From a virus: DNA of 64,000 bases. The position numbers were made by a program, and so were the translations under genes. The notes beneath the pieces were generated by a model. It saw only the letters and a program-made list of their open reading frames with translations, ran no database searches and had not been told where the DNA came from. This document shows, piece by piece, positions 1-64,000 of the stretch. The DNA lies in the IMG/VR virus record IMGVR_UViG_3300025674_000015, one strand, 5' to 3'. How positions within the stretch are numbered: position 1 is the first letter of the stretch; every line of letters starts with the position of its first letter.

Positions 1-1
1 A

Positions 2-199
2 GACGGTCAGCTTTGGTTCGAGGAGAACTATCTCCACGGCATGAACCACGGAGCGAATCGAGGGTGGCATAGAAACGGTCAACTTCAGTACGAGATCGGC
101 TATCTCCACGGCGTGTCACACGGAGTGAACCGAAGATGGCATAAAAACGGCCAGCTTATATTGGATGAAGAATGGTTCTACGGAAATAAGATCAGATAA
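2..199 (+). CDS. MORN-variant repeat protein (YwqK-like), 5'-truncated by window edge
   Basis: Not in the ORF track. Manual translation of frame 2: DGQLWFEENYLHGMNHGANRGWHRNGQLQYEIGYLHGVSHGVNRRWHKNGQLILDEEWFYGNKIR*, with repeated W-H-x-NGQL...Y-x-x-G-x-x-HG units typical of MORN_2 repeats. Confidence 0.75.
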   Translation, partial: DGQLWFEENYLHGMNHGANRGWHRNGQLQYEIGYLHGVSHGVNRRWHKNGQLILDEEWFYGNKIR

Positions 200-236
200 C
201 CATTTCAACAACTTACAGAATAATCGAAAAAAGATC

Positions 237-266
237 TTGACTGATCCTGCTAGATCGTGCAATAAT
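237..266 (+). promoter_or_regulatory. Class I early promoter (TTGACT-18-AATAAT, extended -10 TG)
   Basis: TTGACT 237-242, TGc-AATAAT 261-266; GATC at 233, 243, 253, 267; near-identical copies at 938 and 3542; IHF-like TTTCAACAACTTA at 203-215. Confidence 0.75.
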
Positions 267-307
267 GATCTCACATTGGCAGAAACACATTTCACGGAGA
301 AAACAAA

Positions 308-691
308 ATGGAATTGGTAGAACACGTCAAAGAATTGCTTCCCACATGTGAAGAGGGGGCATACGGCGATCTGGAAGTGGTCGCATCCTGTCTTCAGGGT
401 CTTCTCATTGCGGAAAACGCGGAGTTGGCAGACACCCATCTGGAGAGAATCTTCGATGCGATCAAAGAAGATCGGATCGTTGAAGATCACTGGGTGGAGG
501 TGTGGCTAGAGAACAGAGAGCCAGAAAGACGCGAGCTTCCTGCTATCGTCGCCTTCGCAAGCTGGCTGCACACATGGGATCTGATCGAAGATGAGGAGTG
601 GTATCACCACTTCGACAAATGGTGCGATGAGGAGTTTGGTCAGTGCTATGATGGCGCACTGTTCGAGTACGACAAGGAGTTGGGAGCATGA
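308..691 (+). CDS. hypothetical acidic early protein
   Basis: ORF with GGAG RBS downstream of a promoter; D/E-rich; no recognised motif. Confidence 0.75.
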   Translation: MELVEHVKELLPTCEEGAYGDLEVVASCLQGLLIAENAELADTHLERIFDAIKEDRIVEDHWVEVWLENREPERRELPAIVAFASWLHTWDLIEDEEWYHHFDKWCDEEFGQCYDGALFEYDKELGA

Positions 692-924
692 AAAAGCTGA
701 ACGCATTCATGGAGGAATGGGGCGATCTCGTCTTTGAATACGGGATCAAATACAGTGACGAAGACTTTCCGTTGGATGATCGCTTTGAGCCAATGGCGCG
801 AGCGATCGAAAGACAAGGCGTGTGGTGGCACATGCCCAAAGGTATTCAAAACTATGTGGTCATGTCCGACAGGGCAATGATGATCATGGAAAAAGCCTTT
901 CAAAATCTGGCACTTACAGAATAA
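688..924 (+). CDS. hypothetical protein
   Basis: ATGA overlap with the upstream gene, GGAG RBS. Confidence 0.7.
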   Translation: MKKLNAFMEEWGDLVFEYGIKYSDEDFPLDDRFEPMARAIERQGVWWHMPKGIQNYVVMSDRAMMIMEKAFQNLALTE

Positions 925-937
925 TCGAAAAAAGATC

Positions 938-967
938 TTGACTGATCTCACCAGATCGTGCAATAAT
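938..967 (+). promoter_or_regulatory. Class I early promoter
   Basis: TTGACT 938-943, TGc-AATAAT 962-967; GATC at 934, 944, 954; about 55 bp nearly identical to 211-270. Confidence 0.75.
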
Positions 968-1005
968 GATTGTCGTTGGTGAGAACAAACACAGAGGAGG
1001 CTGCT

Positions 1006-1917
1006 ATGCCTAGCATGACTTGGAAGTCGGAATTGGAAAAAAGAGTCGCAATCATCGAGGAGTTTCTCCGTTTTCACAATGAAAACAAGGAGTTCAACAA
1101 AGAGGCTTCGTATGGGCTATACAGGTTCCTCAAAGAAGAGGAGGCTGTCTCGGTTCTTCGCGATCTGGCGGCTATCGCACCAGCAGATCACAGGATCAAC
1201 GTTGCGACATACTCGGAGGACGTGTGTCCACCCCTGCACAAACGCTACATGGAGATCGGATATGCAATGCGCAACGCTATTGATCAGGCTTCAGGGAGCC
1301 TTCAAGAGTCTTTGGAAGACTACAAGAAGCTGATCGCGTCGGAGGTGGCATTCAGAGACAAAACACATTCTGAAGAAATGCTCGCCCTCTGGGAGCTTTT
1401 CAAAAGATCAGCCCGTGAAGGCTCCGTCAAACCCGGAGGTGATCAATTCAAGAACATGGGGGCGGAGCCAACAAAGCAGCAGCATGATGAGCTTTTCTAC
1501 TACGATGGCGACAAGGTGTGCCTCAAGTACAACACTTGGGCTAACGACCAGTTTAAAACGAAGTACCGGTGGATGAGGTGTCTTTCGAAGCCAAAATACA
1601 ATCAGGGTCAGACCGTTTATTTCAAGACCAACGCCCCTGTTCGCAAGGGTCGCGGCTACTGGTACAGCAGCATTACTGAAGTAGAAAAAGCCGAGAGAAA
1701 GCTGGCAGAAGAGAAAGCGGCTGGTACGCTGACAAACAAACCTGCCCTTATCATCGAGGTTCCAGAGATTGTGCCGGAGGGTGATTACCAAGGCAACCGT
1801 CTATACAAGGTGATGCTTCCGGGGTATCCTGCTCCGGTGATCCTGCCAGAGCGGTGCTTCAAGAAGTCCAACAGCGTCAGAGGCAGGAAGAAAAGCAAAA
1901 GCAACCTTCCTGCATAA
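1006..1917 (+). CDS. hypothetical protein, paralogue family A (C-terminal SH3/KOW-like domain)
   Basis: Start reassigned to ATG 1006 behind GGAGG. The C-terminal KPKY..GQTVYF...LYKV..GYPAPVILPERCFKK is shared with 2065-2733 and 2882-3508. Confidence 0.8.
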   Translation: MPSMTWKSELEKRVAIIEEFLRFHNENKEFNKEASYGLYRFLKEEEAVSVLRDLAAIAPADHRINVATYSEDVCPPLHKRYMEIGYAMRNAIDQASGSLQESLEDYKKLIASEVAFRDKTHSEEMLALWELFKRSAREGSVKPGGDQFKNMGAEPTKQQHDELFYYDGDKVCLKYNTWANDQFKTKYRWMRCLSKPKYNQGQTVYFKTNAPVRKGRGYWYSSITEVEKAERKLAEEKAAGTLTNKPALIIEVPEIVPEGDYQGNRLYKVMLPGYPAPVILPERCFKKSNSVRGRKKSKSNLPA

Positions 1918-1933
1918 AAAAAGATTCACCAGC

Positions 1934-2024
1934 AAGATCAAGGGGTTGGAAACCAGAGTGCGTCAACCCTTTGATTTTGTTGAAGATCTTTTTTGTTGAT
2001 CGATCTCACAGGATCGGCTATAAT
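1934..2024 (+). promoter_or_regulatory. Class I early promoter cassette: inverted IHF-like boxes + TTGATC-17-TATAAT
   Basis: AAGATCAAGGGGTTG...CAACCCTTTGATTTT inverted repeat 1934-1978; TTGATC 1996-2001; TATAAT 2019-2024; five GATC in about 80 bp. Confidence 0.8.
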
Positions 2025-2064
2025 GGTCGTCGTTGGTGAGAACACAAACGACAAGGAGAAAAGA

Positions 2065-2733
2065 ATGTTCAGCGCAGAATCTTGTAAAGCGTCGGAAAGA
2101 GACCTACGAAGACTCATTGAGTCAGAGGAGGCTTTCAAAAATAAAACACACTGGGATCAAATAATCCCCCTGTGGGATCTTTTCCGTAGATCCGCACGGG
2201 AGGGTTCGATCGTACCCAGAGGCGGCTTTGCAGCCCCCAACCTCTTCGAGAACATGGGGGCGGAGCCAACAAAAGAGCAGTATGATAGGCTTTTTTACTG
2301 TGATGGAGGGCGGCTTTTCCTCCAGTATAACTCCTGCGCCACCGACTCATTCACCGACAGGTACGGGTGGATGAAGCAGCTTTCAAAGCCAAAATACAAA
2401 CAGGGGCAGACGATCTACTTCAAGGCAAACGCCCCTGTTCGCAAGGGTAAGCGCGGTATCCTCCAGAAGTTGTCGCGCTGGGGCAACTTCAACGAAGTAG
2501 AGAAAGCCGAGGAGAAGCTAGCCAAAGAGAAGGAGGCTGGCACGTTGGCAAACAAGCCCGCCCTTGTCATCGAGGTTCCGGAGATCGTCCCGGAGGGCGG
2601 CTATAAAGGGAACCGTCTCTATAAGGTTGAGATTTCGGGGTATCCTGCCCCAGTGATCTTACCAGAGAGGTGCTTCAAGAAGTCTAACGCGGTCAGACGT
2701 AGGAAGAAAAACAAAAGCAACAAACCTTCATAA
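2065..2733 (+). CDS. hypothetical protein, paralogue family A
   Basis: Start reassigned to ATG 2065 behind AAGGAG; close paralogue of 1006-1917 (LW(D/E)LF(R/K)RSAREGS, NMGAEPTK, APVRKG). Confidence 0.8.
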   Translation: MFSAESCKASERDLRRLIESEEAFKNKTHWDQIIPLWDLFRRSAREGSIVPRGGFAAPNLFENMGAEPTKEQYDRLFYCDGGRLFLQYNSCATDSFTDRYGWMKQLSKPKYKQGQTIYFKANAPVRKGKRGILQKLSRWGNFNEVEKAEEKLAKEKEAGTLANKPALVIEVPEIVPEGGYKGNRLYKVEISGYPAPVILPERCFKKSNAVRRRKKNKSNKPS

Positions 2734-2749
2734 AAAAAGATTCACCAGC

Positions 2750-2840
2750 AAGATCAGGGGGTTGGAAACCAGAATACATCAACCCCTTGATTTTGTTGAA
2801 GATCTTTTTTGTTGATCGATCCTGCCAGATCGGCTATAAT
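2750..2840 (+). promoter_or_regulatory. Class I early promoter cassette
   Basis: Inverted repeat 2750-2794; TTGATC 2812-2817, 17-bp spacer, TATAAT 2835-2840; near-copy of 1915-2030. Confidence 0.8.
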
Positions 2841-2881
2841 GGTCGGCGTAGGTCAGAAACACAAACGACGAGGAGGAAAGA

Positions 2882-3508
2882 ATGAGCGTGAAGCAGAAGA
2901 TCAGAGAGATGAAGGATCGCGGTGGCTACAAGGCTCTCACCGAATGGGAGCAGCGTTTCTGTGATTCTGTTCTTTCCTCCAAGTATGACTCCCTGACCTA
3001 TCGGCAGGAGCCGTATTTCGAGAGAATCATGAAGAAAACCTCCCCAGAGCGTATGAATGGTCTCGCTCACTGGCAGAGGAGCGGCGGCTACACTGAAGAA
3101 AGAAAGGCGATCGCCCAGATCGTCGCCCCTTACTACCTGCGAGGCAAGAAGTACTTCTATGACCTCGCCAAGCAAGCCCTCGAAGGGAAAGAGCTTTCCT
3201 TCGGGCAATACAAGGCTATGTGCGAGAACAAATACGCTCGCGCTATTGTCGAGGCTCACAGAGCCAAACCCAAATACAAAGAAGGCGATCAAGTCTTCGT
3301 CACCACAAACGTAAAGGGGGATTCCTCTACACAAACGAGGAAATACTTCAGCAAAATCAGAGGTTTGCGAGGAACGCCTCTTTTTATTCTCGAAGTCAAC
3401 GCGGAGACACCCATGTCCCCCGCGAAGGGCGCGAAGCTATATAGAGTGCTTCCGATCGGATCAGAGCCTGTTCTGATTGAGGAGCGAAACCTCAAAAAAC
3501 GCAAGTAA
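2882..3508 (+). CDS. hypothetical protein, distant member of paralogue family A
   Basis: GGAGG RBS; C-terminal KPKYKEGDQVFV...GAKLYRVLPIGSEPVLIEERNLKK aligns with family A. Confidence 0.8.
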   Translation: MSVKQKIREMKDRGGYKALTEWEQRFCDSVLSSKYDSLTYRQEPYFERIMKKTSPERMNGLAHWQRSGGYTEERKAIAQIVAPYYLRGKKYFYDLAKQALEGKELSFGQYKAMCENKYARAIVEAHRAKPKYKEGDQVFVTTNVKGDSSTQTRKYFSKIRGLRGTPLFILEVNAETPMSPAKGAKLYRVLPIGSEPVLIEERNLKKRK

Positions 3509-3541
3509 ACCAAGAGCTTACAAAATAGTCAAAAAAAGTTC

Positions 3542-3571
3542 TTGACTGATCCTTCGAGATCGTGCAATAAT
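3542..3571 (+). promoter_or_regulatory. Class I early promoter
   Basis: TTGACT 3542-3547, GATC at 3548 and 3558, TGc-AATAAT 3566-3571. Confidence 0.75.
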
Positions 3572-3640
3572 GTTTGCACATCGTCGGGAGAGAGATTGTC
3601 TCCTCCCATTTCTTTCAAGCCATACTTTAGGAGATCTATC

Positions 3641-4690
3641 ATGGCTATCGACTTCAAAACCTTTAATTCCGTCGTTCCCTTCGTTGTTTCTGACCTCAAG
3701 CCCGTCCTGATCCGTGGTAGGCACGGGGTCGGTAAGTCCGAGACCGTCTACCAGATCGCAGAAAAGATCGGTCTGCCCGTCGTGGAGCGTCGTGCTTCTC
3801 AAATGACGGAGGGCGATCTGATCGGTCTGCCCGTCGTGGATGGGGAAGCTACGTCGTGGAACCCTCCCGACTGGTTCAAGACTGCTTGTTCGGAGCCTGT
3901 CGTCTTGTTCCTCGATGAGATCGACAGGGCAACGCTCGAAGTCCGTCAGGGCATCTTCGAGTTGACCGACTCGCGCAAGCTCAACGGTCACGCTCTCCAC
4001 GAGCAGACCGTCATATTTGGAGCCATCAACGGCGGGGAGCATGGCTCCCAGTACCAAGTCGGCGAGTTTGACCCTGCCGAATTGGATCGCTGGACGGTCT
4101 TCGATGTTGAGCCTTCCGTCGAGGATTGGCTCACATGGGCAGCGGATCACGTTGACCAGAAGGTCTGGGACTTCGTGAACCAGAACCGCCAACACCTCGA
4201 ACACAAGGAAGATTTTGAACCAAACAAAGTCTATCCTTCTCGCAGGTCTTGGAAGCGTTTGTCCGACTGTCTGGTCAAAGGAGACCTCTTGAACGAGGCT
4301 TCGCCTGTTCTGTTTCAGTTGGCTTGCGCCTACGTCGGGTTTGAAGCTGGCGTGGCTCTCAACGACTTCATCGACCAGTACAAAAGCGTCGTGACCATCG
4401 AGCAGTTGCTCGACAAGGGCGATGTGAAGGCTACCAAAGACTTCAGCATCAACGACCACTGCGCGATGATCGAGAAGATCGACGCTGCAAAGGTGTTTGA
4501 CTCCATCCTTCCTGCGGGGAGGTTGAAGAACCTCGCCAAATACTTTGTCACGCTTCCCTCCGAGGTGGCGGTCAAGTTGTGGGCGCAGATGGGTTCGTCC
4601 GGTCGTCCGGTGGAGAACAGCACTAACTTCCACAAGGAAGCCGGTGTCTCCGAGGCTTTCGTCAAAATGTACGCTTCTCAAAACAAATAA
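3641..4690 (+). CDS. MoxR-like AAA+ ATPase
   Basis: Walker A GRHGVGKS, Walker B LFLDEIDR, GDLIGLP, DPAELDRW, PSRRSW; start reassigned to ATG 3641 behind AGGAG. Confidence 0.9.
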   Translation: MAIDFKTFNSVVPFVVSDLKPVLIRGRHGVGKSETVYQIAEKIGLPVVERRASQMTEGDLIGLPVVDGEATSWNPPDWFKTACSEPVVLFLDEIDRATLEVRQGIFELTDSRKLNGHALHEQTVIFGAINGGEHGSQYQVGEFDPAELDRWTVFDVEPSVEDWLTWAADHVDQKVWDFVNQNRQHLEHKEDFEPNKVYPSRRSWKRLSDCLVKGDLLNEASPVLFQLACAYVGFEAGVALNDFIDQYKSVVTIEQLLDKGDVKATKDFSINDHCAMIEKIDAAKVFDSILPAGRLKNLAKYFVTLPSEVAVKLWAQMGSSGRPVENSTNFHKEAGVSEAFVKMYASQNK

Positions 4691-4702
4691 TCCTTTTTCC
4701 GC

Positions 4703-4732
4703 TTGACAAACGATCGGGGTTTTTGCTATAAT
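4703..4732 (+). promoter_or_regulatory. sigma70-type promoter TTGACA-18-TATAAT, extended -10
   Basis: Perfect consensus hexamers with TG at -15/-14; GATC in the spacer. Confidence 0.8.
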
Positions 4733-4776
4733 GTGTGGACATTGGCAAAACCCCTTTCGTTTCTTGGAGGATCGCT

Positions 4777-5940
4777 ATGTTTGATCTCAATGATCACACC
4801 GCCCGTGTTTTGGTTGGAGAGCCGTTCTTTGCTGCCCTGTCCCGCAGGGTGGAGAAGAGAGTCAACAAGGACATCCCGACGGCTGGCGTTCGTGTCAACG
4901 AGCGCGGGTTCTACGAGATGGTCTACAACCCCGACTTCTTCGAGTCTCTCACAGACCGAGAGATCGGCGGTGTCCTCAAACACGAGTTCTACCACCTGAT
5001 CTTTCGGCACTGCGAGGAGAGACTCCCCGAAGGGGGCATGTCGAAGATTTGGAACATTGCCACCGATCTGGCTATCAACAGCCACCTGATCGGTGAACTA
5101 CCGGAGAATGGCTGCATTCCCGGTCAGGGGCATTTTAAGGACTATCCTGTCGGCCTGTCTTCCGAGCAGTATCTCAAGATGCTGCAAGATGATCCACGCT
5201 CCCAGTCCAGTGGTGGCGGGGAAGATGGAGAAGAGGGAGACGGTCTTCCCGACAACATGGACGATCACTCCGGCTGGGGTGGCGACAAGGACGGCGAAGA
5301 CAAGAAGGAACAAGCCAAGCAGAGGCTCAAGGAAGCCCTTAAAGGGGCTGCTGAAGAGGCTGCGAAGCGTGACTGGGGGTCTGTGTCCAATTCCGTGCGG
5401 GAGACCGTTATGGAGGCTCTCAAGAGCCGTCTGGACTGGCGCAAGGTTCTCCGCTATTTTGTGAAGTGTTCGCAGAACGCTCACAAGAAAAGCACGATCA
5501 AAAGGATCAACAAGCGGTTTCCCTACATCCACGCCGGACGTAGAGCAGACCGTGTTGCCAACGTGGCGATCTCGATTGATCAGTCTGGATCGGTGTCTGA
5601 AGAGATGCTAGCCGCGTTCTACGCGGAGTTGGACAAGCTGTCCACACTGGCAACGTTCACTGTGATCCCCTTCGACACGAGGGTGGAAGAAGAACACGTC
5701 TTCGTCTGGAAGAAGGGAATGACCCACAAGAAGGAGCGTTACCTCCACGGCGGGACTTGTTTCGACGCTCCCACCGCGTTTGTGAACGATCGTAACTTCG
5801 ACGGTCACATCATCCTGACGGACATGGAGGCTCCCAAGCCACGGCGTTCCAAGTGTCAGAGAATGTGGCTCACAACCGAAGACTGCAAAGGCAGAGTGTA
5901 CTGGTCAACCCACGAGAGAATCGTCGCTATCGACGATTGA
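4777..5940 (+). CDS. metallopeptidase-like + VWA domain protein (DUF2201-type), partner of the MoxR ATPase
   Basis: HEFYH motif, WNIATDLAIN, DDHSGW linker, MIDAS DQSGS, GGT, ILTD; start ATG 4777 behind GGAGG; adjacent to the AAA+ gene. Confidence 0.88.
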   Translation: MFDLNDHTARVLVGEPFFAALSRRVEKRVNKDIPTAGVRVNERGFYEMVYNPDFFESLTDREIGGVLKHEFYHLIFRHCEERLPEGGMSKIWNIATDLAINSHLIGELPENGCIPGQGHFKDYPVGLSSEQYLKMLQDDPRSQSSGGGEDGEEGDGLPDNMDDHSGWGGDKDGEDKKEQAKQRLKEALKGAAEEAAKRDWGSVSNSVRETVMEALKSRLDWRKVLRYFVKCSQNAHKKSTIKRINKRFPYIHAGRRADRVANVAISIDQSGSVSEEMLAAFYAELDKLSTLATFTVIPFDTRVEEEHVFVWKKGMTHKKERYLHGGTCFDAPTAFVNDRNFDGHIILTDMEAPKPRRSKCQRMWLTTEDCKGRVYWSTHERIVAIDD

Positions 5941-5954
5941 GAGGAAAGAAGAGA

Positions 5955-6383
5955 ATGTATCAACCCCACGCCTTCGACGAGAGAGTAGCAGAAGGCTTCG
6001 CAAACTACGAGAAAGAGGAGAGAATGATGACAGGTGTATCCATTTCCAGCGGCGCATTCCGCGCCTATATGGAGCAGAACTACCTCAAAGAGCTAGACAA
6101 GGAGGCTCTTTTGGAGATGCTGGCAGAGGTTCTTCCCCTCGAAGACCTCGTGCTTCTAGCTAGGGAAGTGTGGGATCTTCCCTTCGCGATGGAGTCAGAT
6201 GGCTCCGTTGCCATCGAGGATGTGGAGCAATTGCTAGTCCCAGACTACAACGATCCCCTCGACGACGAGGATTGCGGCTGTGATGAATGGCAAGAGGACG
6301 AGGAATACCTCGAATACACGGGGATGGGAGAAGACCTCGAAACCTCTTACCGCGAGGACTTCGAGAGGCTGGTCGGACAATGA
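5955..6383 (+). CDS. hypothetical acidic protein
   Basis: Start reassigned to ATG 5955 behind GAGG; very acidic C-terminal half. Confidence 0.7.
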   Translation: MYQPHAFDERVAEGFANYEKEERMMTGVSISSGAFRAYMEQNYLKELDKEALLEMLAEVLPLEDLVLLAREVWDLPFAMESDGSVAIEDVEQLLVPDYNDPLDDEDCGCDEWQEDEEYLEYTGMGEDLETSYREDFERLVGQ

Positions 6384-6613
6384 GAGATTTGACACAAGAG
6401 ACATACGAGAAATACCGTGATATTTCGGTGTGTTCCCCCCAAATGTTCGTGACTGCGACATGGACTGACCTTCTCGCTCTTGCCGAGGGCGACAGGCTTG
6501 AAGAGCTTTTGGAGGAAGGGTTGATCCCCAACCTCCCACCAGAGGCTTGGCAGGGGATTGTGGAAGACCTAAAGCCCCACTACGAGCTAGCTTTGTGGAA
6601 GGTATCGCCATGA
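6380..6613 (+). CDS. hypothetical protein
   Basis: ATGA overlap with the previous gene (MRDLTQETYE...). Confidence 0.65.
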   Translation: MRDLTQETYEKYRDISVCSPQMFVTATWTDLLALAEGDRLEELLEEGLIPNLPPEAWQGIVEDLKPHYELALWKVSP

Positions 6614-6705
6614 GAGACAGGGAATGGTGGGGGGATTTCCTTTTATTTATCGGGATGTTGCTGGTCTTTCTCTGGCTCAATTCCCTTTTCTTTTTGTCCA
6701 GATAA
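6610..6705 (+). CDS. small membrane peptide (31 aa)
   Basis: Below the ORF-track cutoff: MRDREWWGDFLLFIGMLLVFLWLNSLFFLSR*; ATGA overlap; one hydrophobic helix. Confidence 0.5.
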   Translation: MRDREWWGDFLLFIGMLLVFLWLNSLFFLSR

Positions 6706-6714
6706 AAAAGTTTC

Positions 6715-6810
6715 TTCAATGAGATCAGGGGTTTAGGTTGTAAAGAAAGCCAAGCCCTTGGTTTCATTGAGGATCTTTTTCTTGATCGATCCTGATCATT
6801 TTGCTATAAT
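6715..6810 (+). promoter_or_regulatory. Class I early promoter cassette
   Basis: Imperfect inverted repeat CTTCAATGAGATCAGGGG...CCCTTGGTTTCATTGAGG; TTGATC 6782-6787, 17 bp, TGcTATAAT 6805-6810. Confidence 0.8.
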
Positions 6811-6850
6811 GGTCGGCGTTGGTGAGGGAACAAACAACAAGGAGGACGAC

Positions 6851-7270
6851 ATGTCCAAGCTAGACAAGAAGATCAGATCGCTTTTGGTTTCCTACGGAGA
6901 GCTTGCCCTCCAGCAGCGACAGGTGCAACAATCACCTACGACCCGCCGATGGGGGCGGGAGGAGAAGAGGGAGGCTGTCCAAGACCTCCATCGGAGAAAG
7001 GAAGACTTGATCGCCCAAGCCGTTGGGATCTTTGGCGATTTAGCCGAAGAAACCGGAAAAACCAAAGAGGCAGCCGCGAGGCTGCTTGGCGACCGCGTTC
7101 GCATCTACGCCGAAGGCGATGAGCGCGGCAAGCTGGGCAGGATCGTCCAGCGAGGGACTGGCCTGTTCTACACGGGTTGCAATTTGGAAAGGTGGGACGC
7201 TGTTGCCGTCCGTATCGACGGCGAGAAGGAGCCTATCTGGATGTCCACCCGCGAGGTGGGCAAGATATAG
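6851..7270 (+). CDS. hypothetical protein
   Basis: Start reassigned to ATG 6851 behind AAGGAGG; C-terminus is SH3-like (GDRVRI...GRIV...AVRIDG). Confidence 0.75.
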   Translation: MSKLDKKIRSLLVSYGELALQQRQVQQSPTTRRWGREEKREAVQDLHRRKEDLIAQAVGIFGDLAEETGKTKEAAARLLGDRVRIYAEGDERGKLGRIVQRGTGLFYTGCNLERWDAVAVRIDGEKEPIWMSTREVGKI

Positions 7271-7287
7271 GAGAACGTTTTTATTTT

Positions 7288-7385
7288 CTTCAATGAGATC
7301 AGGGGGTTGAGAGAGCATCGGCCTCAACTCCTTGGTTTCGTTGAGGATCTTTTTTGTTGATCGATCCTGATCTTTTTGCTATAAT
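7288..7385 (+). promoter_or_regulatory. Class I early promoter cassette
   Basis: Inverted repeat 7288-7346; TTGATC 7357-7362, 17 bp, TGcTATAAT 7380-7385; followed by a GGGCAATGAAGCCC leader hairpin. Confidence 0.8.
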
Positions 7386-7432
7386 AGAGGACACAAGGGC
7401 AATGAAGCCCCCAAGAAGGTGGAGACAACGCC

Positions 7433-8311
7433 ATGTCTAGCAAGATCACAAACATCATCATCGCCGACATCATCGACCTGATCGAAGAAAGCAAGGAGTT
7501 GCCGTGGGAAAAGCCGTGGAATGCGGCAGCATCGTCCCCGCAGAACATGGTATGGCAGAAGCCATACCGTGGGATCAACCGCTTCATGTGTTCGCTCACG
7601 GCGACCGTGAGGGGCTACAACAGCCCCTTCTGGTTGACCTTCGGGCAGGTCAAGAAGGCCGGAGGCAAGATCAAGAAAGGAGAAAAGGCGACAAAGATCG
7701 TCAAATGGGGCTGCATTGAGGTCAAGGACAAGCAAACCGGAGAGGTGAAAGATAAAATCTGGAAGCCTTTCAAGTACTTCAAGATTTTCAACGTCGATCA
7801 GTGCGAGGGGATCGAGGTTCCAGAACAGGAGATCGAAACCCTCGAATGGAAGCCGCTTGAGCGGTGCGACATGATCATCGAAGGATACGCAGACATCCCG
7901 CAGATCGGGGAAGGAGGAGACAGGGCATGTTACATCCCCGCGATGGATGTGATCAAAATGCCCAACAAAACGACCTTCAAGAGCGTGGAGGGGTTCTATG
8001 CGACCCTATTCCACGAGCTTGCACACTCAACTGGTGCGAAGCAAAGGCTCAACAGGGTCGGCGTGACCGATCCGATCCAGTTTGGATCGCACCAATACTC
8101 GAAGGAAGAATTGATCGCGGAGTTTTGCTCCGCCCTGCTCTGCGCTCACGCAGGAATCGAGCGCGAAACCCGAAAGAACTCGGCTGCTTACGTCAAAGGA
8201 TGGTGTAAGTACCTGAGAGAAAAGGGGAAAGAGATCTTCTCTGCTGCTTCACAGGCAGAGAAGGCTTTTGATTACATTGTTTCTCAACAAAAACAGGAGG
8301 TTACAGAATGA
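7433..8311 (+). CDS. ardC: ArdC-family antirestriction / ssDNA-binding protein (DUF1738 + zincin-like domain)
   Basis: PWEKPW, YRGIN, WLTFGQ, KKGEK, FNVDQ, ACYIP..DVIKMP, FYATLFHELAHSTG..RLNR, YSKEELIAE: the full ArdC motif set. Confidence 0.92.
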   Translation: MSSKITNIIIADIIDLIEESKELPWEKPWNAAASSPQNMVWQKPYRGINRFMCSLTATVRGYNSPFWLTFGQVKKAGGKIKKGEKATKIVKWGCIEVKDKQTGEVKDKIWKPFKYFKIFNVDQCEGIEVPEQEIETLEWKPLERCDMIIEGYADIPQIGEGGDRACYIPAMDVIKMPNKTTFKSVEGFYATLFHELAHSTGAKQRLNRVGVTDPIQFGSHQYSKEELIAEFCSALLCAHAGIERETRKNSAAYVKGWCKYLREKGKEIFSAASQAEKAFDYIVSQQKQEVTE

Positions 8312-8493
8312 GAAAAGCAATTTTGATTATGGTGGTCTTCATGACCCTCGTGTCCATCGGATGCAGCACAAACAAAGGAGGCGAAACCGTCGCTGGTGAC
8401 GCAGCCAGCGAAAAGGTGGCGGAGCCACGAGAAGAGAAAAAAGAAGAAAAACAGGAGGTTGACGGAGGTGTAGCAGACCAAGCCAAAGACTGA
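8308..8493 (+). CDS. small lipoprotein
   Basis: MRK + hydrophobic stretch + lipobox-like VSIGC; charged mature part; GGAGG RBS. Confidence 0.7.
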   Translation: MRKAILIMVVFMTLVSIGCSTNKGGETVAGDAASEKVAEPREEKKEEKQEVDGGVADQAKD

Positions 8494-8509
8494 AAGTTTT
8501 TTCCTTAGC

Positions 8510-8599
8510 AAGATCAGGGGGTTGAGTCAACCAAAGGCTCATCCCCTTGATTTTGTTCAGGATCTTTTATTTGATCGATCCTGATCTTTTTGCTATAAT
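8510..8599 (+). promoter_or_regulatory. Class I early promoter cassette
   Basis: AAGATCAGGGGGTTGAG...CTCATCCCCTTGATTTT inverted repeat; TTGATC 8571-8576, 17 bp, TGcTATAAT 8594-8599. Confidence 0.8.
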
Positions 8600-8623
8600 A
8601 GGTGCAGAAAGGAGGGCAGAGCA

Positions 8624-8827
8624 ATGAAAAAGCGACCAAAGGTTGGAGATTGGGTTTATTCTCTTTACCACGAGGCGGAGGGTCTTTTGGTGGGATTCAT
8701 GGATCTCCCAGACGACTGGGGTTGCACCTGTAGGGTGCTTCTCGTGGGGAGAGACACCCCCAGCCCTGCCCACCTGCATTCCCTCCGGATAATCCGGAGG
8801 GCAGAGGATAACAAAAATGAACTTTAA
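8624..8827 (+). CDS. small hypothetical protein (SH3/KOW-like)
   Basis: GGAGG RBS; KVGDWV...GLLVG pattern also present in the next ORF. Confidence 0.65.
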   Translation: MKKRPKVGDWVYSLYHEAEGLLVGFMDLPDDWGCTCRVLLVGRDTPSPAHLHSLRIIRRAEDNKNEL

Positions 8828-9083
8828 CAAAGGAGATTGGGTTGCAACCCACCGGAAGGAGAAAGGGATCGTGGTTGGCTTCCAAACTACATTCTTCTCA
8901 GAGTGTGGAGCCTCAGAGCCTCACAAACTATTGCGACCCCCTCGACCCCCTCGACCCGATCGCAAGCCCACGATCGAATGTGCGTGGGTTCTTTTAATAG
9001 GAGCCCCCAGCCCTTACTTGTTTGATCTTCGCTTTCTCGAAAGAATCGAGGATAACAAAAAAGAAAAATCCATTCACATGTAG
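8817..9083 (+). CDS. small hypothetical protein, paralogue of 8624-8827
   Basis: KGDWV..GIVVG..VLLIG..P; both proteins end near EDNK. Confidence 0.6.
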   Translation: MNFNKGDWVATHRKEKGIVVGFQTTFFSECGASEPHKLLRPPRPPRPDRKPTIECAWVLLIGAPSPYLFDLRFLERIEDNKKEKSIHM

Positions 9084-9453
9084 GTATATGTGGGGGAGGG
9101 GAGATGCCACAGAAAAATCCATTAGAAAAATCCATCCTTGCAGCTTTAAGTTAGTGAAATAGGGCGTAAGGTGGGGGGGTATTTAGCCCAAAAACACAGA
9201 AAAATCAAGAAAAAACGACAAAAATCGTTAAAAAAACAGCTTTTTTTGCAATATATTAGAAAAATCGACATCAGAAAAACCCATAAAAATCCATAAGATA
9301 GGAGAAAAATCCATTTGTGTGACCCCCGTGCGCCCCCGTGTGGGGCTCAGAAAAATCCATTTGCGCCTATCCCCGTGTACAAGGGGCTCAGAAAAATCCA
9401 TTTGCGTTGACACATGTGGGCGCGTGTAGGAGGTTGGCAGAAAAATCCATTTG
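9062..9453. repeat. array of AGAAAAATCCAT(TTG) direct repeats with phased A-tracts
   Basis: Copies at 9062, 9111, 9124, 9303, 9349, 9390, 9439 and degenerate copies at 9258, 9273, 9285; A-tracts start at 9190, 9200, 9210, 9220, 9230. Confidence 0.9.
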
Positions 9454-9491
9454 CAAACAGGCACATGCAGGCGATCAGGCGAAGATCGGCC

Positions 9492-9802
9492 TTTCCCCAA
9501 ACACCGAGAAATAGGGGGTTTGATTTAACCCCCCCCTAAAGGAGACTCGAAAAATGTCCAAAGAAATCAAAGACCTGCAAGCCAAGATCGGAGGCACACA
9601 CCAGCCCACATGTGAGCGTGATCGCCCGCAACCCCCGCCCCTGTGGGCGGCAGCGATTGTCCTGCACCCGCAGCGCAGACAAACCGCGCTCGATTTCACA
9701 CGGGTCATGGCGCACCCACGAGGGAACACGCCAGATCCCCAATTTCCGCAAACCCCGAGAAACACGGGGGTTTGATTTACCCCCCTCCTAAAGGGCACTC
9801 GA
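9492..9802. repeat. ~60-bp imperfect direct repeat (9492-9550 and 9743-9802) with internal GGGGGTTTGATTTA(A)CCCCC hairpin
   Basis: TTTCC(C/G)CAAAC(A/C)CCGAGAAA..GGGGGTTTGATTTA.CCCCC.CCTAAAGG..ACTCGA present twice. Confidence 0.85.
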
Positions 9803-9854
9803 TTTCTTTTTGAGATCAAGGGGTTGGAGATCCCTGGAATCCTTTTCAGAACCG

Positions 9855-9888
9855 TGTGACACGATCTGACACAGGTCGATCGTATAAT
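9855..9888 (+). promoter_or_regulatory. Class II promoter (TGTGACACGATCTGACAC box + GATCG-TATAAT, no canonical -35)
   Basis: Box starts exactly 28 bp before TATAAT here and at 10892, 11478 and 12003. Confidence 0.75.
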
Positions 9889-9943
9889 GTAGCACGAGGG
9901 CAAGAAAGCCCACCAACCACAAACCGATCAAAGGAGATCGCTC

Positions 9944-10216
9944 ATGAAAGTCTTCACCGTCTGGTTCGCTCAGTCCCCCGATCGCACCTTCCGCCTCTTC
10001 GATCGCTCCCCCGAAGGTGCGCCTCTCTGGTTCGTCACTCGCTCCCATGCCGTCGAATGGTGCAGGGACGAGATCTTCGGGGATCTCGATCGTCTTCCTG
10101 TCCCCTATTCCATCGAGATCAGAGAGATCCACGTCGACGATCTGCCCCCTGAATCCCCGATCACCTACGATATTGAGGCAGCATGCGAAGGTTGGCAGGA
10201 ATCCAGTTGGGTCTGA
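9944..10216 (+). CDS. hypothetical protein
   Basis: AAGGAG RBS within the conserved leader. Confidence 0.75.
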   Translation: MKVFTVWFAQSPDRTFRLFDRSPEGAPLWFVTRSHAVEWCRDEIFGDLDRLPVPYSIEIREIHVDDLPPESPITYDIEAACEGWQESSWV

Positions 10217-10227
10217 TTCCCCTTCAA

Positions 10228-10289
10228 AATCAACGATTTATAAAATAGTTGAAAAAAATTGTCAGAAAGAATCACCCCGATCGTATAAT
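10228..10289 (+). promoter_or_regulatory. hybrid promoter with exact IHF consensus upstream
   Basis: AATCAACGATTTA 10228-10240 (WATCAANNNNTTR), TTGTCA 10259-10264 (19-bp spacer), GATCG-TATAAT 10284-10289, followed by the class II leader hairpin. Confidence 0.65.
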
Positions 10290-10334
10290 AGAGGACACAG
10301 GGCAACAACGCCCCACCAATTCAGGAGAGATCAC

Positions 10335-10625
10335 ATGCGAAAGATCACGCAAGAAGCCTTCACCGCTTGGAAGTCCGGGAAATCATTCAAGAAATCCAAC
10401 ACCCGCGTCGACGCTGACGGATCGGTCTTCCTCCACGGGAACCAGATCGTGCGCGTCACCCCTGACGCTGTCCTCGTCTCTGACGGGGGTTTTGGCTGGT
10501 CAATGACCACCCGCGAGCGTTTGAGCCCGTGGGTCACGTTCTCCCAGAAAAACTGGGAGCCTCTGATGGATGGTTCCCCTTACAAATCAGGCACTTGGGT
10601 GGCTCTCACCCGCAAGACTTGGTAG
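10335..10625 (+). CDS. hypothetical phage protein
   Basis: Start reassigned to ATG 10335 behind AGGAG (MRKITQEA...SNTRV...VFLHGNQI...TTRERL). Confidence 0.75.
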   Translation: MRKITQEAFTAWKSGKSFKKSNTRVDADGSVFLHGNQIVRVTPDAVLVSDGGFGWSMTTRERLSPWVTFSQKNWEPLMDGSPYKSGTWVALTRKTW

Positions 10626-10680
10626 CCCCAACCCCTAACCCCTTGATTTCCTTTCACTTTTTCCTTCAGGAGAAAAACCT

Positions 10681-10884
10681 ATGCATTTTCAATACTTTGT
10701 CGCCGCTGTCTGTCAGACCCTCGAAAGCATGGATCACCCGATCGAGAATCTTCTTTCCCGCAGGGAGGCAGAAATGCTCCTCTGCGATTGCTTCGAAGCT
10801 GGCTGGACACCAGACCAAACGATCGACAAGGTTCTCTCTGATGCCCGTGGGGACTGGCTTTTCAACGATTTCTGGAGGGATTGA
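10681..10884 (+). CDS. hypothetical protein
   Basis: AGGAG RBS after a pyrimidine tract. Confidence 0.65.
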   Translation: MHFQYFVAAVCQTLESMDHPIENLLSRREAEMLLCDCFEAGWTPDQTIDKVLSDARGDWLFNDFWRD

Positions 10885-10888
10885 TCCA

Positions 10889-10925
10889 ACCTGTGTCACG
10901 ATCTGACACAGGTCTGACGTATAAT
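10889..10925 (+). promoter_or_regulatory. Class II promoter; box forms a perfect palindrome ACCTGTGTCA-cgatc-TGACACAGGT
   Basis: 10-bp inverted repeat 10889-10913; TATAAT 10920-10925. Confidence 0.75.
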
Positions 10926-10974
10926 AGGGGACACAGGGCAACACCGCCCCAAAAACCGATCCAAGGAGATCACT

Positions 10975-11298
10975 ATGCAATACCGCGAATGGCGAAAAAA
11001 CAAAGCAAAATCAGACACTTCCTTCGTTTCGGCGTGGAGAGATTCCAGGGGTCTCCCGAAGCTCTCTGATGCCGAGAACAGCGAGCGTTTCGACTCCTAC
11101 CTCTGGTTGATGCGCGAGCTAGACAAGATCGTGCTTCGCAAGATGCGCGCCGAAGAGCGCGAGGAGCGCGGCCTTTCCGGCTCCCTCTCCTTTGAGGCCG
11201 AGCGTCACGGGGAAAGCGTCGATTTCGACGACCTGAGTCTCGACTATGCCGAAGAGGTCGACGTTGACGGCCTCACAGACGAAGACGTTGCTTTCTGA
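10975..11298 (+). CDS. hypothetical protein with acidic tail
   Basis: AAGGAG RBS in the conserved leader. Confidence 0.75.
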   Translation: MQYREWRKNKAKSDTSFVSAWRDSRGLPKLSDAENSERFDSYLWLMRELDKIVLRKMRAEEREERGLSGSLSFEAERHGESVDFDDLSLDYAEEVDVDGLTDEDVAF

Positions 11299-11306
11299 CC
11301 CTCACC

Positions 11307-11330
11307 ACCGCCCTTTTGGGCGGTTCCCTT
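11307..11330 (+). terminator. GC hairpin, possible terminator or processing stem
   Basis: ACCGCCC-TTTT-GGGCGGT right after a stop codon; weak U-tract. Confidence 0.45.
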
Positions 11331-11376
11331 CCCAACCCTTTGATTTTCTTCCTTTTTTCCTCTGGAGAGGTGCTAA

Positions 11377-11475
11377 ATGTCTGAAACAATTAAGCTTTTC
11401 GCCGGTGTCCTGATTGCTTCCCTGTTCTACTTCGCTCCCGCCCTGATTTTCTTTTTTCTCCAGCTTCCCTCGTAA
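11377..11475 (+). CDS. small membrane peptide (32 aa)
   Basis: Below the ORF-track cutoff: MSETIKLFAGVLIASLFYFAPALIFFFLQLPS*; GGAGAGG RBS. Confidence 0.55.
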   Translation: MSETIKLFAGVLIASLFYFAPALIFFFLQLPS

Positions 11476-11477
11476 CG

Positions 11478-11511
11478 TGTGACACGATCTGACGCAATTG
11501 GATCGTATAAT
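11478..11511 (+). promoter_or_regulatory. Class II promoter
   Basis: TGTGACACGATCTGACGC-aattg-GATCG-TATAAT. Confidence 0.75.
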
Positions 11512-11562
11512 AGAGGGCAAGGGGGCAAGGAAGCCCCAAACAACGATCGAAGGAGATCAAAC

Positions 11563-11994
11563 ATGCGAATCGAAACCTACGGCCAGAAAAACCTTTTCCT
11601 CTTTGAAATCGCAGACATGGAGCGCAAGATCGACGCACACGTCGCAATGCGCGACCACGTCGAGGCTTCCGGCAAGCTGTCCCCCGAAATGGACGCTCTC
11701 TTCGCCTCCATCCTCACGCCCCTCACAGACGCGGTTGCAGCCCGCAAGGCTACTCTGGACGCGCTCACAACGGCGGATCACCTCCGCCTAGCGGAGCAGG
11801 AAGAGGCGCGCATGCGCTTCGCGGAGACCTCCACAGAGGAGGAGGAGGCGATCAAGGCGGAGGTTTCTTTCTTCCGCTGCAAGCTCCGCCGGGAAGGGGG
11901 TTTCCGCATCCCTCTGGCCTCCAGCCCCGAGGCTGCGGGGGCTATGATGGAGCGCATGGGCGAGGCGTATGACCTGCGCCGTCTGCGCAATTAA
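11563..11994 (+). CDS. hypothetical helical protein
   Basis: Start reassigned to ATG 11563 behind AAGGAG. Confidence 0.75.
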   Translation: MRIETYGQKNLFLFEIADMERKIDAHVAMRDHVEASGKLSPEMDALFASILTPLTDAVAARKATLDALTTADHLRLAEQEEARMRFAETSTEEEEAIKAEVSFFRCKLRREGGFRIPLASSPEAAGAMMERMGEAYDLRRLRN

Positions 11995-12002
11995 TGCGGA
12001 CA

Positions 12003-12036
12003 TGTGACGCGATCTGACACTGTTGGATCGTATAAT
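12003..12036 (+). promoter_or_regulatory. Class II promoter
   Basis: TGTGACGCGATCTGACAC-tgttg-GATCG-TATAAT. Confidence 0.75.
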
Positions 12037-12085
12037 AGGGGAGAAGGGGCAAGGAAGCCCTCAACAACGATCGAAGGAGATCAAA

Positions 12086-12496
12086 ATGGCAAACGCTAAC
12101 TACCTGAAATATACCGTGATTCCCGCTCTCGCTGAATCCCTGCGCGAAGCAGACGAGCTTCAAGGTATCCTCCGCACCTTCCCCGACCTCAGCCCCCTCA
12201 ACAAGGGGCTGATCGAGGGTCGTTTGATCACCGTCAACGAGGCGGTGGAAGACTACTCTGCCGAAATGCGCGCTGAATACGAGGTTTCGGAGCAGTTGAA
12301 CGCTGTGCGCGAATACCGCGCCGGCTTCGGGTCTTACGTCCACCCCACGATCGAAAGGTTCGTGGATCAGGAGATTGCAGCCCTCGAAGCTGCTCTTGCC
12401 CTCGAAGAAGCCCGTGGTGACGGGGAACGCCTCACCTTCGCTAGCTTCGAGGATTTCGAGGCTTTCGTGCGGTCTACCTTCAACGTGGTTGAATGA
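12086..12496 (+). CDS. hypothetical acidic protein
   Basis: Start reassigned to ATG 12086 behind AAGGAG. Confidence 0.75.
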   Translation: MANANYLKYTVIPALAESLREADELQGILRTFPDLSPLNKGLIEGRLITVNEAVEDYSAEMRAEYEVSEQLNAVREYRAGFGSYVHPTIERFVDQEIAALEAALALEEARGDGERLTFASFEDFEAFVRSTFNVVE

Positions 12497-12511
12497 CCGC
12501 AAACCCCGGAG

Positions 12512-12536
12512 CAGCCGCCCTTCGGGGCGGTTGTTT
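12512..12536 (+). terminator. hairpin with TTCG loop, likely terminator
   Basis: CAGCCGCCC-TTCG-GGGCGGTTG-TTT just after a stop codon. Confidence 0.55.
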
Positions 12537-12580
12537 CCCCAACCCCTTCTTTTTATTCCCTTTTTTCAGGAGCAACAATC

Positions 12581-12826
12581 ATGGCTATCTCCCTGTCTTC
12601 ATTGGCAAATCTCTTCTTCTTCGTTTCCCTCGCTGCCGTGGGTTTCTACGGCGTGATCATGTTCGTTCTGTGCGATCAGTATATCCGAGCGATCATGGGC
12701 TCCCCAGAGGTCGACGGCTGGGCGGTGATCGAAGCCACCCCTTCGATCCTCCTCTTGTTCTCGGTGTCTCTGACCGGTTCGATCGTTTGGTTCGCTGTCG
12801 GCGGGTTTTGCCAGACCTTCGCTTGA
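12581..12826 (+). CDS. small membrane protein (two hydrophobic helices)
   Basis: AGGAG RBS; two long hydrophobic segments. Confidence 0.65.
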   Translation: MAISLSSLANLFFFVSLAAVGFYGVIMFVLCDQYIRAIMGSPEVDGWAVIEATPSILLLFSVSLTGSIVWFAVGGFCQTFA

Positions 12827-12878
12827 CCGTCAACCCTAACCCTTTGTTTTCTTTCACTTTTTTTTCAGGAGTTTCAAA

Positions 12879-13226
12879 ATGAAAAAGGCTTTCACTGTAA
12901 CTATCGAGAATGGTTCAAGAATTGGCAAGGCTGTCTTCGAGGCTGCGAGCTTCGCGGAGGTTCGCCGTCAGTTCGCCCTGATGCAGCGTAACGACTTGAA
13001 CTTGAAAGGGTTTTGCATCGTCAAGATTCAGGAGAACGAAAAACCCCAGCGGGTCGGGCGTTTCAAACGTCCCGTTCTCCAGAGCGCGATGGGCAGGGCG
13101 TTGGACGCTGCCGGCAACTCTAAGTCCTTGGGAAGAAAGCGGAATCCGTTCCGCGATCCCAAACAAGCCGCGAAGATTCGCCGCGAGCAAAATGCGATCT
13201 TGAAAAAGGAGAACGAAAACAAATAG
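12879..13226 (+). CDS. hypothetical basic protein
   Basis: AGGAG RBS; K/R-rich C-terminus; last gene of the GC-rich zone. Confidence 0.7.
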   Translation: MKKAFTVTIENGSRIGKAVFEAASFAEVRRQFALMQRNDLNLKGFCIVKIQENEKPQRVGRFKRPVLQSAMGRALDAAGNSKSLGRKRNPFRDPKQAAKIRREQNAILKKENENK

Positions 13227-13233
13227 TTGCATG

Positions 13234-13441
13234 AGGGGGGTCTCCCCCCCCCTCCCCCTCGGCCTCTCCGGAAAGTAAAACCCTAGTAAGATCAGGGGGT
13301 TACGCCGGGCGGCCTAGCCCACACACAAATCGCCGCCAATTTTCCAAAATTCCAATCCTTTCCAATGACTTTCCAAAAAATCCAAAACTTTCCAAAAGAG
13401 GGCCAATCAAAAAAAATCCCCAAAAAAAAATTCCAAAATTG
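13234..13441. repeat. boundary island: C-tract, IHF-like box, ~10-bp periodic TCCAA repeats
   Basis: C-rich run 13243-13260; GATCAGGGGGTTA 13290-13302; TCCAA at 13343, 13351, 13361, 13372, 13381, 13391, 13432. Confidence 0.8.
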
Positions 13442-13464
13442 AAAAAAATGTCCGATCCTTTGAC

Positions 13465-13472
13465 CTATTTAT
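13465..13472 (+). promoter_or_regulatory. putative late promoter CTATTTAT
   Basis: The same octamer precedes AT-rich operons at 18079, 20903 and 50666; -10-only architecture by analogy with T4 gp55 promoters. Confidence 0.6.
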
Positions 13473-13494
13473 AGTAAACAAAAAGGAACCCCCA

Positions 13495-14250
13495 ATGAGA
13501 ATCACCAAATCAATCTTAAAAAAGATCATCAAAGAAGAGATCCTTCGAGAAAGTAGCTACATGGGATTCGAAGAAAAACCACCCCCTCTAGAAAGAGGCT
13601 TCCGCAACGTTGGGATTGATGATGATCGTTTGGCTCAAATTAGAAAAGTTATTTCAGAGCCTCTTAAGAAAATACCTTATCCTCCGAACGTTATAGATGC
13701 TGAAGGGCACGGGGGTAGGATTTATAAACATATTCTAACTCCAACAGAGCAAGTCATAACACGAATGGAGCTTGACTATATTATAAGCAATGATGCTCTA
13801 GAAAAGTTCAACCTCAATGATGTAAACTTTTCCGGGATCGACCTCTCTGGTTTAGATTTTAGCAAGGCTTATATGGATGGGAGCAACTTCTCTGGAGCAA
13901 GCTTGATCGGGACAACAATGAAACAAACTCAATTAGGGGACAGCAATTTTTCCAAGGCAGATTTATCCAAGGCAAATCTAGCTGGTGCATGGCTCGCAGA
14001 TGCAAAACTAGTTGGTGCGCTTCTCGCAGATGTAAATTTGAGAAATGCAGACGGGATGAGGGCAGATCTATCCAATGCAAATCTAACTGGCGCAGACTTG
14101 AAATATGCAAATTTGACAGGTGCAAACTTGACCGGCGCAGACCTGACCGGTGCAAACTTGAAATATGCAAACTTGCGCAATGTTGAGTATAATAGTGAAA
14201 CAATCTTCCCTGAAGGATTCGATCGTTCAGCCTTGGAAGGTTTTGAATAA
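13495..14250 (+). CDS. pentapeptide-repeat protein with conserved N-terminal leader
   Basis: MRITKSILKKIIKEEILRE leader; A(D/N)LxG/A repeats in the C-terminal half. Confidence 0.9.
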   Translation: MRITKSILKKIIKEEILRESSYMGFEEKPPPLERGFRNVGIDDDRLAQIRKVISEPLKKIPYPPNVIDAEGHGGRIYKHILTPTEQVITRMELDYIISNDALEKFNLNDVNFSGIDLSGLDFSKAYMDGSNFSGASLIGTTMKQTQLGDSNFSKADLSKANLAGAWLADAKLVGALLADVNLRNADGMRADLSNANLTGADLKYANLTGANLTGADLTGANLKYANLRNVEYNSETIFPEGFDRSALEGFE

Positions 14251-14264
14251 TAAAAGGAAAAAAA

Positions 14265-15248
14265 ATGAGAATCACCAAATCAATCTTAACCAAAATCATT
14301 AGGGAAGAAATCCTTCGAGAAGCATATGGTCGCGAAGAGTTTACTGAAATCAGACGGCTAGCCATCCCTCCGGGAAATAAAAGCCTACCTAACATTAAAA
14401 AAGCTTACTCGATAGTGAAAAAAATAAAAGACCCTCTCTTGAAAGAGGGGGCAATTGAATATATTAAAGAACACTTTGGAGTGGTGGCGCATAAGATTTT
14501 AAATTATTCTACTACGCGCTTCAGCAAAAATCTAGAATTAAACCTTGATTTAAGCGGGGAAAACCTAAGAGGATATGATATAAGCTCCATGGATTTTCGG
14601 TCTGCGCGGGGGCTAGCCAGACAGAGGTACAAACCAAAAGTAAAGACAGTTAATTTTAGCGAAGCAGACCTGACTGGTGGCAAATCTGATCGTAACTATT
14701 TCTATTTTGGAAATTTTAATAAAGCTATTATGAATGACTTTACTTTCATGCAGACAGCGTTCATCCTTTCCGATCTACAATCCGTTAAACTTAACAATGC
14801 AAAAATAGAATTGACATCCTTTCGGAGTACAAACCTTTCTGGTGTTAAACTAAAAAATGCATATTTACGAGCGGTGGGCTTTGGAAGCGAGGGGGGGAAT
14901 ACTAGTGACAATATCACGAGCCTGCGTGGTGCAGATTTGTCCGGGGCGGAGTTCAGCTTCGTGGATTTTGAAAACTGCGATGCGTCAGGTGCAAACTTTG
15001 CCGGTGCAAATTTTGATCACCACTGCAAGTTTGAGAATGCAGATTTTTCTGGTTGCAACTTTTCTGGTGCATATGCTAAAGGGTGCACATTTAAAAATTC
15101 AAACCTTTCGAATGCGGACTTTTCCAACGCAGACCTCCGTGGGGTTGACTTTAGAGGCTCGAACGTTCAAGGAGCTAATTTCACCGGAGCAATAGGGAGA
15201 CACGTACGTCGTCTCGCCCAATCAAGCTTGGAAGCCCCAGAGCAATAA
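14265..15248 (+). CDS. pentapeptide-repeat protein with conserved N-terminal leader
   Basis: MRITKSILTKIIREEILRE; ADLSG/ANFAG/ADFSN repeats. Confidence 0.9.
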   Translation: MRITKSILTKIIREEILREAYGREEFTEIRRLAIPPGNKSLPNIKKAYSIVKKIKDPLLKEGAIEYIKEHFGVVAHKILNYSTTRFSKNLELNLDLSGENLRGYDISSMDFRSARGLARQRYKPKVKTVNFSEADLTGGKSDRNYFYFGNFNKAIMNDFTFMQTAFILSDLQSVKLNNAKIELTSFRSTNLSGVKLKNAYLRAVGFGSEGGNTSDNITSLRGADLSGAEFSFVDFENCDASGANFAGANFDHHCKFENADFSGCNFSGAYAKGCTFKNSNLSNADFSNADLRGVDFRGSNVQGANFTGAIGRHVRRLAQSSLEAPEQ

Positions 15249-15259
15249 AAGGAAAAAAA

Positions 15260-16048
15260 ATGAAGATCACTAAATCAATTTTAAAAAGAATCATCAAGGA
15301 AGAGATCTTAAAAGAAATGATGGGTGGCAAGGAGCTTGCTCAAATCAGGCACTTAGCTAACCCTCCGGGAAATAAAAGCCTACTTAACATTTTGAAAGCC
15401 TATTATGCATTAGCCTCAATAGAAGATGCTAAAATGAGAAGTATGGCATATGATTATTTCATGAAACACTTTGGAAAGAGCGCTTTTGAAATAGCAAGGC
15501 AATATGATAATTATGGAAGAAGTGATAAGCCAAAACAAGACTTTACCGGTCTTGATCTTTCTGGCTTTGATCTTTCTGGTGGTATTTTTGGTTACGCTAA
15601 TTTCTCTGGTGCTAATCTGGAAGGTGCTAGCTTGAGAGGTGCATACTTGCACCTTGCAGATTTGACCGGTGCAAACTTGAAAGACGCAGACTTGACCGGC
15701 GCTGATCTTAATCGCACTGTTTTGTTTAAAACTGATTTCACCGGCGCTGACTTGACAAATTCATTCATGGTGAATCCTAAATTAAATGAAACCAATTTTA
15801 CAAATGCAAATCTAGCAAATGTTAATTTGCATCCAGCCGTCCAAGAAGGAGGGGTGCTCAAAGGAAGTATTTTTAAAGGTGTTAAATGGAATTCTGCAAC
15901 CTTGATTAACTCTCTTTGGTTCAGCAGCACTGGACCCATGAACCCAAGCGCTGAACGATTCTTGCAAGCCAACGAATTAGTTCAAACGGACGAAGTTGAG
16001 CAGGCTCTCTATCCCGTTCTTACTTTAGGAAAAGCGCTTTCAAATTAA
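15260..16048 (+). CDS. pentapeptide-repeat protein with conserved N-terminal leader
   Basis: MKITKSILKRIIKEEILKE; ANFSG/ANLEG/ADLTG repeats. Confidence 0.9.
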   Translation: MKITKSILKRIIKEEILKEMMGGKELAQIRHLANPPGNKSLLNILKAYYALASIEDAKMRSMAYDYFMKHFGKSAFEIARQYDNYGRSDKPKQDFTGLDLSGFDLSGGIFGYANFSGANLEGASLRGAYLHLADLTGANLKDADLTGADLNRTVLFKTDFTGADLTNSFMVNPKLNETNFTNANLANVNLHPAVQEGGVLKGSIFKGVKWNSATLINSLWFSSTGPMNPSAERFLQANELVQTDEVEQALYPVLTLGKALSN

Positions 16049-16058
16049 AGGAAAAAAA

Positions 16059-17117
16059 ATGAAGATTACTAAATCAATCTTGAAAAAGATCATCAAAGAA
16101 GAAATTCTTCGAGAATCTCTTGCTGTCAACGAAGCTATTCAAAAACTCAGACAACTTGCCCTAAATCCTAAAAAGTTGACTAACATTAAAAAAGCTTATT
16201 CGATAGTAAAAAAAATAAAGAAACAAGAACCCGAAAAGGGAAGTGTAGCGTACGACTACTTTATATCAAAGTTTGGAGAGGTTGGTCTTAAAATTGCCGA
16301 GCATCTTGCTGCTCGATGGAGTAAAAATAAACAAGCAATACTTGATTTAAGTGGAGAAGATTTAAGAGGGTACGACTTTGAAAACCTCCATAATAATAGA
16401 ACAATATTGATCTTCAAAGCTAGTGAGCCGCCGCGAGAAAGCGTAGGGAATGTGCCTCCCGAGCAAAGAAGGATATGGCCCGGGCGGACGTACGCCGCTG
16501 GTTATCCTGTGATAAACCATCCCTCGGCGAAGCTCGCAAAGTTGGTTAATTTTTCCAATGCCAACATGCAAGGCGCTGTCCTTGATAGAGCCTATCTGCA
16601 ATATGGAAGTCTTGAAGGGGCCAACTTGAATAATGCTTCTATGCTTAATGCTCAATTTAACTATTTAAATTTAAAAGGGGCAAAGCTTAACAACGCAAAA
16701 GCGAGCGTTATATATTGCACGGAAACGGATTTTTCTAATGCAGTTTTGAAAGGTGCCGAGCTCAACTCGGCATTGCTCTACCGCTCAAGCTTGAATAAAG
16801 CAGACTTATCTGGAGCAAATCTTGAACTAGCGAGCATGGAAAACATAAATGCTATAGGTGCAAATTTTTCTGGTGTATATGCTAAAGGATGCAAGTTTGA
16901 GGATTCAAACCTTTCTAATGCGGACTTTTCCAACGCAGACCTTACTGTAACTAACTTTGTACGTTCGAATATTGAAGGAGTTAATTTCACCGGAGCAAAA
17001 GGAATTCCGGTCGAAGTCAGCACTTTCAGACGTAGATTTGAGGGCGCGACATGGAACGATCAAACAATCTTCCCTGAAGATTTCGATCGATCAATCTTGG
17101 AAGTCCCAGAACAATAA
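16059..17117 (+). CDS. pentapeptide-repeat protein with conserved N-terminal leader
   Basis: MKITKSILKKIIKEEILRE; long pentapeptide tract; paralogue of 14265. Confidence 0.9.
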   Translation: MKITKSILKKIIKEEILRESLAVNEAIQKLRQLALNPKKLTNIKKAYSIVKKIKKQEPEKGSVAYDYFISKFGEVGLKIAEHLAARWSKNKQAILDLSGEDLRGYDFENLHNNRTILIFKASEPPRESVGNVPPEQRRIWPGRTYAAGYPVINHPSAKLAKLVNFSNANMQGAVLDRAYLQYGSLEGANLNNASMLNAQFNYLNLKGAKLNNAKASVIYCTETDFSNAVLKGAELNSALLYRSSLNKADLSGANLELASMENINAIGANFSGVYAKGCKFEDSNLSNADFSNADLTVTNFVRSNIEGVNFTGAKGIPVEVSTFRRRFEGATWNDQTIFPEDFDRSILEVPEQ

Positions 17118-17128
17118 AAGGAAAAAAA

Positions 17129-17839
17129 ATGAAAATCACCAAATCAATTTTCAAAAAGATCATTAGGGAAGAGATCCTCAAAGAGATGATGGGCGGCGAG
17201 AAATTTGCTCAAATCAGAGAACTATTTAGTTCTTCGGAGTATAAAAAGCTAGATAACATTTTGAAAGCCTATGAGATAGTAAACTCAATAGAAGATCCTA
17301 ATGAAAAAAGCCTAGCAAGTGACTATTTTATACAATATCTTGGAAAGGGCGCTTTTGAATTAGCAAATCGATATAGTAATCATGACCCCAAAAGTGGGGA
17401 AAAACTTGACTTATCCGGGTTGGACCTTTCTGGATTGGATTTCTCAGGTGCATACCTGAGAGGTGCAAACTTGAACGGTGCAAAATTGAGAAATGCTAAC
17501 CTTACCGGTGCAGACCTTATTAACTGTTTTTTGTTTGAAGCTGACCTCACCGGTGCTGACTTGACAAACTCATTCATGACAAATGTTAGATTAGATAAGA
17601 CTAATTTTACAAATGCAAATCTAGCAAATGTTCGCTTGCTCCCATTCCTCGGTCTCGAAGGAAGCATTTTTAAAGGAGCTAAATGGAATTCTAAAACCAT
17701 GATTAACAATTTTTGGTTCGGCAGCACTTATGTCAGACCACAGGCTGCACGATTCAGGGACGAAAACGAGTTGGTTCGAACGGACGAAGTAGGACCAATG
17801 GGTGCTCCTGACGATGCGGTTCTTTTGAGTGATCTTTAA
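17129..17839 (+). CDS. pentapeptide-repeat protein with conserved N-terminal leader
   Basis: MKITKSIFKKIIREEILKE; paralogue of 15260. Confidence 0.9.
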   Translation: MKITKSIFKKIIREEILKEMMGGEKFAQIRELFSSSEYKKLDNILKAYEIVNSIEDPNEKSLASDYFIQYLGKGAFELANRYSNHDPKSGEKLDLSGLDLSGLDFSGAYLRGANLNGAKLRNANLTGADLINCFLFEADLTGADLTNSFMTNVRLDKTNFTNANLANVRLLPFLGLEGSIFKGAKWNSKTMINNFWFGSTYVRPQAARFRDENELVRTDEVGPMGAPDDAVLLSDL

Positions 17840-17859
17840 AATAAAAGGAGAATATATAA

Positions 17860-18066
17860 ATGAAAATCACTAAAAAACTATTGAAAAAACTGATTCTAGA
17901 AGAACTTCAAAAAGAAGCGGTAGAAATGCCCCCTCCTTATTTGAAAGGAGAAAAGGTTAAAGATCCAGTGCCGCAGGAAGCATCCTTAGAAGAGAAGCTA
18001 GCCAAACTAACTTCCGAAGATCAAAATCTTGTCATGAAAATCCTCGATAGATTAAGCGCAAATTGA
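17860..18066 (+). CDS. small protein with conserved N-terminal leader
   Basis: MKITKKLLKKLILEELQKE; AAGGAG RBS. Confidence 0.8.
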   Translation: MKITKKLLKKLILEELQKEAVEMPPPYLKGEKVKDPVPQEASLEEKLAKLTSEDQNLVMKILDRLSAN

Positions 18067-18078
18067 AATTGTTTTGAC

Positions 18079-18086
18079 CTATTTAT
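18079..18086 (+). promoter_or_regulatory. putative late promoter CTATTTAT
   Basis: Context TTTGACCTATTTATAnTAAACAAAAA duplicated from 13459-13484. Confidence 0.6.
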
Positions 18087-18109
18087 AATAAACAAAAAAG
18101 GCGCTCCCA

Positions 18110-18712
18110 ATGAAAATTAGAAAATCAACTTTAAAAAAAATCATCAAAGAAGAGATCCTTCGAGAAAGTGAATACATGGATTACAAAGAAAGAGATCCTG
18201 CCAACCCACGAGGCTTCTACAACGTTATGATTGATGATGATCGGCTTCAAAAACTTCGCCTCTTTTTTTCTGGTGGGGATATAAAAACACTTGTAAACTT
18301 GACAGACATAGAGAAGAATTACATTATGCATATGCAAGGAGAGACTCCGGAAGTCAGAAAATACTTCAGTTCCACCTATCCGTTTCTTGAATTTCCTTTT
18401 GACGCAGTTTGGACAATACGTCTGGCTTGGAATGACTTTGTCGAAGAAGAGAAACTAAGAGAAATTCCTGATTTGAAAGAAAAAATTGAGAATCATGGCC
18501 TAGAGAGGGGTTCTCAAAACAGGTTGCGCATTGGAACAATGGGGTCTATCTATACCGGTAAAGGGGGCGACTACCTTTACGACTATATCAGAAGAAATAA
18601 ACTTTTGCCTAAATTGAAAGCAAAAATGTTCGACTATCTTAAAAGGTATACCAACCCATCAGAAATACCAAAAACAAAAAGATTAACACTAAGAAGAGGA
18701 ATCGATAGGTAA
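18110..18712 (+). CDS. leader-bearing protein; N-terminal ~50 aa paralogous to 13495, unrelated C-terminus
   Basis: MKIRKSTLKKIIKEEILRESEYM...RGFYNVMIDDDRL. Confidence 0.85.
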   Translation: MKIRKSTLKKIIKEEILRESEYMDYKERDPANPRGFYNVMIDDDRLQKLRLFFSGGDIKTLVNLTDIEKNYIMHMQGETPEVRKYFSSTYPFLEFPFDAVWTIRLAWNDFVEEEKLREIPDLKEKIENHGLERGSQNRLRIGTMGSIYTGKGGDYLYDYIRRNKLLPKLKAKMFDYLKRYTNPSEIPKTKRLTLRRGIDR

Positions 18713-19533
18713 TGAAAATCACTAAATCAAAACTAATCAAAATCATCAAAGAAGAGATTCTCAAAGAGATGACACAATCTTCACATATGAGCCCGGGCTC
18801 CCGGCTAGCCCTAGATATGACAGATCGAGAGCGCATAGCTCACATCAGACAAGCTTTAGCTGACAACAAGCCAATTCCTTATATGCTTAAACCACTTAAA
18901 CCTATAGAGTTGGCTCTTGTTAAAGCAAATTTAGAAAAAGATATACCAAATGATCGATTGGAACAAATTCAAAAATATTTTGAAGATGGTGATGTTTTCG
19001 TTCCGGAGACACCATTCACAGAAGTGGAAGAAAAATATATTAATATACTTGACAAAGAGCCAAAGTACAAAAACCTTAAGGCAAAAGGGGTAACAGGAGA
19101 ATGGGCTCAAGGTTTGTCTAGAGGTCGATACCTTCTTGGGGTAGATAAAAATAAAGAATCATTTCTTTATCAGATTCACAATACTGATGCGTACGAAGGG
19201 GTGCCTCCAAATTTTCGAGGGCTGCAACCGCCAATTTCAAAAAGAGAAAACAAGACAAAATACATTGATGCAATTGTTTGGGAATTTTTGCAAAGCTTTA
19301 AACACTATGGCCGTTTTTACCCATGGATGTTTGATGAAAGAGATAACTTTCTAAAAGCAGTGGAGCCTGCCGCTTCTGAAATGTCTTCGAAAGAAAAAGT
19401 GAAAGCTTTTGAACGATATATTAGAGATTATTATTACAGACAAAGCCGTCGTCAAAGAGCGCCTCATATTCAAGGAAAAGATGGAGAAGAAGAAGAGCTA
19501 ATTCAGGCTATTCGAAGATCTTCCCCTAATTGA
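18712..19533 (+). CDS. leader-bearing hypothetical protein
   Basis: MKITKSKLIKIIKEEILKE; two copies of a (D/E)R(L/I)xxI module. Confidence 0.85.
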   Translation: MKITKSKLIKIIKEEILKEMTQSSHMSPGSRLALDMTDRERIAHIRQALADNKPIPYMLKPLKPIELALVKANLEKDIPNDRLEQIQKYFEDGDVFVPETPFTEVEEKYINILDKEPKYKNLKAKGVTGEWAQGLSRGRYLLGVDKNKESFLYQIHNTDAYEGVPPNFRGLQPPISKRENKTKYIDAIVWEFLQSFKHYGRFYPWMFDERDNFLKAVEPAASEMSSKEKVKAFERYIRDYYYRQSRRQRAPHIQGKDGEEEELIQAIRRSSPN

Positions 19534-19549
19534 GCCACAAGCTTCACTT

Positions 19550-20320
19550 CTAAGGACACCATTGCGAGCCCTTAAAAGGGCATTTAAGGCACGATGTCTT
19601 CTTTTTTGGATAGAACCCCTTCTCAATAAAGTGAACGGCCTTATTGAGCCCTTCTAGGGCGTTCTTCATCTTCCTATCACCAGTTGTTATTCTTACAAAC
19701 TCTACTTGGTCTTTCTTTGCAGTTCTTTTTAAGAGCGCAAAGAAGCATTCAATCATTTTTGGATCAATTTGAAGCTTTTCAGCAATGAACTTTTTGTAAA
19801 AAACCAACTGATATCCTGTAATCTTGTCTGATTTTCTTCTTGCATCCCATCCCCAAGAACATGTTTTCCAATCAATGATGTAATACTTACCAGTTTTTGG
19901 ATTTTTTAAGATCAGATCCACAAATCCTTTGAATTTTAAGTTAGTTCCTTCAATGTTTTCATAAAGATCCATCTCTGTTTGAACAACTTCGCAACCTTCA
20001 AAGACTTTTTTAAGCTCTGGAATGCAAATTGGAGCTAATTTTTTGCCTTGTTCCATGAAAACATCCAAATCTTTTTCAACTTTTAGGTCTTCATCAAGAC
20101 CTTCCCACTCTTTTTGGAAGGATTGTGAGAAATTTTGAGCTTCTTCGCCGGTTTTCCACTCATTTAGAAGCGTTTTTTCACAAACTTCGTGGATTGCTGT
20201 TCCAAAAGCAGTGAAAATATTGCCCGTGAAGCCTTTTTGACCGTCAATGTATTCGATCTTGAAGCGATGAGGGCACTCATCCCAAATTTTGAACCCTGAA
20301 AATGAAATATGCTGAACCAT
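19550..20320 (-). CDS. PD-(D/E)XK nuclease, Cas4/RecB(AddB)-like with putative Fe-S cysteines
   Basis: HISFS..ECP, FGTAIHE, GFVDL..IIDWKT, YQLVFY, C-terminal CLKCPF....WC; start reassigned to 20320 (GGAG RBS). Confidence 0.88.
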   Translation of the reverse strand: MVQHISFSGFKIWDECPHRFKIEYIDGQKGFTGNIFTAFGTAIHEVCEKTLLNEWKTGEEAQNFSQSFQKEWEGLDEDLKVEKDLDVFMEQGKKLAPICIPELKKVFEGCEVVQTEMDLYENIEGTNLKFKGFVDLILKNPKTGKYYIIDWKTCSWGWDARRKSDKITGYQLVFYKKFIAEKLQIDPKMIECFFALLKRTAKKDQVEFVRITTGDRKMKNALEGLNKAVHFIEKGFYPKKKTSCLKCPFKGSQWCP

Positions 20321-20342
20321 TTTGGTCTCCTTTGTGTTTGTT

Positions 20343-20876
20343 TTATCTTTTGAGAATGTGCTTGTATCTTTTTCTAGCAATTTGCTTGTCTTTTTTGAAA
20401 ATTCTGAAATGTGGAGAATGTGGATTCATTACAGAATAGTAAGTTTTTCTGTGATCAAACCCCAAGGCATGCCCCAACTCATGTAAAAGAACTTTTTTGA
20501 ACTTTCTTCGCCTTCTTTTCCAATTGTAAGTGATTCCGTTAACAAATATTTCAGCCCTTACAATAATATTATCACCGACAGTTGTTACTTCGGCTTCTGC
20601 ATGCGCAATTTTTGTTACTAAAAGTTGAGATAAGGACGTGATAAAGCAAATTTTAATGTCTGCTTTTTCTTTGCTTTCATGTGTTACAGTTAATTCTAAT
20701 CCGGTGACTTTGGACCACTTTTTTGCAGCCTTTTTCAAGGTTGGAATCTCATGCTTAAAGTTGGGACAAGCCCAAATGATCAGACTTTTCTTTATCCAAG
20801 TTTCTTGTGAAGCTTGGGCAAAACCAAAGTGAAATGCTGTTATAGTGAAAATCGCGATTTTTAAAAAGTTTGTCAT
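20343..20876 (-). CDS. matrixin-like (M10) zinc metalloprotease with signal peptide
   Basis: HELGHALGFDH plus Met-turn SVM; N-terminal signal sequence. Confidence 0.88.
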   Translation of the reverse strand: MTNFLKIAIFTITAFHFGFAQASQETWIKKSLIIWACPNFKHEIPTLKKAAKKWSKVTGLELTVTHESKEKADIKICFITSLSQLLVTKIAHAEAEVTTVGDNIIVRAEIFVNGITYNWKRRRRKFKKVLLHELGHALGFDHRKTYYSVMNPHSPHFRIFKKDKQIARKRYKHILKR

Positions 20877-20920
20877 TGTGTCCTCCTTGTTTGATCTTCA
20901 AACTATTTATTTATGATTAA

Positions 20921-20949
20921 ATTATAGCAAATTTAAATTGAAAAGTCAA
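20921..20949 (-). promoter_or_regulatory. sigma70 promoter TTGACT-17-TATAAT (extended -10) for the protease-nuclease operon
   Basis: Reverse complement of ATTATAGCA...AGTCAA; faces a + strand CTATTTAT at 20903-20910. Confidence 0.7.
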
Positions 20950-20970
20950 TCATTTTTTGGAGATTATTTT

Positions 20971-22041
20971 ATGGCAACGGTAGCTCAGTTAGAAAAAAAA
21001 CTTAAACAAGAAAATCAAAAACTAGAAAAAGAATGGTCTAGTATTGTTTATTATTCAAATTCAACTGCAAACGGAAGGCTCTTAAACGAGAACACTAGGC
21101 GAGCATTAGTTAAATGGTGGAAAAATGAAAATTTAAAATGTTTCATGGCACCACAAGAAAGAACGGAACTTTGGAATCAGATCGTCCCAGTTAGCCAACT
21201 TATGTCTAGAGATGGCGAGAAAGAATTAAAAAAAGACATTCAAAAATTGGGAGACATGTCTAAATTAAATAACAAAGTCGCTAATCGAAAGAAGAAAATT
21301 GATGCCATGGCTAAAAAAGAAAAAAATCCAAAAACAAAAAAACAACTAACAAAAATTGGAGTGGCCCTTTCTTATCTTTTGGCTTTCTTTGCAAAATTCA
21401 AATCCGCAATCAAGAACTTCTTAACTTGGATCGCGACTAGTCCCGCCTTGGAAGGTGTTCGTAAAGTTGGAAAAAAAGCTTTTGTTTTGTATGATATTGT
21501 CTCATATGTTTGGATTTTCTTTAAAGCAAAAACAAAAGGCTTGAGTAACTTTCAATCAATTGTTTATACCTTTATAGATAAGATCGACAGTATATTATTT
21601 TATGGCGGAATGGCAGTGGGTGTTGCCGCCGCTGCTGCGGGTTCGGGCCCCGCAGCCGCAATTGCCGGAGCCGCTTCGATTGCCAGCTGGGTTATTTTTG
21701 GAATTAAAATGATATATGGCTTTTTTAAGTCTAATAAAAAGCGAGATTTAATTGAAAATGCGATCTTGACCACATCTGCCGACATTGATTCAATCTTTGG
21801 AAGTAATTTCTTAAAAAAGAAAAAGTTTGAAACAACATGTAATGTTGTAACAAGGTGGGAAGCTTCCGGCGGTGACAACGCAAAAAATCAAATTATTGAC
21901 AAAATCTATCGCTCTAGAATGGCCCGGAAAAGATTAGAATTTGTTTTAGACAAAGTTGAAAAAGTAAACTCACAAGTTAATCAAAAAATCGACAAAGCTT
22001 TGAAGGCTGGAAATTACGATGAAGCCATCGATTTGATGTGA
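20971..22041 (+). CDS. hypothetical protein with Ala/Gly-rich hydrophobic segment
   Basis: Start reassigned to ATG 20971 behind GGAG; GGMAVGVAAAAAGSGPAAAIAGAASIASWVIFGI segment. Confidence 0.75.
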   Translation: MATVAQLEKKLKQENQKLEKEWSSIVYYSNSTANGRLLNENTRRALVKWWKNENLKCFMAPQERTELWNQIVPVSQLMSRDGEKELKKDIQKLGDMSKLNNKVANRKKKIDAMAKKEKNPKTKKQLTKIGVALSYLLAFFAKFKSAIKNFLTWIATSPALEGVRKVGKKAFVLYDIVSYVWIFFKAKTKGLSNFQSIVYTFIDKIDSILFYGGMAVGVAAAAAGSGPAAAIAGAASIASWVIFGIKMIYGFFKSNKKRDLIENAILTTSADIDSIFGSNFLKKKKFETTCNVVTRWEASGGDNAKNQIIDKIYRSRMARKRLEFVLDKVEKVNSQVNQKIDKALKAGNYDEAIDLM

Positions 22042-22060
22042 AATTAAATTGGAGAATAAG

Positions 22061-23164
22061 ATGAATATAGCAAAAAAACAACTTCACGAGATTGTTTTAA
22101 ATCAATTAACTCTAGAGTCTCGCGTGATCATAGAAGCAAATAGAGCAGCGCTAATCGCAAGGCTTTTAGATCGTTTTAAGGTAAATAGATTAGATGAAAT
22201 TCCAATTACAAAAATTCCGGATAAGTTTAGAGCTCTTTTTGCCAGATTAAAGAACACATCTGTAGATAGCCCGGAACGCCAACAGATCGCCCAGACGCTG
22301 GCCCTAGTCAATCGACCCAGACAACCCGGTGTTTCGCTGCCGGAGCTGCCAGCTAATATAACTGGGCCCGACGCTGCCACCGCCCAAGCTCTAAGCAGGT
22401 GGGCTGGTGCTAGCAAGGTGATGAAAGTATTCGAATTTAGCAAACAGGGCGCTGTCAATTTTTTTAAATGGCTGATAAAACACCGCGAAACATGGGCACG
22501 AATAAAAAAAACATACGACCTTCGATCCAGAAGTTTGATTCAGAAGACTATTGGACGATTTTTTAAGACGGGCGAAGATCTGCATACACTTAGAAGTCAA
22601 CTTCGGAACGAGCTCGTAGAGTTAACAAATTTGATCGGTCCAAATAGACCATATCAATTCAAACGAGCAGCAACACGCCTGCCTCAATTTCTTAAGGCAG
22701 ACCGCGTTGGCGAGGGCGCTGAAGCTGCTGCAAGAAACCTTTTTATAGACATGACAGACGAACAATGGAGGATTCTTTGGTCCAAGCACGAAAACTTCGC
22801 GCAGGGTTTGAAAGACTACAAAAACTTAAGACCAGCCCTTAAAGATGCAAAAGACAAAGCGCTCAATTTTTTTAAAAATACCACTATCTTTGCAACTCTT
22901 TTCGCTATTACAATTGCGACATTTTTTCAAAGCTTTTGGTCTGGAAAAACTGTTGAACAAATTGCCGGCTTGATTAAAAGTGTTTTATGTAAATTTGGTT
23001 TCAAAGCCTTCTTTGGCGAAAACATATGCACATTGTCTAAGATAAAAGCAACAAATTTGCAAAATAAAATCAAAGGTACTACGAATTTAGATAAAATGAC
23101 CTCAAAACAACGAGATAAGTGGTATAAAAAAATTCTCAAAGATAATGAATGGTATCAAAAATGA
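22061..23164 (+). CDS. hypothetical protein with leader-like N-terminus and C-terminal hydrophobic helix
   Basis: MNIAKKQLHEIVLNQLTLE; GGAG RBS; TIFATLFAITIATFF. Confidence 0.75.
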   Translation: MNIAKKQLHEIVLNQLTLESRVIIEANRAALIARLLDRFKVNRLDEIPITKIPDKFRALFARLKNTSVDSPERQQIAQTLALVNRPRQPGVSLPELPANITGPDAATAQALSRWAGASKVMKVFEFSKQGAVNFFKWLIKHRETWARIKKTYDLRSRSLIQKTIGRFFKTGEDLHTLRSQLRNELVELTNLIGPNRPYQFKRAATRLPQFLKADRVGEGAEAAARNLFIDMTDEQWRILWSKHENFAQGLKDYKNLRPALKDAKDKALNFFKNTTIFATLFAITIATFFQSFWSGKTVEQIAGLIKSVLCKFGFKAFFGENICTLSKIKATNLQNKIKGTTNLDKMTSKQRDKWYKKILKDNEWYQK

Positions 23165-23955
23165 AAAGCAAACTACTAATCGAAAGCTTTTTTTATTCAA
23201 TTGAAGACATGAAACCTTCTGATCGACTTTATGATAAAGTATGGCAAGAAGGCTCCAACCTTCTAAAGCCAGAAATAAGAAAAAAGCTGCTTCAAATTGC
23301 TTTGGATTTTGTAAAGCAGTTTAACTTAAAAAGAATGGAAGTAGTCGATATTACCTTTACAGGCTCTTTGGCGAACTACAACTGGACTCCAACGTCAGAT
23401 ATTGACCTTCATGTCATCTTAGATTTTAAAAACATTGACGAAAATCCAAGTTTGGCTAAAAATTACTTTGCAACAAAAGCAAAACTTTGGAACTTAATGC
23501 ACGATATCAAAATTTTCAATCATGATGTTGAAATTTATGTTCAAGATCTTGCTGAACCTCATGCCTCAACAGGGATTTATTCTGTTTTTCGAAACAAATG
23601 GAACAAATTTCCAATGAAAAAAACACCAGAGATTGATGTTCCGGGAGTTCGAAAAAAAGTTGACCATCTTTCTGATCTGATCAACGAAGTTGAAAACCTT
23701 TTTTATCAACAAGAGTACGACATGGCTAATGATTTGGCCAAAAAAGTGCAAAAAAAGATAAGAAATTATCGAAAATGCGGCCTCAAAAAAGTTGGCGAAT
23801 ACTCGATTGAAAACTTAGCCTTCAAATTGCTAAGAAAAAATGGGTTTATCGACAAGTTGTATGACATCAGAACGAAATCATATGACAAATTAATGTCCCT
23901 TAACCCAGCAAAAAGAGATTTTGCTGATTTTATGAGAAAGATCCATGCGAAATGA
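23161..23955 (+). CDS. Pol-beta-superfamily nucleotidyltransferase
   Basis: FTGSLANYNW..SDIDLHV (hGS...DxD), third acid in DVEIYVQ; GEYSIENLAFKLLR; ATGA overlap start. Confidence 0.8.
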   Translation: MKSKLLIESFFYSIEDMKPSDRLYDKVWQEGSNLLKPEIRKKLLQIALDFVKQFNLKRMEVVDITFTGSLANYNWTPTSDIDLHVILDFKNIDENPSLAKNYFATKAKLWNLMHDIKIFNHDVEIYVQDLAEPHASTGIYSVFRNKWNKFPMKKTPEIDVPGVRKKVDHLSDLINEVENLFYQQEYDMANDLAKKVQKKIRNYRKCGLKKVGEYSIENLAFKLLRKNGFIDKLYDIRTKSYDKLMSLNPAKRDFADFMRKIHAK

Positions 23956-24253
23956 AAAAATATCTTCTATTTTGGTTTATTTTACTTTAGTTTTCAATGT
24001 AATTGACATATTTGTGACAATTTTCTTCATAAAATATGGAAAATATCAAGAAAATAACCCAATTATGAATTATTTTCTCAAAATGGATGGTATCATGCCT
24101 TTTATTTTGACAAAAACGATCTTAGTTGGGGGCGGAGCTTATCTTCTTTTTAAATATAAGTCAAAATTAGCGGCTCAGATCGGATCTTATGTTTGTTTTT
24201 GCTTTTATTGGGCTTTGGTTGTTCAGTTTTTCTTCTTTTTAACCTTAAAATGA
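23945..24253 (+). CDS. small membrane protein (DUF5658-like)
   Basis: Three hydrophobic helices, N.ID...T and ENNPIM motif. Confidence 0.65.
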   Translation: MRNEKISSILVYFTLVFNVIDIFVTIFFIKYGKYQENNPIMNYFLKMDGIMPFILTKTILVGGGAYLLFKYKSKLAAQIGSYVCFCFYWALVVQFFFFLTLK

Positions 24254-24262
24254 GGGATTCTC

Positions 24263-24991
24263 ATGTCTTATCAGATGAATTTTCATAAATGTGATCATAT
24301 CAAGAAATTTAAACCTATTATAACAGATTTTTGTCAGTTTTGTCAAGAAAAATTTGGTTTTAAAAGACCTCCATCGATTAATTTCCTTTCAGATAAGCAA
24401 AATGAGCAAAATCCTTTAGGAAAAACAGCTTATTACAACCCAGATAATCTAGAAATCACTGTTTTTGTTGATGGAAGGCATATAAAAGACATTTTAAGGT
24501 CAATGTCGCACGAAATGGTGCATCATAATCAGAATTTAGAAGGTCAATTTGATGGTGTTTCAGCTATGGGTGAAGATTACGCTCAAACGGATGATCACCT
24601 GCGAAAAATGGAAAAAGAAGCCTATTTATTAGGTAGTGGCATATATTTTAGAGATTGGGAAGACCAATATAAAAAAGGAGCGAAATTAATGTCTGAATGG
24701 AAAAAAGCAAAAGAATTTGAAATTGATTTGGAACTTTTGACCGAAGGAAAAGTCAAAAATCCCGGGGAATACATAAAAGGACCGCGAGCAAAGGCCGGAG
24801 CCGACACCGACGGCGATGGAGTGCTTAACGGAGCCGATAAAGACCCTCTCGATGGTAGTGTTAACGAAGAAGCCGAAGAAGAGCTTCATGAATACATCGT
24901 GAAAAAGCAAAAAAGAGAGGAATTAGAGTCTGTTTTTGAATCTCGTTTCAATAAAATTCACAACAAACTTATGAACAAGTGGTGTAAATAA
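24263..24991 (+). CDS. zincin-motif (HExxH) protein with DxDGDG Ca-binding motif
   Basis: KTAYY, LRSMSHEMVHHNQ, MEKEAYL, DTDGDGVLNGADKDP. Confidence 0.75.
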   Translation: MSYQMNFHKCDHIKKFKPIITDFCQFCQEKFGFKRPPSINFLSDKQNEQNPLGKTAYYNPDNLEITVFVDGRHIKDILRSMSHEMVHHNQNLEGQFDGVSAMGEDYAQTDDHLRKMEKEAYLLGSGIYFRDWEDQYKKGAKLMSEWKKAKEFEIDLELLTEGKVKNPGEYIKGPRAKAGADTDGDGVLNGADKDPLDGSVNEEAEEELHEYIVKKQKREELESVFESRFNKIHNKLMNKWCK

Positions 24992-24993
24992 TA

Positions 24994-27900
24994 ATGTCTT
25001 TGAACAACAAAAGAACTCTTTCTGAAGGTGCTTTGCATATTATGCACCCTTATGAAGATACCAGTTTGAAATTATCTGAATTAAAGCAGATTTTCCAACA
25101 GTCCGTGTTTGGCGGATTGGAATATACCGAGAAAACAGACGGACAAAGCTGTTATTTTCACTTTGATCCAATCAAAAGACAGACATTTGCCGCTTATAAC
25201 GCCGGTCATATGAAAAAAGGTGGTCTTTCTAGGGAAGAATTTCATCAATGGGCGGAACAGATCAACCCAAAAACAAAGCAAAAAAAGCCCGAAGTTGTTC
25301 GCGAAAGCTACAAAAGAGCTTTTGATGTCTTTGATAAAGCAGTCAAAAGCTTGAATATGAACGAAGAATACCTCAAAGATGTGTTTTTTGAGTCAAATAA
25401 CCAGAAAGTGTTCTTGGCAACAGAGATTATTTCAACTACAACGCCAAACGTTATCAATTATGATAGAAATCATTTGGTTATTCATAGAGCAAACCATCGT
25501 TCATGGGACGCTTTTGAGAACAAATTTGAAGAGCTGGAAGAATCTGATTTCCCAGAAGGGGCTCTTCAAAGGTTGGAAGACCAACTAGAGAAAAGCAAAA
25601 ACAAAGAATACCCTTTGGTTGTCAATGCAGTTAAAAGATTAGCAGATTCCACTTTGGAACCGGCTTATGAAAAGATTGCAAGCTTCTTAAGTAGGCAATT
25701 CTCTAATTATGGCCTAGGTGATTCAGATAGTTTGGCTGATTTCGTCCAAAGACGTTGCGAAGAAGCTATTGTCAAACAATTCAGCTTTGATGCAGAAGTT
25801 GCTTCTGAATTGGCCGGTGTCTTTACTTCTATTGCGTCTCCTTACACAAATGCTAGCAAAGTTCTTCAAAGAGACATTAAGCCTTTGATTGAAAAGGTTA
25901 AAAATGACAAAGATCTGGAAGAATCCGGAAAATCTATGACTTTGACCCAATTAGACAGGATTTATAGGGAACCAACCTTGGCTAAGTCTATTATCAAAAA
26001 AGCTATTTGGCCTATTGAATTGGCTGTGCATGAATTTGCAACCGACGTCTTGAAAGATATGAAAAGCGCCTTTATTATCGACAATAAGAAAGCTGCTCAA
26101 GACTTAACCCAAAAGTTGACTACAATGGTCAACGCCCTAAACAGTGCGAAAGATGCTTACAAAGAAATTGTGCCTGTTTTGGACATGCAATTGGAAAAAT
26201 TCGGAGATCAAATCAAAATGTCGACACCGGTGGAAGGAATTGTGTTTTCTTTCAACGGAAGTGTTTATAAATATACCGGCTCTTTTGCCCCACTTAACCA
26301 ACTTAGCGGTCTTTTTAAATTTGGGAGAAAAGGTGTCAAATTAAAAGGCAGCGAATATGATATTGATCTTTCTAAGCAAATGAATCTTTTTGAACAATTA
26401 GAAGAAAAAGCCGCTGTTAACTTTATGTTGCTTCCCGGAGGGTTTAAACCCCCTCATGTTGGACATCTAAGCTTGATTCAAACTGCTTTGAAAAATTATC
26501 CAAACCTTAACCTTCGCGTTCTTTCTGGTAAGAATGTTCGAGCCAAAAAGCAGCAAATCCCCGTTGGATGGGAACAAGCTGAGGAAGTTTTTAGGATTAT
26601 GCTGGATTCTGTTGGTATTTCAATTGGACAATCTCCGGGAGAAGTTTTCTTAGATTATATTGACGAATACGACACGGGAAGACAAAACAAAGTGGGCAAT
26701 CCAATCATGTCTACTAGTCCAATTGGAAAAATCAAAGCAATTATCGAAACAGAGATTGTTCCGGAACTAAAAGAGAACGAAGTCGCAAAAGTCAATATTA
26801 TTTGCTCTGAAGCTGATTCTTCTTATGCAAAAGTGTTTAAAAGTTTGATTGAAAAGGAACTTCGAACAAAAGTCGAAGTTATTGATTTAGTTTTCTCCTC
26901 TAGGCGGCAAGAGAGCGATGTGAAGTTTAGTGCTAGCACAATTCGATCAATTCTAGTATCAGATGAAGCAAAGCCAGAAGATATTCGTGATTTTTATCCT
27001 CCTAGTGTCTCTGATGCTAATTTGCAAAAGATTTTCAGTGTTCTGAAAGGCATTGATGACATTCAAGAAGTTTCTTCTATGGCAGGAGGGGCTGTTGCCG
27101 GACATATGGGTCACCACAATAAAGGAAAGAAAATGAAAGAATTAAGCTTAATCAGAAATGAATCCATTTTAAGAAAGAAGCTTCGAAGGTTTTTAAGAGC
27201 CAAAAATAGCCTTATCTTGCAAGAAGAAGCAAAACTTCGCAACATGGTTAAAAAAATCTTGGTTTTAGAGAAAAAGCAAAACAAAATCAAGCACCGACTC
27301 ACCTCTATCAACAAATTGGATGAGTTTTTTGCTAATCATAAAGCTATTATTGAAGATTTTTATACAACTCTGACTTCTTCTCCGCAACAAAGAGAATCTT
27401 TCAGAAAGCATCTTTTTAATGCTATGATCAACTCTTTCCAGATTCAAGATAGCTTGGATTCGATTGAAAACTTCCTAGCCCAGAAAACAAAAGAAAAAGG
27501 CGGACTGGCTTCTGTTCCACAATCAGAAGAAAAGCCCGAATCCATGGAAGTTGAAGATTTTGAAGATATTGAGGAACCTGAAGAGCTTAAAGAAGAAACT
27601 GATCTTAAGGTTGCTATCGGCAAAGATGGCACTTTGGAAAAAGAGCCGGACGATGAAGAAAAAGAATTGGAAAAAGAATTAGAAAAGGAAAAAGCCGAGG
27701 AAGATGTTGCAGACTTTCCGGAAGAAGAAAGATTAGAAGGATTGGACCCCATGGGTCGTCAAGCAGCTAATGATCTTTTTGGACGAATTTCTGCCGAAAT
27801 GACAAGATATAGAGAAATGCCTTATGGAGATGAGGAATTCCCCTTAGATCCCAACGATCCGGACACGGAATATCTTACAGAAAAAGAAATCTTCACTTAT

Positions 27901-28113
27901 TACCTTTTCTTGAATCTCCAGCTTTTCTTTGAATTGATTGAAGAAAAGGAATTTGGAGAGCCGGGCGAAGAAGTTGATCAAATTGAATCCGAACGTGATA
28001 AGTTTGAAAAACAACCCATGAAAGATGTCAACTTCAAAGACGAACCGGAAGCCCCAGAAGAAGACATGGATTTTCCAGAAGAAGAGCCGGAAGCACCAGA
28101 AGGTGAAAGATGA
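24994..28113 (+). CDS. multidomain protein: ligase-like nucleotidyltransferase + HxGH (cytidylyltransferase-like) domain + acidic C-terminal region
   Basis: TEKTDGQ (KxDG), EGIV..YKYTG; PGGFKPPHVGH and FSASTIR; E/D-rich tail. Confidence 0.7.
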   Translation: MSLNNKRTLSEGALHIMHPYEDTSLKLSELKQIFQQSVFGGLEYTEKTDGQSCYFHFDPIKRQTFAAYNAGHMKKGGLSREEFHQWAEQINPKTKQKKPEVVRESYKRAFDVFDKAVKSLNMNEEYLKDVFFESNNQKVFLATEIISTTTPNVINYDRNHLVIHRANHRSWDAFENKFEELEESDFPEGALQRLEDQLEKSKNKEYPLVVNAVKRLADSTLEPAYEKIASFLSRQFSNYGLGDSDSLADFVQRRCEEAIVKQFSFDAEVASELAGVFTSIASPYTNASKVLQRDIKPLIEKVKNDKDLEESGKSMTLTQLDRIYREPTLAKSIIKKAIWPIELAVHEFATDVLKDMKSAFIIDNKKAAQDLTQKLTTMVNALNSAKDAYKEIVPVLDMQLEKFGDQIKMSTPVEGIVFSFNGSVYKYTGSFAPLNQLSGLFKFGRKGVKLKGSEYDIDLSKQMNLFEQLEEKAAVNFMLLPGGFKPPHVGHLSLIQTALKNYPNLNLRVLSGKNVRAKKQQIPVGWEQAEEVFRIMLDSVGISIGQSPGEVFLDYIDEYDTGRQNKVGNPIMSTSPIGKIKAIIETEIVPELKENEVAKVNIICSEADSSYAKVFKSLIEKELRTKVEVIDLVFSSRRQESDVKFSASTIRSILVSDEAKPEDIRDFYPPSVSDANLQKIFSVLKGIDDIQEVSSMAGGAVAGHMGHHNKGKKMKELSLIRNESILRKKLRRFLRAKNSLILQEEAKLRNMVKKILVLEKKQNKIKHRLTSINKLDEFFANHKAIIEDFYTTLTSSPQQRESFRKHLFNAMINSFQIQDSLDSIENFLAQKTKEKGGLASVPQSEEKPESMEVEDFEDIEEPEELKEETDLKVAIGKDGTLEKEPDDEEKELEKELEKEKAEEDVADFPEEERLEGLDPMGRQAANDLFGRISAEMTRYREMPYGDEEFPLDPNDPDTEYLTEKEIFTYYLFLNLQLFFELIEEKEFGEPGEEVDQIESERDKFEKQPMKDVNFKDEPEAPEEDMDFPEEEPEAPEGER

Positions 28114-28475
28114 CGTCTTGGCAAAGAAAAACAAAAGTAAAAGGCAAAAATGAATTTTACTCTATCTCAACCCTCTTGAAAAAGCAAAACAAAATTAATG
28201 AAGCTTTTGAAATCATGCTGAACAATCTAACTCTTGAAGAGTTGATTGCTTTGAAGTTAGAAATAGCTTCAAAAGCATGCAAAAAAGCAATGTATGGAAT
28301 TCAAATTTGGAGATCTTTGAAATATATCGCAGAAGATGCTGCTTTGAAGTATTCAATTTCCGCTACTAGAACAAAAGCAGAAAGTTGGCGTTTTCTCGGA
28401 CTTAATAACCACACCTTAAGAGAAGCTAAACAAAGATACAATCCTTATAGTTATTTTGAAGAGCCGGAAGAATAA
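28110..28475 (+). CDS. putative Fis-like helix-turn-helix protein
   Basis: C-terminal AEDAALKYSISATRTKAESWRFLGLNNHTLREAKQRY resembles the Fis/NtrC HTH_8 pattern. Confidence 0.55.
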   Translation: MTSWQRKTKVKGKNEFYSISTLLKKQNKINEAFEIMLNNLTLEELIALKLEIASKACKKAMYGIQIWRSLKYIAEDAALKYSISATRTKAESWRFLGLNNHTLREAKQRYNPYSYFEEPEE

Positions 28476-29245
28476 AGAAGCTTTCTAATCTCATTTAAAT
28501 TCACACCAAAACTGATATGATGAAATCTTCTGTGTACAGAAGAAACAATCCCAATCACTTCCCCATATTTATTCAAAATCGGAGAACCAGAAGAGCCACC
28601 AACCACAGGAATCGTGAACACAGACATTAAAGACTTATATCCCTTGATGGGTACCATCTTTTTGCCCAGATAACGCCCCTCATATAGCCCTAGAACCTTT
28701 CCTGAGAAGAAACCTAGGGGTGAGGCTGTATTATAAACTTTCTCGCCTTTTTCAGGCATTTCCGTGGCGATTCTGTAAACTGGTAAATCTTTGATTGGTT
28801 TGAACCTTACTAGGGCCAAATCAGCTTTCTTCACCAATTTCTGCTCTAAAATATCATGCTTTCTTTTGTGCCAATCAATTAAATAAGTTTTGTCATTTAA
28901 AACAGAAACTTTGTAATTCATTGCATTTAACATTCTTCTGTGCATTGGATGTACTGGATCAAGGTACAAGTTATGGGCGGCGGTTAGGGCATAGCTCCAT
29001 TTTACCCCTCTGTAAACATGAAAAGCAGAACCTTCATATTTTACTTGCCTAGTTCTACATGCAATGTGAAATTTCATTGGCTTGCAAATTTGAATTCTTG
29101 CTACTCGAACAAACTTGAAAAAAGCTCTTTGTTTGAATGGATTGTTTTTTGCAAACGAACGGAAATAAGTAAGGTGAGAACAGCCGGCGAAATGGAAACA
29201 AAGCGGAATAAAGAAAAGGTAAAAGTAAACTAATTTCTTCCTCAT
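28451..29245 (-). CDS. trypsin-like serine protease, putative lipoprotein
   Basis: LTAAH, DLAL, GGSSGSP catalytic motifs; lipobox FAGC. Confidence 0.88.
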   Translation of the reverse strand: MRKKLVYFYLFFIPLCFHFAGCSHLTYFRSFAKNNPFKQRAFFKFVRVARIQICKPMKFHIACRTRQVKYEGSAFHVYRGVKWSYALTAAHNLYLDPVHPMHRRMLNAMNYKVSVLNDKTYLIDWHKRKHDILEQKLVKKADLALVRFKPIKDLPVYRIATEMPEKGEKVYNTASPLGFFSGKVLGLYEGRYLGKKMVPIKGYKSLMSVFTIPVVGGSSGSPILNKYGEVIGIVSSVHRRFHHISFGVNLNEIRKLLYSSGSSK

Positions 29246-29358
29246 GGGTTTCCCTCCAGTTTAGGGGTTATAATTTTAAGTAGTTTTGCTTATTCTTTAA
29301 CTGCTTGAAACTAGTTAATCATAGAGTTGGAACTCTAATTTATTGCAAGGATTTTAAA

Positions 29359-30669
29359 ATGAGAAAGAAAACTTACATCTTAGATACCTCAGTTTATCTC
29401 ACAGACGCAAACTCGATCAAAGCGTTCAAAAAGAACGACATTATCATTCCGCTGAAAGTTCTAGAAGAAATTGACAAACACAAAACAAGACAAGACGGAG
29501 TTGGAGCGCAGGCAAGACAGATTATCAGAATTTTAGATGAATTAAGAACAAAAGGTTCACTTCAAAAAGGTGTCCGAATTGAAAAAGGAAAAGGCTTGAT
29601 TTACACCAAGGGGTATAATATTGAGTATCTTCCGGAAGGTTTTGACCCTAAACACCCCGACAATCAGATTATCTGTGTGGCCCTCACCGAAAAAAGAGAA
29701 AATCCCAAAAAGAAAGTTATTGTCGTTTCTCGTGATATCAATATGCGAGTTAAATGTGACGCTATTGGTATTGAATGTGAGGAATACGTCGCTTCCAAGG
29801 TTGTGAAAGATTCTTCCGAGCTTTATACAGGCTTGAAACAGATCCTTGTAGATGAAGAGACCGTAGACCAGTTTTATGCAAAGAAAGATGTCTTTATTGA
29901 AAAGGAAGAACACAAACTTTTTGCAAATCAGTTTGTTATGCTGGTTTCATCTTCAAACGAAAAGAAGACTGCGTTAGCGCGGTTTACAGCCTATTCTAGC
30001 CCCCTCAAACATGTTTTTGATAGCAAGGGTCACGAATGGCTAATCAAGCCCCGTAACAAGGAGCAGAGGTTCTCTATTGACCTTCTAATGAACCCTGACG
30101 TTCCCGTGGTTACTTTGATTGGGAAAGCAGGGTCTGGTAAGACCCTTGCTGCTATTTCTGCTGGAATGGAGCAAGTTTTAAATACAGAAAGATACAAGAC
30201 TCTTGTTGTTTCTAGACCGGTCCAACCTCTTGGAAAGGACATTGGCTTTCTTCCGGGTTCGATGGAAGAGAAGATGAGGCCATGGTTGGCTCCGATCAGA
30301 GACAACTTGCAGTATCTTATGGGCAATGATAAGATCCTGATGGAAGAATACCTTTCAAATGGCTTGATTGAAGTAGAAGCTCTGACTTATATAAGGGGTC
30401 GTTCTATCTCTGATGCTTATATCATCATCGATGAAGCTCAAAACTTGTCTAGACACGAATTGAAAACGATCATCACTCGTGTTGGTGAGAACACAAAGAT
30501 TGTTCTTACAGGAGACATTGAGCAGATTGATAATGCTTATATTGATGAAACAACTAATGGGTTGACGTATGCAGTTGAAAGTTTTAAAGAAACTGAATTA
30601 GCTGGTCATATCACCCTACAAAAAGGCGAAAGATCGAAAGTCGCCAGTTTAGCAGCGAGGATTTTGTAA
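29359..30669 (+). CDS. phoH: PhoH-family ATPase with N-terminal PIN domain (PhoH2/YlaK type)
   Basis: YILDTSV, DNQII, SRDINMRVK, GKAGSGKT, GFLPG, YIRGRS, IIDEAQN, GDIEQID; start ATG 29359. Confidence 0.93.
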   Translation: MRKKTYILDTSVYLTDANSIKAFKKNDIIIPLKVLEEIDKHKTRQDGVGAQARQIIRILDELRTKGSLQKGVRIEKGKGLIYTKGYNIEYLPEGFDPKHPDNQIICVALTEKRENPKKKVIVVSRDINMRVKCDAIGIECEEYVASKVVKDSSELYTGLKQILVDEETVDQFYAKKDVFIEKEEHKLFANQFVMLVSSSNEKKTALARFTAYSSPLKHVFDSKGHEWLIKPRNKEQRFSIDLLMNPDVPVVTLIGKAGSGKTLAAISAGMEQVLNTERYKTLVVSRPVQPLGKDIGFLPGSMEEKMRPWLAPIRDNLQYLMGNDKILMEEYLSNGLIEVEALTYIRGRSISDAYIIIDEAQNLSRHELKTIITRVGENTKIVLTGDIEQIDNAYIDETTNGLTYAVESFKETELAGHITLQKGERSKVASLAARIL

Positions 30670-31343
30670 TGAAATTAATAATGGAAAATTGGAGAAAGTT
30701 TACTTTAAATGAGCGATTAAAGTTAGGGTATAAAGTGGAGAGGATGGCTAGCCGCTTACCCAAAAGCATGTATATTGAAAAACACTGGGAAGGCTCTATA
30801 CTTCACTTTACACTATTTGAAAAGGTAGGGGAAAATGAGAACAGCCTAGTCGGGGAACTACATGTAGAAAAGGTGCCTATCCTAGGCAAACATGCGTATG
30901 AAGGAGCTTTTTCAGAAGTAGAGAGGGGTTACGGCCCTTTACTTTATGAGTTGGCTTTAGAGCATGCTTCAAAAGACGGCCTTGGATTTAAGCCTGATTC
31001 TGTTGATGTTTCAGATGACGCTCAGGGTGTCTGGGATATTTACAATGTTCGTGATGATGTTGAATCTATTGAATTAGACTATGATAAACAAGAGTTTGAA
31101 TATGGTGCTGGTGACGGTGCTTCTGACTATGTTCGTCAGAGAACTCCTGATGATCCGGAAGATGATTACAACTTAGACAGCGCTTTAAAGTCCAGTGGTG
31201 CTTATGATTATGTTGAAAGCGACGAAAAAAAGCCCAATGGATTTGACAAGTGGATGGATCTGTCCATCACCAAAATCTATCGAAAAAACAACGACAACAT
31301 TACAAAAAAACTTAGAGAAAGAGGTCAGTTGGTGGAAAAATAA
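30669..31343 (+). CDS. putative GNAT-fold protein with MKLIMENWRKF leader
   Basis: ERGYGPLLYELALE resembles acetyl-CoA binding motif A; VSDDAQGVW; leader ends in TLNE. Confidence 0.55.
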   Translation: MKLIMENWRKFTLNERLKLGYKVERMASRLPKSMYIEKHWEGSILHFTLFEKVGENENSLVGELHVEKVPILGKHAYEGAFSEVERGYGPLLYELALEHASKDGLGFKPDSVDVSDDAQGVWDIYNVRDDVESIELDYDKQEFEYGAGDGASDYVRQRTPDDPEDDYNLDSALKSSGAYDYVESDEKKPNGFDKWMDLSITKIYRKNNDNITKKLRERGQLVEK

Positions 31344-31355
31344 AAGGATATAAAA

Positions 31356-31913
31356 ATGAAATTTAATAAAGAAAAGATCAGACAACAGATTTTACTAGAG
31401 GGGAAGCCTAGGCTTAGACACACTCATGAAGAAGTAAAACAGGCCATAAAAGATGTTTTAGCATATTCAGGATTATCTAACAATACCGGTTTAGCCGCCC
31501 TTTTAGAAGAGATTTCTATAGTAGAATCCGGATATAAAAAATCATCTGGTAGCATATTCCATGTTGGAAATCCATTTCAACTAACACCAATTGCAATTAA
31601 AGAAATTAAAGGCACTAAACAATACGGCTACAAAAAAGTAAGGCCGTATATTTTAAAATTTCAAAGAAACGCAATAAAAGCTGGTCGATTCAAGCAATAT
31701 TGGTGGAAGCAATCCACCTCTGAGATCAAAAGACTGCTTCTTTTAAATGTGGCCGGCGCTTTATTTTATTTGATCTACAGGGGCGCGCTAAGATCAACAT
31801 CCTCTATGAACTCAAGAGCAAACTTTTGGAAAACAAGATACAATACCAATCTCGGCGCAGGTACACCAAACTATTATCAAAATAAAGTCAGAAAGTTTTT
31901 AGGTACAAAGTAG
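31356..31913 (+). CDS. putative lysozyme-like protein with leader-like N-terminus
   Basis: ISIVESG catalytic-Glu-like motif, PFQLT, FWKTRYNT..GAGT; MKFNKEKIRQQILLE leader. Confidence 0.5.
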   Translation: MKFNKEKIRQQILLEGKPRLRHTHEEVKQAIKDVLAYSGLSNNTGLAALLEEISIVESGYKKSSGSIFHVGNPFQLTPIAIKEIKGTKQYGYKKVRPYILKFQRNAIKAGRFKQYWWKQSTSEIKRLLLLNVAGALFYLIYRGALRSTSSMNSRANFWKTRYNTNLGAGTPNYYQNKVRKFLGTK

Positions 31914-31917
31914 AATC

Positions 31918-31946
31918 ATTATAGCACAGACTTTTAGATTTGTTAA
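31918..31946 (-). promoter_or_regulatory. antisense sigma70-type promoter TTAACA-17-TATAAT (extended -10)
   Basis: Reverse complement of ATTATAGCA-N14-TGTTAA; no minus-strand gene follows. Confidence 0.5.
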
Positions 31947-31963
31947 GTAAAAAAGGAAAAAAA

Positions 31964-32914
31964 ATGAAAATTAATTCTTTTGGAAATGACTTTGTGATTC
32001 AAAACAACGATATAGAAAAGTTGTCAAATCAAAAAAAGAAAGGCGCTGGATATCCAAATCTAAATCAAGTTCCTTTCTCTGTTGGTGTCGGCCCTAGCAA
32101 CCGATCTAGGGGAGTTCCTTATTTTTGCACACAAGGAAATCCAACTTCTTATTTTACAGAATCTAGACAAACCACAGCACCTACAAACCCAGTTGTTTAT
32201 TACAACTTTGAAGGAAGTTTTGAAAATGCTGCTATCTCTAGAGGTTCTGCGACTGGATTGGCTGTCAATCAAGCTGCCTTATCTGAAGTAAAAAAAGTTC
32301 GAGGAGCTTACTCACTCGTTCTTCCTGATGCTACCGATGATTATTTAAATTTGGAAAATGCCGTTAGTTCTGTTCAGAACTTGGAAAACGGCTCAATAAC
32401 TTTTTGGGTTAACTTTATCTTCACCGGTCAAAGAATGTTTTTCCATGCTCAAGATCAAACTGATGGAGATGATTCTAGGTTAGAATTGTTTATTGATACA
32501 AATTTAACGCCTGATACTTTGAATTATGTAGTATACGAAGGAGGAAGTGAAATCTTACAATTATCTGGAGAAATTGATCCAGCAATCTCTCAAAACACTT
32601 GGTACCATGTCGCTGTTACCGCAGGTTCTGGTGGAACAAAAATTTATATTGATGGTGTGGAAATTGCTTCTTCTGAAGTTAGAGCTTTCTTTTTTGATGT
32701 TAACGATGTTGATCTTATTAGGATCGGTGTTGATGGTGCTGGGAATGATGATTTTGCTGGATATTTCGACGAATTTGCTATCTGGGATGTTGAACTTAAT
32801 GCTGAAATTGTAGCTTCTATTGCTTCTGCTGAACCTCCTGATCTTAACTTAGCTGCTGAATCTGTTGGTGCTGAATTTATAGACAGAAACGGACCTTACA
32901 AAATATTTGATTAA
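31964..32914 (+). CDS. LamG / concanavalin-A-like domain protein
   Basis: YYNFE, SITFWV, NTWYHVAVT, KIYIDG, IRIG, FAGYFDEFAIWD; start ATG 31964. Confidence 0.85.
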   Translation: MKINSFGNDFVIQNNDIEKLSNQKKKGAGYPNLNQVPFSVGVGPSNRSRGVPYFCTQGNPTSYFTESRQTTAPTNPVVYYNFEGSFENAAISRGSATGLAVNQAALSEVKKVRGAYSLVLPDATDDYLNLENAVSSVQNLENGSITFWVNFIFTGQRMFFHAQDQTDGDDSRLELFIDTNLTPDTLNYVVYEGGSEILQLSGEIDPAISQNTWYHVAVTAGSGGTKIYIDGVEIASSEVRAFFFDVNDVDLIRIGVDGAGNDDFAGYFDEFAIWDVELNAEIVASIASAEPPDLNLAAESVGAEFIDRNGPYKIFD

Positions 32915-32918
32915 AAAA

Positions 32919-32948
32919 TTTAATAAATGAAGAAAAGTATGATATAAT
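32919..32948 (+). promoter_or_regulatory. sigma70-type promoter TTTAAT-18-TATAAT (extended -10)
   Basis: Same geometry recurs at 33908-33937; the local DNA is very AT-rich, which weakens the call. Confidence 0.45.
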
Positions 32949-32975
32949 ATTTAAAATACTTAAAAAGGAGTTAGA

Positions 32976-33278
32976 ATGAGTATTCAAGTAGAAGATGATT
33001 TTGATATTAAAAATGAAGACTTAAAGAAAGAAGTAGAAGTTAATAATCCTCTTAAAGAGTTTATTATTAATTATGTTGGAACTAAGTTAAGTCCTGAAGA
33101 TGAAATGGTTTCTTTGGAAATGGTAGTTCAAGTATTAGCTGATGAATTTCCAGAGTTTATGCTAGCTGTAGCTGAAGAAAACTGGATTAGAGGTTATTAT
33201 CAGGCTTTACACGATGTTGAACAAGGAGAAAAGATCTTAAAAGAAAATGAAGAAGTATCTAATGAAGAAAAAGAATAA
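32976..33278 (+). CDS. hypothetical conserved phage protein
   Basis: AAGGAG RBS; EFPEF...AEENWIRGY.QAL.D. Confidence 0.8.
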   Translation: MSIQVEDDFDIKNEDLKKEVEVNNPLKEFIINYVGTKLSPEDEMVSLEMVVQVLADEFPEFMLAVAEENWIRGYYQALHDVEQGEKILKENEEVSNEEKE

Positions 33279-33912
33279 GATAGAATATTATTTACATGAT
33301 AGTATTATTATATTTTTAAAAGATAATTTTAAGAATAATAATATTAATATTAATAATTTTATAGAACATATTGAAAATAAAATACCTAAGCATTTATTCA
33401 CAAATGTAGATTACATTTACATTGGTGAACATCCTGATTTCAACGAAAGAAAGATCAATGCTTTCTATAGAGACTCTGCTATTTACACCACCAATGATCA
33501 AGACAATTTAGATGATTTGACAGATGATATCGTTCATGAGCTGGCTCATTCTCTAGAAGAAGTTTATGGAAGACACATCTATGCAGATGGTGAAATAGAA
33601 AAAGAGTTTCTAAACAAAAGAGAAAAGCTTTACAAAAATGTAAAAGCTATTGATAAGTCTGCATCTATTAAATCTTTTTATCAAACTGAATACTCTTGGG
33701 AGTTTGATAAGTATTTGATGACAAAAATAGGGTATCAAAATCTATACAGATTGGCACATGACATTTTTGTTAACCCTTACGCAGCTACTTCTCTTAGAGA
33801 GTATTACGCAGTTGGATTTGAGACTTTTTATCTGGGCAATAAAAAGTACCTAAAACAAGTCAGCCCACGTCTTTATGAAAAAATATTTGAATTAAATGAA
33901 AAAAATATTTAA
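33247..33912 (+). CDS. zincin-like metallopeptidase domain protein
   Basis: IVHELAHSLE plus downstream YAATSLREYYAVGFE and PRLYE. Confidence 0.7.
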   Translation: MKKYLMKKKNKIEYYLHDSIIIFLKDNFKNNNININNFIEHIENKIPKHLFTNVDYIYIGEHPDFNERKINAFYRDSAIYTTNDQDNLDDLTDDIVHELAHSLEEVYGRHIYADGEIEKEFLNKREKLYKNVKAIDKSASIKSFYQTEYSWEFDKYLMTKIGYQNLYRLAHDIFVNPYAATSLREYYAVGFETFYLGNKKYLKQVSPRLYEKIFELNEKNI

Positions 33913-33937
33913 TATTTTTTCAATCTTGTGTTATAAT
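33908..33937 (+). promoter_or_regulatory. sigma70-type promoter for the glycosyltransferase cluster
   Basis: TTTAAT 33908-33913, TGt-TATAAT 33932-33937. Confidence 0.5.
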
Positions 33938-33954
33938 ATCTTTAAAAGTTTTTA

Positions 33955-35226
33955 ATGAGGTTCAAAGTGGAAGAGAAAATTAAAGTAATGGTCATTAGTG
34001 ATCATCCTTTATCTCCGTCTGGTGTCGGTATTCAAACAAAATACATGATTGAATCCATTCTAGCAACCGGTAAGTTTAAAGTTTTGTGCTTAGGAGGGGC
34101 AGTTAAGCATCAAAACTATGAGCCGATCTTGGTTGAAGGTTACGACGATGATTGGATGATTATTCCCGTTGATGGGTATGGAACCCAAGATATGGTTCGC
34201 TCAATGTTGGCAAATCATAAACCAGACATTCTTTGGTTTATGACAGATCCAAGGTTTTATGAGTGGCTTTGGGGTATGGAAAATGAAATTAGATCGAACG
34301 TTCCTATGGTTTATTATCACGTTTGGGATAACTATCCTTTACCTGATTTTAACAAAAAGTATTACGATTCAAACGATGTGATTGTTTCAATTTCAAAATT
34401 AACTGACGATGTGGTTCGAAAAGTTGCACCGGATGTTGATTGTAGATATTTGCCACATGCTGTTGATAACAAAGTATTTAAGCCTTTTTATAACCCTAAA
34501 GTAAGGGAGGTAAGAGAAAAATTAACAGATGGCAAAGAAAAGTTTGTTGTTTTTTGGAACAACAGAAATGCAAGAAGAAAACAATCCGGATCTTTGATCT
34601 TCTGGTTTAAAGATTTCTTGGATAAAGTTGGGAATGATAAAGCAACACTTGTTATGCATACAGATCCAAATGACCCAAACGGTCAAGATCTTCAAGCTAT
34701 TTTGGAAAAGTTGGGTCTTGTAAATGGTGAAGTTATTATTTCAGTCCAAAAAGTATCACCAGAAGATATGGCAATTCTTTATAACGCTTCTGATTGTGTA
34801 ATTAACATCTCAGATGCTGAAGGTTTCGGTCTTTCAACACTTGAAGCAATGAGTTGTGGCAAGCCTATTATTGTTAACAAAACTGGTGGATTATCTTCTC
34901 AGATGTCAGAAGAGTTTGAAGCAGGTTTCTTTATTGAGCCGGCCTCAAAAGCTGTCATTGGTTCGCAGAATGTCCCTTATATCTATGAAGATCGATTGGC
35001 TAGTGAAGATGTTGTTTCTGCTTTGGAGGACATGTTCACTCTTTGGACAAAAGACGAAGTTGCTTATAAAGAAATGTGTAGAGCGGCCCTTAAAAACGTT
35101 AAAAAGAACTTTAATTTTGACCATTTGAAGGAAAAATGGGCTGAAATTATGTTAGATGTTCATGAAAAGTACGGCTCTTGGGAAAACAGAAAAAACTATA
35201 AGCACTACAAACTGTATGAATTTTAA
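33955..35226 (+). CDS. GT-B (GT4-like) glycosyltransferase
   Basis: PSGVG, YLPHAVD, NRNARRK, YNASD, EGFGLSTLEAMSCGKPII. Confidence 0.92.
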   Translation: MRFKVEEKIKVMVISDHPLSPSGVGIQTKYMIESILATGKFKVLCLGGAVKHQNYEPILVEGYDDDWMIIPVDGYGTQDMVRSMLANHKPDILWFMTDPRFYEWLWGMENEIRSNVPMVYYHVWDNYPLPDFNKKYYDSNDVIVSISKLTDDVVRKVAPDVDCRYLPHAVDNKVFKPFYNPKVREVREKLTDGKEKFVVFWNNRNARRKQSGSLIFWFKDFLDKVGNDKATLVMHTDPNDPNGQDLQAILEKLGLVNGEVIISVQKVSPEDMAILYNASDCVINISDAEGFGLSTLEAMSCGKPIIVNKTGGLSSQMSEEFEAGFFIEPASKAVIGSQNVPYIYEDRLASEDVVSALEDMFTLWTKDEVAYKEMCRAALKNVKKNFNFDHLKEKWAEIMLDVHEKYGSWENRKNYKHYKLYEF

Positions 35227-35236
35227 AGGTTGCTAA

Positions 35237-36508
35237 ATGAAAACTAGAATTTTATTAAGAGGTCCGGTTTTATCTTTTTCAGGGTATGGAGAACACGCTC
35301 GATTTATTCTTCGCGCCTTGCGCTCTCAAGAAGAAAAGTACGATATTCATGTTATTCCAACTGATTGGGGTAAAATGTCTTGGCTTCACAAATTTGACGA
35401 AGAAAGAGAATGGATTGATTATCTGATCAAAAAAACGATGGGTGCTATTGAAAGAAAAGAACAATTCGATCTTTCAATTCAAGTTGACGTCCCTTCTCTT
35501 TTCAAGCCAATGGCTCCTTTGAATATTGGAGTCACCGCCGGTACAGAAACTGATAAAGTTTCGCCGGAATGGATTGAAAAAGTAAACATGATGGACCAAA
35601 TCATCACAACCAGTCAGCACACTTCCGATGGTTTTCTAAAGTCGGTTTATCAAGCAATGAATCAAGCTACTGGACAAAAGATTGAAGACTTTAAATGTAA
35701 TACAAAAGTTGATCATGTTGGATATCCAGTTAAAAATATCGAAACTAAAGAAGTCGAACTAAATTTGAAAACAGACTTCAACTTTTTTGTTTGCGCCACA
35801 TGGTGTGCTAGAAAGAACATCGAAAACACTTTGAAGTGGTTTTTAGAAGAGTTTTATGACAATGAGGAAGTTGGGCTGGTTTTGAAGGTTATGTACCTTA
35901 ATGGCTCTAATTTGGACTTTGAAGTAACAAGACGAAAGATCAAAGACATTGTTTCGAAGTTTAAAGATAGGAAGTGTCACATTTATCTTCTCCATGGAGA
36001 TTTATCAGACGAGGAAATGCACTCTCTTTACAAGAGAAACGATATTAAATGCTTGATCAACTTGGCTCATGGAGAAGGTTTTGGCCTTCCAATCTTTGAA
36101 GCAGCATATTCAGGACTTCCAGTTATTGCCCCGAACTGGGGCGGCTTGAGAGACTTTATGAACATGCAAAACAAAAAGAACAAAGTTCGTCCTTATTTCA
36201 AAACAGTCGACTTTGATGTTGCAAAAATCCAACCTTATGCTGTTTGGAAAGATATCTTGATTAAAGATTCTAATTGGTGCTATCCAAAGCAAGGGTCTTA
36301 TAAAATGGCCTTAAGAGACATGTTTAAGAACTACAATATGCATCTTAATCGAGCGAGAGATTTGAGAGATCATATTTTAGAAGAGTTCAAAGAGGAAAAT
36401 CAATATTCCAAATTGAACAAAATTATTCAAGATGTTGTCGGTCCCGAAGTTTCATCAAATGATATTGATGATTATTTTAACAACTTAGTAGAGGAATTTG
36501 AAAAGTGA
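35237..36508 (+). CDS. GT-B (GT4-like) glycosyltransferase
   Basis: SGYGEHAR, RKNI, HGEGFGLPIFEAAYSGLPVI. Confidence 0.92.
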   Translation: MKTRILLRGPVLSFSGYGEHARFILRALRSQEEKYDIHVIPTDWGKMSWLHKFDEEREWIDYLIKKTMGAIERKEQFDLSIQVDVPSLFKPMAPLNIGVTAGTETDKVSPEWIEKVNMMDQIITTSQHTSDGFLKSVYQAMNQATGQKIEDFKCNTKVDHVGYPVKNIETKEVELNLKTDFNFFVCATWCARKNIENTLKWFLEEFYDNEEVGLVLKVMYLNGSNLDFEVTRRKIKDIVSKFKDRKCHIYLLHGDLSDEEMHSLYKRNDIKCLINLAHGEGFGLPIFEAAYSGLPVIAPNWGGLRDFMNMQNKKNKVRPYFKTVDFDVAKIQPYAVWKDILIKDSNWCYPKQGSYKMALRDMFKNYNMHLNRARDLRDHILEEFKEENQYSKLNKIIQDVVGPEVSSNDIDDYFNNLVEEFEK

Positions 36509-38118
36509 TTGTTTTTTGCTCTGATCTTTTTGTGGAACATATTAATGGCGGAGCAGAACTAACTTCTGATGCAATCATCAAAAGCAGTAAGATTCCAATT
36601 GTCAGGCTTTCTACTTTAAATCTAACAATCAGAACAATTCAGCAATACAAGAATCACTTCTGGATTTTTGGAAACTACAAAGGCTTGAAAAAGAAGCTTC
36701 AGTTTCATATTGCTAAAACCGTTGATTATGCAGTTCTAGAGTATGATTATAAATATTGCAAATATCGCTCCCCCGAGTTTCATCAAGAGATTGAAAACAA
36801 AGAGTGCGATTGTGAAAAAACAGAAGATGGAAAAGTAGCTGCTATCTTTCTTCGAAAAGCTAGAGCAGCTTTTTGGATGTCAAAAGCTCAATTGGATTAT
36901 TGTGTTTCCAAGTTTCCTTTCTTGAAAGATGGCAATAATATTGTCTTGAACTCTGTTCTCTCGGAGGAAACTCTAGACAAAATTGAGGCCATGGACTGTG
37001 ACAATAAAAGCGAAACTTGGGGGATCATTGGTTCAACCTCTTGGATCAAGGGGGTGCAAGAAGCAATCGATTACGCAAAGAAAAAAGGCTTGAAATATAA
37101 AGTTCTCTCAGGGTTGACGCATGATAAATGTTTAGAAGCCATGTCAAAAATGAAAGGTCTTATTTTCAAACCTTTAGGAAAAGATACGTGCCCTAGGATT
37201 ACAATGGAAGCAAAGCTTTTGGGTTGTGACTTAGATCTTAATGAGAACGTACAACACAAAGGTGAAGAATGGTTTAAAACAAAAGAATCTTGTTTGGAGC
37301 ATTTAAGAAAAAGAACGGATGTTTTTTGGAGAGAAGTTGAAAAACATATGGATTTCTTAACTTCGTTTGAAACTAAGCAAAAAACACATTTTAAAATTAT
37401 TGTTCCTTTTTACAATGCTGGAAAATGGCTTAAAAAGTGTATTAAAACAATCAAAACTCAAAATTATTCAAATTTTGAGTGTTATTTGATTGATGATATG
37501 TCAGAAGATGAATCGGTTTCCAATCTTAAAAAAGAGATTGGAAACGACAAAAGGTTTACATTAGTACAAAATAAGACAAAAAAGTGGGCTTTGAATGGAA
37601 TTGCAGACGCGATAAAAATGTCAAAAGCAGCCAAAGAAGACGTTGTTATCTTGCTGGATGGAGACGATTGGTTTGCATCTGATTATGTCCTTTCTTATTT
37701 GGATTATATGTACGATGAAAAAGAGTATTGGACTACATATGGAAGTTATGTGATGCATCCTCACGGAATCCCCGGCCCAGAACCTTCAAAGTACCCTGAC
37801 AAGATTGTTGACAATAATGACTATAGAAAAGATGTTTGGAGAGCTTCACATCTTAGAACTTTCAAGAATCATCTATGGGAAAGAATCAAAGATGAAGATC
37901 TTCGGGATCAGGAAGGTGAATATTTTAAAATGGCATATGATCAGGCTGTGATGCTCCCGGTGTTGGAGATGGCTGGAAATAAAGCATTTTATTGTCCAAA
38001 GATCTTGCATGTTTACAATAGGCAAAACCCTTTGAACGTTGATAAGTTGAAAGCCATGGAGCAGAAAAGAACAGCAGATTTCATAAGAACAAAGGAAAAA
38101 TATGAACGTATTCTTTGA
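36505..38118 (+). CDS. fusion of GT-B-like domain and GT2 (GT-A) glycosyltransferase
   Basis: GGAE...DTCPRITMEAKLLGC followed by IIVPFYN, IDDMSED, LLDGDDW. Confidence 0.88.
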   Translation: MIVFCSDLFVEHINGGAELTSDAIIKSSKIPIVRLSTLNLTIRTIQQYKNHFWIFGNYKGLKKKLQFHIAKTVDYAVLEYDYKYCKYRSPEFHQEIENKECDCEKTEDGKVAAIFLRKARAAFWMSKAQLDYCVSKFPFLKDGNNIVLNSVLSEETLDKIEAMDCDNKSETWGIIGSTSWIKGVQEAIDYAKKKGLKYKVLSGLTHDKCLEAMSKMKGLIFKPLGKDTCPRITMEAKLLGCDLDLNENVQHKGEEWFKTKESCLEHLRKRTDVFWREVEKHMDFLTSFETKQKTHFKIIVPFYNAGKWLKKCIKTIKTQNYSNFECYLIDDMSEDESVSNLKKEIGNDKRFTLVQNKTKKWALNGIADAIKMSKAAKEDVVILLDGDDWFASDYVLSYLDYMYDEKEYWTTYGSYVMHPHGIPGPEPSKYPDKIVDNNDYRKDVWRASHLRTFKNHLWERIKDEDLRDQEGEYFKMAYDQAVMLPVLEMAGNKAFYCPKILHVYNRQNPLNVDKLKAMEQKRTADFIRTKEKYERIL

Positions 38119-38998
38119 GAACGTTAATTTTAATAGCAATAGTGGCCCAAACTCTTTTGGAAGAAAACTAGCAAAGCAGTTTCAAAAAAATGGTCATAAT
38201 GTTTGTTCACATGACGAAGCTGATGTTGTTCTTTCTTTTATTCAATCTCATAGAAGACATCATAAGCCAAACATTCTCAGATTGGATGGAATATACTTCA
38301 ATCTAGCTCAGAATTGGGAAGCAATGAACAAAGAAATTCATGAGTCTTATAAGAGAGCAGATGGTATTATCATTCAGTCAGGCTTCAATAAAAAGTTAAT
38401 TGAAGCTTACTTTGGAGAACATCCAAACATTGAAGTTATCCACAACGGAGCAGAGCTAGAACTTATCAATTCTGTAAAGCCTCTGGATAATCGATTAGTC
38501 CAAAAATATGACAATATTTGGTCTTGCGCGGCAGCTTGGAGGCCGCATAAAAGACTAAATGAGAATGTTAAATATTTTCTTGAACACAGGGGGCAAAATG
38601 ATTGTTTGATTGTTGCAGGAAGCAACCATAATGTCAATATAAACCATCCAGACATATATTGCATAGGAAATGTTGATTATGAAACTTTATTGAGGATTTA
38701 TAAAACATCAAAATGTTTTTTACATTTGGCATGGTTAGACAATTGCCCAAATGTTGTTGTTGACGCAAAAGCTGCCGGCTGCAAAATTGTTTGTTCTTCG
38801 TCCGGAGGAACTCCAGAATTGGTTCGCAAAGGTGATATTATTATCCAAGAAGAAGAATGGGACTTTAAGCCTACTATGCTTTACGAGCCACCAGAGCTTG
38901 ACTTTTCTAGGAAAGTTATAAATGAAAACAACAAAGAACCCTATACAATGAAAGGTGTTTCAAAGGAATATGAATTTTTCTTATCAAAATTACTATGA
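38102..38998 (+). CDS. GT-B glycosyltransferase
   Basis: SGPNSF, VIHNG, WRPHKRL, DNCPNVVVDAKAAGC, SGGTPEL. Confidence 0.88.
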   Translation: MNVFFENVNFNSNSGPNSFGRKLAKQFQKNGHNVCSHDEADVVLSFIQSHRRHHKPNILRLDGIYFNLAQNWEAMNKEIHESYKRADGIIIQSGFNKKLIEAYFGEHPNIEVIHNGAELELINSVKPLDNRLVQKYDNIWSCAAAWRPHKRLNENVKYFLEHRGQNDCLIVAGSNHNVNINHPDIYCIGNVDYETLLRIYKTSKCFLHLAWLDNCPNVVVDAKAAGCKIVCSSSGGTPELVRKGDIIIQEEEWDFKPTMLYEPPELDFSRKVINENNKEPYTMKGVSKEYEFFLSKLL

Positions 38999-39680
38999 CC
39001 ATTGGGAATCTCAAAAGAAGCAGTCGATCTATTTAAATGAATTTGATATGTTTATCGGCAATCTAAAAGACGTAAAACCACCAGAAAAATATGTCGACAT
39101 TTGGACAGATATTAATTTACCAATACAGGAGTTAAAAGCCAATAACCATGGTATGTTAGGTAAAAGAAGGCAGAATTGCTTACAAACGCTGTCCAAGCGC
39201 GCTTATTACTTAACTAGAATGGCGGAGTTCATCGGCGCAAAAAACATAGTAGAGGTTGGCACCGCACAGGGTTGGCAATTTTATACTTTTGCTGAACACC
39301 TTAAGGGTACCGGTGGTCACGTTTGGAGTTGTGATATAAAAGACGTCAGGAATCAAAAATATATTAATAGGTATGATAATGCCACGTTTTGCTTAGGTGA
39401 TAGTTCAAAATTGAAGTTAGCATTAGGTGAGGAAAAAATTGATATGTTTTATATCGACGGCGCTCATGACAAAGGAAGTGTTTTGACAGATGTTTTGAAC
39501 CTTAGAGATAATCAATCTGAAGCCCCGATATGGGTTTTCGATGATTTTGATTTGAGATTTGGATGTTATCAAGACATTGCATATCTTTGTAGTAAAAATG
39601 CAAATCACAAAGTGTATGATATTGGGGAGGTTGCTAGCGGCAACCCATCACATCAAGTATTACTAGTAGGAAAATTATAA
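38955..39680 (+). CDS. class I SAM methyltransferase (Methyltransf_24-like)
   Basis: IVEVGTAQG, GDS, FYIDGAH, VFDD. Confidence 0.85.
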   Translation: MFQRNMNFSYQNYYDHWESQKKQSIYLNEFDMFIGNLKDVKPPEKYVDIWTDINLPIQELKANNHGMLGKRRQNCLQTLSKRAYYLTRMAEFIGAKNIVEVGTAQGWQFYTFAEHLKGTGGHVWSCDIKDVRNQKYINRYDNATFCLGDSSKLKLALGEEKIDMFYIDGAHDKGSVLTDVLNLRDNQSEAPIWVFDDFDLRFGCYQDIAYLCSKNANHKVYDIGEVASGNPSHQVLLVGKL

Positions 39681-39755
39681 ATGAAGATATCAAGGAATGC
39701 TATAGCATTCAAAATGTTGCAAATAAATATGAACTTTTCTTAGAGGAGAACCTTA

Positions 39756-40355
39756 ATGTATGGAAGGCATGACAGCTACGAGGATTATATCAATCATCAA
39801 AAAGAAAAAACAACAGATCCAGTCAGAAGAAAGAAGTGGCTTGGTGAGGAGTGGGAACTTAAACTAAGTGGGTTCAAGCAGTTTTTCCATGGATATCTTG
39901 CTGATGATTGCTTGAATGTTGGAGCCAAAGCGCTTTGCATTGGAGCCAGAACTGGACAAGAAGTAAGGGCTTTGTTAGATATGGAGATCGAAGCAGTTGG
40001 TATCGATATTGTCCCATGTCCTCCTTTAGTGGTAGAAGGTGATATGCACAATTTGAACTTTGAAGATAATTCTTTTGACTTTGTATTTTCAAATGTTTAC
40101 GATCATTCTTTATATCCGGTCAAAAAATGTCAAGAAGTTATGAGAGTTTTGAAAAAGGGTGGGGTTGGAGTATTTCACCTACAAGTAAACGTAAATTCGG
40201 ATAAATACTCAGAAAACCACATTTATAATGTAAAATATGACGTTTTACCAAACTTGCAAAAAGCTCAAATTATTAGAGTTGAGAAGTTAAAGCCAAACTT
40301 TTCGGGCATGAATTACGAAGTGATATTTAAAAAAATAGGAGGTTTTAATGGCTAG
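39756..40355 (+). CDS. class I SAM methyltransferase (Methyltransf_11-like)
   Basis: LCIGARTG, VGID, GDMHNLNFEDNSFDFVFS, RVLKKGG. Confidence 0.88.
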   Translation: MYGRHDSYEDYINHQKEKTTDPVRRKKWLGEEWELKLSGFKQFFHGYLADDCLNVGAKALCIGARTGQEVRALLDMEIEAVGIDIVPCPPLVVEGDMHNLNFEDNSFDFVFSNVYDHSLYPVKKCQEVMRVLKKGGVGVFHLQVNVNSDKYSENHIYNVKYDVLPNLQKAQIIRVEKLKPNFSGMNYEVIFKKIGGFNG

Positions 40356-41232
40356 ATGCTTAGTTACCGGTCATAAAGGTTACATTGGGAGTAAAGTTTA
40401 TAAAAAATTAGTAGAATTAGGACATGAAGTCATAGGGATTGATCTTAAAAACGGCTCAGATATTCTGAAAGATCTCAGAGAATATAGTGATAATAGTGGT
40501 AATTTTCATCCCCTTTACGCAAATTTTAAGCCGGAATATGTTTTCCATCTAGCAGCGATCCCAAGAGTGCCATACAGTGTTAAGTTTCCAGTTGAAGTAA
40601 TGGAAAACAATATCCTAACAACATCGATTGTCTTGAACTATGCTAGAAAGGTTGGCGCGAAAAGAGTCATTTATTCTAGCTCTTCTTCTGTTGTGGGAAA
40701 TGGAGAAGGCCCAGAAAGCCCTTACGCTCTTTCAAAGTTGGTGCCGGAAATGGAATGTAAAATGTATTCAAAACTTTATGGGTTGGATACGGTCTGTTTA
40801 AGGTATTTCAACGTATATTCCACAGATCAGCGCCCGGATGGAGCTTATGGCACAGCAGTTGCCTCTTTCATGTCTGCAATCGAAAAAGGACAAAGGCCGT
40901 ATATCACCGGAGACGGAGAACAAAGAAGAGATATGCTAAACGTTCATGACGCCGTTTCAGCTAATATCTTTTGTATGGAAAGAAAAGAAAACTTCAATGG
41001 ACAACATTTTGACGTTGGCACTGGGGAGAACATCTCACTTAACGAGATTAAAGAAATTGTCAAAGAGTACCATCCAAACGTGGAATTTGATTATGTCGAT
41101 CCTCGCGCTGGGGATGTTATGTACACAAAAGCAGATACTTCCGGCTTGAAAAAGCTAGGGTGGCAAGTAAAAGTCAATATTAAAGAAGGAATTAGAAAAT
41201 GCTTCAAAGGAGTCAAAAATGAAGATTTTTAA
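40348..41232 (+). CDS. NAD-dependent sugar epimerase/dehydratase (extended SDR)
   Basis: VTGHKGYIGS, FHLAA, YSSSS, YALSK (YxxxK), LRYFNVY, GDGEQRRD. Confidence 0.93.
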   Translation: MARCLVTGHKGYIGSKVYKKLVELGHEVIGIDLKNGSDILKDLREYSDNSGNFHPLYANFKPEYVFHLAAIPRVPYSVKFPVEVMENNILTTSIVLNYARKVGAKRVIYSSSSSVVGNGEGPESPYALSKLVPEMECKMYSKLYGLDTVCLRYFNVYSTDQRPDGAYGTAVASFMSAIEKGQRPYITGDGEQRRDMLNVHDAVSANIFCMERKENFNGQHFDVGTGENISLNEIKEIVKEYHPNVEFDYVDPRAGDVMYTKADTSGLKKLGWQVKVNIKEGIRKCFKGVKNEDF

Positions 41233-41425
41233 TGAAAAAGATTACTACACATTTTCCAATCAAGCAGTTGGAGCAGTCATGATGGCGCTTCAAAAGTCTT
41301 TGATGGAGCAATCAGACATTGTTCCAGTTTTGAAAGAATTTCAATTGATTTTCAACGAAGAAGGTGAGGTTATTGTCGATAATCCTCCCAACTTCAAACT
41401 TGAAGAGGGTGATGTGGATGCCTGA
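41219..41425 (+). CDS. hypothetical conserved phage protein
   Basis: GGAG RBS; QAVGAVMMALQKSL. Confidence 0.75.
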   Translation: MKIFNEKDYYTFSNQAVGAVMMALQKSLMEQSDIVPVLKEFQLIFNEEGEVIVDNPPNFKLEEGDVDA

Positions 41426-41669
41426 GTACCTTTATCGTTGTCAAAAATGCAGCGAAGAGATCACAATCAGGCACTCTATTTCAGAAAAGCCCTTAAAGGC
41501 ACCAGATTGCGACAAAGATTGCAAATTGGATAAGATACCTGTATTATCCTTTAGAAAGCCAAAAACAGGCATTACAAAGGCTGGAGACCTAGTTAAAAAG
41601 CATATAGCAGAAACCCGCGAAGATATAGAGCAAGAAAGGCGGACAATGAAAAAGGAGTATGAGCCATGA
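41418..41669 (+). CDS. FmdB-like zinc-ribbon protein
   Basis: MPEYLYRCQKC...PDC..DC; start reassigned to ATG 41418. Confidence 0.75.
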   Translation: MPEYLYRCQKCSEEITIRHSISEKPLKAPDCDKDCKLDKIPVLSFRKPKTGITKAGDLVKKHIAETREDIEQERRTMKKEYEP

Positions 41670-41965
41670 TTTGGGTGATTTTGTTTTTTGTTTCTTTTTC
41701 TTTTAATTTGTTCATGGGGTGGTATGTTAAGAATCTTTTGAAAGATTTAAGCTTTGTTTCTTCCAAAATGTCTGAATTTAAAGAAAATTTAAACATTTTT
41801 ATTGAAAATATTGAGAATTTTCTTTCAATCGAGATCTTTTCCGATGAACCAGCCGTGAGAGCTTTAAGAAACACAGCGTTTGACTTTAAAGAAGAAGTAA
41901 GTCAGTTTGATGAGATTATAGCTTTAACGGAGGAAGTAGAATATGGCGAGGAGACGCAAGGGTAG
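41666..41965 (+). CDS. single-TM membrane protein with coiled coil
   Basis: N-terminal hydrophobic helix; AAGGAG RBS. Confidence 0.7.
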   Translation: MIWVILFFVSFSFNLFMGWYVKNLLKDLSFVSSKMSEFKENLNIFIENIENFLSIEIFSDEPAVRALRNTAFDFKEEVSQFDEIIALTEEVEYGEETQG

Positions 41966-42629
41966 CGGAAAGCATTATTTTACAAAAGAGCATGAAAATG
42001 CTATTATTGAATATTGTAAAACAGATAATATTAGAGAAAAGACAGACTTATATGTAAGATGGATTCAGCCGGCATTCAACGAAATGGTTGATAAGATTGT
42101 GTTCACCTTTAAGTTCACAACGCTTCCAAATATCGGAGAGCTTAAAGATGAATGCAAACTTTGGTTGGTTACAATCCTAGACAAATACGATCCAAACAAA
42201 GGATCAAAAGCTTTTTCTTATTTTTCAGTTATTACAAGAAACTGGTTTTTTCATAAAGTGAAAAAGCATAGAAAAAGGCTGAAAACAGAAACTGAATTTC
42301 AAGATTATCAAACTCTGGAAAACGACGAAGATCATGCTCTTTATAACCCTTATTATGATCTAAGGGAGAAACAAGAGTTCTTTGATAAATTGAAAGAAAA
42401 CATCAAGATTTGGAATGATGAATGCGAAAGAGAAAATGAAAAGAAAGTTCTAGACGCCGTCGAAATTATTTTTTCAAAAGCTGATGCCATTGAAATTTTT
42501 AATAAAAAAGCTATTTATCTGTATCTTAGAGAAATAACGGGTTTAAATACAAAACAGATAGTTACAAATTTAAATAAAGTAAGAAAAAAATACCGTGTAT
42601 TTAAAGAAGATTGGGATGACAATGGATGA
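41943..42629 (+). CDS. phage RNA polymerase sigma factor (T4 gp55-like late sigma)
   Basis: HYFT N-terminus; sigma region-2-like LDKYDPNKGSKAFSYFSVITRN; C-terminal HTH-like YLREITGLNTKQI. Confidence 0.75.
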   Translation: MARRRKGSGKHYFTKEHENAIIEYCKTDNIREKTDLYVRWIQPAFNEMVDKIVFTFKFTTLPNIGELKDECKLWLVTILDKYDPNKGSKAFSYFSVITRNWFFHKVKKHRKRLKTETEFQDYQTLENDEDHALYNPYYDLREKQEFFDKLKENIKIWNDECERENEKKVLDAVEIIFSKADAIEIFNKKAIYLYLREITGLNTKQIVTNLNKVRKKYRVFKEDWDDNG

Positions 42630-42832
42630 GTCCGGGATTTGAAAAAGACTACTGTTGTAAAGTTTGTGGATTAGTTTTTTCCCATAAGTGTGGAGAAGAC
42701 CTAGAGAAGCATCCTTCATGTAGTCACCCGGATTGTGAAGTTGAAAGAGTTCCAAGTTATTACACTTATTTTCTTAGAAAACAAGAAAAACAAGATAAAA
42801 AGCCCGGAGTTATTGAAAAAGAGGAAGATTAA
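42626..42832 (+). CDS. small zinc-ribbon protein
   Basis: CKVCG...CSHPDC. Confidence 0.55.
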   Translation: MSPGFEKDYCCKVCGLVFSHKCGEDLEKHPSCSHPDCEVERVPSYYTYFLRKQEKQDKKPGVIEKEED

Positions 42833-42833
42833 A

Positions 42834-43127
42834 ATGGCAAAAGATTATATTGCAGAAGTTATCGACAATATCCGTTCAGATCGAGCAACAACAAAGTCTA
42901 TTTTAACTGATGCCATGATTTATCTTAAAAAGAACGAAGAAAACCACAGAACAGTCGGCCTGACTGTCGCAAAGTATCTAGAGACCCTCCAACGATCCAA
43001 CGAACAATTAGTTAAAATCGCTTCTTTAATGGAAAAAAGAGGAGAAGAGCATTACGAACTCTCTGACGATGACAGGGATGAGCTTTTTGATCTTATAAAG
43101 GAAGAAGAAAAAGATGGCGAAGCATAA
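42834..43127 (+). CDS. hypothetical conserved phage protein
   Basis: Start ATG 42834; NIRSDR...AKYLETLQRSNEQLVK. Confidence 0.75.
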   Translation: MAKDYIAEVIDNIRSDRATTKSILTDAMIYLKKNEENHRTVGLTVAKYLETLQRSNEQLVKIASLMEKRGEEHYELSDDDRDELFDLIKEEEKDGEA

Positions 43128-44529
43128 CTCTATTTTCCATGTAACTCAGTTAGATGCTTATGTTGACAGGGGGTCTTTTTATTTTAACCCCGCTGCTGAT
43201 AACTTTGAAGGCGCATTAGAAACTCTTCTTGTTAAAGCTTTAGAACAGCAAGTCAATTTGGAAGGAAAAGTTGGCTTGGTTGTTAGAGTCGATCCTCCCG
43301 GAAGATGGAATCCAAACAATCCTTATTCTCGTGAGATGGGAATGGATTATGATTTAGCCAAAGACGGCCTAGGGACAGGTTTGGTTTATTTTCCCCTTTT
43401 GAATGCCGGCGATCCAATCCCTTCCAGAGTTGTGCAAGATCCAACAACAAAAGATTATTCAAATGTTGGTTGGTCTAGGTGTGGTTATGTTTTTGTAGCC
43501 ACTAGAGAAGAGTTAGATTCTCTGCAAGTTCCTCACTTATCTTTATTTTCAAACCCCTCTGATCGGCTTTACTTTGTTAAAAAGTTAAACAAACCAAGCC
43601 CTTCTTTGCATATTGCAGACGATCCTTGCAAGAAAACTCAAAAAGTCATAGAACACAGTCAAAGAAAGAAAACAGCAGCGTCAAAGGCAGACTGCCAATT
43701 GAATCCGGGCTTGGCTAACAAGATTGATCAATTTATTGATAGGTGGGCTGGGAAAAAATATAGAAATTTTAGCAGAGATCTATCAGAGCATAAGCAAAAG
43801 ATTAGAGACTCTTTTAACAAATATTTACCAAAATTTCCTAAAATGTGTGATCCTAAAGTTTTCTCATATTATATGGGGCAGTGTGCCGCAGAGTCTGGCT
43901 TTATAACACCATTCAAGCTCCAATACAAGGCCGCTAGAACTCAATTCGGATTGACCAATTCAAACAGATACACAGAAATAGGGCATATACACTTAGCAAC
44001 ACAGGCAAATCATAGATATTTTGAGGCTTTTTTGAAAAAGAATTACCCAGACATATACAGACAAGTTACGCCATGGTCTCAAAACACATGGAAGGGTAGG
44101 AATTACGATCAAGATGTTTGTTATGATTTGGCTGTTTTATCTTCTTTTTGGTATTTTCAAAATCACGCAGTTGTTGTGAGCGGGCCGAATGGAGTGAGGT
44201 TGAATGGTGGAAGTAAACTAACATGTGCCGCAGCGGTTGAGAAGTACCTAAAAGAGAATAAGGATTCTAAATTTATAGCGAATGTTTGTAGCACTATAGT
44301 CAATACTGGTGGAAGGTGGATAGAAAATTCAAAATTCACACCTAGAAATATAAAAAACAACACCCCCTTATTAAAGAGGTACCCTCAAAGAAGCGGAGAG
44401 GGGCAAGCAGGTTATTTAATAAGAGTTGCGAATCAATTGAATTCGAGATATGGAGACACAGCAATCAGTAGAAAAAGGTTAAGCTATAGCCTAGAATCTT
44501 TGAGAGCCATATCCGGGGCGAATGCATGA
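43114..44529 (+). CDS. putative baseplate hub protein with C-terminal GH19-like (chitinase/lysozyme) domain
   Basis: YYMGQCAAESG, GHIHL, AVLSSFWYF, IVNTGG match the GH19 endolysin pattern; first gene of the baseplate module. Confidence 0.6.
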   Translation: MAKHNSIFHVTQLDAYVDRGSFYFNPAADNFEGALETLLVKALEQQVNLEGKVGLVVRVDPPGRWNPNNPYSREMGMDYDLAKDGLGTGLVYFPLLNAGDPIPSRVVQDPTTKDYSNVGWSRCGYVFVATREELDSLQVPHLSLFSNPSDRLYFVKKLNKPSPSLHIADDPCKKTQKVIEHSQRKKTAASKADCQLNPGLANKIDQFIDRWAGKKYRNFSRDLSEHKQKIRDSFNKYLPKFPKMCDPKVFSYYMGQCAAESGFITPFKLQYKAARTQFGLTNSNRYTEIGHIHLATQANHRYFEAFLKKNYPDIYRQVTPWSQNTWKGRNYDQDVCYDLAVLSSFWYFQNHAVVVSGPNGVRLNGGSKLTCAAAVEKYLKENKDSKFIANVCSTIVNTGGRWIENSKFTPRNIKNNTPLLKRYPQRSGEGQAGYLIRVANQLNSRYGDTAISRKRLSYSLESLRAISGANA

Positions 44530-45482
44530 AAAACAAATTAAATTTAAGAAAAACATTCAACGACATTACAGCAGATGCGACCTCTGCTCAAAAAAAAGAA
44601 TACAACAACCTAACTGAAGAGGGTAAAAACTTTTTCAATGGTGTCGGAGGAGGTCCAAACTTAGATCCAGATCCAGATCTCTATGTTCCAAAAGGAACTA
44701 TAACCGTTGGTAAGTATAAGTCAAGCTACATCACCATGGGTCAACAAAGAAATGGCCCTTCTCCGACAGATGAATTTGGAGGCCCAAACGCTCATGAGAT
44801 TAGATTAGTTTCAGGCGGAGGCGGATATGATGTAAAAGAGCAAGATTCAAAAACAAAAGAAAAAATAATGCTTGGGCCAAACCCATCTGTTGATGGCTCA
44901 ATGTTGGTTTTAATGTCAAAGACAGACCATAGGTTTTTGGAATACGGAGTCAAAACTTTCAAAGAACAAAGACTTCCAGAAGCTGCTGCAATTTTAAAAT
45001 CCAATAGCGTTGCGATTGTTGCTTCGACAGGTGATATGTATTTCACAACAGGCACAGAGCCTGTGGATTATTACAAAAGAAGAAATATTTCAAAAGGTAG
45101 GATCATCTTCAACCCGGGTAATTTAGATCAAAAAGAAGGCGAACCTTTGAACAGCTTAGTTTTAGGAAATAGGGTTGTGGAAGAGTTTCAACAATGCTAT
45201 GAAATTATTAATTTAACATTGGCACAAATTTCCGCCTTAACCATGAAAATAGCAAAAATGAACAAAGCTATTTCCAGTCATGTTCATTATGGATTTTCAG
45301 GAAAACCAACAATCCCTTCTATAGAGGTGATGACAGAGAGTGTAAATCAAGCAATCGAAGATGTAAAATTGGATAATTCGGTTAACACAATCAGAAAAAA
45401 AGTCAACAAAAGAATAACCGCTGTAGATAGAGGCGGAGAAAACGATCTTCAAAGTAAATATTTGAAAATTGTTGAATCTTAA
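44526..45482 (+). CDS. putative baseplate spike / gp5 C-terminal-like protein
   Basis: LVLGN followed by HVH motif near the C-terminus; synteny with gp25/gp6. Confidence 0.5.
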   Translation: MKNKLNLRKTFNDITADATSAQKKEYNNLTEEGKNFFNGVGGGPNLDPDPDLYVPKGTITVGKYKSSYITMGQQRNGPSPTDEFGGPNAHEIRLVSGGGGYDVKEQDSKTKEKIMLGPNPSVDGSMLVLMSKTDHRFLEYGVKTFKEQRLPEAAAILKSNSVAIVASTGDMYFTTGTEPVDYYKRRNISKGRIIFNPGNLDQKEGEPLNSLVLGNRVVEEFQQCYEIINLTLAQISALTMKIAKMNKAISSHVHYGFSGKPTIPSIEVMTESVNQAIEDVKLDNSVNTIRKKVNKRITAVDRGGENDLQSKYLKIVES

Positions 45483-45491
45483 GGAAACAAA

Positions 45492-48400
45492 ATGAGCTTA
45501 AAAGAACTTTTAAAACAAAGAAAAGATATTTTTCAAAAAAAGAAAAACATTTTAGAAGCTTTAGATGATTATTTCAAAGCTTTGTCGGCTGTTGATCTTG
45601 AGATTGAAGTTAACAAGCAAAAGAGAATTATCAAAAGAAAAGAGAAAAACAAGCTTTCTAGAGAACTTATTGAATCTTTTAAGTTATATTTAGAGGTTAT
45701 CAATCAAATAGAAAATGCTGTTCAAACCTTGACCATTTTCAATTTAACAAAAAATAATGCTAAAAATAAAAGCAAAGAATTTCAAGGGCTTTTGAGAAAA
45801 GAGAAGAAAGCTTTAAAAAGATTAGAAGATGCTTTTGGAAAGTTGCAAACTCTAGGCATGTCCTCGGGCGTTGCATCTTTTATAGATCTGGTCGAAAAAA
45901 CAGAGCAGCAATTCGAAGATTTTAAAAAAACTAGAGAAGAGTTGGTATCAAACCAGTCTAAAATATCAAAAGAGTTAGAAAAGGCATCTAAAAGAACAGT
46001 CGAACAATTTCAAAAAGAATTAGACAAGCTGAATAAAGAATACAGAGGTCTCAAGTTTTCTTTCTTGACAGCGGACAGAGTGCAAACTCTAAACTCAGAT
46101 TTAACAAAAGCAAGGAATCCCCTAGCAGAGGTTCGCAAAGAGCAAGAACAGAAAAACAAAAATAAAAATCCTAAAAAAGAAGATTTCAAGAAAAAACTAA
46201 AAGAGTTTGAAAAGTTATTAAAAAGTGGTGCAAAGTCAATTCAACAGCTTCGCTTCTTTTATGAGCAGATTTTAAACCTTGTTCCAATTAGAGTTTTGCT
46301 TGAGGAAGCAATAAGATGCATGCTTAAGAAGATAGGCTATGAGAAGTGGGTGCAGCAGCTTTGCAAAACAGTTTTAAATTCGCTAGCAAACGATTTTGTC
46401 TTAAATGCCTTGATCAAGTTATCATATCTTCAGTTTTCTTTATCAGGGGATTCCCTGAGAAAAGAAGCTATTCCAAAACTTAAAGACGGAAAGTTGAATG
46501 AAGATTATGTCAAGGCTTTGGAGAGCCGCGTTGCTTTAGATGAAAATGGGCTACAAGTCAAATATTCAAAACCAGAAGACGGCCCAGCCGTTGTATACGC
46601 GAATAGAAGATTCGTCAGCAATTTTCAAAAACCATTCAGCTTGGGAACGCCAGACAACCCAGTTGACAAATATATCAATCTTCTAAAGGGTACTTTAAAA
46701 ATAAAAAAAGTTTCTTTAGAAAAGATGATAGAAATTCAGAAAAAAGATGGCGCTTACACTGTAGCTGTGGCTGTTGCGAAAAGTAAGCTTGGAGAAGATC
46801 TGTCCGGCGAAGCGCCAAATAAAAACAATCTTTTGTTAAGAATTTCTGAAACTAGGCAAGAACTAGCAGACACTCTTTTTGAGCTTTACGATGCCCAAGA
46901 GCTTTGTGAATCTTTGTTTGACAATGTTTCACAATTTGCTGAAGCTGTTTTGCAATTCATCACGATGTTTTCTTGGGAAGAGTTATGGAAGTCGGCTCCG
47001 GCGATACCGGTTTTAAAACTGCCCGATTTCAATTTTGGAATTATCGATCCAAATGCTAAATGGGACAAAGTTCTTAAAGAAACTTTGATCAGGCTGGGTT
47101 TGGAGTTGGCTGGGCAATTAGCTGGAGTGTTGGCTCAACTTTTAAATCAAACATGTCAAGACGATTTGCCCGGAGAAGTGGATATTCGAACTTTGAATCC
47201 AATTCCATTGGGTGAACTATTCCCAGAATATGCCGACTGCGCTAGCAGCTTAGAGAAGATCTTAGATGAGCTTTCTTTGATTTTAACACCTAGTGAAATC
47301 TGTCTTCTTTTGGAAGGTGAAATATCCGCTGTTACATTCCCGGTTAATAAAGATGGCTTTATTTTAAACTTGCATGAATACAATGTGAAAGAGTTTGCAA
47401 GATTTGAAACAACAACTTTAACAGATTTGATTGAAAGATATGCAAAGCAAAGATATCCAAAGTGCAGCTACATCTTTGGAGATCCAGAGTCTATTTTAGA
47501 GTTCTTCAAGCAGTTCGCAGAAGAGGCCGTCGGCTGTCCATTTCCAGACAAGCCTAGGTTTTTCTGTGAGAACGACAACGAAGAAGAATTGAATAAATTA
47601 AGATTGCAAATCTTCTGTGACCGATATGATCAAGAGCAGTTAGATTGCTTAATTCAGAAGACACAAGAAATGAGGCAGAAACGCTTGGCTGAATTGATGA
47701 ATTCTATTTATGATGAGGACTTTTTTAATAAGTTTATTCCGGATGTCGAGGCTCAACTTCCGATTCCAACTTCTACATCTTTTCTGATCGATAATACTTT
47801 GGACACTATTTTTGAAGTTGTTAAGATGAACTATGATAGAGAAATAGACTCCTTTGTACCGGCCATGATCACATATGAAGCTAGTAAAGAAGATCCTCAA
47901 GGTGTTCCGCCAAAGCCAGAAGTGGCAAAAAGGTTAAAAAGCAGGTTGGAAGCTGATGCTAAAAGAAACACAACTAGTTTAAATTATAGCGATTCAAGTT
48001 CTCTGCTTGGGTTTGAAATTAACTCTTCTCGATTTCCTGAATATATACCGGGAGGTTATAAGTACGACTTTTCAACAAATTTAACTTATTTTGATTTCAC
48101 TGGGCCTGCTTTTAAGCAGAAAAAAGTTGATATTGTTCCAAAATTTGAGCAAAAAGTGTTCTTTACAGAGAAAGAAAATAAGTTTTTGAAACAAGATGAG
48201 GGCCGGCCATATCATCTAGATTTGAAAACTTCAATGGATTTTCAAAGAGATCTTTTTTTGAAAATTGCAATGGTTAATTTTCCCTTCCCCGACGATCAAG
48301 GGGCAGTCGATTGGTTTTTTTCTGAAGAGTCCGAAGCTATGTTTTATGAACTTAAGCGAAATTTTATAAAGCAAACTAAAGAGAGAGTTATGTACTCTCC

Positions 48401-50249
48401 GCTCTTTGATGTTAAAGAGGAAGGGCAAAAGGAATTTCAGGTTAAAAAGAAAGAAAAGAAGAAAAAGGAAGAGAAGAAGAAGTCAACAACTTATTTTGCC
48501 CCAATTCAAAAGATTGATTTAGATCCAATTCCAACACCTAGGCAAAAAGCTATAGAAGGCTGTGATGTTTCAATTTTAAATATTACGCAACTTAAACAAG
48601 ATCTTAAATTAAAATATCTTCGGTTTTCAAAAGACGGCGTGGGGATCGAGCAGCTTTTAGCAGAAAACATGCTTAGAGCAACCCTTAGAATTTATGTTAT
48701 TGATTTCTTGCTTAGAGGTATTTTTTCTACAACCTCCTTAAAAATTCAGGAGAATATCCTAGGAGATGATATTGTAGCGGAGCTATTGTATGGAATGTTT
48801 AAATATCAAATTAATTTAGATATTCTAGAGAATAGCCCGAAAGATAGATTGTTTGTGTTGCAATCTTTGCTAAGAAAAGCAAAGCAAACTTATGATAAAG
48901 AATTTAAAGGTACAAAGTTGTTTGGAGAAGAACTAGAAGAGCTTTCTGAAGAAGATAGTTTGAAGTTTCTATTGAGAAGGGAGGTAGCAGAAGTCGCCGA
49001 CAGAATACCTAGGGTGACCGGTGTCGGATTGTATTTGCTTGATTCAGAAGAATTTCCATATTCCAAAGGAGCAGACACTAAGATAATCGATTCAACAGAT
49101 TTTTATAAAGATAAAAAATCGTTCTATCCTAGGTTAGAATGGGTTCAAATATTTAAACAAGGTTCTTCGAAAGCGCCAAAAAAACCAACAATTGCAGGAC
49201 TACAGTTGAGAGCTATTCCATGGGCTAATTCTAACTTTATGTCTTTTCCTTTGATTGATGTGCGTGAGGAGATTGAGCATTCTAAGGCTTTAGACTGGTC
49301 AACCATGAGACCAAAGTTGTTTGAAAAGGCAAAGAAAGCACCAGAATACACACTTTTATCAAAAGCTTTTGGATTTGATCAGTTAAATGCTTATCTTTTA
49401 GCTTTAAATATCTTGGGAATAACAGTAGATTCTCAAATTGGTTCGGTATTTTCAGAGACTAGAAAGTCTATGATTAGAATCTTTAGAACTTCGGCTCTGG
49501 AAAACAAAGATTTTACATATCAAGATCCTTTAGTCAAGAACGGTGTCTCTGCAAACCTTAAAGGTGATATTGACATAGCGGCTCTTATCTTGCCGTTGAT
49601 CTTGAAAGCTCCATGGATAATTGTTAAAAACTTGGCTGAAGCAACTGATCCAAATACAATTGCGGCATCAAGCATTCTTAGGATAGCAATTGCAGCAGTC
49701 GAAGCAGGAATATCAGTGTCTGAATTTGCTTTTTCAACGATCGAAACAGCCGGCGTAGCAGCAGAGATTACAAAAGGGGTCTTTGAATCTCTAGGCACTT
49801 GGAATGAGCTTCCGGACCCTACAAAAATACCTATCAATCTTGCAATTAAAGCTATGGAGGATATTCCAAAATTTGAAGATCGAAAAGAAACATATGAGTT
49901 AATAAGATTGATTGTTAACTCTATTCCGGCTATTGTCCCCGGCGTACCGCTTTCTTTTGCTGGTCTTATACCAACCCCAATTACATTTGTCTATTGGGCC
50001 GGAGATCTAATTGAAAAAGTTCTTGGGTTAATTGAAGGGTTGGACGCGGAAAATATTCAAAAGGATGATAAATTAAAAGAAAAGGCAGAAAAAGCAAAAA
50101 AACTTTTTGTAGATAAAATGTCTAATTATGGGATCGATGTTGAAGCCTATGAGCGGCTTTGCCAGCCGGAAAGGGACTCTAAAAAAGACGACGACAAAGT
50201 CGATGAAGAACCAAAAGCGCCAAAACCAAACAAAAACCCATGTGATTAA
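45492..50249 (+). CDS. large helical virion-associated protein of unknown function
   Basis: 1585-aa ORF, N-terminal coiled coil, hydrophobic C-terminal segments, located inside the baseplate module. Confidence 0.65.
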   Translation: MSLKELLKQRKDIFQKKKNILEALDDYFKALSAVDLEIEVNKQKRIIKRKEKNKLSRELIESFKLYLEVINQIENAVQTLTIFNLTKNNAKNKSKEFQGLLRKEKKALKRLEDAFGKLQTLGMSSGVASFIDLVEKTEQQFEDFKKTREELVSNQSKISKELEKASKRTVEQFQKELDKLNKEYRGLKFSFLTADRVQTLNSDLTKARNPLAEVRKEQEQKNKNKNPKKEDFKKKLKEFEKLLKSGAKSIQQLRFFYEQILNLVPIRVLLEEAIRCMLKKIGYEKWVQQLCKTVLNSLANDFVLNALIKLSYLQFSLSGDSLRKEAIPKLKDGKLNEDYVKALESRVALDENGLQVKYSKPEDGPAVVYANRRFVSNFQKPFSLGTPDNPVDKYINLLKGTLKIKKVSLEKMIEIQKKDGAYTVAVAVAKSKLGEDLSGEAPNKNNLLLRISETRQELADTLFELYDAQELCESLFDNVSQFAEAVLQFITMFSWEELWKSAPAIPVLKLPDFNFGIIDPNAKWDKVLKETLIRLGLELAGQLAGVLAQLLNQTCQDDLPGEVDIRTLNPIPLGELFPEYADCASSLEKILDELSLILTPSEICLLLEGEISAVTFPVNKDGFILNLHEYNVKEFARFETTTLTDLIERYAKQRYPKCSYIFGDPESILEFFKQFAEEAVGCPFPDKPRFFCENDNEEELNKLRLQIFCDRYDQEQLDCLIQKTQEMRQKRLAELMNSIYDEDFFNKFIPDVEAQLPIPTSTSFLIDNTLDTIFEVVKMNYDREIDSFVPAMITYEASKEDPQGVPPKPEVAKRLKSRLEADAKRNTTSLNYSDSSSLLGFEINSSRFPEYIPGGYKYDFSTNLTYFDFTGPAFKQKKVDIVPKFEQKVFFTEKENKFLKQDEGRPYHLDLKTSMDFQRDLFLKIAMVNFPFPDDQGAVDWFFSEESEAMFYELKRNFIKQTKERVMYSPLFDVKEEGQKEFQVKKKEKKKKEEKKKSTTYFAPIQKIDLDPIPTPRQKAIEGCDVSILNITQLKQDLKLKYLRFSKDGVGIEQLLAENMLRATLRIYVIDFLLRGIFSTTSLKIQENILGDDIVAELLYGMFKYQINLDILENSPKDRLFVLQSLLRKAKQTYDKEFKGTKLFGEELEELSEEDSLKFLLRREVAEVADRIPRVTGVGLYLLDSEEFPYSKGADTKIIDSTDFYKDKKSFYPRLEWVQIFKQGSSKAPKKPTIAGLQLRAIPWANSNFMSFPLIDVREEIEHSKALDWSTMRPKLFEKAKKAPEYTLLSKAFGFDQLNAYLLALNILGITVDSQIGSVFSETRKSMIRIFRTSALENKDFTYQDPLVKNGVSANLKGDIDIAALILPLILKAPWIIVKNLAEATDPNTIAASSILRIAIAAVEAGISVSEFAFSTIETAGVAAEITKGVFESLGTWNELPDPTKIPINLAIKAMEDIPKFEDRKETYELIRLIVNSIPAIVPGVPLSFAGLIPTPITFVYWAGDLIEKVLGLIEGLDAENIQKDDKLKEKAEKAKKLFVDKMSNYGIDVEAYERLCQPERDSKKDDDKVDEEPKAPKPNKNPCD

Positions 50250-50260
50250 GGAGTGTAAAA

Positions 50261-50659
50261 ATGAGTGGAATATCTCCAAAATTTCCATTAACGTATTCAG
50301 GTGTAGATGGCTTTTACACTTTGAACAAAAGCTTTTCTGAAGCTATTCAGCAAAACTTGAAAAACTTGGTATTAACTTCTCCCGGTGAAAGAATCATGGA
50401 TATTCAGTTTGGAGTTGGTTTGTACAATTATCTTTTTGAGCTTGATGGCTTTGAAGTTCGTGAAGAACTAGCAGAAAGAATTAATGAGCAAGTAGCCAGA
50501 TATCTTCCTTATGTTCAGATTGACGGTTTAAGGTTTTATTCCGACGAAGAAGATAGTTATAATGAGATTCAATCAAACTTCCTAGGTTTAATTATAAACT
50601 ACAGCATTCCCTCTTTAGGAGTTTCAGAAGAATTGGAAATTTTGATATCTGATTTTTAA
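50261..50659 (+). CDS. baseplate wedge subunit, T4 gp25-like
   Basis: QNLKNLVLTSPGERIM..FGVGL..YLFE, YLPYV. Confidence 0.92.
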   Translation: MSGISPKFPLTYSGVDGFYTLNKSFSEAIQQNLKNLVLTSPGERIMDIQFGVGLYNYLFELDGFEVREELAERINEQVARYLPYVQIDGLRFYSDEEDSYNEIQSNFLGLIINYSIPSLGVSEELEILISDF

Positions 50660-50665
50660 TCAAAA

Positions 50666-50673
50666 CTATTTAT
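50666..50673 (+). promoter_or_regulatory. putative late promoter CTATTTAT
   Basis: Intergenic, upstream of the gp6-like gene. Confidence 0.55.
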
Positions 50674-50692
50674 TTCAAAAGGAAAATAAATA

Positions 50693-52492
50693 ATGCCAAA
50701 AATCAAGAACGTTCCCATAAATTATACCTCCAGAGAATTTAATACAATCAAACAAGATCTTGTTGATTATGCTAAAAGATATTATCCTGATACTTTTCAA
50801 GATTTTACAGATGCTAGCTTCGGCTCTATGATGCTTGACACTGTTGCTTATGTTGGAGATGTTCTATCTTTTTACGTTGATTATCAAGCAAATGAATCTT
50901 TTTTGGATACGGCTCTAGAGTATGATAATGTTATCAAGCATGGTAAGCAATTAGGTTACAAGTTCACGACAAACCCTTCGTCCTATGGTTTGGTTTCTTT
51001 GTTTGTGTTGGTTCCCGCTGCAATTGCCGGCGTCGGCCCTGACCGTGATTACATGCCGATCTTGAAAAGAGGTTCTACGTTCTCAACAGACGATGGAAAC
51101 ACCTTTACTTTAATTGAAGATGTTGATTTTGGAAGAGAATTAAATGACGTTGTTGTCGCAAATGTCGACGAAACAAACGGAAGCCCTTTAGATTATGCGG
51201 TCAAGGCTTTTGGCGTTGTTGCGTCCGGCGAATTGTTTGAACAACAAACAACGGTCGGCGCATATGAGAAGTTCCTCAGAATTGAAATGGAAGATGACAC
51301 CATTACAGATGTTATTTCAGTTTTTGACTCCGACGGTAATCAGTACTTTGAAGTTGATTATCTAACACAAAACACCGTATACAGAGATATTTCTAATACA
51401 GATTCCGGAACAGAAGGGAATCCTAGATCTATCTTGTCTCCAATTTCAGTTCCTAGAAGATTTGTTGTCGATAATGACTTGGATGGTGTTTTCTTGCAAT
51501 TTGGGCAAGGAAAAGAACAAAATGAACTTCAAGGAGTTTTAGATCCTTCGCAGTTAACCCTCCAGCTTAATGGTCGAAATTACATAACAGATAGTTCTTT
51601 TGATCCAAACAAATTAGGTTTTAGTGATAAATTGGGAATTGTTCCTTCAAATACAACGCTGACAATCACATATAGAAAGAACGTTAGCGATGATGTTAAC
51701 GCCGCTTCAAACTCTATTGTCAATCCTCAAGAGTTGGAGTTTACGTTCAGAAACGAAGAAAACTTGTCTGCCAATGAAATCCTAGCAGTACAGACTAGCT
51801 TGGAATGTACAAACGAAGAGCCGATTACTGGCGACATTTCTTTTCCAGACACAGAAGAAGTTAAAGCGAGAATCAAAGGAACGTTTGCTGCGCAGAATAG
51901 GGCAGTTACCATGGAAGATTATGTTTCTTTGATTTACCAAATGCCGGCAAAGTTTGGAGCAATCAAAAGAGCTTCAGTCATGAGAGACCCGGACTCTATC
52001 TATAGGAATATTAACGTCTATTTGATTTCAGAAGACCAAGATGGGCTTTTGACTTCTCCAAACTCTTTGATCAAAAGAAATGTCAAAACATGGCTTTCAA
52101 GCAAAAAGATGATTAGTGATACAATCGACCTATTAGATGCAAAAGTGGTCAATTTAGGGATTAATTTTTCCATATTGGCTCAAAAAGGTTTAAATAGGTT
52201 TGAAGTTTTAGATGCTGCTATCGAAGCTTTAAGAGGGAGATATAGTGATATTTATTTTGAAATTGGAGAGCCAATTTATATCACTGACATATATACAATA
52301 CTGAATGCTGTTCCCGGTGTAGTCGACACAATCGATGTTCAATTGGTTGAGAAAACCGGTGGAGTATACTCCGCAGCAACTTATGATTTTGATTCGAACA
52401 TGTCTGACGATGGAAGATATTTAAAAGTGCCAAAGAATGTTATTTTAGAGCTAAAATACCCAGATTTAGACATCAAGGGAGTTGTTAAATAA
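50693..52492 (+). CDS. baseplate wedge subunit, T4 gp6 / baseplate-J-like
   Basis: YTSREF..IKQDL, ESFLDTA, QLGY, LQFG.G, QNRAVT.EDY. Confidence 0.9.
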   Translation: MPKIKNVPINYTSREFNTIKQDLVDYAKRYYPDTFQDFTDASFGSMMLDTVAYVGDVLSFYVDYQANESFLDTALEYDNVIKHGKQLGYKFTTNPSSYGLVSLFVLVPAAIAGVGPDRDYMPILKRGSTFSTDDGNTFTLIEDVDFGRELNDVVVANVDETNGSPLDYAVKAFGVVASGELFEQQTTVGAYEKFLRIEMEDDTITDVISVFDSDGNQYFEVDYLTQNTVYRDISNTDSGTEGNPRSILSPISVPRRFVVDNDLDGVFLQFGQGKEQNELQGVLDPSQLTLQLNGRNYITDSSFDPNKLGFSDKLGIVPSNTTLTITYRKNVSDDVNAASNSIVNPQELEFTFRNEENLSANEILAVQTSLECTNEEPITGDISFPDTEEVKARIKGTFAAQNRAVTMEDYVSLIYQMPAKFGAIKRASVMRDPDSIYRNINVYLISEDQDGLLTSPNSLIKRNVKTWLSSKKMISDTIDLLDAKVVNLGINFSILAQKGLNRFEVLDAAIEALRGRYSDIYFEIGEPIYITDIYTILNAVPGVVDTIDVQLVEKTGGVYSAATYDFDSNMSDDGRYLKVPKNVILELKYPDLDIKGVVK

Positions 52493-54048
52493 TGGCTATA
52501 AAAAGATATTTGGCTTCGGCTGATGCGACAATCGTTAACGCATTTAAACAAGATTTATCCACTAGAGGAACGGGCTCTAATACCGGGTTATCTGACGTGT
52601 TGGAGATTTTTTCAATTTACGGCCAAGCTTCGGGAGCTAGTGGTTATAGCCAAGAATTGGCAAGATCCCTTTTGAAATTTCCTATGGCTACAATCGCAGC
52701 GGATCGAACCGCAGGAGTCATCCCAGCTTCTGGAAGTGTGTCTTTTTATTTGAAGCTTTTCAATACGGAGCACAACGAGACAATCCCTAGGAACTTTGCT
52801 CTTACTGCCGCTGCGGTTTCTGCTGACTGGGAAGAAGGCACAGGATTAGATCTTACGGAATATAGAGATGAGACATTTGATGGAGCCGGCGTAAACTGGG
52901 TTAACGCAAAGAGAGGAAGCCAGTGGACAACTCCGGGTGGAGATTATTTCACAGATTCCAAGTCTGTGTTTCATATTGATTTTGAATCGGGCATTGAAGA
53001 TATCGAAGTTGATATTACAACTTTAGCCGAACAATGGATTAACAGCCCGGGAAATGTCCTAGGTTCCAAAACTAACTACGGAATCGGTCTGAGGTTGACC
53101 GGTTCTCAAGAGGCATATGCCGCAAGCAGCATCGCAAACGCAGTTGTGCAAAACTTAACAGGCGCAACAGAATCTTATTATACTAAGAAGTTTTTTGCTA
53201 GAGGTAGTGAGTTTTTCTTTAAAAGGCCGGTTTTGGAAGCTAGATGGGATTCTTCTGTAAAAGACGACAGAGGAAATGCTTATTTTTCTGCTTCTTATGC
53301 ACCAGCCGCTGAAAACTTAAACACTCTTTATCTTTACAACTATGTTCGTGGAAGGTTGAGAAACATTCCTAGCATCAATACCGGTGAGATTTGGGTTAGT
53401 TTGTACTCCGGTTCTTCTGATGATACAGCGCCTTCTGGTTCGAAATTAGAGCTTCCAATTGGCGGTGGCGTTGCTGCTAATTTGGATACAAACATAATTG
53501 GGGGGTGGATTTCAACCGGTGTTTATACAGCTTCTTTTGCAGTTACGGGTTCACCATCTTCAATTTCTACGCTTTATGATGTGTGGCACTACAACAGTGT
53601 AGAGTATAAAACGGGCTCTTTTTCAATTCAAAGTTTCGATAACTATGAAATTGCCCCAACTGACAAATATGTCATGAACATTACAAACTTAAAGCAAGTT
53701 TACTCAAAAGATGAGACAGCAAGATTTAGATTGTTTGTCAGGAGAAAAGACTGGTGTCCAACAATTTATACTAAAGCTAGATTGAGTCCGCCGGTTCAAA
53801 TTGTTCCAAGCGCTTCTTACAAAATTTTAAGAGTGGTTGACAACTATGAAGTTGTTGCTTATGGGACTGGCTCTGATTTGCACACAAAACTTTCATATGA
53901 TTTATCTGGTAGTTATTTTGATTTTGATATGTCCATGTTGGAAAAAGACTTTTCATATGGCATAAAGTTTTCATTTTACAATGATTCTATTGGCTCTTGG
54001 GAAGAGCAACCTTTCATTTTTAAATTTAGAGTGGATGACGAAATATGA
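52492..54048 (+). CDS. virion structural protein (beta-rich)
   Basis: ADATI N-terminus, WEEGTG, WTTPGGD; translationally coupled to the gp6-like gene. Confidence 0.7.
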   Translation: MAIKRYLASADATIVNAFKQDLSTRGTGSNTGLSDVLEIFSIYGQASGASGYSQELARSLLKFPMATIAADRTAGVIPASGSVSFYLKLFNTEHNETIPRNFALTAAAVSADWEEGTGLDLTEYRDETFDGAGVNWVNAKRGSQWTTPGGDYFTDSKSVFHIDFESGIEDIEVDITTLAEQWINSPGNVLGSKTNYGIGLRLTGSQEAYAASSIANAVVQNLTGATESYYTKKFFARGSEFFFKRPVLEARWDSSVKDDRGNAYFSASYAPAAENLNTLYLYNYVRGRLRNIPSINTGEIWVSLYSGSSDDTAPSGSKLELPIGGGVAANLDTNIIGGWISTGVYTASFAVTGSPSSISTLYDVWHYNSVEYKTGSFSIQSFDNYEIAPTDKYVMNITNLKQVYSKDETARFRLFVRRKDWCPTIYTKARLSPPVQIVPSASYKILRVVDNYEVVAYGTGSDLHTKLSYDLSGSYFDFDMSMLEKDFSYGIKFSFYNDSIGSWEEQPFIFKFRVDDEI

Positions 54049-57000
54049 GCTTAAAAAAATACTTTGCCGAAGGTTATAGCAAGAACAGCTTGCCGAATAC
54101 CGGTGATCAAGTAAAGAGTGAAGTAGAATCTTTAAAGTACATAAAAGCAAGATCAGAAGAAAATAACAAGTTTATACCTCATGTTGATTTTAGTTCGGCA
54201 TCGAACTTTGCTAGGTACGGATCAGCAGAAAAGTATTATGAAGATGCCTTTACGCATATCTATCAAGAATATCCCTATGATGGCTCTCTCAAAGAAAAAA
54301 CAGAGTGGGACAACTCTCTTTTGTTTGTGGATCGGTATGTTTTTGACAATCTCTATCCTAGAACAACTGGCTATGTAAAGCTCGGTGAAGAATATGGAAC
54401 ACTAGAAGCTTCCGTATCAGATTATGGTGGCGTTCCAACTGCATCATATGAATACATTCGAATCAATGGTGGTCCTAATTTATATTTTGAACCGCCGGGA
54501 GAAAGAGACCTTCCTGCTTCAACTTATCTGAAATTGGATAATGCAAACCGATTTAAACTGGACGAAGGTAGATCTTCAAACTTAAACTTTGATCTTAGCA
54601 GCGCGAAAAGCGGCTCTACTGTTGAGTTTTGGATGCACAAACAAGCCATGGTATCCAACTCTACAACAAACAGAGAAGTTATTTTCGATCTGTGGAATGG
54701 TCATAATTCGCAATCTGCCGACTATGGCCGTTTGACAATTGAAATGCAAACAGTCGACACGACAAATCCACTTTTCAAAGTTACGGCGCAGTCCGGCTCT
54801 CCGGCCTCTGGATTCTTTAGCCAAGACATTGGAACATTAACCAGAAACGATGTTATTGAAACAACTGCACATTACGCTTTTGCTTTTAAGAACGAAGATT
54901 CAAGTATCAAAGTTAGCTTTTATCACAATGGAGAGCTTAACGAAGAGAAGCTCCTAGGAACGAGCATAAATGCCGTTACAGGAGCGATGAGAGCAAATAT
55001 CGGGTCACTGGTCCATTCTCCTTCCGGAACGGCATATATGCCCTCTGTAGTTGGTTCTGAGACTATGAATGGCTGGGGTAAGTTGTCGGCTTCTTTGGAT
55101 GAGTTTAGATACTGGAGATCTGAAAGAGACGCTAAAGAGATCAAAAGATATTATAGAACCCAAGTTGGCGGTGGAACAAACACAGATTTTGACAAACATG
55201 ACAAATTCAGCCCTGTGGAGTTGGGCGTTTACTTTAAATTTAATGAAGGAATTACGCAGACTTCAAGCGTTGATTCTGTTGTTTTGGATTATTCCGGTCG
55301 CGTTTCAAACGGAGTTTGGACAGGATATGCTCAATCTAGCCGAGACACCGGTTCTCTCATTGATAATGCTTCAATTAATGATGTTGCCGAGTTTAAAGAT
55401 CCAATCATTTATTCTTTTCATCCGACAGTTGTTTCAAAATTAGATGAATTGAAAACAGAAGGGCGAATGCATGATCAGCAAAATACAGCCCTTCTTTACA
55501 ATAATTTTCCAAGTTGGATGCTTCAGGAAGACAGTGAATCAACTTTGTATCGCTTGACGCAAATTATTGGTAGTTACTTTGACAATCTTCATTTACACGT
55601 CGAAGCACTTCCTAGGCTTAAAGATACAACTTATCCTTCTGCTAGTTTCAAGCCGAGACCCTACGGAGAAAAGCTATTAGATTCCGTTGGTTTAGATGCA
55701 CCGGAGCTTTTTATTGATACCAAATTGATAGAAATCTTTGAAGCTCGCGACGAAAAGGTAATTTACGAAAAAGATCTTTCTGAAGTAAAGAACTTGATCT
55801 ATCAAAATATCTACAACAACTTGGTCAACATTTATAAATCTAAAGGAACAGAAAACTCTTTTAGAAACTTGATTCGATGTTTTGGTGTTGATAGCGAGAT
55901 CTTAAACGTTAATATCTATTCTGATAACGATGTATATACTTTTGAAGAAAACTATAAACCAAACTCTGTAAGAAAAACTTATCTAGATTTTAATGGCGCT
56001 GGTACATTCGATTCTTACGCAGCGACCGTTTACCTTACCGCGTCCGCAACGGATGCCCTCGCCGGGCCGGGATACATCTCTGCATCAAATGATTATAGAA
56101 TGTATTACATTCCGTTCTCCATGGAATCGGATGTTATATTTCCTAGAAAAGTTTCGCAACTTGGAGAGTTGGGCTTTAGAAGCTCCACTTTTCTAAGTTC
56201 TTCTATTTTTGGTTTACACTTGGCAGATCCGGATACGCACGGAAGCGATACGACTTGGCCGTCATACGATCAAGATCTAAGAGTATATGCTGTCCGTTCC
56301 GGTGGCTCTTCTAGAAATGCTAAGTTTGTTTTGACCGGTAGTTTACAGTCCGGAGCTTCTTCTGTTTTAATCGAAACAGACACTTATTTAGATGTTTATG
56401 ACGAAGCTAAATGGAACTTTGCAGTCAGGTTAAAACATGAGGACTTTCCCTATACAAATGGAATTGATGGAACTGTAGATCCTAGCAAGAAGTATGTTCT
56501 TGAGTTTTACGGAGCAGCTTTTGAAGCAGGGTTTATTAGACAAAGCTTCCATAAGTCAGCTAGTATTGAACTGGGAACGCCAGTTCAAGACATTTTAAGA
56601 AAGCCGAAAAGACCTTATATCGGGGCTCACAGAACAAACTTCACTGGCTCAGTGCAAGAGTATTCTGATGCCAAGATTGGTTCCTTTAGATTCTGGCAAT
56701 CTTATCTAGATAATGAAGCTGTTCAGGCACATGCCAGAGATCCTAGGAATGTTGGAAGCCTGAACCCTTCCAAAAATGCTTTCTTTTTAGATGATTCCCT
56801 TACGGGTTCGAATATCCCACAGATTGAAACTTTGGTCATGAATTGGGAGTTTCAAAAAGAAAATAACCTGACCTCCTCTGCTGGAGGTGTTATAGAAGAC
56901 ATCTTAGATTGGTCTTCTGGCTCAACTGAGACAAAATACGATACTCAGCATAAGTTTTTAGGCGCTATCCTTAATAGGGCGCATACAGGGCGTGGTTTTG

Positions 57001-60000
57001 GTTTTTCTGGAAGCTCCGGACAAATGTTCAAAGACGAATATGTTTTTGTACATGAGCAGCAACCAATTGAAACGGTGAATTCAGATTCAACAGTTAATAT
57101 TTTGTCGGAAGATGATGAACTTTTTACAAGAGACTCTCGACCGGTAAAACACGTTGTTACCGTAGAAAAAAGTATGAACCGCGTTGTTTCAAATGAAATG
57201 CTCAAATACTTTGGAAGTATGAAGGATTTGAACAATATTGTTGGAGAACCCGTCAACCGATATAGAAAAGAATATAAAGCACTTTCGAAAATAAGGCATT
57301 TGTTCTACGAAAAAGTGCAAAACACACCCGATATTGACAAGTTTTTGGATTTTTACAAGTGGTTGGACTTTTCTGTCAACTACATGGTTTCCCAGTTAAG
57401 TCCGGCATCGGCTCAAGTTTCTGCTGAATTTGGAGATGTGATTGAGAGTCACATTCTGGAAAGAAACAAATATCATAACAAGTTTCCTTCTATGAAGGAC
57501 GCTTTGCCTAAAAAGCCTTTAAGTGCTGTTCCTAAGTTGTCTAGGCCGGGGAGGTCTTTTTTGACTTCTCCCATTGACCCGGGCAGCTTCCCTTCGCAAA
57601 TTAAAGACCTTCACTGGTGGAAATACAAAGCGAGAAAAGCAGACATTGGTAACTCATCCGGAGATGCTGTTGTCGACGCAGATCGACAAACCATCGGAGA
57701 TTCTATAACACAAACCATGGAAAGGCAAGACACTGCCTTACTTAAAAACTTTGAAGTCTCAGATCACTCTTCGCCTAGATATTCCATCCATGGTGGAATC
57801 AACTACCCGCTGGCTAAAAAGACGGATTATATCTTATCTGCGGTTAGGCCCCATGGTCCGGCAATTGATGTCTCCGGGATGCTACTTCCATTGAATGCTA
57901 TGACAATTGCATCTAGCAGTATTACAGCCAGTTTGAACAAGTTTAATGCCAATACTGACTTTGCTTTGGATTTTCCAAATGCAAAAAGAAGAATTCAATT
58001 CAAAGCAATTAACCAAAGAGAAGATGAAAATTCCACAGACAAGTCATATGCATCGGCTAAAGGAGATATTTTTGCACCATTTAGCCTTTTTAGTGGAACT
58101 GTAGAAACTGGATATAACAAAGAAGTTGTTGATGAATTCGCTTCAGGCGTTGTTTTGACAAACTTGCATTCTGACGATTACGGCTCGCATGGCGAAACGC
58201 CGGTTCAAGGGCCATTTACATTTGCACATGTTGGCGGTAGAAAGCACAGACATGTCCGTCCGAACCGTTCAAGCTCTTACGACAACTTTACAACCACAAA
58301 CGGCTTAGATGATGAAAGAACTAGGCCGGAAGCGTTCAAACTTCTTCTTGGCGCAGAGTCTTCAACAACCGGTGAAACCGGCTTGATCGGCTTAGTTGGG
58401 CCGGATTATCCCGCATTGGACGATACTTTGTATCCGGATGTCGATACAGCCTTTTCGACTTATTATCGAAATACATTGTCGAAAAGACCATTGAACATTA
58501 GAAATATTTCATATAATACTAGTTCGGCAATTTTAGGAAACTATCGTTCCAATCACGAAGTTGTGAACACAACTGGTAGAAAAGAAAATAACTTGTATTT
58601 CAGGCTGAATGGCGCATCAGCTAGCTATTCTCCTTCTGCTTATTTAACAGGTGTTGTTGATTTTGAACTACCTGATCGCTCTTCGAAGAAAACAAAATCT
58701 GTTTTTGTTAGTAGGTTCTCTGCTCCCGGCGGTCCGGAAGTGAATGCAAGAGGCTTCTTGGACTTGGAAGCTGAAGAGTATTCTGTATATAACGCACTTC
58801 CTTATAGAAACTTGACTGTTAGGCAACCTTTAAATCAACTTCTTTCTCAGCATGCTGGGCCTTTTGGCTTGAATTGGCTGAACGGCGTTGAGGGCGGTCA
58901 TTTCCCAGCTATTAACCAAGGTGGGAATATATATGCGCCATTCCCAAATCCCGCAGCAGAGTTTCTTTCAACTTCTAGTTTGGACGGGAGTCAAGTTGCT
59001 TCTTTCCACAAGGTTAATAGAAACCGAGGAAGAAAGCTTATTTTAAGCGGAACTGCCGGAACAACCGTAGTTTCAGCTAGCCAGTTTGATAACGCATTTA
59101 TTACTCATCCGATTCCAAGAAGCGATTTGCAATATTCTTGGATTACAGCTTCGGCAGAGTATTCTAGATATCTAGGACACGCCCCTGCTGATGGTTATTA
59201 TTTTATTACAACTGCTGGTGAGATTCCGGCTATTGAGTTTTTGACCGGAAGCGATAGAGAAGAGACACCAGATTTTGCCGGGATCAATAGATTTCTATAT
59301 GAAACAGTTGATACGGAAACCAACACGGTTGGTGAATTACCCTCTGAAAGCGATATAAACAAGCTTATTTTGCATCGCGGAGGCCCATATGGATATCCAA
59401 GCTGGAAACAAGTCCGGCAGGGCCAGCATGCTATCATTAGAGAGCAAAATAAAAAGAGCGTCTTTTCTTTAACGGACGATCCTGTAACTGTGTCGGGAGA
59501 TGGATATATCCTCAAACCGGCTAGGGAAACAATAACAAACTTCACAGAATCAGCAGTATCTTTTAATAATAGACCAATGCAAGTTGAGCTTAGGTTTAGA
59601 GATAGTGATTATAACTTTAAGTTTTCTTATGGAAACTTTAAAGAGTTGTTTAAGTCGGCAGAAGTTAACAAAAGACTCAAAAACTTTAATCCTAGTTTCA
59701 ATCTAGATCCGGAAGTTAAGCCGTATGAGACGATCAAAAAGCTTTCTCAAGATCCGGAAGTTGCGATTACAAAACTTGTATATTCAGAAGGTGTTTTCCC
59801 CAAAGAAGAAAACGCCGGCTTGAATAGAACTAGGGATAAAGAAGATTATGCCGAAATTGCCGGAACAGGCTCTAACGGATATGACAGGATTTCTCTGGAT
59901 AGAAGAAAGTTTTGGGGTGCAGACGATGATCGCTTAAGAACTAGCGAATCAACTGTAACCAGAAAGCCTCATACACATGCAGCATCCGGCTCGTACTTAA

Positions 60001-63000
60001 ACTCCTTGGGTTACAAATATGGCTCTAGCGTGTGGCCTTTGGAGCTTTCTGTTTATCCAACTGGAACTGTGTATGATGATTTTGTAGGTTTCTTGCCGGC
60101 CCCAGCGCCGGCTATACAAGAATATCACTCTTACGCTGCTGGGGCTGCATATGTAACAGGAAACCTAAAAACGGTAGCCGGCGGTGCTTTTGGAGAGTTG
60201 CATATCTCCTTGGGAGCAGGTGACCGATCTGGCGCACAGCTTACTCTCTCTCCTTTACCAGCTGTTACAGGAAACAATATTATACTAGATCCAAACCTGA
60301 AAGGTATGTTTGGAACAGTCAACTACCATGGTGGTGAGTCGCCGCTAGGTTCAGATGAAAGGCTTTTGCTAGCGTATAAATACCCAACAGCGTCTATTTT
60401 TTATTCTTATCTTCCGGAGTTAGGATTTTCGTCTTCTGCTGAGTTTGTATTCCCACACCGGGTTCACGAGCAAGCAGGGAGATATCCGTGGTATGATACA
60501 TATCAAGATTACGCAGACGAATTGAGAAGGTTAGGTAAAGGCTATTCTATTTTACCAGAATATAAAATGAGTGAAAACATTGACACTCTTCTAGATTCTG
60601 CCAATTTGTTTAAAAATAATAAAATGTTGACATTGGCAGGGGCAGGTGATGTTACATCTAGCGCACATGCTAGTGGTAGCACAGAATTGGAAAGATTTTT
60701 TAAAGAATATTCGCATTCTGACTTTTTATCAGAGTTTTCTGACGTAAAACAGGACTTTTCTAACTTTTCTTTAGAAAAACTAACCCTTAAGTGTAAAGGT
60801 GTAAAAAAGATTTTGCCTTATAACGGTTTTTATCCTGTTACTAGAACAACACAATTGGCTTCTTTGTTGTCTCAATCGGTAGCTCCATACCTTTCAGGTT
60901 CTTATTATGGTAGTGCTCATGCAGATCCAAATGCACAGTTTGCCTTTACAGAAAGGCCGTTAAGCGGTGCATTGGCTGTGCAGTCGTTGATGCAACCTTT
61001 CTTCGCACCGGGCATTATGTATAACACAATCAAATCCGGAATCGCTTGTGATTGGCCTTCATATACCGGTTCTTTGGATCTTTTAGATACGGAACAGATA
61101 CAAACGCCGGCATTGTTCGCGGTATCCTTCATAGCAACACAAGCACCAAACTATAGAATTCCATTTGAAATTATGACAGACTTGGAGTTTGAAAAGGCAT
61201 TACCAGAAGAAGAAGTTTATTTATTTGCACCAGACAAGGTTAATCCAAAAGATCCGACTGCTGCTGCAAATGATAATCCATTTTTAAGATATCCCTTCTT
61301 CAAGCTAACCAAAGAAAGGATTAGTAAAAGAAGGCCGAACTTTGAATTAGCTTCACAAAACTTTTTTGGAGAGGTGCCAAAGTTCTTTTTGGACGGTGGA
61401 AAATTAAACTATTTTAAATCAAAAAGAAACAAAGAGTTTAAACCTTTTGTTTCCGGAAACACATATTATATGGATGTAAAGCTGTATAAGACAGATAATT
61501 TTGACATGATCAGGAGTGCAGTTTCTGGAGTTGTTTATAACTCACTAGACGCTGTTAACCCAACAGATGGGAACATCAATGATCGGCCCCGTTCTTATCA
61601 TGGTAGGTATTTCGGCCCGCCAATGCAATATCACACAAACTCACTAGGAGTGATTGTCCATAGAGGTTTGGAGTATTCTGATCCTGCATATGCACCTTTT
61701 ACTCCTCCTTATTTCTATGGAGAATCAAAAGTTACAGTTGCATACACAGCAGATAAAGAAAACCCAACAGTGGAAGAGATTCTTTCAAAAGCAACTTATA
61801 CATATACAAACTCTGCTTTGAATGGGGATTACGCCGGTTCCGGCTCGGACGTTGGCATATTTAAAAGATTGCAGGCGACTGGCTCTTTTCACCCGCCGGT
61901 TGATTATGTTTCAGCGGCTCAAAAGGCTATGATGAATATTAGTTCATCTGTGAATCTTAGAGGGCGAAAGATAGAGTCAAAACAAGAGAGAGACACGTCC
62001 GGTGGCACAATCACGTTTAAAACCTTAGATGGAACTCCCGGAGAAGATGATGTTTGGGTTATCTCTCCAAAATTCGAGTGCCCAACCCTAAACTTCTCAG
62101 GTTCGCCAGAACAGCACCCGGCAGAATACAGCGGTGCAGTGGGGATGTGGTCTTCTTACGGAACAGAACCTTTGGCCGGCCAAGGAATCTTTTTGGAATT
62201 AGGAGACACTTACACTAAGGGTCTAGTAGCAGAGAATACAGGCTCTCTTATCGAACAGTGCGGCTTTGATTCTTCAAATGATAAATTTGGGAATGAAGGT
62301 TTTGACGCAACAACATTGAAAAGAAGAATAGGAAGGGTGGCAAAATCAAAGAAAATTTCAGAAGCAATTGTTGCAATTCCTTTCTTTGAAAAGGAAATCA
62401 AGCAAATTAGCTTGAATTTGGAACAAAAAAGTTCAACACCTTCATCTATGTTTTCGACTGTCACTAGAGATGAATACAATGGTCGTCACTTTGTTGGAAT
62501 CAACAAAGAAGTTTTTAACGTGCAAAGAAGAAACGTTTTGGACTTCAACTCCCCTGCTTTGAAAAAAGGATTTTCATTTAAAGGAGAGACTTTGGAACAA
62601 GATATCAAAAATACTTCGGTATCAAACATGATCAAGAAAATGAATAAGTTTGTTATTCCGCCACAGTTTGATTTCTTGAATTTTGATTCGATTGATCCAT
62701 TTGTAATGTATATCTTTGAATTTGAAGCAGAGCTTAACAAACAAGATCTTTCTGACATTTGGCAAGGAGTTATGCCGGCTCCAAGAAAGAACAATGGCTT
62801 TGCAGCAGAACTTCAAGAAGTTGAAATTAGCCATGGCTTCTCAAAGTTCGAATTTTATGAAGGAAATCAAAACTTCTTGTTCGGGCAAAAGGATAATAAA
62901 GTAAGGTGGCTGGTATTTAAAGTTAAACAGAGAGCAGAAAAGTTTTATGCAAACATAGCAGATCCTCAATATATTGATGGAGAGAAGAAGCTGGTTAAGA

Positions 63001-63302
63001 ACACTAGTGCGGATCACATTCATTATAACTGGCCTTATGACTTTTTCTCTTTGGTTGAAGTTGCAAAGATTGGCGTTGACATGGAAATGAATCCTAAAAA
63101 AGAAAAGCCCAAGTTCGAACAATTGGGAACTTTACAGGAGATTTCACCAATTAAACAACCAGAAGAGGATTTGATCAAACAACCACCGGCAGAAGTAGCT
63201 ACATTTGAGCCGGCAAATCAGATTCCAGTTGTTGCAGAGCCAACAATTCAAACAGCTTTGGTTTCTAGTCTTCCAAGCATAATTTTTGGAGAAGATGAAT
63301 AA
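54045..63302 (+). CDS. very large virion/baseplate protein with LamG-like domains
   Basis: 3085 aa; TVEFW..HYAF..LDEFRYW LamG-like motifs; IYKSKGT...LIRCFG (tail protein I / gp7-like motif); C-terminal YNWPYDFFSLVE. Confidence 0.75.
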   Translation: MSLKKYFAEGYSKNSLPNTGDQVKSEVESLKYIKARSEENNKFIPHVDFSSASNFARYGSAEKYYEDAFTHIYQEYPYDGSLKEKTEWDNSLLFVDRYVFDNLYPRTTGYVKLGEEYGTLEASVSDYGGVPTASYEYIRINGGPNLYFEPPGERDLPASTYLKLDNANRFKLDEGRSSNLNFDLSSAKSGSTVEFWMHKQAMVSNSTTNREVIFDLWNGHNSQSADYGRLTIEMQTVDTTNPLFKVTAQSGSPASGFFSQDIGTLTRNDVIETTAHYAFAFKNEDSSIKVSFYHNGELNEEKLLGTSINAVTGAMRANIGSLVHSPSGTAYMPSVVGSETMNGWGKLSASLDEFRYWRSERDAKEIKRYYRTQVGGGTNTDFDKHDKFSPVELGVYFKFNEGITQTSSVDSVVLDYSGRVSNGVWTGYAQSSRDTGSLIDNASINDVAEFKDPIIYSFHPTVVSKLDELKTEGRMHDQQNTALLYNNFPSWMLQEDSESTLYRLTQIIGSYFDNLHLHVEALPRLKDTTYPSASFKPRPYGEKLLDSVGLDAPELFIDTKLIEIFEARDEKVIYEKDLSEVKNLIYQNIYNNLVNIYKSKGTENSFRNLIRCFGVDSEILNVNIYSDNDVYTFEENYKPNSVRKTYLDFNGAGTFDSYAATVYLTASATDALAGPGYISASNDYRMYYIPFSMESDVIFPRKVSQLGELGFRSSTFLSSSIFGLHLADPDTHGSDTTWPSYDQDLRVYAVRSGGSSRNAKFVLTGSLQSGASSVLIETDTYLDVYDEAKWNFAVRLKHEDFPYTNGIDGTVDPSKKYVLEFYGAAFEAGFIRQSFHKSASIELGTPVQDILRKPKRPYIGAHRTNFTGSVQEYSDAKIGSFRFWQSYLDNEAVQAHARDPRNVGSLNPSKNAFFLDDSLTGSNIPQIETLVMNWEFQKENNLTSSAGGVIEDILDWSSGSTETKYDTQHKFLGAILNRAHTGRGFGFSGSSGQMFKDEYVFVHEQQPIETVNSDSTVNILSEDDELFTRDSRPVKHVVTVEKSMNRVVSNEMLKYFGSMKDLNNIVGEPVNRYRKEYKALSKIRHLFYEKVQNTPDIDKFLDFYKWLDFSVNYMVSQLSPASAQVSAEFGDVIESHILERNKYHNKFPSMKDALPKKPLSAVPKLSRPGRSFLTSPIDPGSFPSQIKDLHWWKYKARKADIGNSSGDAVVDADRQTIGDSITQTMERQDTALLKNFEVSDHSSPRYSIHGGINYPLAKKTDYILSAVRPHGPAIDVSGMLLPLNAMTIASSSITASLNKFNANTDFALDFPNAKRRIQFKAINQREDENSTDKSYASAKGDIFAPFSLFSGTVETGYNKEVVDEFASGVVLTNLHSDDYGSHGETPVQGPFTFAHVGGRKHRHVRPNRSSSYDNFTTTNGLDDERTRPEAFKLLLGAESSTTGETGLIGLVGPDYPALDDTLYPDVDTAFSTYYRNTLSKRPLNIRNISYNTSSAILGNYRSNHEVVNTTGRKENNLYFRLNGASASYSPSAYLTGVVDFELPDRSSKKTKSVFVSRFSAPGGPEVNARGFLDLEAEEYSVYNALPYRNLTVRQPLNQLLSQHAGPFGLNWLNGVEGGHFPAINQGGNIYAPFPNPAAEFLSTSSLDGSQVASFHKVNRNRGRKLILSGTAGTTVVSASQFDNAFITHPIPRSDLQYSWITASAEYSRYLGHAPADGYYFITTAGEIPAIEFLTGSDREETPDFAGINRFLYETVDTETNTVGELPSESDINKLILHRGGPYGYPSWKQVRQGQHAIIREQNKKSVFSLTDDPVTVSGDGYILKPARETITNFTESAVSFNNRPMQVELRFRDSDYNFKFSYGNFKELFKSAEVNKRLKNFNPSFNLDPEVKPYETIKKLSQDPEVAITKLVYSEGVFPKEENAGLNRTRDKEDYAEIAGTGSNGYDRISLDRRKFWGADDDRLRTSESTVTRKPHTHAASGSYLNSLGYKYGSSVWPLELSVYPTGTVYDDFVGFLPAPAPAIQEYHSYAAGAAYVTGNLKTVAGGAFGELHISLGAGDRSGAQLTLSPLPAVTGNNIILDPNLKGMFGTVNYHGGESPLGSDERLLLAYKYPTASIFYSYLPELGFSSSAEFVFPHRVHEQAGRYPWYDTYQDYADELRRLGKGYSILPEYKMSENIDTLLDSANLFKNNKMLTLAGAGDVTSSAHASGSTELERFFKEYSHSDFLSEFSDVKQDFSNFSLEKLTLKCKGVKKILPYNGFYPVTRTTQLASLLSQSVAPYLSGSYYGSAHADPNAQFAFTERPLSGALAVQSLMQPFFAPGIMYNTIKSGIACDWPSYTGSLDLLDTEQIQTPALFAVSFIATQAPNYRIPFEIMTDLEFEKALPEEEVYLFAPDKVNPKDPTAAANDNPFLRYPFFKLTKERISKRRPNFELASQNFFGEVPKFFLDGGKLNYFKSKRNKEFKPFVSGNTYYMDVKLYKTDNFDMIRSAVSGVVYNSLDAVNPTDGNINDRPRSYHGRYFGPPMQYHTNSLGVIVHRGLEYSDPAYAPFTPPYFYGESKVTVAYTADKENPTVEEILSKATYTYTNSALNGDYAGSGSDVGIFKRLQATGSFHPPVDYVSAAQKAMMNISSSVNLRGRKIESKQERDTSGGTITFKTLDGTPGEDDVWVISPKFECPTLNFSGSPEQHPAEYSGAVGMWSSYGTEPLAGQGIFLELGDTYTKGLVAENTGSLIEQCGFDSSNDKFGNEGFDATTLKRRIGRVAKSKKISEAIVAIPFFEKEIKQISLNLEQKSSTPSSMFSTVTRDEYNGRHFVGINKEVFNVQRRNVLDFNSPALKKGFSFKGETLEQDIKNTSVSNMIKKMNKFVIPPQFDFLNFDSIDPFVMYIFEFEAELNKQDLSDIWQGVMPAPRKNNGFAAELQEVEISHGFSKFEFYEGNQNFLFGQKDNKVRWLVFKVKQRAEKFYANIADPQYIDGEKKLVKNTSADHIHYNWPYDFFSLVEVAKIGVDMEMNPKKEKPKFEQLGTLQEISPIKQPEEDLIKQPPAEVATFEPANQIPVVAEPTIQTALVSSLPSIIFGEDE

Positions 63303-64000
63303 TGGCATTTTTTGATAAAAAAGAAGAAGTAATGAAAATGGAGCTAACTCCATATGGAAGATATCTTCTTTCTGTTGGCAAGCTAAGACCGCACTATTAT
63401 GCCTTCTTTGACGATGATATTGTTTATGACTCAAATTGGGCCGGCTTCTATGAGCCACAAAAAGATATACATGATAGAATTAAAGAGCAGGCCAGAAAAA
63501 AACCACAACCTTCAAACATGTCGGCGGAGGAAAGGGTTAGAAAGTCAAACAATGTTTCACGGTCGCGTGTTCAAGCAGATGTGGACAGAACAGAGCTAGC
63601 TAGGCAAGAATACTCTGAAAGAAATTATGTCTTACCTTTACCTATGGGCACATCCGATCAACTGTATGATTATGCTCCGGCTTGGTCTGTGAACATGCCT
63701 AATATTGGAATAAAAAGTAATACACAACAAATAACCGGTTCACATGCCTCTGTTCGAATCCCACAGGTTGAATTGGAAGATATCTTGGTGGTCGCAAAAG
63801 TGGAAGATGAAGGAAACCCAAATCTAGACTTTGATAAGTGTGAAGATCCTTTTGACGATATCCTAGGACTTCAACCGTTCAACGATGGATCATTCATTTC
63901 AGTCCAAGATGATTATATTTTAATTGACATTGAAGAATTAAATTCTGAGTTTAAAAATGAAAATATTGAAATTGAATTTTTTAAAAGCGCGACAAAGTTT
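63302..64000 (+). CDS. virion structural protein, 3'-truncated by window edge
   Basis: Not in the ORF track: MAFFDKKEEVMKMELTPYGRYLLSVGKLRPHYYAFFDDDIVYD...; TAATG overlap with the previous stop. Confidence 0.75.
   Translation, partial: MAFFDKKEEVMKMELTPYGRYLLSVGKLRPHYYAFFDDDIVYDSNWAGFYEPQKDIHDRIKEQARKKPQPSNMSAEERVRKSNNVSRSRVQADVDRTELARQEYSERNYVLPLPMGTSDQLYDYAPAWSVNMPNIGIKSNTQQITGSHASVRIPQVELEDILVVAKVEDEGNPNLDFDKCEDPFDDILGLQPFNDGSFISVQDDYILIDIEELNSEFKNENIEIEFFKSATKF

Follow-up and report, generated by a model that had tools for sequence, protein, structure and literature searches.

GATC-saturated early genes and promoters in an uncultured estuarine phage

Phages are known for avoiding GATC. 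Promoters that are sensitive to Dam methylation include IS10 pIN, the dnaA promoter and examples from P1 and Mu, and in Alphaproteobacteria the CcrM/GcrA system makes sigma-70 promoters methylation-dependent through the motif GANTC. In the first-step-transfer region of T5, restriction-site avoidance is limited to the first-expressed phage DNA. In cyanobacteria HIP1 (GCGATCGC), a palindrome containing GATC, is hugely over-represented for reasons that are unknown. Many phages carry orphan Dam methylases, for which we know of no agreed function beyond restriction escape. The E. coli dnaA promoter contains eight GATCs, is bound by SeqA when hemimethylated and is silenced after replication (PMC10073500). 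SeqA requires two GATCs on one helical face (PMC5145175).

The 64-kb stretch of DNA analysed here (the window) comes from an uncultured, estuarine phage with a 13-kb early-gene block that is saturated with GATC. Literature searches turned up no earlier case of a phage early region saturated with GATC.

1–13230, plus strand: GC-rich (about 51%) early, anti-defence gene block; 25 genes, all on the plus strand

Genes for an ArdC-like anti-restriction protein, MoxR AAA and VWA/DUF2201 are part of the block, and nearly all of its genes specify small lineage-specific proteins without known function. It holds 184 GATCs (one per 72 bp), with 21–32 in each 2 kb where about 7.5 are expected, against about 4.6 per kb in 13231–64000. 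The window as a whole contains 417, and dinucleotide-preserving shuffles give 253 ± 14. Codon usage can be rejected as the cause of the excess, which persists in synonymous-codon shuffles of the coding DNA (123 observed versus 76 ± 6; z 7.6–8.5); in a codon-preserving comparison GATC is the top outlier among all 256 tetramers. Chimeric joining of a 51%-GC zone to a 37%-GC zone during assembly can be rejected as well: the independent contigs G001 and G002 show the same junction, with the block again in an internal position. Like HIP1, the motif is a GATC-containing palindrome in large excess. It is not HIP1, because there is a single copy of GCGATCGC in 13.2 kb and the GATC flanks are near background, with no preference that would indicate a longer motif.

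Nine promoters, which we call class I, lie in the first part of the block.

237–266, plus strand: class I promoter, TTGACT, 18-nt spacer, TG-n-AATAAT; GATC at 233, 243 and 253 (10-bp steps), also at 267
938–967, plus strand: class I promoter, TTGACT type; GATC at 934, 944 and 954
1996–2024, plus strand: class I promoter, TTGATC, 17-nt spacer, TATAAT; GATC at 1998 (within the -35), 2002 and 2012
2812–2840, plus strand: class I promoter, TTGATC type; GATC at 2814, 2818 and 2828; the G001 orthologue has TTGACC-GATC
3542–3571, plus strand: class I promoter, TTGACT type; GATC at 3548 and 3558; the upstream position is GTTC, as in the wider family
4703–4732, plus strand: class I promoter, full consensus TTGACA, 18-nt spacer, TG-n-TATAAT; a single GATC at 4712
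6782–6810, plus strand: class I promoter, TTGATC type; GATC at 6784, 6788 and 6794
7357–7385, plus strand: class I promoter, TTGATC type; GATC at 7359, 7363 and 7369
8571–8599, plus strand: class I promoter, TTGATC type; GATC at 8573, 8577 and 8583

These are the best nine sigma-70 matches of a promoter scan of 1–14000, and all are on the coding strand, 30–80 nt upstream of a ribosome-binding site and ATG. Their hexamers match 10–12 of 12 consensus positions, the spacers are 17–18 nt long and six of the nine have the TG of an extended -10. We consider all nine to be real sigma-70-type promoters, mostly extended -10, from which host RNA polymerase would transcribe the early genes. Each carries one to four GATCs between -40 and -3, in five cases inside the -35 itself. 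Every one of them, like the Dam-sensitive promoters, has GATC in or beside the -35, the spacer or the -10. Five class I promoters directly follow strong terminators, and a second promoter class is found further downstream.

1918–1995, plus strand: long terminator hairpin and U-run directly preceding a promoter; two GATCs, in the 5' arm and at the 3' stem base
2734–2811, 6706–6781, 7287–7356 and 8502–8570: equivalent terminator hairpins, from RNA folding
9855–12036, plus strand: class II promoters, TGACAC-GATC-TGACAC ... GATC-g-TATAAT; -10 ending at 9888, 10925, 11511 and 12036
-10 ending at 10287, plus strand: partial class II promoter copy
9926/9936, 10958/10968, 11545/11555 and 12069/12079, plus strand: class II leaders, GATC-n-AAGGA-GATC around the ribosome-binding site

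The hairpins fold at -34 to -39 kcal/mol (z -6.3 to -7.6 versus shuffles). The promoters are paralogous cassettes with signs of exchange among copies. Much of the class I description had been put forward in an earlier note on this DNA, and it held up: all nine coordinates, the steps of the TTGACT promoters (233/243/253, 934/944/954 and 3548/3558), the -35 GATC of the five TTGATC promoters with a second GATC behind it and a third 6 or 10 bp further on, and the five GATCs of the cassette 1934–2024 (1936, 1985, 1998, 2002 and 2012). Known Dam-sensitive promoters differ in scale: here 14 promoters have 2–4 GATCs per promoter, and an entire 13-kb module is saturated. Here, too, the candidate writer is phage-encoded, and an effect on expression would be a prediction from the sequence.

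Density varies strongly between sequence classes. Promoter cores (-45 to +1) contain 38 GATCs in 702 bp where 2.5 are expected (54 per kb, 15.4-fold), followed by block leaders (20 per kb, 6.9-fold), block coding DNA near promoters (11.6 per kb, 3.0-fold) and other non-coding block DNA (about 5.1 per kb, 1.4-fold). The sites therefore concentrate on expression signals and their spread is uneven. Because other non-coding block DNA is enriched just 1.4-fold, a uniform mutational bias can be rejected. The enrichment beyond chance that the earlier note described is thus real, and the composition-corrected comparison of promoters with coding DNA (15.4-fold versus 3.0-fold) does not refute its reading of the promoters. 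Promoters are the densest and best-conserved GATC carriers of the module, but the enrichment is not promoter-specific. It includes coding DNA throughout the early block, and for this a switch at the promoters would not be a sufficient explanation.

The promoter sites are also held in place. For one promoter type, the window, G001 and 22 additional metagenome contigs supplied 27 distinct variants for comparison. Of these, 26 retain the GATC that follows the -35 and all 27 retain the one before GTGCAATAAT, while at least 10 different sequences occupy the six positions between these two spacer GATCs. Within the TTGACT class, entropy is zero in the GATC columns and averages 0.70 bits over the six intervening bases, just as one would expect from the proposal that the GATCs are fixed and the spacers vary. 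In these alignments promoter GATCs are more constrained than the spacer around them. The paired sites lie one helical turn apart, at about -29 to -26 and -20 to -17. A third GATC is facultative and lies either immediately upstream of the -35 hexamer or within it. Orthologous promoters alternate between TTGACC/T-GATC and TTGATC-GATC, so that a GATC inside the -35 arises repeatedly, at the cost of one consensus base. At the site immediately before the -35, and also in class II spacers, some copies read GTTC or GGTC and others GATC.

Ten bp is the modal distance between adjacent GATCs in the block (n=16). Promoters and leaders share exact 10-bp steps, which places their clustered GATCs on one helical face, as in the SeqA clusters at E. 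coli oriC and over the dnaA promoter. Coding GATC pairs, unlike SeqA clusters, are clustered without helical phasing (20 on-face versus 21 off-face). Also unlike the SeqA system, a relative of this phage has no SeqA homologue, and the host possibly lacks SeqA.

This relative, G001, has a 157-kb genome that is 93% identical and carries the same block at about 29–45.3 kb. At this identity GATC is kept at 52 of 57 non-coding and 106 of 113 coding sites, compared with 75% and 80% for other tetramers. At 77–85% identity the numbers are 59 of 81 and 94 of 143, compared with 56% and 48%. Promoter GATCs are better conserved than coding GATCs. The latter turn over, yet the density ratio stays between 2.3 and 5.2 in all 24 lineage contigs. 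Upstream of the block, at 2.8–27.4 kb, the roughly 12 best consensus sigma-70 promoters of G001 contain no spacer GATC at all. About 80 related phages share this promoter architecture in a form free of GATC, AAAAAGTTC-TTGACA-N17/18-TGnGATAAT. In a second GATC-rich lineage (L038/L039, local ratio 3.0) comparable promoter cassettes are absent, and a looser promoter pattern searched across IMG/VR gave mainly single chance matches.

A Dam-like methyltransferase, which the earlier note suggested looking for, is absent from the window but present in G001 (PF02086, E 1e-41; TIGR00571, 188 bits). The protein has a DPPY motif, and the solved proteins most similar to it are M.DpnIIA and E. coli Dam, both GATC methylases. 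From these nearest solved enzymes we infer that it is specific for GATC. Its gene has a GATC-free promoter with a 12/12 consensus match and is apparently expressed early. No second N6/N4 methylase was found in G001, and an ORF that overlaps the start of dam matches nothing in Pfam or NCBIfam. As to readers, G001 contains no homologues of SeqA, MutH, DpnI, DpnII or GcrA. The GcrA profile PF07750 finds no match in G001 and the SeqA profile PF03925 none in G001 or G002, although a SeqA of the host is still possible. The CcrM/GcrA system would be similar in that an m6A site embedded in sigma-70 promoters marks a regulatory class. It differs in its motif, GANTC rather than GATC (the GANTC ratio in the block is 0.6), and in the GcrA that G001 lacks. 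Dam presence is not a tracker of GATC content across relatives: D12 methylases occur in 6 of 49, unrelated to GATC content.

These patterns make it very probable that GATC serves the phage to mark or control the genes it expresses first. How it might do so can be explained in several ways. One could argue that GATC is a block-wide density signal in a contest of defence and counter-defence, with no part in transcription initiation. The early module would meet host systems that read GATC, most lineages would purge the site there, and a Dam-protected lineage would load the module with methylated copies that act as a shield, a decoy or a mark of self; promoter spacers would carry the site merely through tolerance. 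The ArdC-like gene fits this, as does the turnover of coding GATCs at held density. In about 80 relatives the homologous neighbourhood has GATC ratios of 0.06–1.8, and several have 4-kb windows at or beside the shared AAA gene with no GATC. Other palindromes (GGCC, AGCT, CTAG, CGCG and TTAA) are purged in the family to an extreme and lineage-specific degree, and in the block GGCC (8 versus 36 expected) and GTAC (14 versus 28 expected) are scarce. T5 is similar in that the strongest palindrome selection falls on the early module; the module here also has anti-restriction genes. The sign for GATC is reversed in this lineage, however, with 3–15-fold enrichment, and stepwise DNA entry is not known for the T4-related phages studied here. 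A density signal does not explain why unconstrained non-coding block DNA, at 1.4-fold, counts as not enriched, why 445 bp (9028–9472) are without any GATC, or why promoter GATCs are fixed in position, 10 bp apart and conserved above coding ones. We also know of no defence system that is countered by extra methylated sites. On balance we consider this explanation somewhat unlikely.

Alternatively, GATC-N6-GATC could be a palindromic operator for a dimeric phage regulator, for example an autorepressor, and Dam would be irrelevant. Two self-complementary half-sites, 10 bp from centre to centre over a promoter spacer, are classic repressor geometry, and the same pair brackets the ribosome-binding site in class II leaders. 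Nearly all block genes encode lineage-specific small proteins, so candidate regulators exist, but neither HTH nor other DNA-binding domains were found in the block proteins (Pfam, PHROGs). A 4-bp half-site with a free spacer offers little information to a specific repressor, and the 125 coding GATCs, the third GATC in or before the -35 and the GATC-GATC tandems would be left unexplained, which makes an operator improbable. A signal at the RNA level is more doubtful still, to the point of being very improbable. T4 RegB, which cuts GGAG in early leaders, offers an analogy, and GAUC in early transcripts could be a site for an RNase or an RNA-binding protein; GATC pairs surround the Shine-Dalgarno in four of the strongly enriched leaders. 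The densest and best-conserved sites, however, belong to promoter spacers, which precede the transcription start and follow terminators, and the GATC palindrome fits the methylase of G001. The absence of any function, with cassette duplication and gene conversion acting on top of codon-usage or mutational bias, is largely refuted and, to us, very improbable, hardly more likely than a signal at the RNA level. Exchange between promoter copies speaks for it, and so do the preference for ATC (77% of Ile codons in the block), which fits a GC-richer host, the six tRNAs for AT-rich codons in G001 and the depletion of the near-cognate words GATA, GAAC and GGAC. It does not account for an excess that withstands codon-preserving shuffles, for conservation above background in coding and non-coding DNA, for bases between promoter GATCs that diverged when the GATCs did not, or for the low enrichment of the other non-coding DNA.

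Methylation-gated early transcription is plausible because of the constraint on promoter GATCs, their lineage specificity and the likely writer, the Dam of the relative. Terminator-promoter cassettes would drive the early, anti-defence module, which in this one phage lineage has become filled with the Dam site. N6-methylation of these sites would most likely be the work of a Dam-family methylase of the phage, and the methylated pairs could be read by RNA polymerase itself or by a protein that binds two GATCs on the same face at once. Island promoters would thereby be told apart from sigma-70 promoters in other parts of the genome, which lack GATC. As at the dnaA promoter, replication could be signalled by whether the sites are fully methylated or hemimethylated (PMC10073500). 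Parental and replicated DNA might then be transcribed differently, with early-gene shut-off or a licensing switch as the outcome. That Dam-methylated GATC pairs in early promoters are read at the DNA level is an explanation we favour tentatively, at a little under even chances. The full version, an epigenetic switch run by the phage in which its own Dam marks dedicated early promoters and the module, and replication toggles anti-defence and takeover genes, is unlikely as a whole; if it is true, both the promoter class and this use of orphan phage methylases would be new.

Of the earlier note's interpretation, methylation gating is partly supported and a distinction between parental and replicated DNA is possible. 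A memory of the previous host is unlikely, because an apparently early, phage-borne Dam would write the mark itself. An early-expressed Dam would also shorten any hemimethylated phase. Sigma-70 makes few base-specific contacts in the promoter spacer; the conserved GATCs there may simply sit in the cheapest places for sites.

Selection packs GATC into the first-expressed genes here, and sister lineages strip it from the same module; the tightest constraint falls on phased pairs within host-type promoters. If the sites gate transcription, phage Dam would have a regulatory role and early promoters read through methylation would form a class. If they do not, the module still carries a clear, testable DNA-level signal written over coding sequence.

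Clues to the host are few. Dam homologues share just 26–36% identity and come from scattered MAGs. Cultured relatives give no nucleotide match, and the best protein matches to cultured phages reach 31% (a Flavobacterium phage) and 29% (a Microcystis phage). Metagenomes from estuaries and salt marshes commonly contain this lineage.

GATC is strongly over-represented in this virus, with 417 sites in the window where dinucleotide-preserving shuffles give 253 ± 14. All of the excess falls in the GC-rich left zone (1–13230), where there are 21–32 sites per 2 kb and about 7.5 are expected; the right zone stays close to the expected number. The density in the left zone, set against the expectation from composition, differs between classes of DNA.

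GATC density in the left zone by class of DNA (promoter cores: −45 to +1 of 14 promoters, 702 bp)
Promoter cores: 54 per kb, 15.4 times expectation
5' leaders: 20 per kb, 6.9 times expectation
Terminator hairpins: 17.5 per kb, 4.7 times expectation
Coding DNA: 11.6 per kb, 3.0 times expectation
Remaining non-coding DNA: 5.1 per kb, 1.4 times expectation

The earlier note had claimed that the early promoters are built from GATC sites, and their enrichment is indeed well above that of neighbouring coding DNA (15.4 vs 3.0 times). The coding excess in the block is real as well. Shuffling synonymous codons gene by gene gives 76 ± 6 coding GATCs for the block, which has 123 (z 7.6–8.5), and GATC is the strongest positive outlier among the 256 tetramers, with GGCC the strongest negative (8 vs 36). 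Right-zone genes reach z 1.7 under the same shuffle. We found no flank preference of GATC in the block, and the cyanobacterial repeat HIP1, which contains GATC, was rejected as the enriched word with only one copy there; therefore the selected word is the tetramer itself.

The window represents part of the genome of a large myovirus that has not been cultured. No nucleotide-level match to any cultured phage was found for it, and its baseplate-wedge protein (50693–52492) shares 31% identity with the counterpart in Flavobacterium phage immuto and 29% with the one in Microcystis phage Mel-JY01. The left zone has about 51% GC and every gene on the + strand, and the right zone, from 13495 onward, about 37% GC. 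An assembly artefact is ruled out as the cause of this two-zone structure, because the block recurs as an internal island (about 29–45.3 kb, 47–55% GC, GATC ratio 3.4–4.5) in G001, a 157-kb IMG/VR relative, whose surrounding genome has 34–46% GC and a GATC ratio mostly between 1 and 2 in 3-kb windows. The genes of the left zone form an early, anti-defence module, in which about 20 small proteins without a known family accompany three with family matches:

3641–4690, + strand, MoxR-type AAA ATPase
4777–5940, + strand, DUF2201 metallopeptidase/VWA protein
7433–8311, + strand, ArdC-like protein

Only three genes of the module, those at 2882–3508 and for the AAA and VWA proteins, are common to the wider phage family.

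The nine promoters described in the earlier note, all with correct coordinates, are the nine top-scoring sigma-70 matches in 1–14000. They are real host-type promoters of three types:

237, 938 and 3542, + strand, TTGACT-N18-(TG)nAATAAT promoters (sigma-70 scan)
1996, 2812, 6782, 7357 and 8571, + strand, TTGATC-N17-TATAAT promoters (sigma-70 scan)
4703, + strand, full-consensus TTGACA-N18-(TG)nTATAAT promoter (sigma-70 scan)

Each of the five TTGATC promoters lies directly 3' of a long hairpin (folds of −34 to −39 kcal/mol, z −6.3 to −7.6) and a U-run; hence these units are terminator-promoter cassettes. The cassette at 1934–2024 does hold the five GATCs ascribed to it, but two of them sit in the terminator stem, not in the promoter. 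A second promoter class (9855–12036) has no −35 hexamer. Here TGAC(A/G)C direct repeats surround a GATC, a further GATC lies at −17 to −14, and the ribosome-binding sites are enclosed as GATC-n-AAGGA-GATC.

A promoter-pattern scan of IMG/VR yielded G001 and a 31-kb contig, G002, both 91–93% identical to the block, and 22 more contigs of the lineage (72–100% identical to the window) came from a metagenome scan, all with GATC ratios of 2.3–5.2. Contigs of the lineage such as Ga0099849_1020750, Ga0255751 and Ga0181591 derive from estuarine and salt-marsh samples. GATC is retained above other tetramers in coding and non-coding DNA over both identity ranges compared.

GATC sites kept within the lineage, with the share of other tetramers kept
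93% identity, coding: 106/113 vs 80%
93% identity, non-coding: 52/57 vs 75%
77–85% identity, coding: 94/143 vs 48%
77–85% identity, non-coding: 59/81 vs 56%

Individual coding sites turn over while their density is held; promoter GATCs hold their positions. In a set of 27 distinct variants of the TTGAC[T/C]...GTGCAATAAT promoter, a GATC directly follows the −35 hexamer in 26 and precedes GTGC in all 27, and the six bases between this pair take at least 10 forms, as expected from the claim that GATCs stay fixed while spacer bases vary. The site immediately 5' of the −35 is GATC, GTTC or CCTC. The tightest constraint falls on the same-face GATC pair in the promoter spacer. Orthologues of the CTATAAT class interchange TTGACC-GATC and TTGATC-GATC, and therefore a GATC within the −35 is one C-to-T change away from an ordinary hexamer, from which TTGATC is derived at the price of one consensus base. 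Promoters of the second class likewise switch between GGTC and GATC by a single base; in G001 three copies have GATC in place of GGTC in the spacer.

About 80 more distant relatives, found via the AAA protein (53–68% identity), have early promoters built to the same plan but devoid of GATC: an A-tract and then GTTC-TTGACA-N17/18-TGnGATAAT. GATC ratios of their homologous neighbourhoods are 0.06–1.8, and several have 4-kb windows at or adjoining the AAA gene with zero GATC. Their lineage-specific purging of other palindromes is extreme, with different ones each brought to zero (GGCC, AGCT, CTAG, CGCG, TTAA and AATT among them). In G001 the roughly 12 best consensus sigma-70 promoters at 2.8–27.4 kb, 5' of the island, carry no spacer GATC, and the promoter at 8402 is likewise GATC-free; thus the GATC-bearing promoters are a distinct set, restricted to the island. 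Promoter function apparently does not need GATC, and the GATC overlay is lineage-specific and maintained by selection.

Dam-sensitive promoters, and GATC clusters that are read after replication, are well known. What differs here is that GATC fills a whole phage early module and that phased pairs are part of 14 promoters and of their leaders. Our literature search found no report of an entire phage early module overwritten in this way.

The search for a Dam-like methylase succeeded in G001, in a region beyond the window's reach. This Dam-family gene (PF02086, E 1e-41; TIGR00571, 188 bits; DPPY motif) sits some 20 kb 5' of the island; among enzymes of solved structure, its product is closest to M.DpnIIA and E. 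coli Dam, both GATC methylases. Its two-gene operon stands behind a GATC-free promoter with 12/12 consensus bases, so early expression is probable. At this locus (G001:8463–10114; L021:821–2472), dam and a 221-aa ORF without Pfam or NCBIfam match overlap at the stop codon of the ORF; both are on one predicted transcript from the perfect-consensus promoter, and hence the ORF may encode a partner of the methylase. Homologues of SeqA, MutH, DpnI, DpnII and GcrA were not found in G001, nor was an N6/N4-type methylase. Six of 49 relatives have a D12 methylase, whose presence bears no relation to GATC content.

From the host-type promoters, the selected overlay, the same-face spacer pair and the dam gene in a near-identical relative we infer methylation and a signal at the promoters. 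The GATC sites would be methylated and read there as a DNA-level signal that distinguishes the module from the other promoters at which the phage relies on host polymerase. Since the mark would be halved by replication, its likeliest use would be to tell parental from replicated DNA, which could then be handled differently. The closest known case is the dnaA promoter of E. coli, where SeqA binds eight GATCs in the hemimethylated state and thereby silences transcription (PMC10073500). SeqA needs pairs of GATCs that lie on the same side of the helix (PMC5145175), the same geometry as in the phage promoter spacers. We favour this reading tentatively, at somewhat below an even chance, because coding GATCs are clustered without helical phasing and an early phage Dam would cut hemimethylation short. 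If the mark is written by the phage itself, as the Dam gene in G001 suggests, the earlier note's idea of a memory of the previous host is unlikely to hold.

One could also argue that the density across the block is itself the signal, linked to defence or counter-defence. This is a serious but less probable explanation. The same module is purged of GATC in relatives, but there is no enrichment in free non-coding DNA of the block, and the positions of the promoter sites are fixed. The two half-sites have the geometry classic for repressors, and the sites could form a methylation-independent operator for a dimeric phage regulator; that would leave the coding GATCs unexplained, and we consider it improbable.

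Inheritance plus compositional bias, with no function at all, might be suspected since the promoters are paralogous cassettes. It is largely refuted by the codon shuffles, the conservation at two identity ranges, the density classes and the 27-variant comparison, and is very unlikely. We give slightly less credence still to a GAUC signal in RNA, for although GATC pairs lie on either side of the ribosome-binding site in four leaders, the best sites are 5' of transcription starts.

Other features of the block stand beside these results. A 445-bp non-coding stretch (9028–9472) has zero GATC in a zone averaging one per 72 bp; it contains seven AGAAAAATCCAT repeats and is a candidate origin or packaging site kept without GATC. 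The strong avoidance of GGCC in 1–13230 (8 vs 36 expected) extends likewise to GTAC (14 vs 28); elsewhere in G001 GGCC is near expectation. Three paralogous early genes (1006–1917, 2065–2733 and 2882–3508), each stand behind a separate promoter with GATC; their products have in common a C-terminal domain (KPKYKQG...RLYKV...ER.FKK) that matched no family, and of the three only 2882–3508 has homologues throughout the wider group of phages. A 61-aa early protein (8308–8493) has, as read from its sequence, a lipoprotein-like N-terminal signal, MRKAILIMVVFMTLVSIGCS. The small early protein at 10335–10625 matches Pfam Kyano_Gp96 (E 6e-12), a T4-like cyanophage family, a weak hint to relationships or host. 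Early-block codons are GC-rich (Ile is ATC in 77%, vs ATT in 57% in the late genes at 13495–64000), and G001 (L013, 1829–3074) encodes six tRNAs for AT-rich codons (Ile-UAU, Leu-UAA, Asn, Tyr, Glu and Met). Hence the island may hold early genes fitted to a host of higher GC content, at a stage when the phage tRNAs have yet to be made.

Follow-up and report, generated by a model that had tools for sequence, protein, structure and literature searches.

Eight consecutive plus-strand ORFs (g1 to g8, positions 13495-19533), each opening with one common N-terminal leader, are, as judged from their sequences, probably an array that is expressed late, turns over fast and encodes head-internal proteins of a Far-T4-type myophage. 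This T4-related, uncultured phage is represented here by the window, the whole 64-kb stretch of DNA that was analysed. By analogy with the internal proteins of T4, the most likely function of the leader would be that of a tag which brings these proteins into the phage head, from where they would be delivered together with the DNA.

Eight tandem genes with a common leader

The leader has a conserved core of M-K-I-T-K..L-K-K-I-I-K-E-E followed by one hydrophobic residue, forms a basic (+4) amphipathic helix and amounts to a tag of 16-19 residues with differing protein bodies behind it. A first-pass annotation of this DNA had described eight leader ORFs; its coordinates were exact and its leader pattern fitted all eight. 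No further leader copy was found in the 64 kb by a six-frame regex scan. When a leader profile was run against the frames of the window, the E-values of g1-g8 ranged from 3e-11 to 2e-8 and that of the runner-up frame was above 1; as the profile had been built with g1-g8 themselves included, the informative part of this result is the gap in E alone.

As the annotation had also reported, the first five genes carry pentapeptide repeats. g1-g5 matched Pfam Pentapeptide (PF00805) with E-values of 2e-32 to 5e-19 and bit scores of 68-111 (Pfam cut-off 20.2), with the tandem A(D/N)LXX repeats of this family present above the cut-off in each. In g1 (251 aa, 13495..14250, plus strand like all eight) the leader is followed by a region of about 55 aa common to g7 and then by the repeat domain. 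g2 (327 aa, 14265..15248), g3 (262 aa, 15260..16048), g4 (352 aa, 16059..17117) and g5 (236 aa, 17129..17839) have in common, between the leader and the pentapeptide repeats, a helical N-domain (about 100 aa; basic in g2). Within these subgroups (g2-g5; g1 and g7) the common N-terminal part extends past the leader. The remaining three genes had been said to have unrelated C-termini, and g6-g8 matched no Pfam family and no PHROG, except for one marginal PHROG match of g7 (E 0.006). Of these, g6 (68 aa, 17860..18066) has a leader variant and a small acidic body, g7 (200 aa, 18110..18712) a leader helix, a disordered linker and a compact domain, and g8 (273 aa, 18712..19533), which begins on the last nucleotide of the g7 stop (1-nt overlap), a leader and a body without a known family. 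The predicted mature sizes of g1-g8 are 49-338 aa, and g1, g3, g5 and g6 are acidic.

In the predicted structures the leader was a separate, low-confidence helix before a folded body. In the g7 model about 20 disordered residues linked it to a confident domain (residues 41-200), for which no structural match was found. The g5 model was a right-handed quadrilateral beta-helix, in agreement with its Foldseek matches, which were headed by generic Rfr proteins and by the NleL beta-helix, with Qnr, MfpA and AlbG further down (TM 0.13-0.31). Of the checks on structure and charge that the annotation had proposed, structure prediction returned a beta-helix in the g5 model, and the net charge of the repeat domains was -6 to +1. 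With this charge and the lower ranking of Qnr and MfpA, its view of the repeats as DNA mimics directed at gyrase gained no specific support.

The leader across uncultured phages

A degenerate DNA pattern of the leader matched 105 IMG/VR stretches, against a chance expectation estimated at far below one. In these stretches there are 263 leader ORFs (median length 109 aa), arranged in arrays that comprise at most 10 genes and always lie on one strand. By blastp, their 212 distinct cargos separated into 167 groups, of which 138 had a single member, and 83% of the cargos had a pI below 6. The notion of a constant tag with variable cargo was therefore borne out by IMG/VR, where the same leader heads 167 unrelated cargo groups. 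An HMM search with the leader, also proposed earlier, was run; with E<=1e-3 as the threshold it matched 12,755 representative proteins out of 1.84 billion. A clear leader was found in no cultured phage, Immuto and Mel-JY01 giving weak matches only and S-WAM1 none.

Conservation collapsed to background after residue 16, whatever the cargo. All synonymous codons were in use at the conserved leader positions, with six Leu codons at position 8 as an example, and because synonymous codons vary so freely, selection acts on the leader peptide and not on the DNA. Some database ORFs hold two to four internal leader copies, so that the motif is not strictly N-terminal, and some of these internal copies are without a start codon.

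A candidate cleavage motif and the head module

The T4 protease gp21 cleaves behind L/I-x-E, and the targeting propeptides of this phage have 10-19 residues (PMC9026906). L/I-x-E is a short motif and is common in helical, Lys/Glu-rich sequence. In terms of motif presence the leader fits the gp21 rule, with I-x-E at leader residues 12-14 in all eight genes and L-x-E in seven; the earlier description of a leader mostly ending in L-(R/K)-E holds for seven genes and fails for g6. A cut after I-L-R/K-E would be one of two candidate sites, and in the wider leader family the sole conserved candidate is I-K-E, with a further E after the putative cut. In the clade's capsid protein, which can be aligned with the propeptide of T4 gp23, the T4 cut site is occupied by L-L-(K/R)-E and a subsequent A, T or S. 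This is the predicted maturation site of the capsid protein in the clade, and it is like the leader motif.

The nearest relative of the window, G001, is a 157-kb IMG/VR contig whose head genes comprise a T4 gp21-type (Peptidase_S77) prohead protease, TerL, portal, a scaffold-like gene and a gp23-like gene. Because the window excludes its own head module, the S77 protease is known from relatives only. It was present in 11 of 18 large leader contigs, including all five that are at least 90% complete, a raw count within this set. In four of the eight genomes examined, leader genes lie within the head module, immediately upstream of the protease gene. The protease gene is closely followed by that of a conserved protein of about 130 aa, the N-terminus of which was matched by the leader profile (hhalign probability 91.7%, E 8e-7).

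A candidate promoter motif and timing

A CTATTTAT motif at 13465..13472 (plus strand), 22 nt upstream of the g1 start, is the candidate late promoter of a g1-g6 unit, and a second one lies at 18079..18086 (plus strand), 23 nt upstream of g7. The genes had been described as following such motifs, which is correct for g1 and g7 and not for the other six; g2-g6 start 10-20 nt after the preceding gene, each with a Shine-Dalgarno site. The motif occurs seven times on the plus strand of the window and never on the minus strand, one copy being upstream of the baseplate wedge gene 50693. In G001 the counts are 18 and zero, and the motif precedes the scaffold-like, adaptor and sheath genes together with five leader genes. 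Clade-wide, it is the top enriched 7-mer upstream of leader genes in IMG/VR. No sigma-70-like site was found directly upstream of g1 or g7. The common motif suggests that the array is made late, alongside the virion structural genes.

Late expression would fit any virion or assembly role, and the shared helix could be envisaged as a permanent functional part of these proteins instead of a cleaved head-loading tag, for example as a coiled-coil or oligomerisation element, an amphipathic segment that binds DNA or membrane, or a docking element in late assembly of the tail or baseplate. Such a part could well be basic and amphipathic, could stand internally as the leader does in some ORFs, and could resemble the N-terminus of the conserved 130-aa protein of the structural module. 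However, the leader is modelled apart from the folded body, in g7 with a disordered linker in between, its conservation ends abruptly at residue 16 with any cargo, the cargos are unrelated, and the Glu-ending motifs together with the protease-adjacent genes point to processing. We thus consider a permanent helix unlikely and favour a head-loading tag.

A hypervariable locus between conserved flanks

The array is a variable block of roughly 6 kb, 0-79% identical to G001, between flanks that are 91-95% identical to it at the nucleotide level. The left flank (164..13494, plus strand) is a GC-rich island that runs up to the array start, with some short gaps against G001 (for example 6811-7281 and 8683-9491), and the right flank holds a PD-(D/E)XK nuclease gene (19552..20342, minus strand) with 93% nucleotide and 94% amino acid identity. 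By blastn, window positions 10278-13545 matched G001 42089-45344. The left junction accordingly lies 17 codons into g1, at the end of its leader (13495..13545), and similarity to G001 breaks directly after it. Within the array, g5 is 69-76% identical to G001 gene 47290 and g6 62% identical to gene 49275, and relatives of g7 display indels and domain swaps right after the leader. A polymorphic locus between conserved flanks is thus present, as it is for the T4 internal proteins.

The array could also be read as an ordinary paralogue cluster, in which the leader has no addressing role and is the slowest-evolving remnant of one tandemly duplicated family. g2-g5, alike over about 100 aa beyond the leader, are true paralogues, g1 and g7 are alike over about 55 aa, and five of the eight genes have the pentapeptide domain. 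This account is nevertheless improbable, given that the 16 residues head 167 IMG/VR groups without detectable mutual similarity, that conservation is at background straight after them, and that chimeras exchange bodies behind an unchanged leader. A role of the 5' segment as nucleic acid, be it a translation-initiation region or a recombination cassette with an incidental peptide, would fit the end of the G001-shared block exactly after the leader codons and the mobile promoter cassettes that reportedly shuffle genes in T4-type phages, but it has very little probability, as amino acids are held while synonymous codons vary freely and start-less leader copies persist inside ORFs.

A proposed route into the head

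If the leader is a head-loading tag, its basic amphipathic helix would dock each protein on the prohead core during shell assembly, acting like the T4 capsid targeting sequence. The gp21-type (S77) protease would then remove the leader after Glu, using the I-x-E site (residues 12-14), the I-L-R/K-E site (16-19) or the two together. The freed bodies, five pentapeptide beta-helix proteins and three of no known fold, would remain inside the head until they pass into the host together with the DNA; there they may have an anti-defence role. Recombination at the promoter-plus-leader segment would install new cargo and so render the locus hypervariable. It is possible, and we suggest it tentatively, that the leader serves the whole uncultured Far-T4 clade as an address for head loading, with the array delivering pentapeptide proteins against host DNA enzymes or DNA-sensing defences at DNA entry.

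Relation to known systems

The internal proteins of T4 serve as the model for phage proteins that accompany the injected DNA and counter host defences. To our knowledge, T4-like internal proteins have so far been recognisable only in close T4 relatives, through the T4 tag. Ip1-3 of T4 each block a different GmrSD enzyme (PMC12373910). The concept is therefore known, while the tag sequence, clade and cargo types seen in these genes differ from those of T4.

In both cases a short N-terminal propeptide (a putative one here) with the L/I-x-E motif of a gp21-type protease stands on otherwise unrelated small proteins, and the genes, which are not part of the core, lie together in a hypervariable locus of phages with a T4-type head module (here in relatives). 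The window tag of 14-19 residues falls within the 10-19 of T4 tags, and just as the 130-aa head-module protein resembles the leader, so the N-terminus of gp22 resembles the T4 tag. In contrast, the window tag is longer, strongly basic and not homologous to that of T4, the two having by eye only an initial M-K and a hydrophobic-I-x-E in common; the T4 tag pattern itself occurs twice in the T4 record. The clade is Far-T4 and not Tevenvirinae, half of the window bodies are acidic whereas T4 internal proteins are basic, and among the cargos are pentapeptide-repeat proteins with as many as 352 aa. As candidate promoter motif, CTATTTAT stands in place of the T4 late motif TATAAATA. The window tag is also conserved over a far wider phage set and is known here from genes alone.

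In the giant phages phiKZ and SPN3US, many head-internal proteins, including paralogue families, are processed behind a Glu by a protease related to gp21 and leave the head along with the DNA at ejection (PMC5694885; PMC9026906). They differ from the present array in having another cleavage motif, another phage lineage and, according to these reviews, no single portable conserved leader. With cyanobacterial Rfr, NleL/SopA, Qnr, MfpA and AlbG, g1-g5 have PF00805 in common, as has the g5 model the beta-helix, but they bear a leader and, in g2-g5, an additional helical N-domain, and features specific to Qnr or MfpA were not found in them. Polymorphic toxin and effector systems likewise combine a constant address with swappable cargo and recombination at the junction; here, however, the address would be the phage prohead instead of a secretion system, and the array comes without an immunity gene or evidence of toxicity.

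The leader thus represents a second tag, unrelated in sequence to that of T4, which is conserved across abundant aquatic Far-T4 phages on thousands of unrelated small proteins, and the window, with cassette exchange right behind the leader and near-identical flanks, is a clear example of repertoire turnover. If its role is the same as that of the T4 tag, it would allow candidates for injected counter-defence proteins to be catalogued from sequence alone, and would provide a portable tag to load foreign proteins into such phages. Should it prove to be a universal address, the packaged and injected set of thousands of uncultured phages (more than 12,000 protein clusters) would become readable from sequence.

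An array of eight leader genes

The region 13495-19533 (+) holds eight consecutive ORFs, namely g1 (13495-14250), g2 (14265-15248), g3 (15260-16048), g4 (16059-17117), g5 (17129-17839), g6 (17860-18066), g7 (18110-18712) and g8 (18712-19533), encoding proteins of 251, 327, 262, 352, 236, 68, 200 and 273 aa, respectively. As the first-pass annotation had described, all eight begin with one shared N-terminal leader. A leader profile matched g1-g8 with E-values of 3e-11 to 2e-8 and all other reading frames of the window with E above 1, and a six-frame regular-expression search across the 64 kb yielded no further copies. The proposed division of the cargos, the protein parts behind the leader, into five pentapeptide-repeat proteins and three others was likewise borne out: g1-g5 matched Pfam Pentapeptide far above the cut-off, and g6-g8 matched no Pfam family and no PHROG except for a marginal match of g7 (E 0.006). 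A tblastn search of cultured phages with g8 gave no match, the ESM Atlas offered no usable lead for g7 or g8, and the exact DNA of the g4 leader was not matched in IMG/VR.

Genes g2-g6 start 10-20 nt after the preceding gene and have a Shine-Dalgarno site, the start of g8 overlaps the stop of g7 by 1 nt, and a TTTGAC-CTATTTAT-A element is found within the array upstream of only g1 and g7. Given this tight spacing and the placement of the element, the array looks like two transcription units. The earlier statement that the genes follow the motif thus holds for g1 and g7 and fails for g2-g6 and g8, which have no upstream element of their own.

A gp6-type baseplate wedge protein encoded in the window shares about 30% identity with its counterparts in Flavobacterium phage immuto, Microcystis phage Mel-JY01 and an uncultured 484-kb phage. 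Its nearest relative, the 156,945-bp IMG/VR contig G001, carries genes for a large terminase and a portal, for a prohead protease of the Peptidase_S77 (T4 gp21) type (129834-130433), for an acidic scaffold-like protein and for a capsid protein of the gp23 type. Among cultured phages, immuto, Mel-JY01 and Rhodothermus phage RM378 have the closest capsid proteins, and from these findings we infer that the clade of the window and G001 belongs to the 'Far-T4' phages (PMC4360716). Two very large ORFs of 1585 and 3085 aa (45492-50249 and 54045-63302) flank the baseplate wedge genes, a cluster at 33955-41232 comprises four glycosyltransferase-like genes and an epimerase, and no tRNA genes were found within the window.

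Spread of the leader among uncultured phages

A degenerate DNA pattern of the leader core matched 105 stretches in IMG/VR, where, by our own estimate from residue frequencies, far fewer than one would be expected by chance. These loci contain 263 leader ORFs (226 distinct, median 109 aa), arranged in arrays of up to 10 genes that lie on one strand in every case. Residues vary hardly at all at leader positions 1-5, 8 and 10-15, and a hydrophobic residue occupies position 16; this conservation is partly imposed by the search pattern, and extra copies recovered from the same loci with a looser pattern conform to it too. The leader search suggested at the outset, run with a 30-column profile over 1.84 billion proteins, gave 12,755 representatives at a threshold of E<=1e-3. 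No cultured phage with a clear leader was found, and tblastn with a 25-aa leader query gave no match, for which the low-complexity filter is probably to blame.

The idea of a constant tag on variable cargo was upheld, in that the 212 complete IMG/VR cargos fell into 167 blastp groups, 138 of them singletons. Among the 90 longest leader proteins from IMG/VR and G001, Pfam detected four pentapeptide-repeat proteins, one weak 5'-nucleotidase match and no other domains. In G001, the terminase gene is closely preceded by three more leader-type genes (121344-123608), of which one contains a HAD-like DxDxT motif and another the HExxH motif of metalloproteases; these two would represent enzymatic types of cargo.

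Some ORFs, namely P0006, P0007, P0008, P0017 and P0034 and those at L043 10332-11540 (-), L111 2021-3019 and L061 6836-7357, contain two to four in-frame leader-plus-cargo units, some internal units lacking a Met, with a recurring junction that resembles a read-through ribosome-binding site. Among the IMG/VR loci three such cases hold under code 11. These ORFs could be polyproteins or gene-call artefacts; if real, they would fit a polyprotein cut at each unit and, equally, a motif that need not be N-terminal.

Turnover of the array relative to G001

Window positions 164-13545 are 91-95% identical to G001 31571-45344 by blastn (92-98% at the amino acid level), and this block ends 17 codons into g1, directly behind the leader. 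On the right flank, a PD-(D/E)XK nuclease gene (19552-20342) is 93% identical to its G001 counterpart, and the array between the flanks is 0-79% identical. The G001 array has seven leader genes with bodies partly different from those of the window, one of them a 617-aa protein that combines a domain of no known family with pentapeptide repeats. Relatives of g7 have insertions, and a swapped-in g8-like segment, exactly behind the leader. With the identity break at the same point, the promoter-plus-leader segment behaves as the fixed end of a cassette that can be exchanged.

At about 50-55% GC, the 13-kb block at 164-13545 forms an island in a phage whose GC content is about 37%. It carries genes for a MoxR-type AAA_5 ATPase and its DUF2201 VWA/metallopeptidase partner (3542-5940), for an ArdC-like ArdcN plus zincin protein (7433-8311) and for a protein with a Kyano_Gp96 domain (10017-10625). 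Since its nucleotide identity to G001 is this high while structural proteins encoded elsewhere are only 30-57% identical, the island looks like a recently exchanged module. A chimeric assembly behind the GC jump at ~13.3 kb was rejected, as G001 has the identical island-plus-array arrangement. The spacer between the last ORF of the island and g1 (13230-13450) has long G and C runs first, then TTCCAA(A)-like words and A-runs. Directly after the array, 19550-20876 (-) encodes the PD-(D/E)XK nuclease and a matrixin-like metallopeptidase. Further on, 28502-30669, with a trypsin-like peptidase and a PhoH-PIN gene, is 87% identical in nucleotides to G001 63793-61626 and inverted relative to its neighbours.

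A candidate late promoter

All occurrences of the motif CTATTTAT, seven in the window and 18 in G001, are on the + strand. Its intergenic sites in the window (all +) are at 13465 (g1), 18079 (g7), 20903 (ORF 20938) and 50666 (baseplate wedge gene 50693). In G001, the scaffold-like, head-tail adaptor and tail sheath genes and five leader genes have the motif 20-60 nt upstream. Upstream of IMG/VR leader genes CTATTTAT is the top enriched word (22 of 216 regions; the 7-mer CTATTTA, 27 of 216), mostly ~30-40 nt before the start, and the T4 late consensus is absent from these regions. No sigma-70-like site was found directly upstream of g1 or g7. From its association with structural genes, we read the strictly strand-specific CTATTTAT as a candidate for the late promoter of the Far-T4-type clade; it differs from the TATAAATA of T4. 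We rejected the reading of TATTTATA as a T4 late promoter on the complementary strand, given that the motif is strictly on the + strand and precedes + strand genes.

Links of the leader to the head and the prohead protease

The S77 protease, seen in relatives, is encoded by 11 of 18 large leader-bearing contigs and by all five of those at least 90% complete, and leader genes stand directly upstream of the protease gene in four of eight head modules inspected. A conserved protein of ~130-145 aa is encoded directly after the protease (G001 130435-130830; L136 7815-8201; L138 6526-6954; L139 11314-11706; L140 6491-6904; L143 7092-7523). It has no Pfam match, nor, for the G001 copy, a PHROG match, and its N-terminus aligned with the leader profile in hhalign (probability 91.7%, E 8e-7, columns 1-20 against 2-21). 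This protein is a candidate prohead core protein, whose N-terminus the leader possibly imitates; in T4, likewise, the N-terminus of scaffold gp22 resembles the tag. A complex predicted between the post-protease protein (A6) and the first 45 residues of the g7 homologue in G001 scored 0.01, which speaks neither for nor against binding.

In T4, gp21 cleaves after L/I-x-E, and the targeting propeptides are of 10-19 residues (PMC9026906). All eight window leaders have I-x-E at residues 12-14 and seven have L-R/K-E at 17-19, with the caveat that L/I-x-E is a weak motif. Capsid proteins of the clade align with the T4 gp23 propeptide and show, at the T4 cut position, L-L-(K/R)-E with A, T or S as the next residue, a close resemblance to the end of the window leader. 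Beyond the window's subclade I-K-E|E is the only candidate site conserved, so the leader may be cut at either position, or at both.

Readings of the leader and its cargo

We consider that the leader is probably a cleaved head-loading tag. The findings are those that the T4 internal-protein model would predict and none contradicts it, the links to the capsid all being indirect; T4 internal proteins are basic, whereas the cargos here are mostly acidic, which counts against that model.

That the leader is instead a permanent functional helix seems rather unlikely. In the model of g5 (mean pLDDT 78), a leader helix of low confidence (residues 5-20, pLDDT 56-60) is followed by a confidently modelled helical domain and by a pentapeptide beta-helix; in that of g7 (mean pLDDT 82), a disordered linker reaching about residue 40 separates the leader helix from a compact domain of high confidence, for which no match above Z 2.8 came from Foldseek searches of PDB and BFVD or from a VIA-align wide search. 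Both models are more in keeping with a detachable tag than with an integral domain. A paralogue remnant is still less probable. In its favour, beyond the leader g2-g5 have a helical domain of ~100 aa in common and g1 and g7 ~55 aa; against it, among the IMG/VR leaders information content is at background from position 17 on. A nucleic-acid-level cassette is highly improbable, as every synonymous codon is in use at the conserved positions of the IMG/VR leader ORFs, so that selection on the leader acts at the peptide level.

The suggestion that the pentapeptide proteins mimic DNA and target topoisomerases or DNA sensors gained no specific support and is doubtful; their repeat domains have charges of -6 to +1, and the best PDB matches of the g5 model were Rfr proteins and the NleL beta-helix, with Qnr, MfpA and AlbG lower in the ranking.

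In T-even phages it is established that polymorphic injected proteins, encoded at a hyperplastic locus, share a constant capsid tag (PMC9026906, PMC3012670, PMC12373910). Neither the leader, searched for also by its first five residues, was found described in the literature searched, nor does the Far-T4 paper mention leader, promoter or internal proteins. The differences from T4 are a tag that is different in sequence, longer and basic, its conservation in front of thousands of cargo families across the uncultured Far-T4 clade, the pentapeptide-repeat cargo and the CTATTTAT candidate promoter motif.
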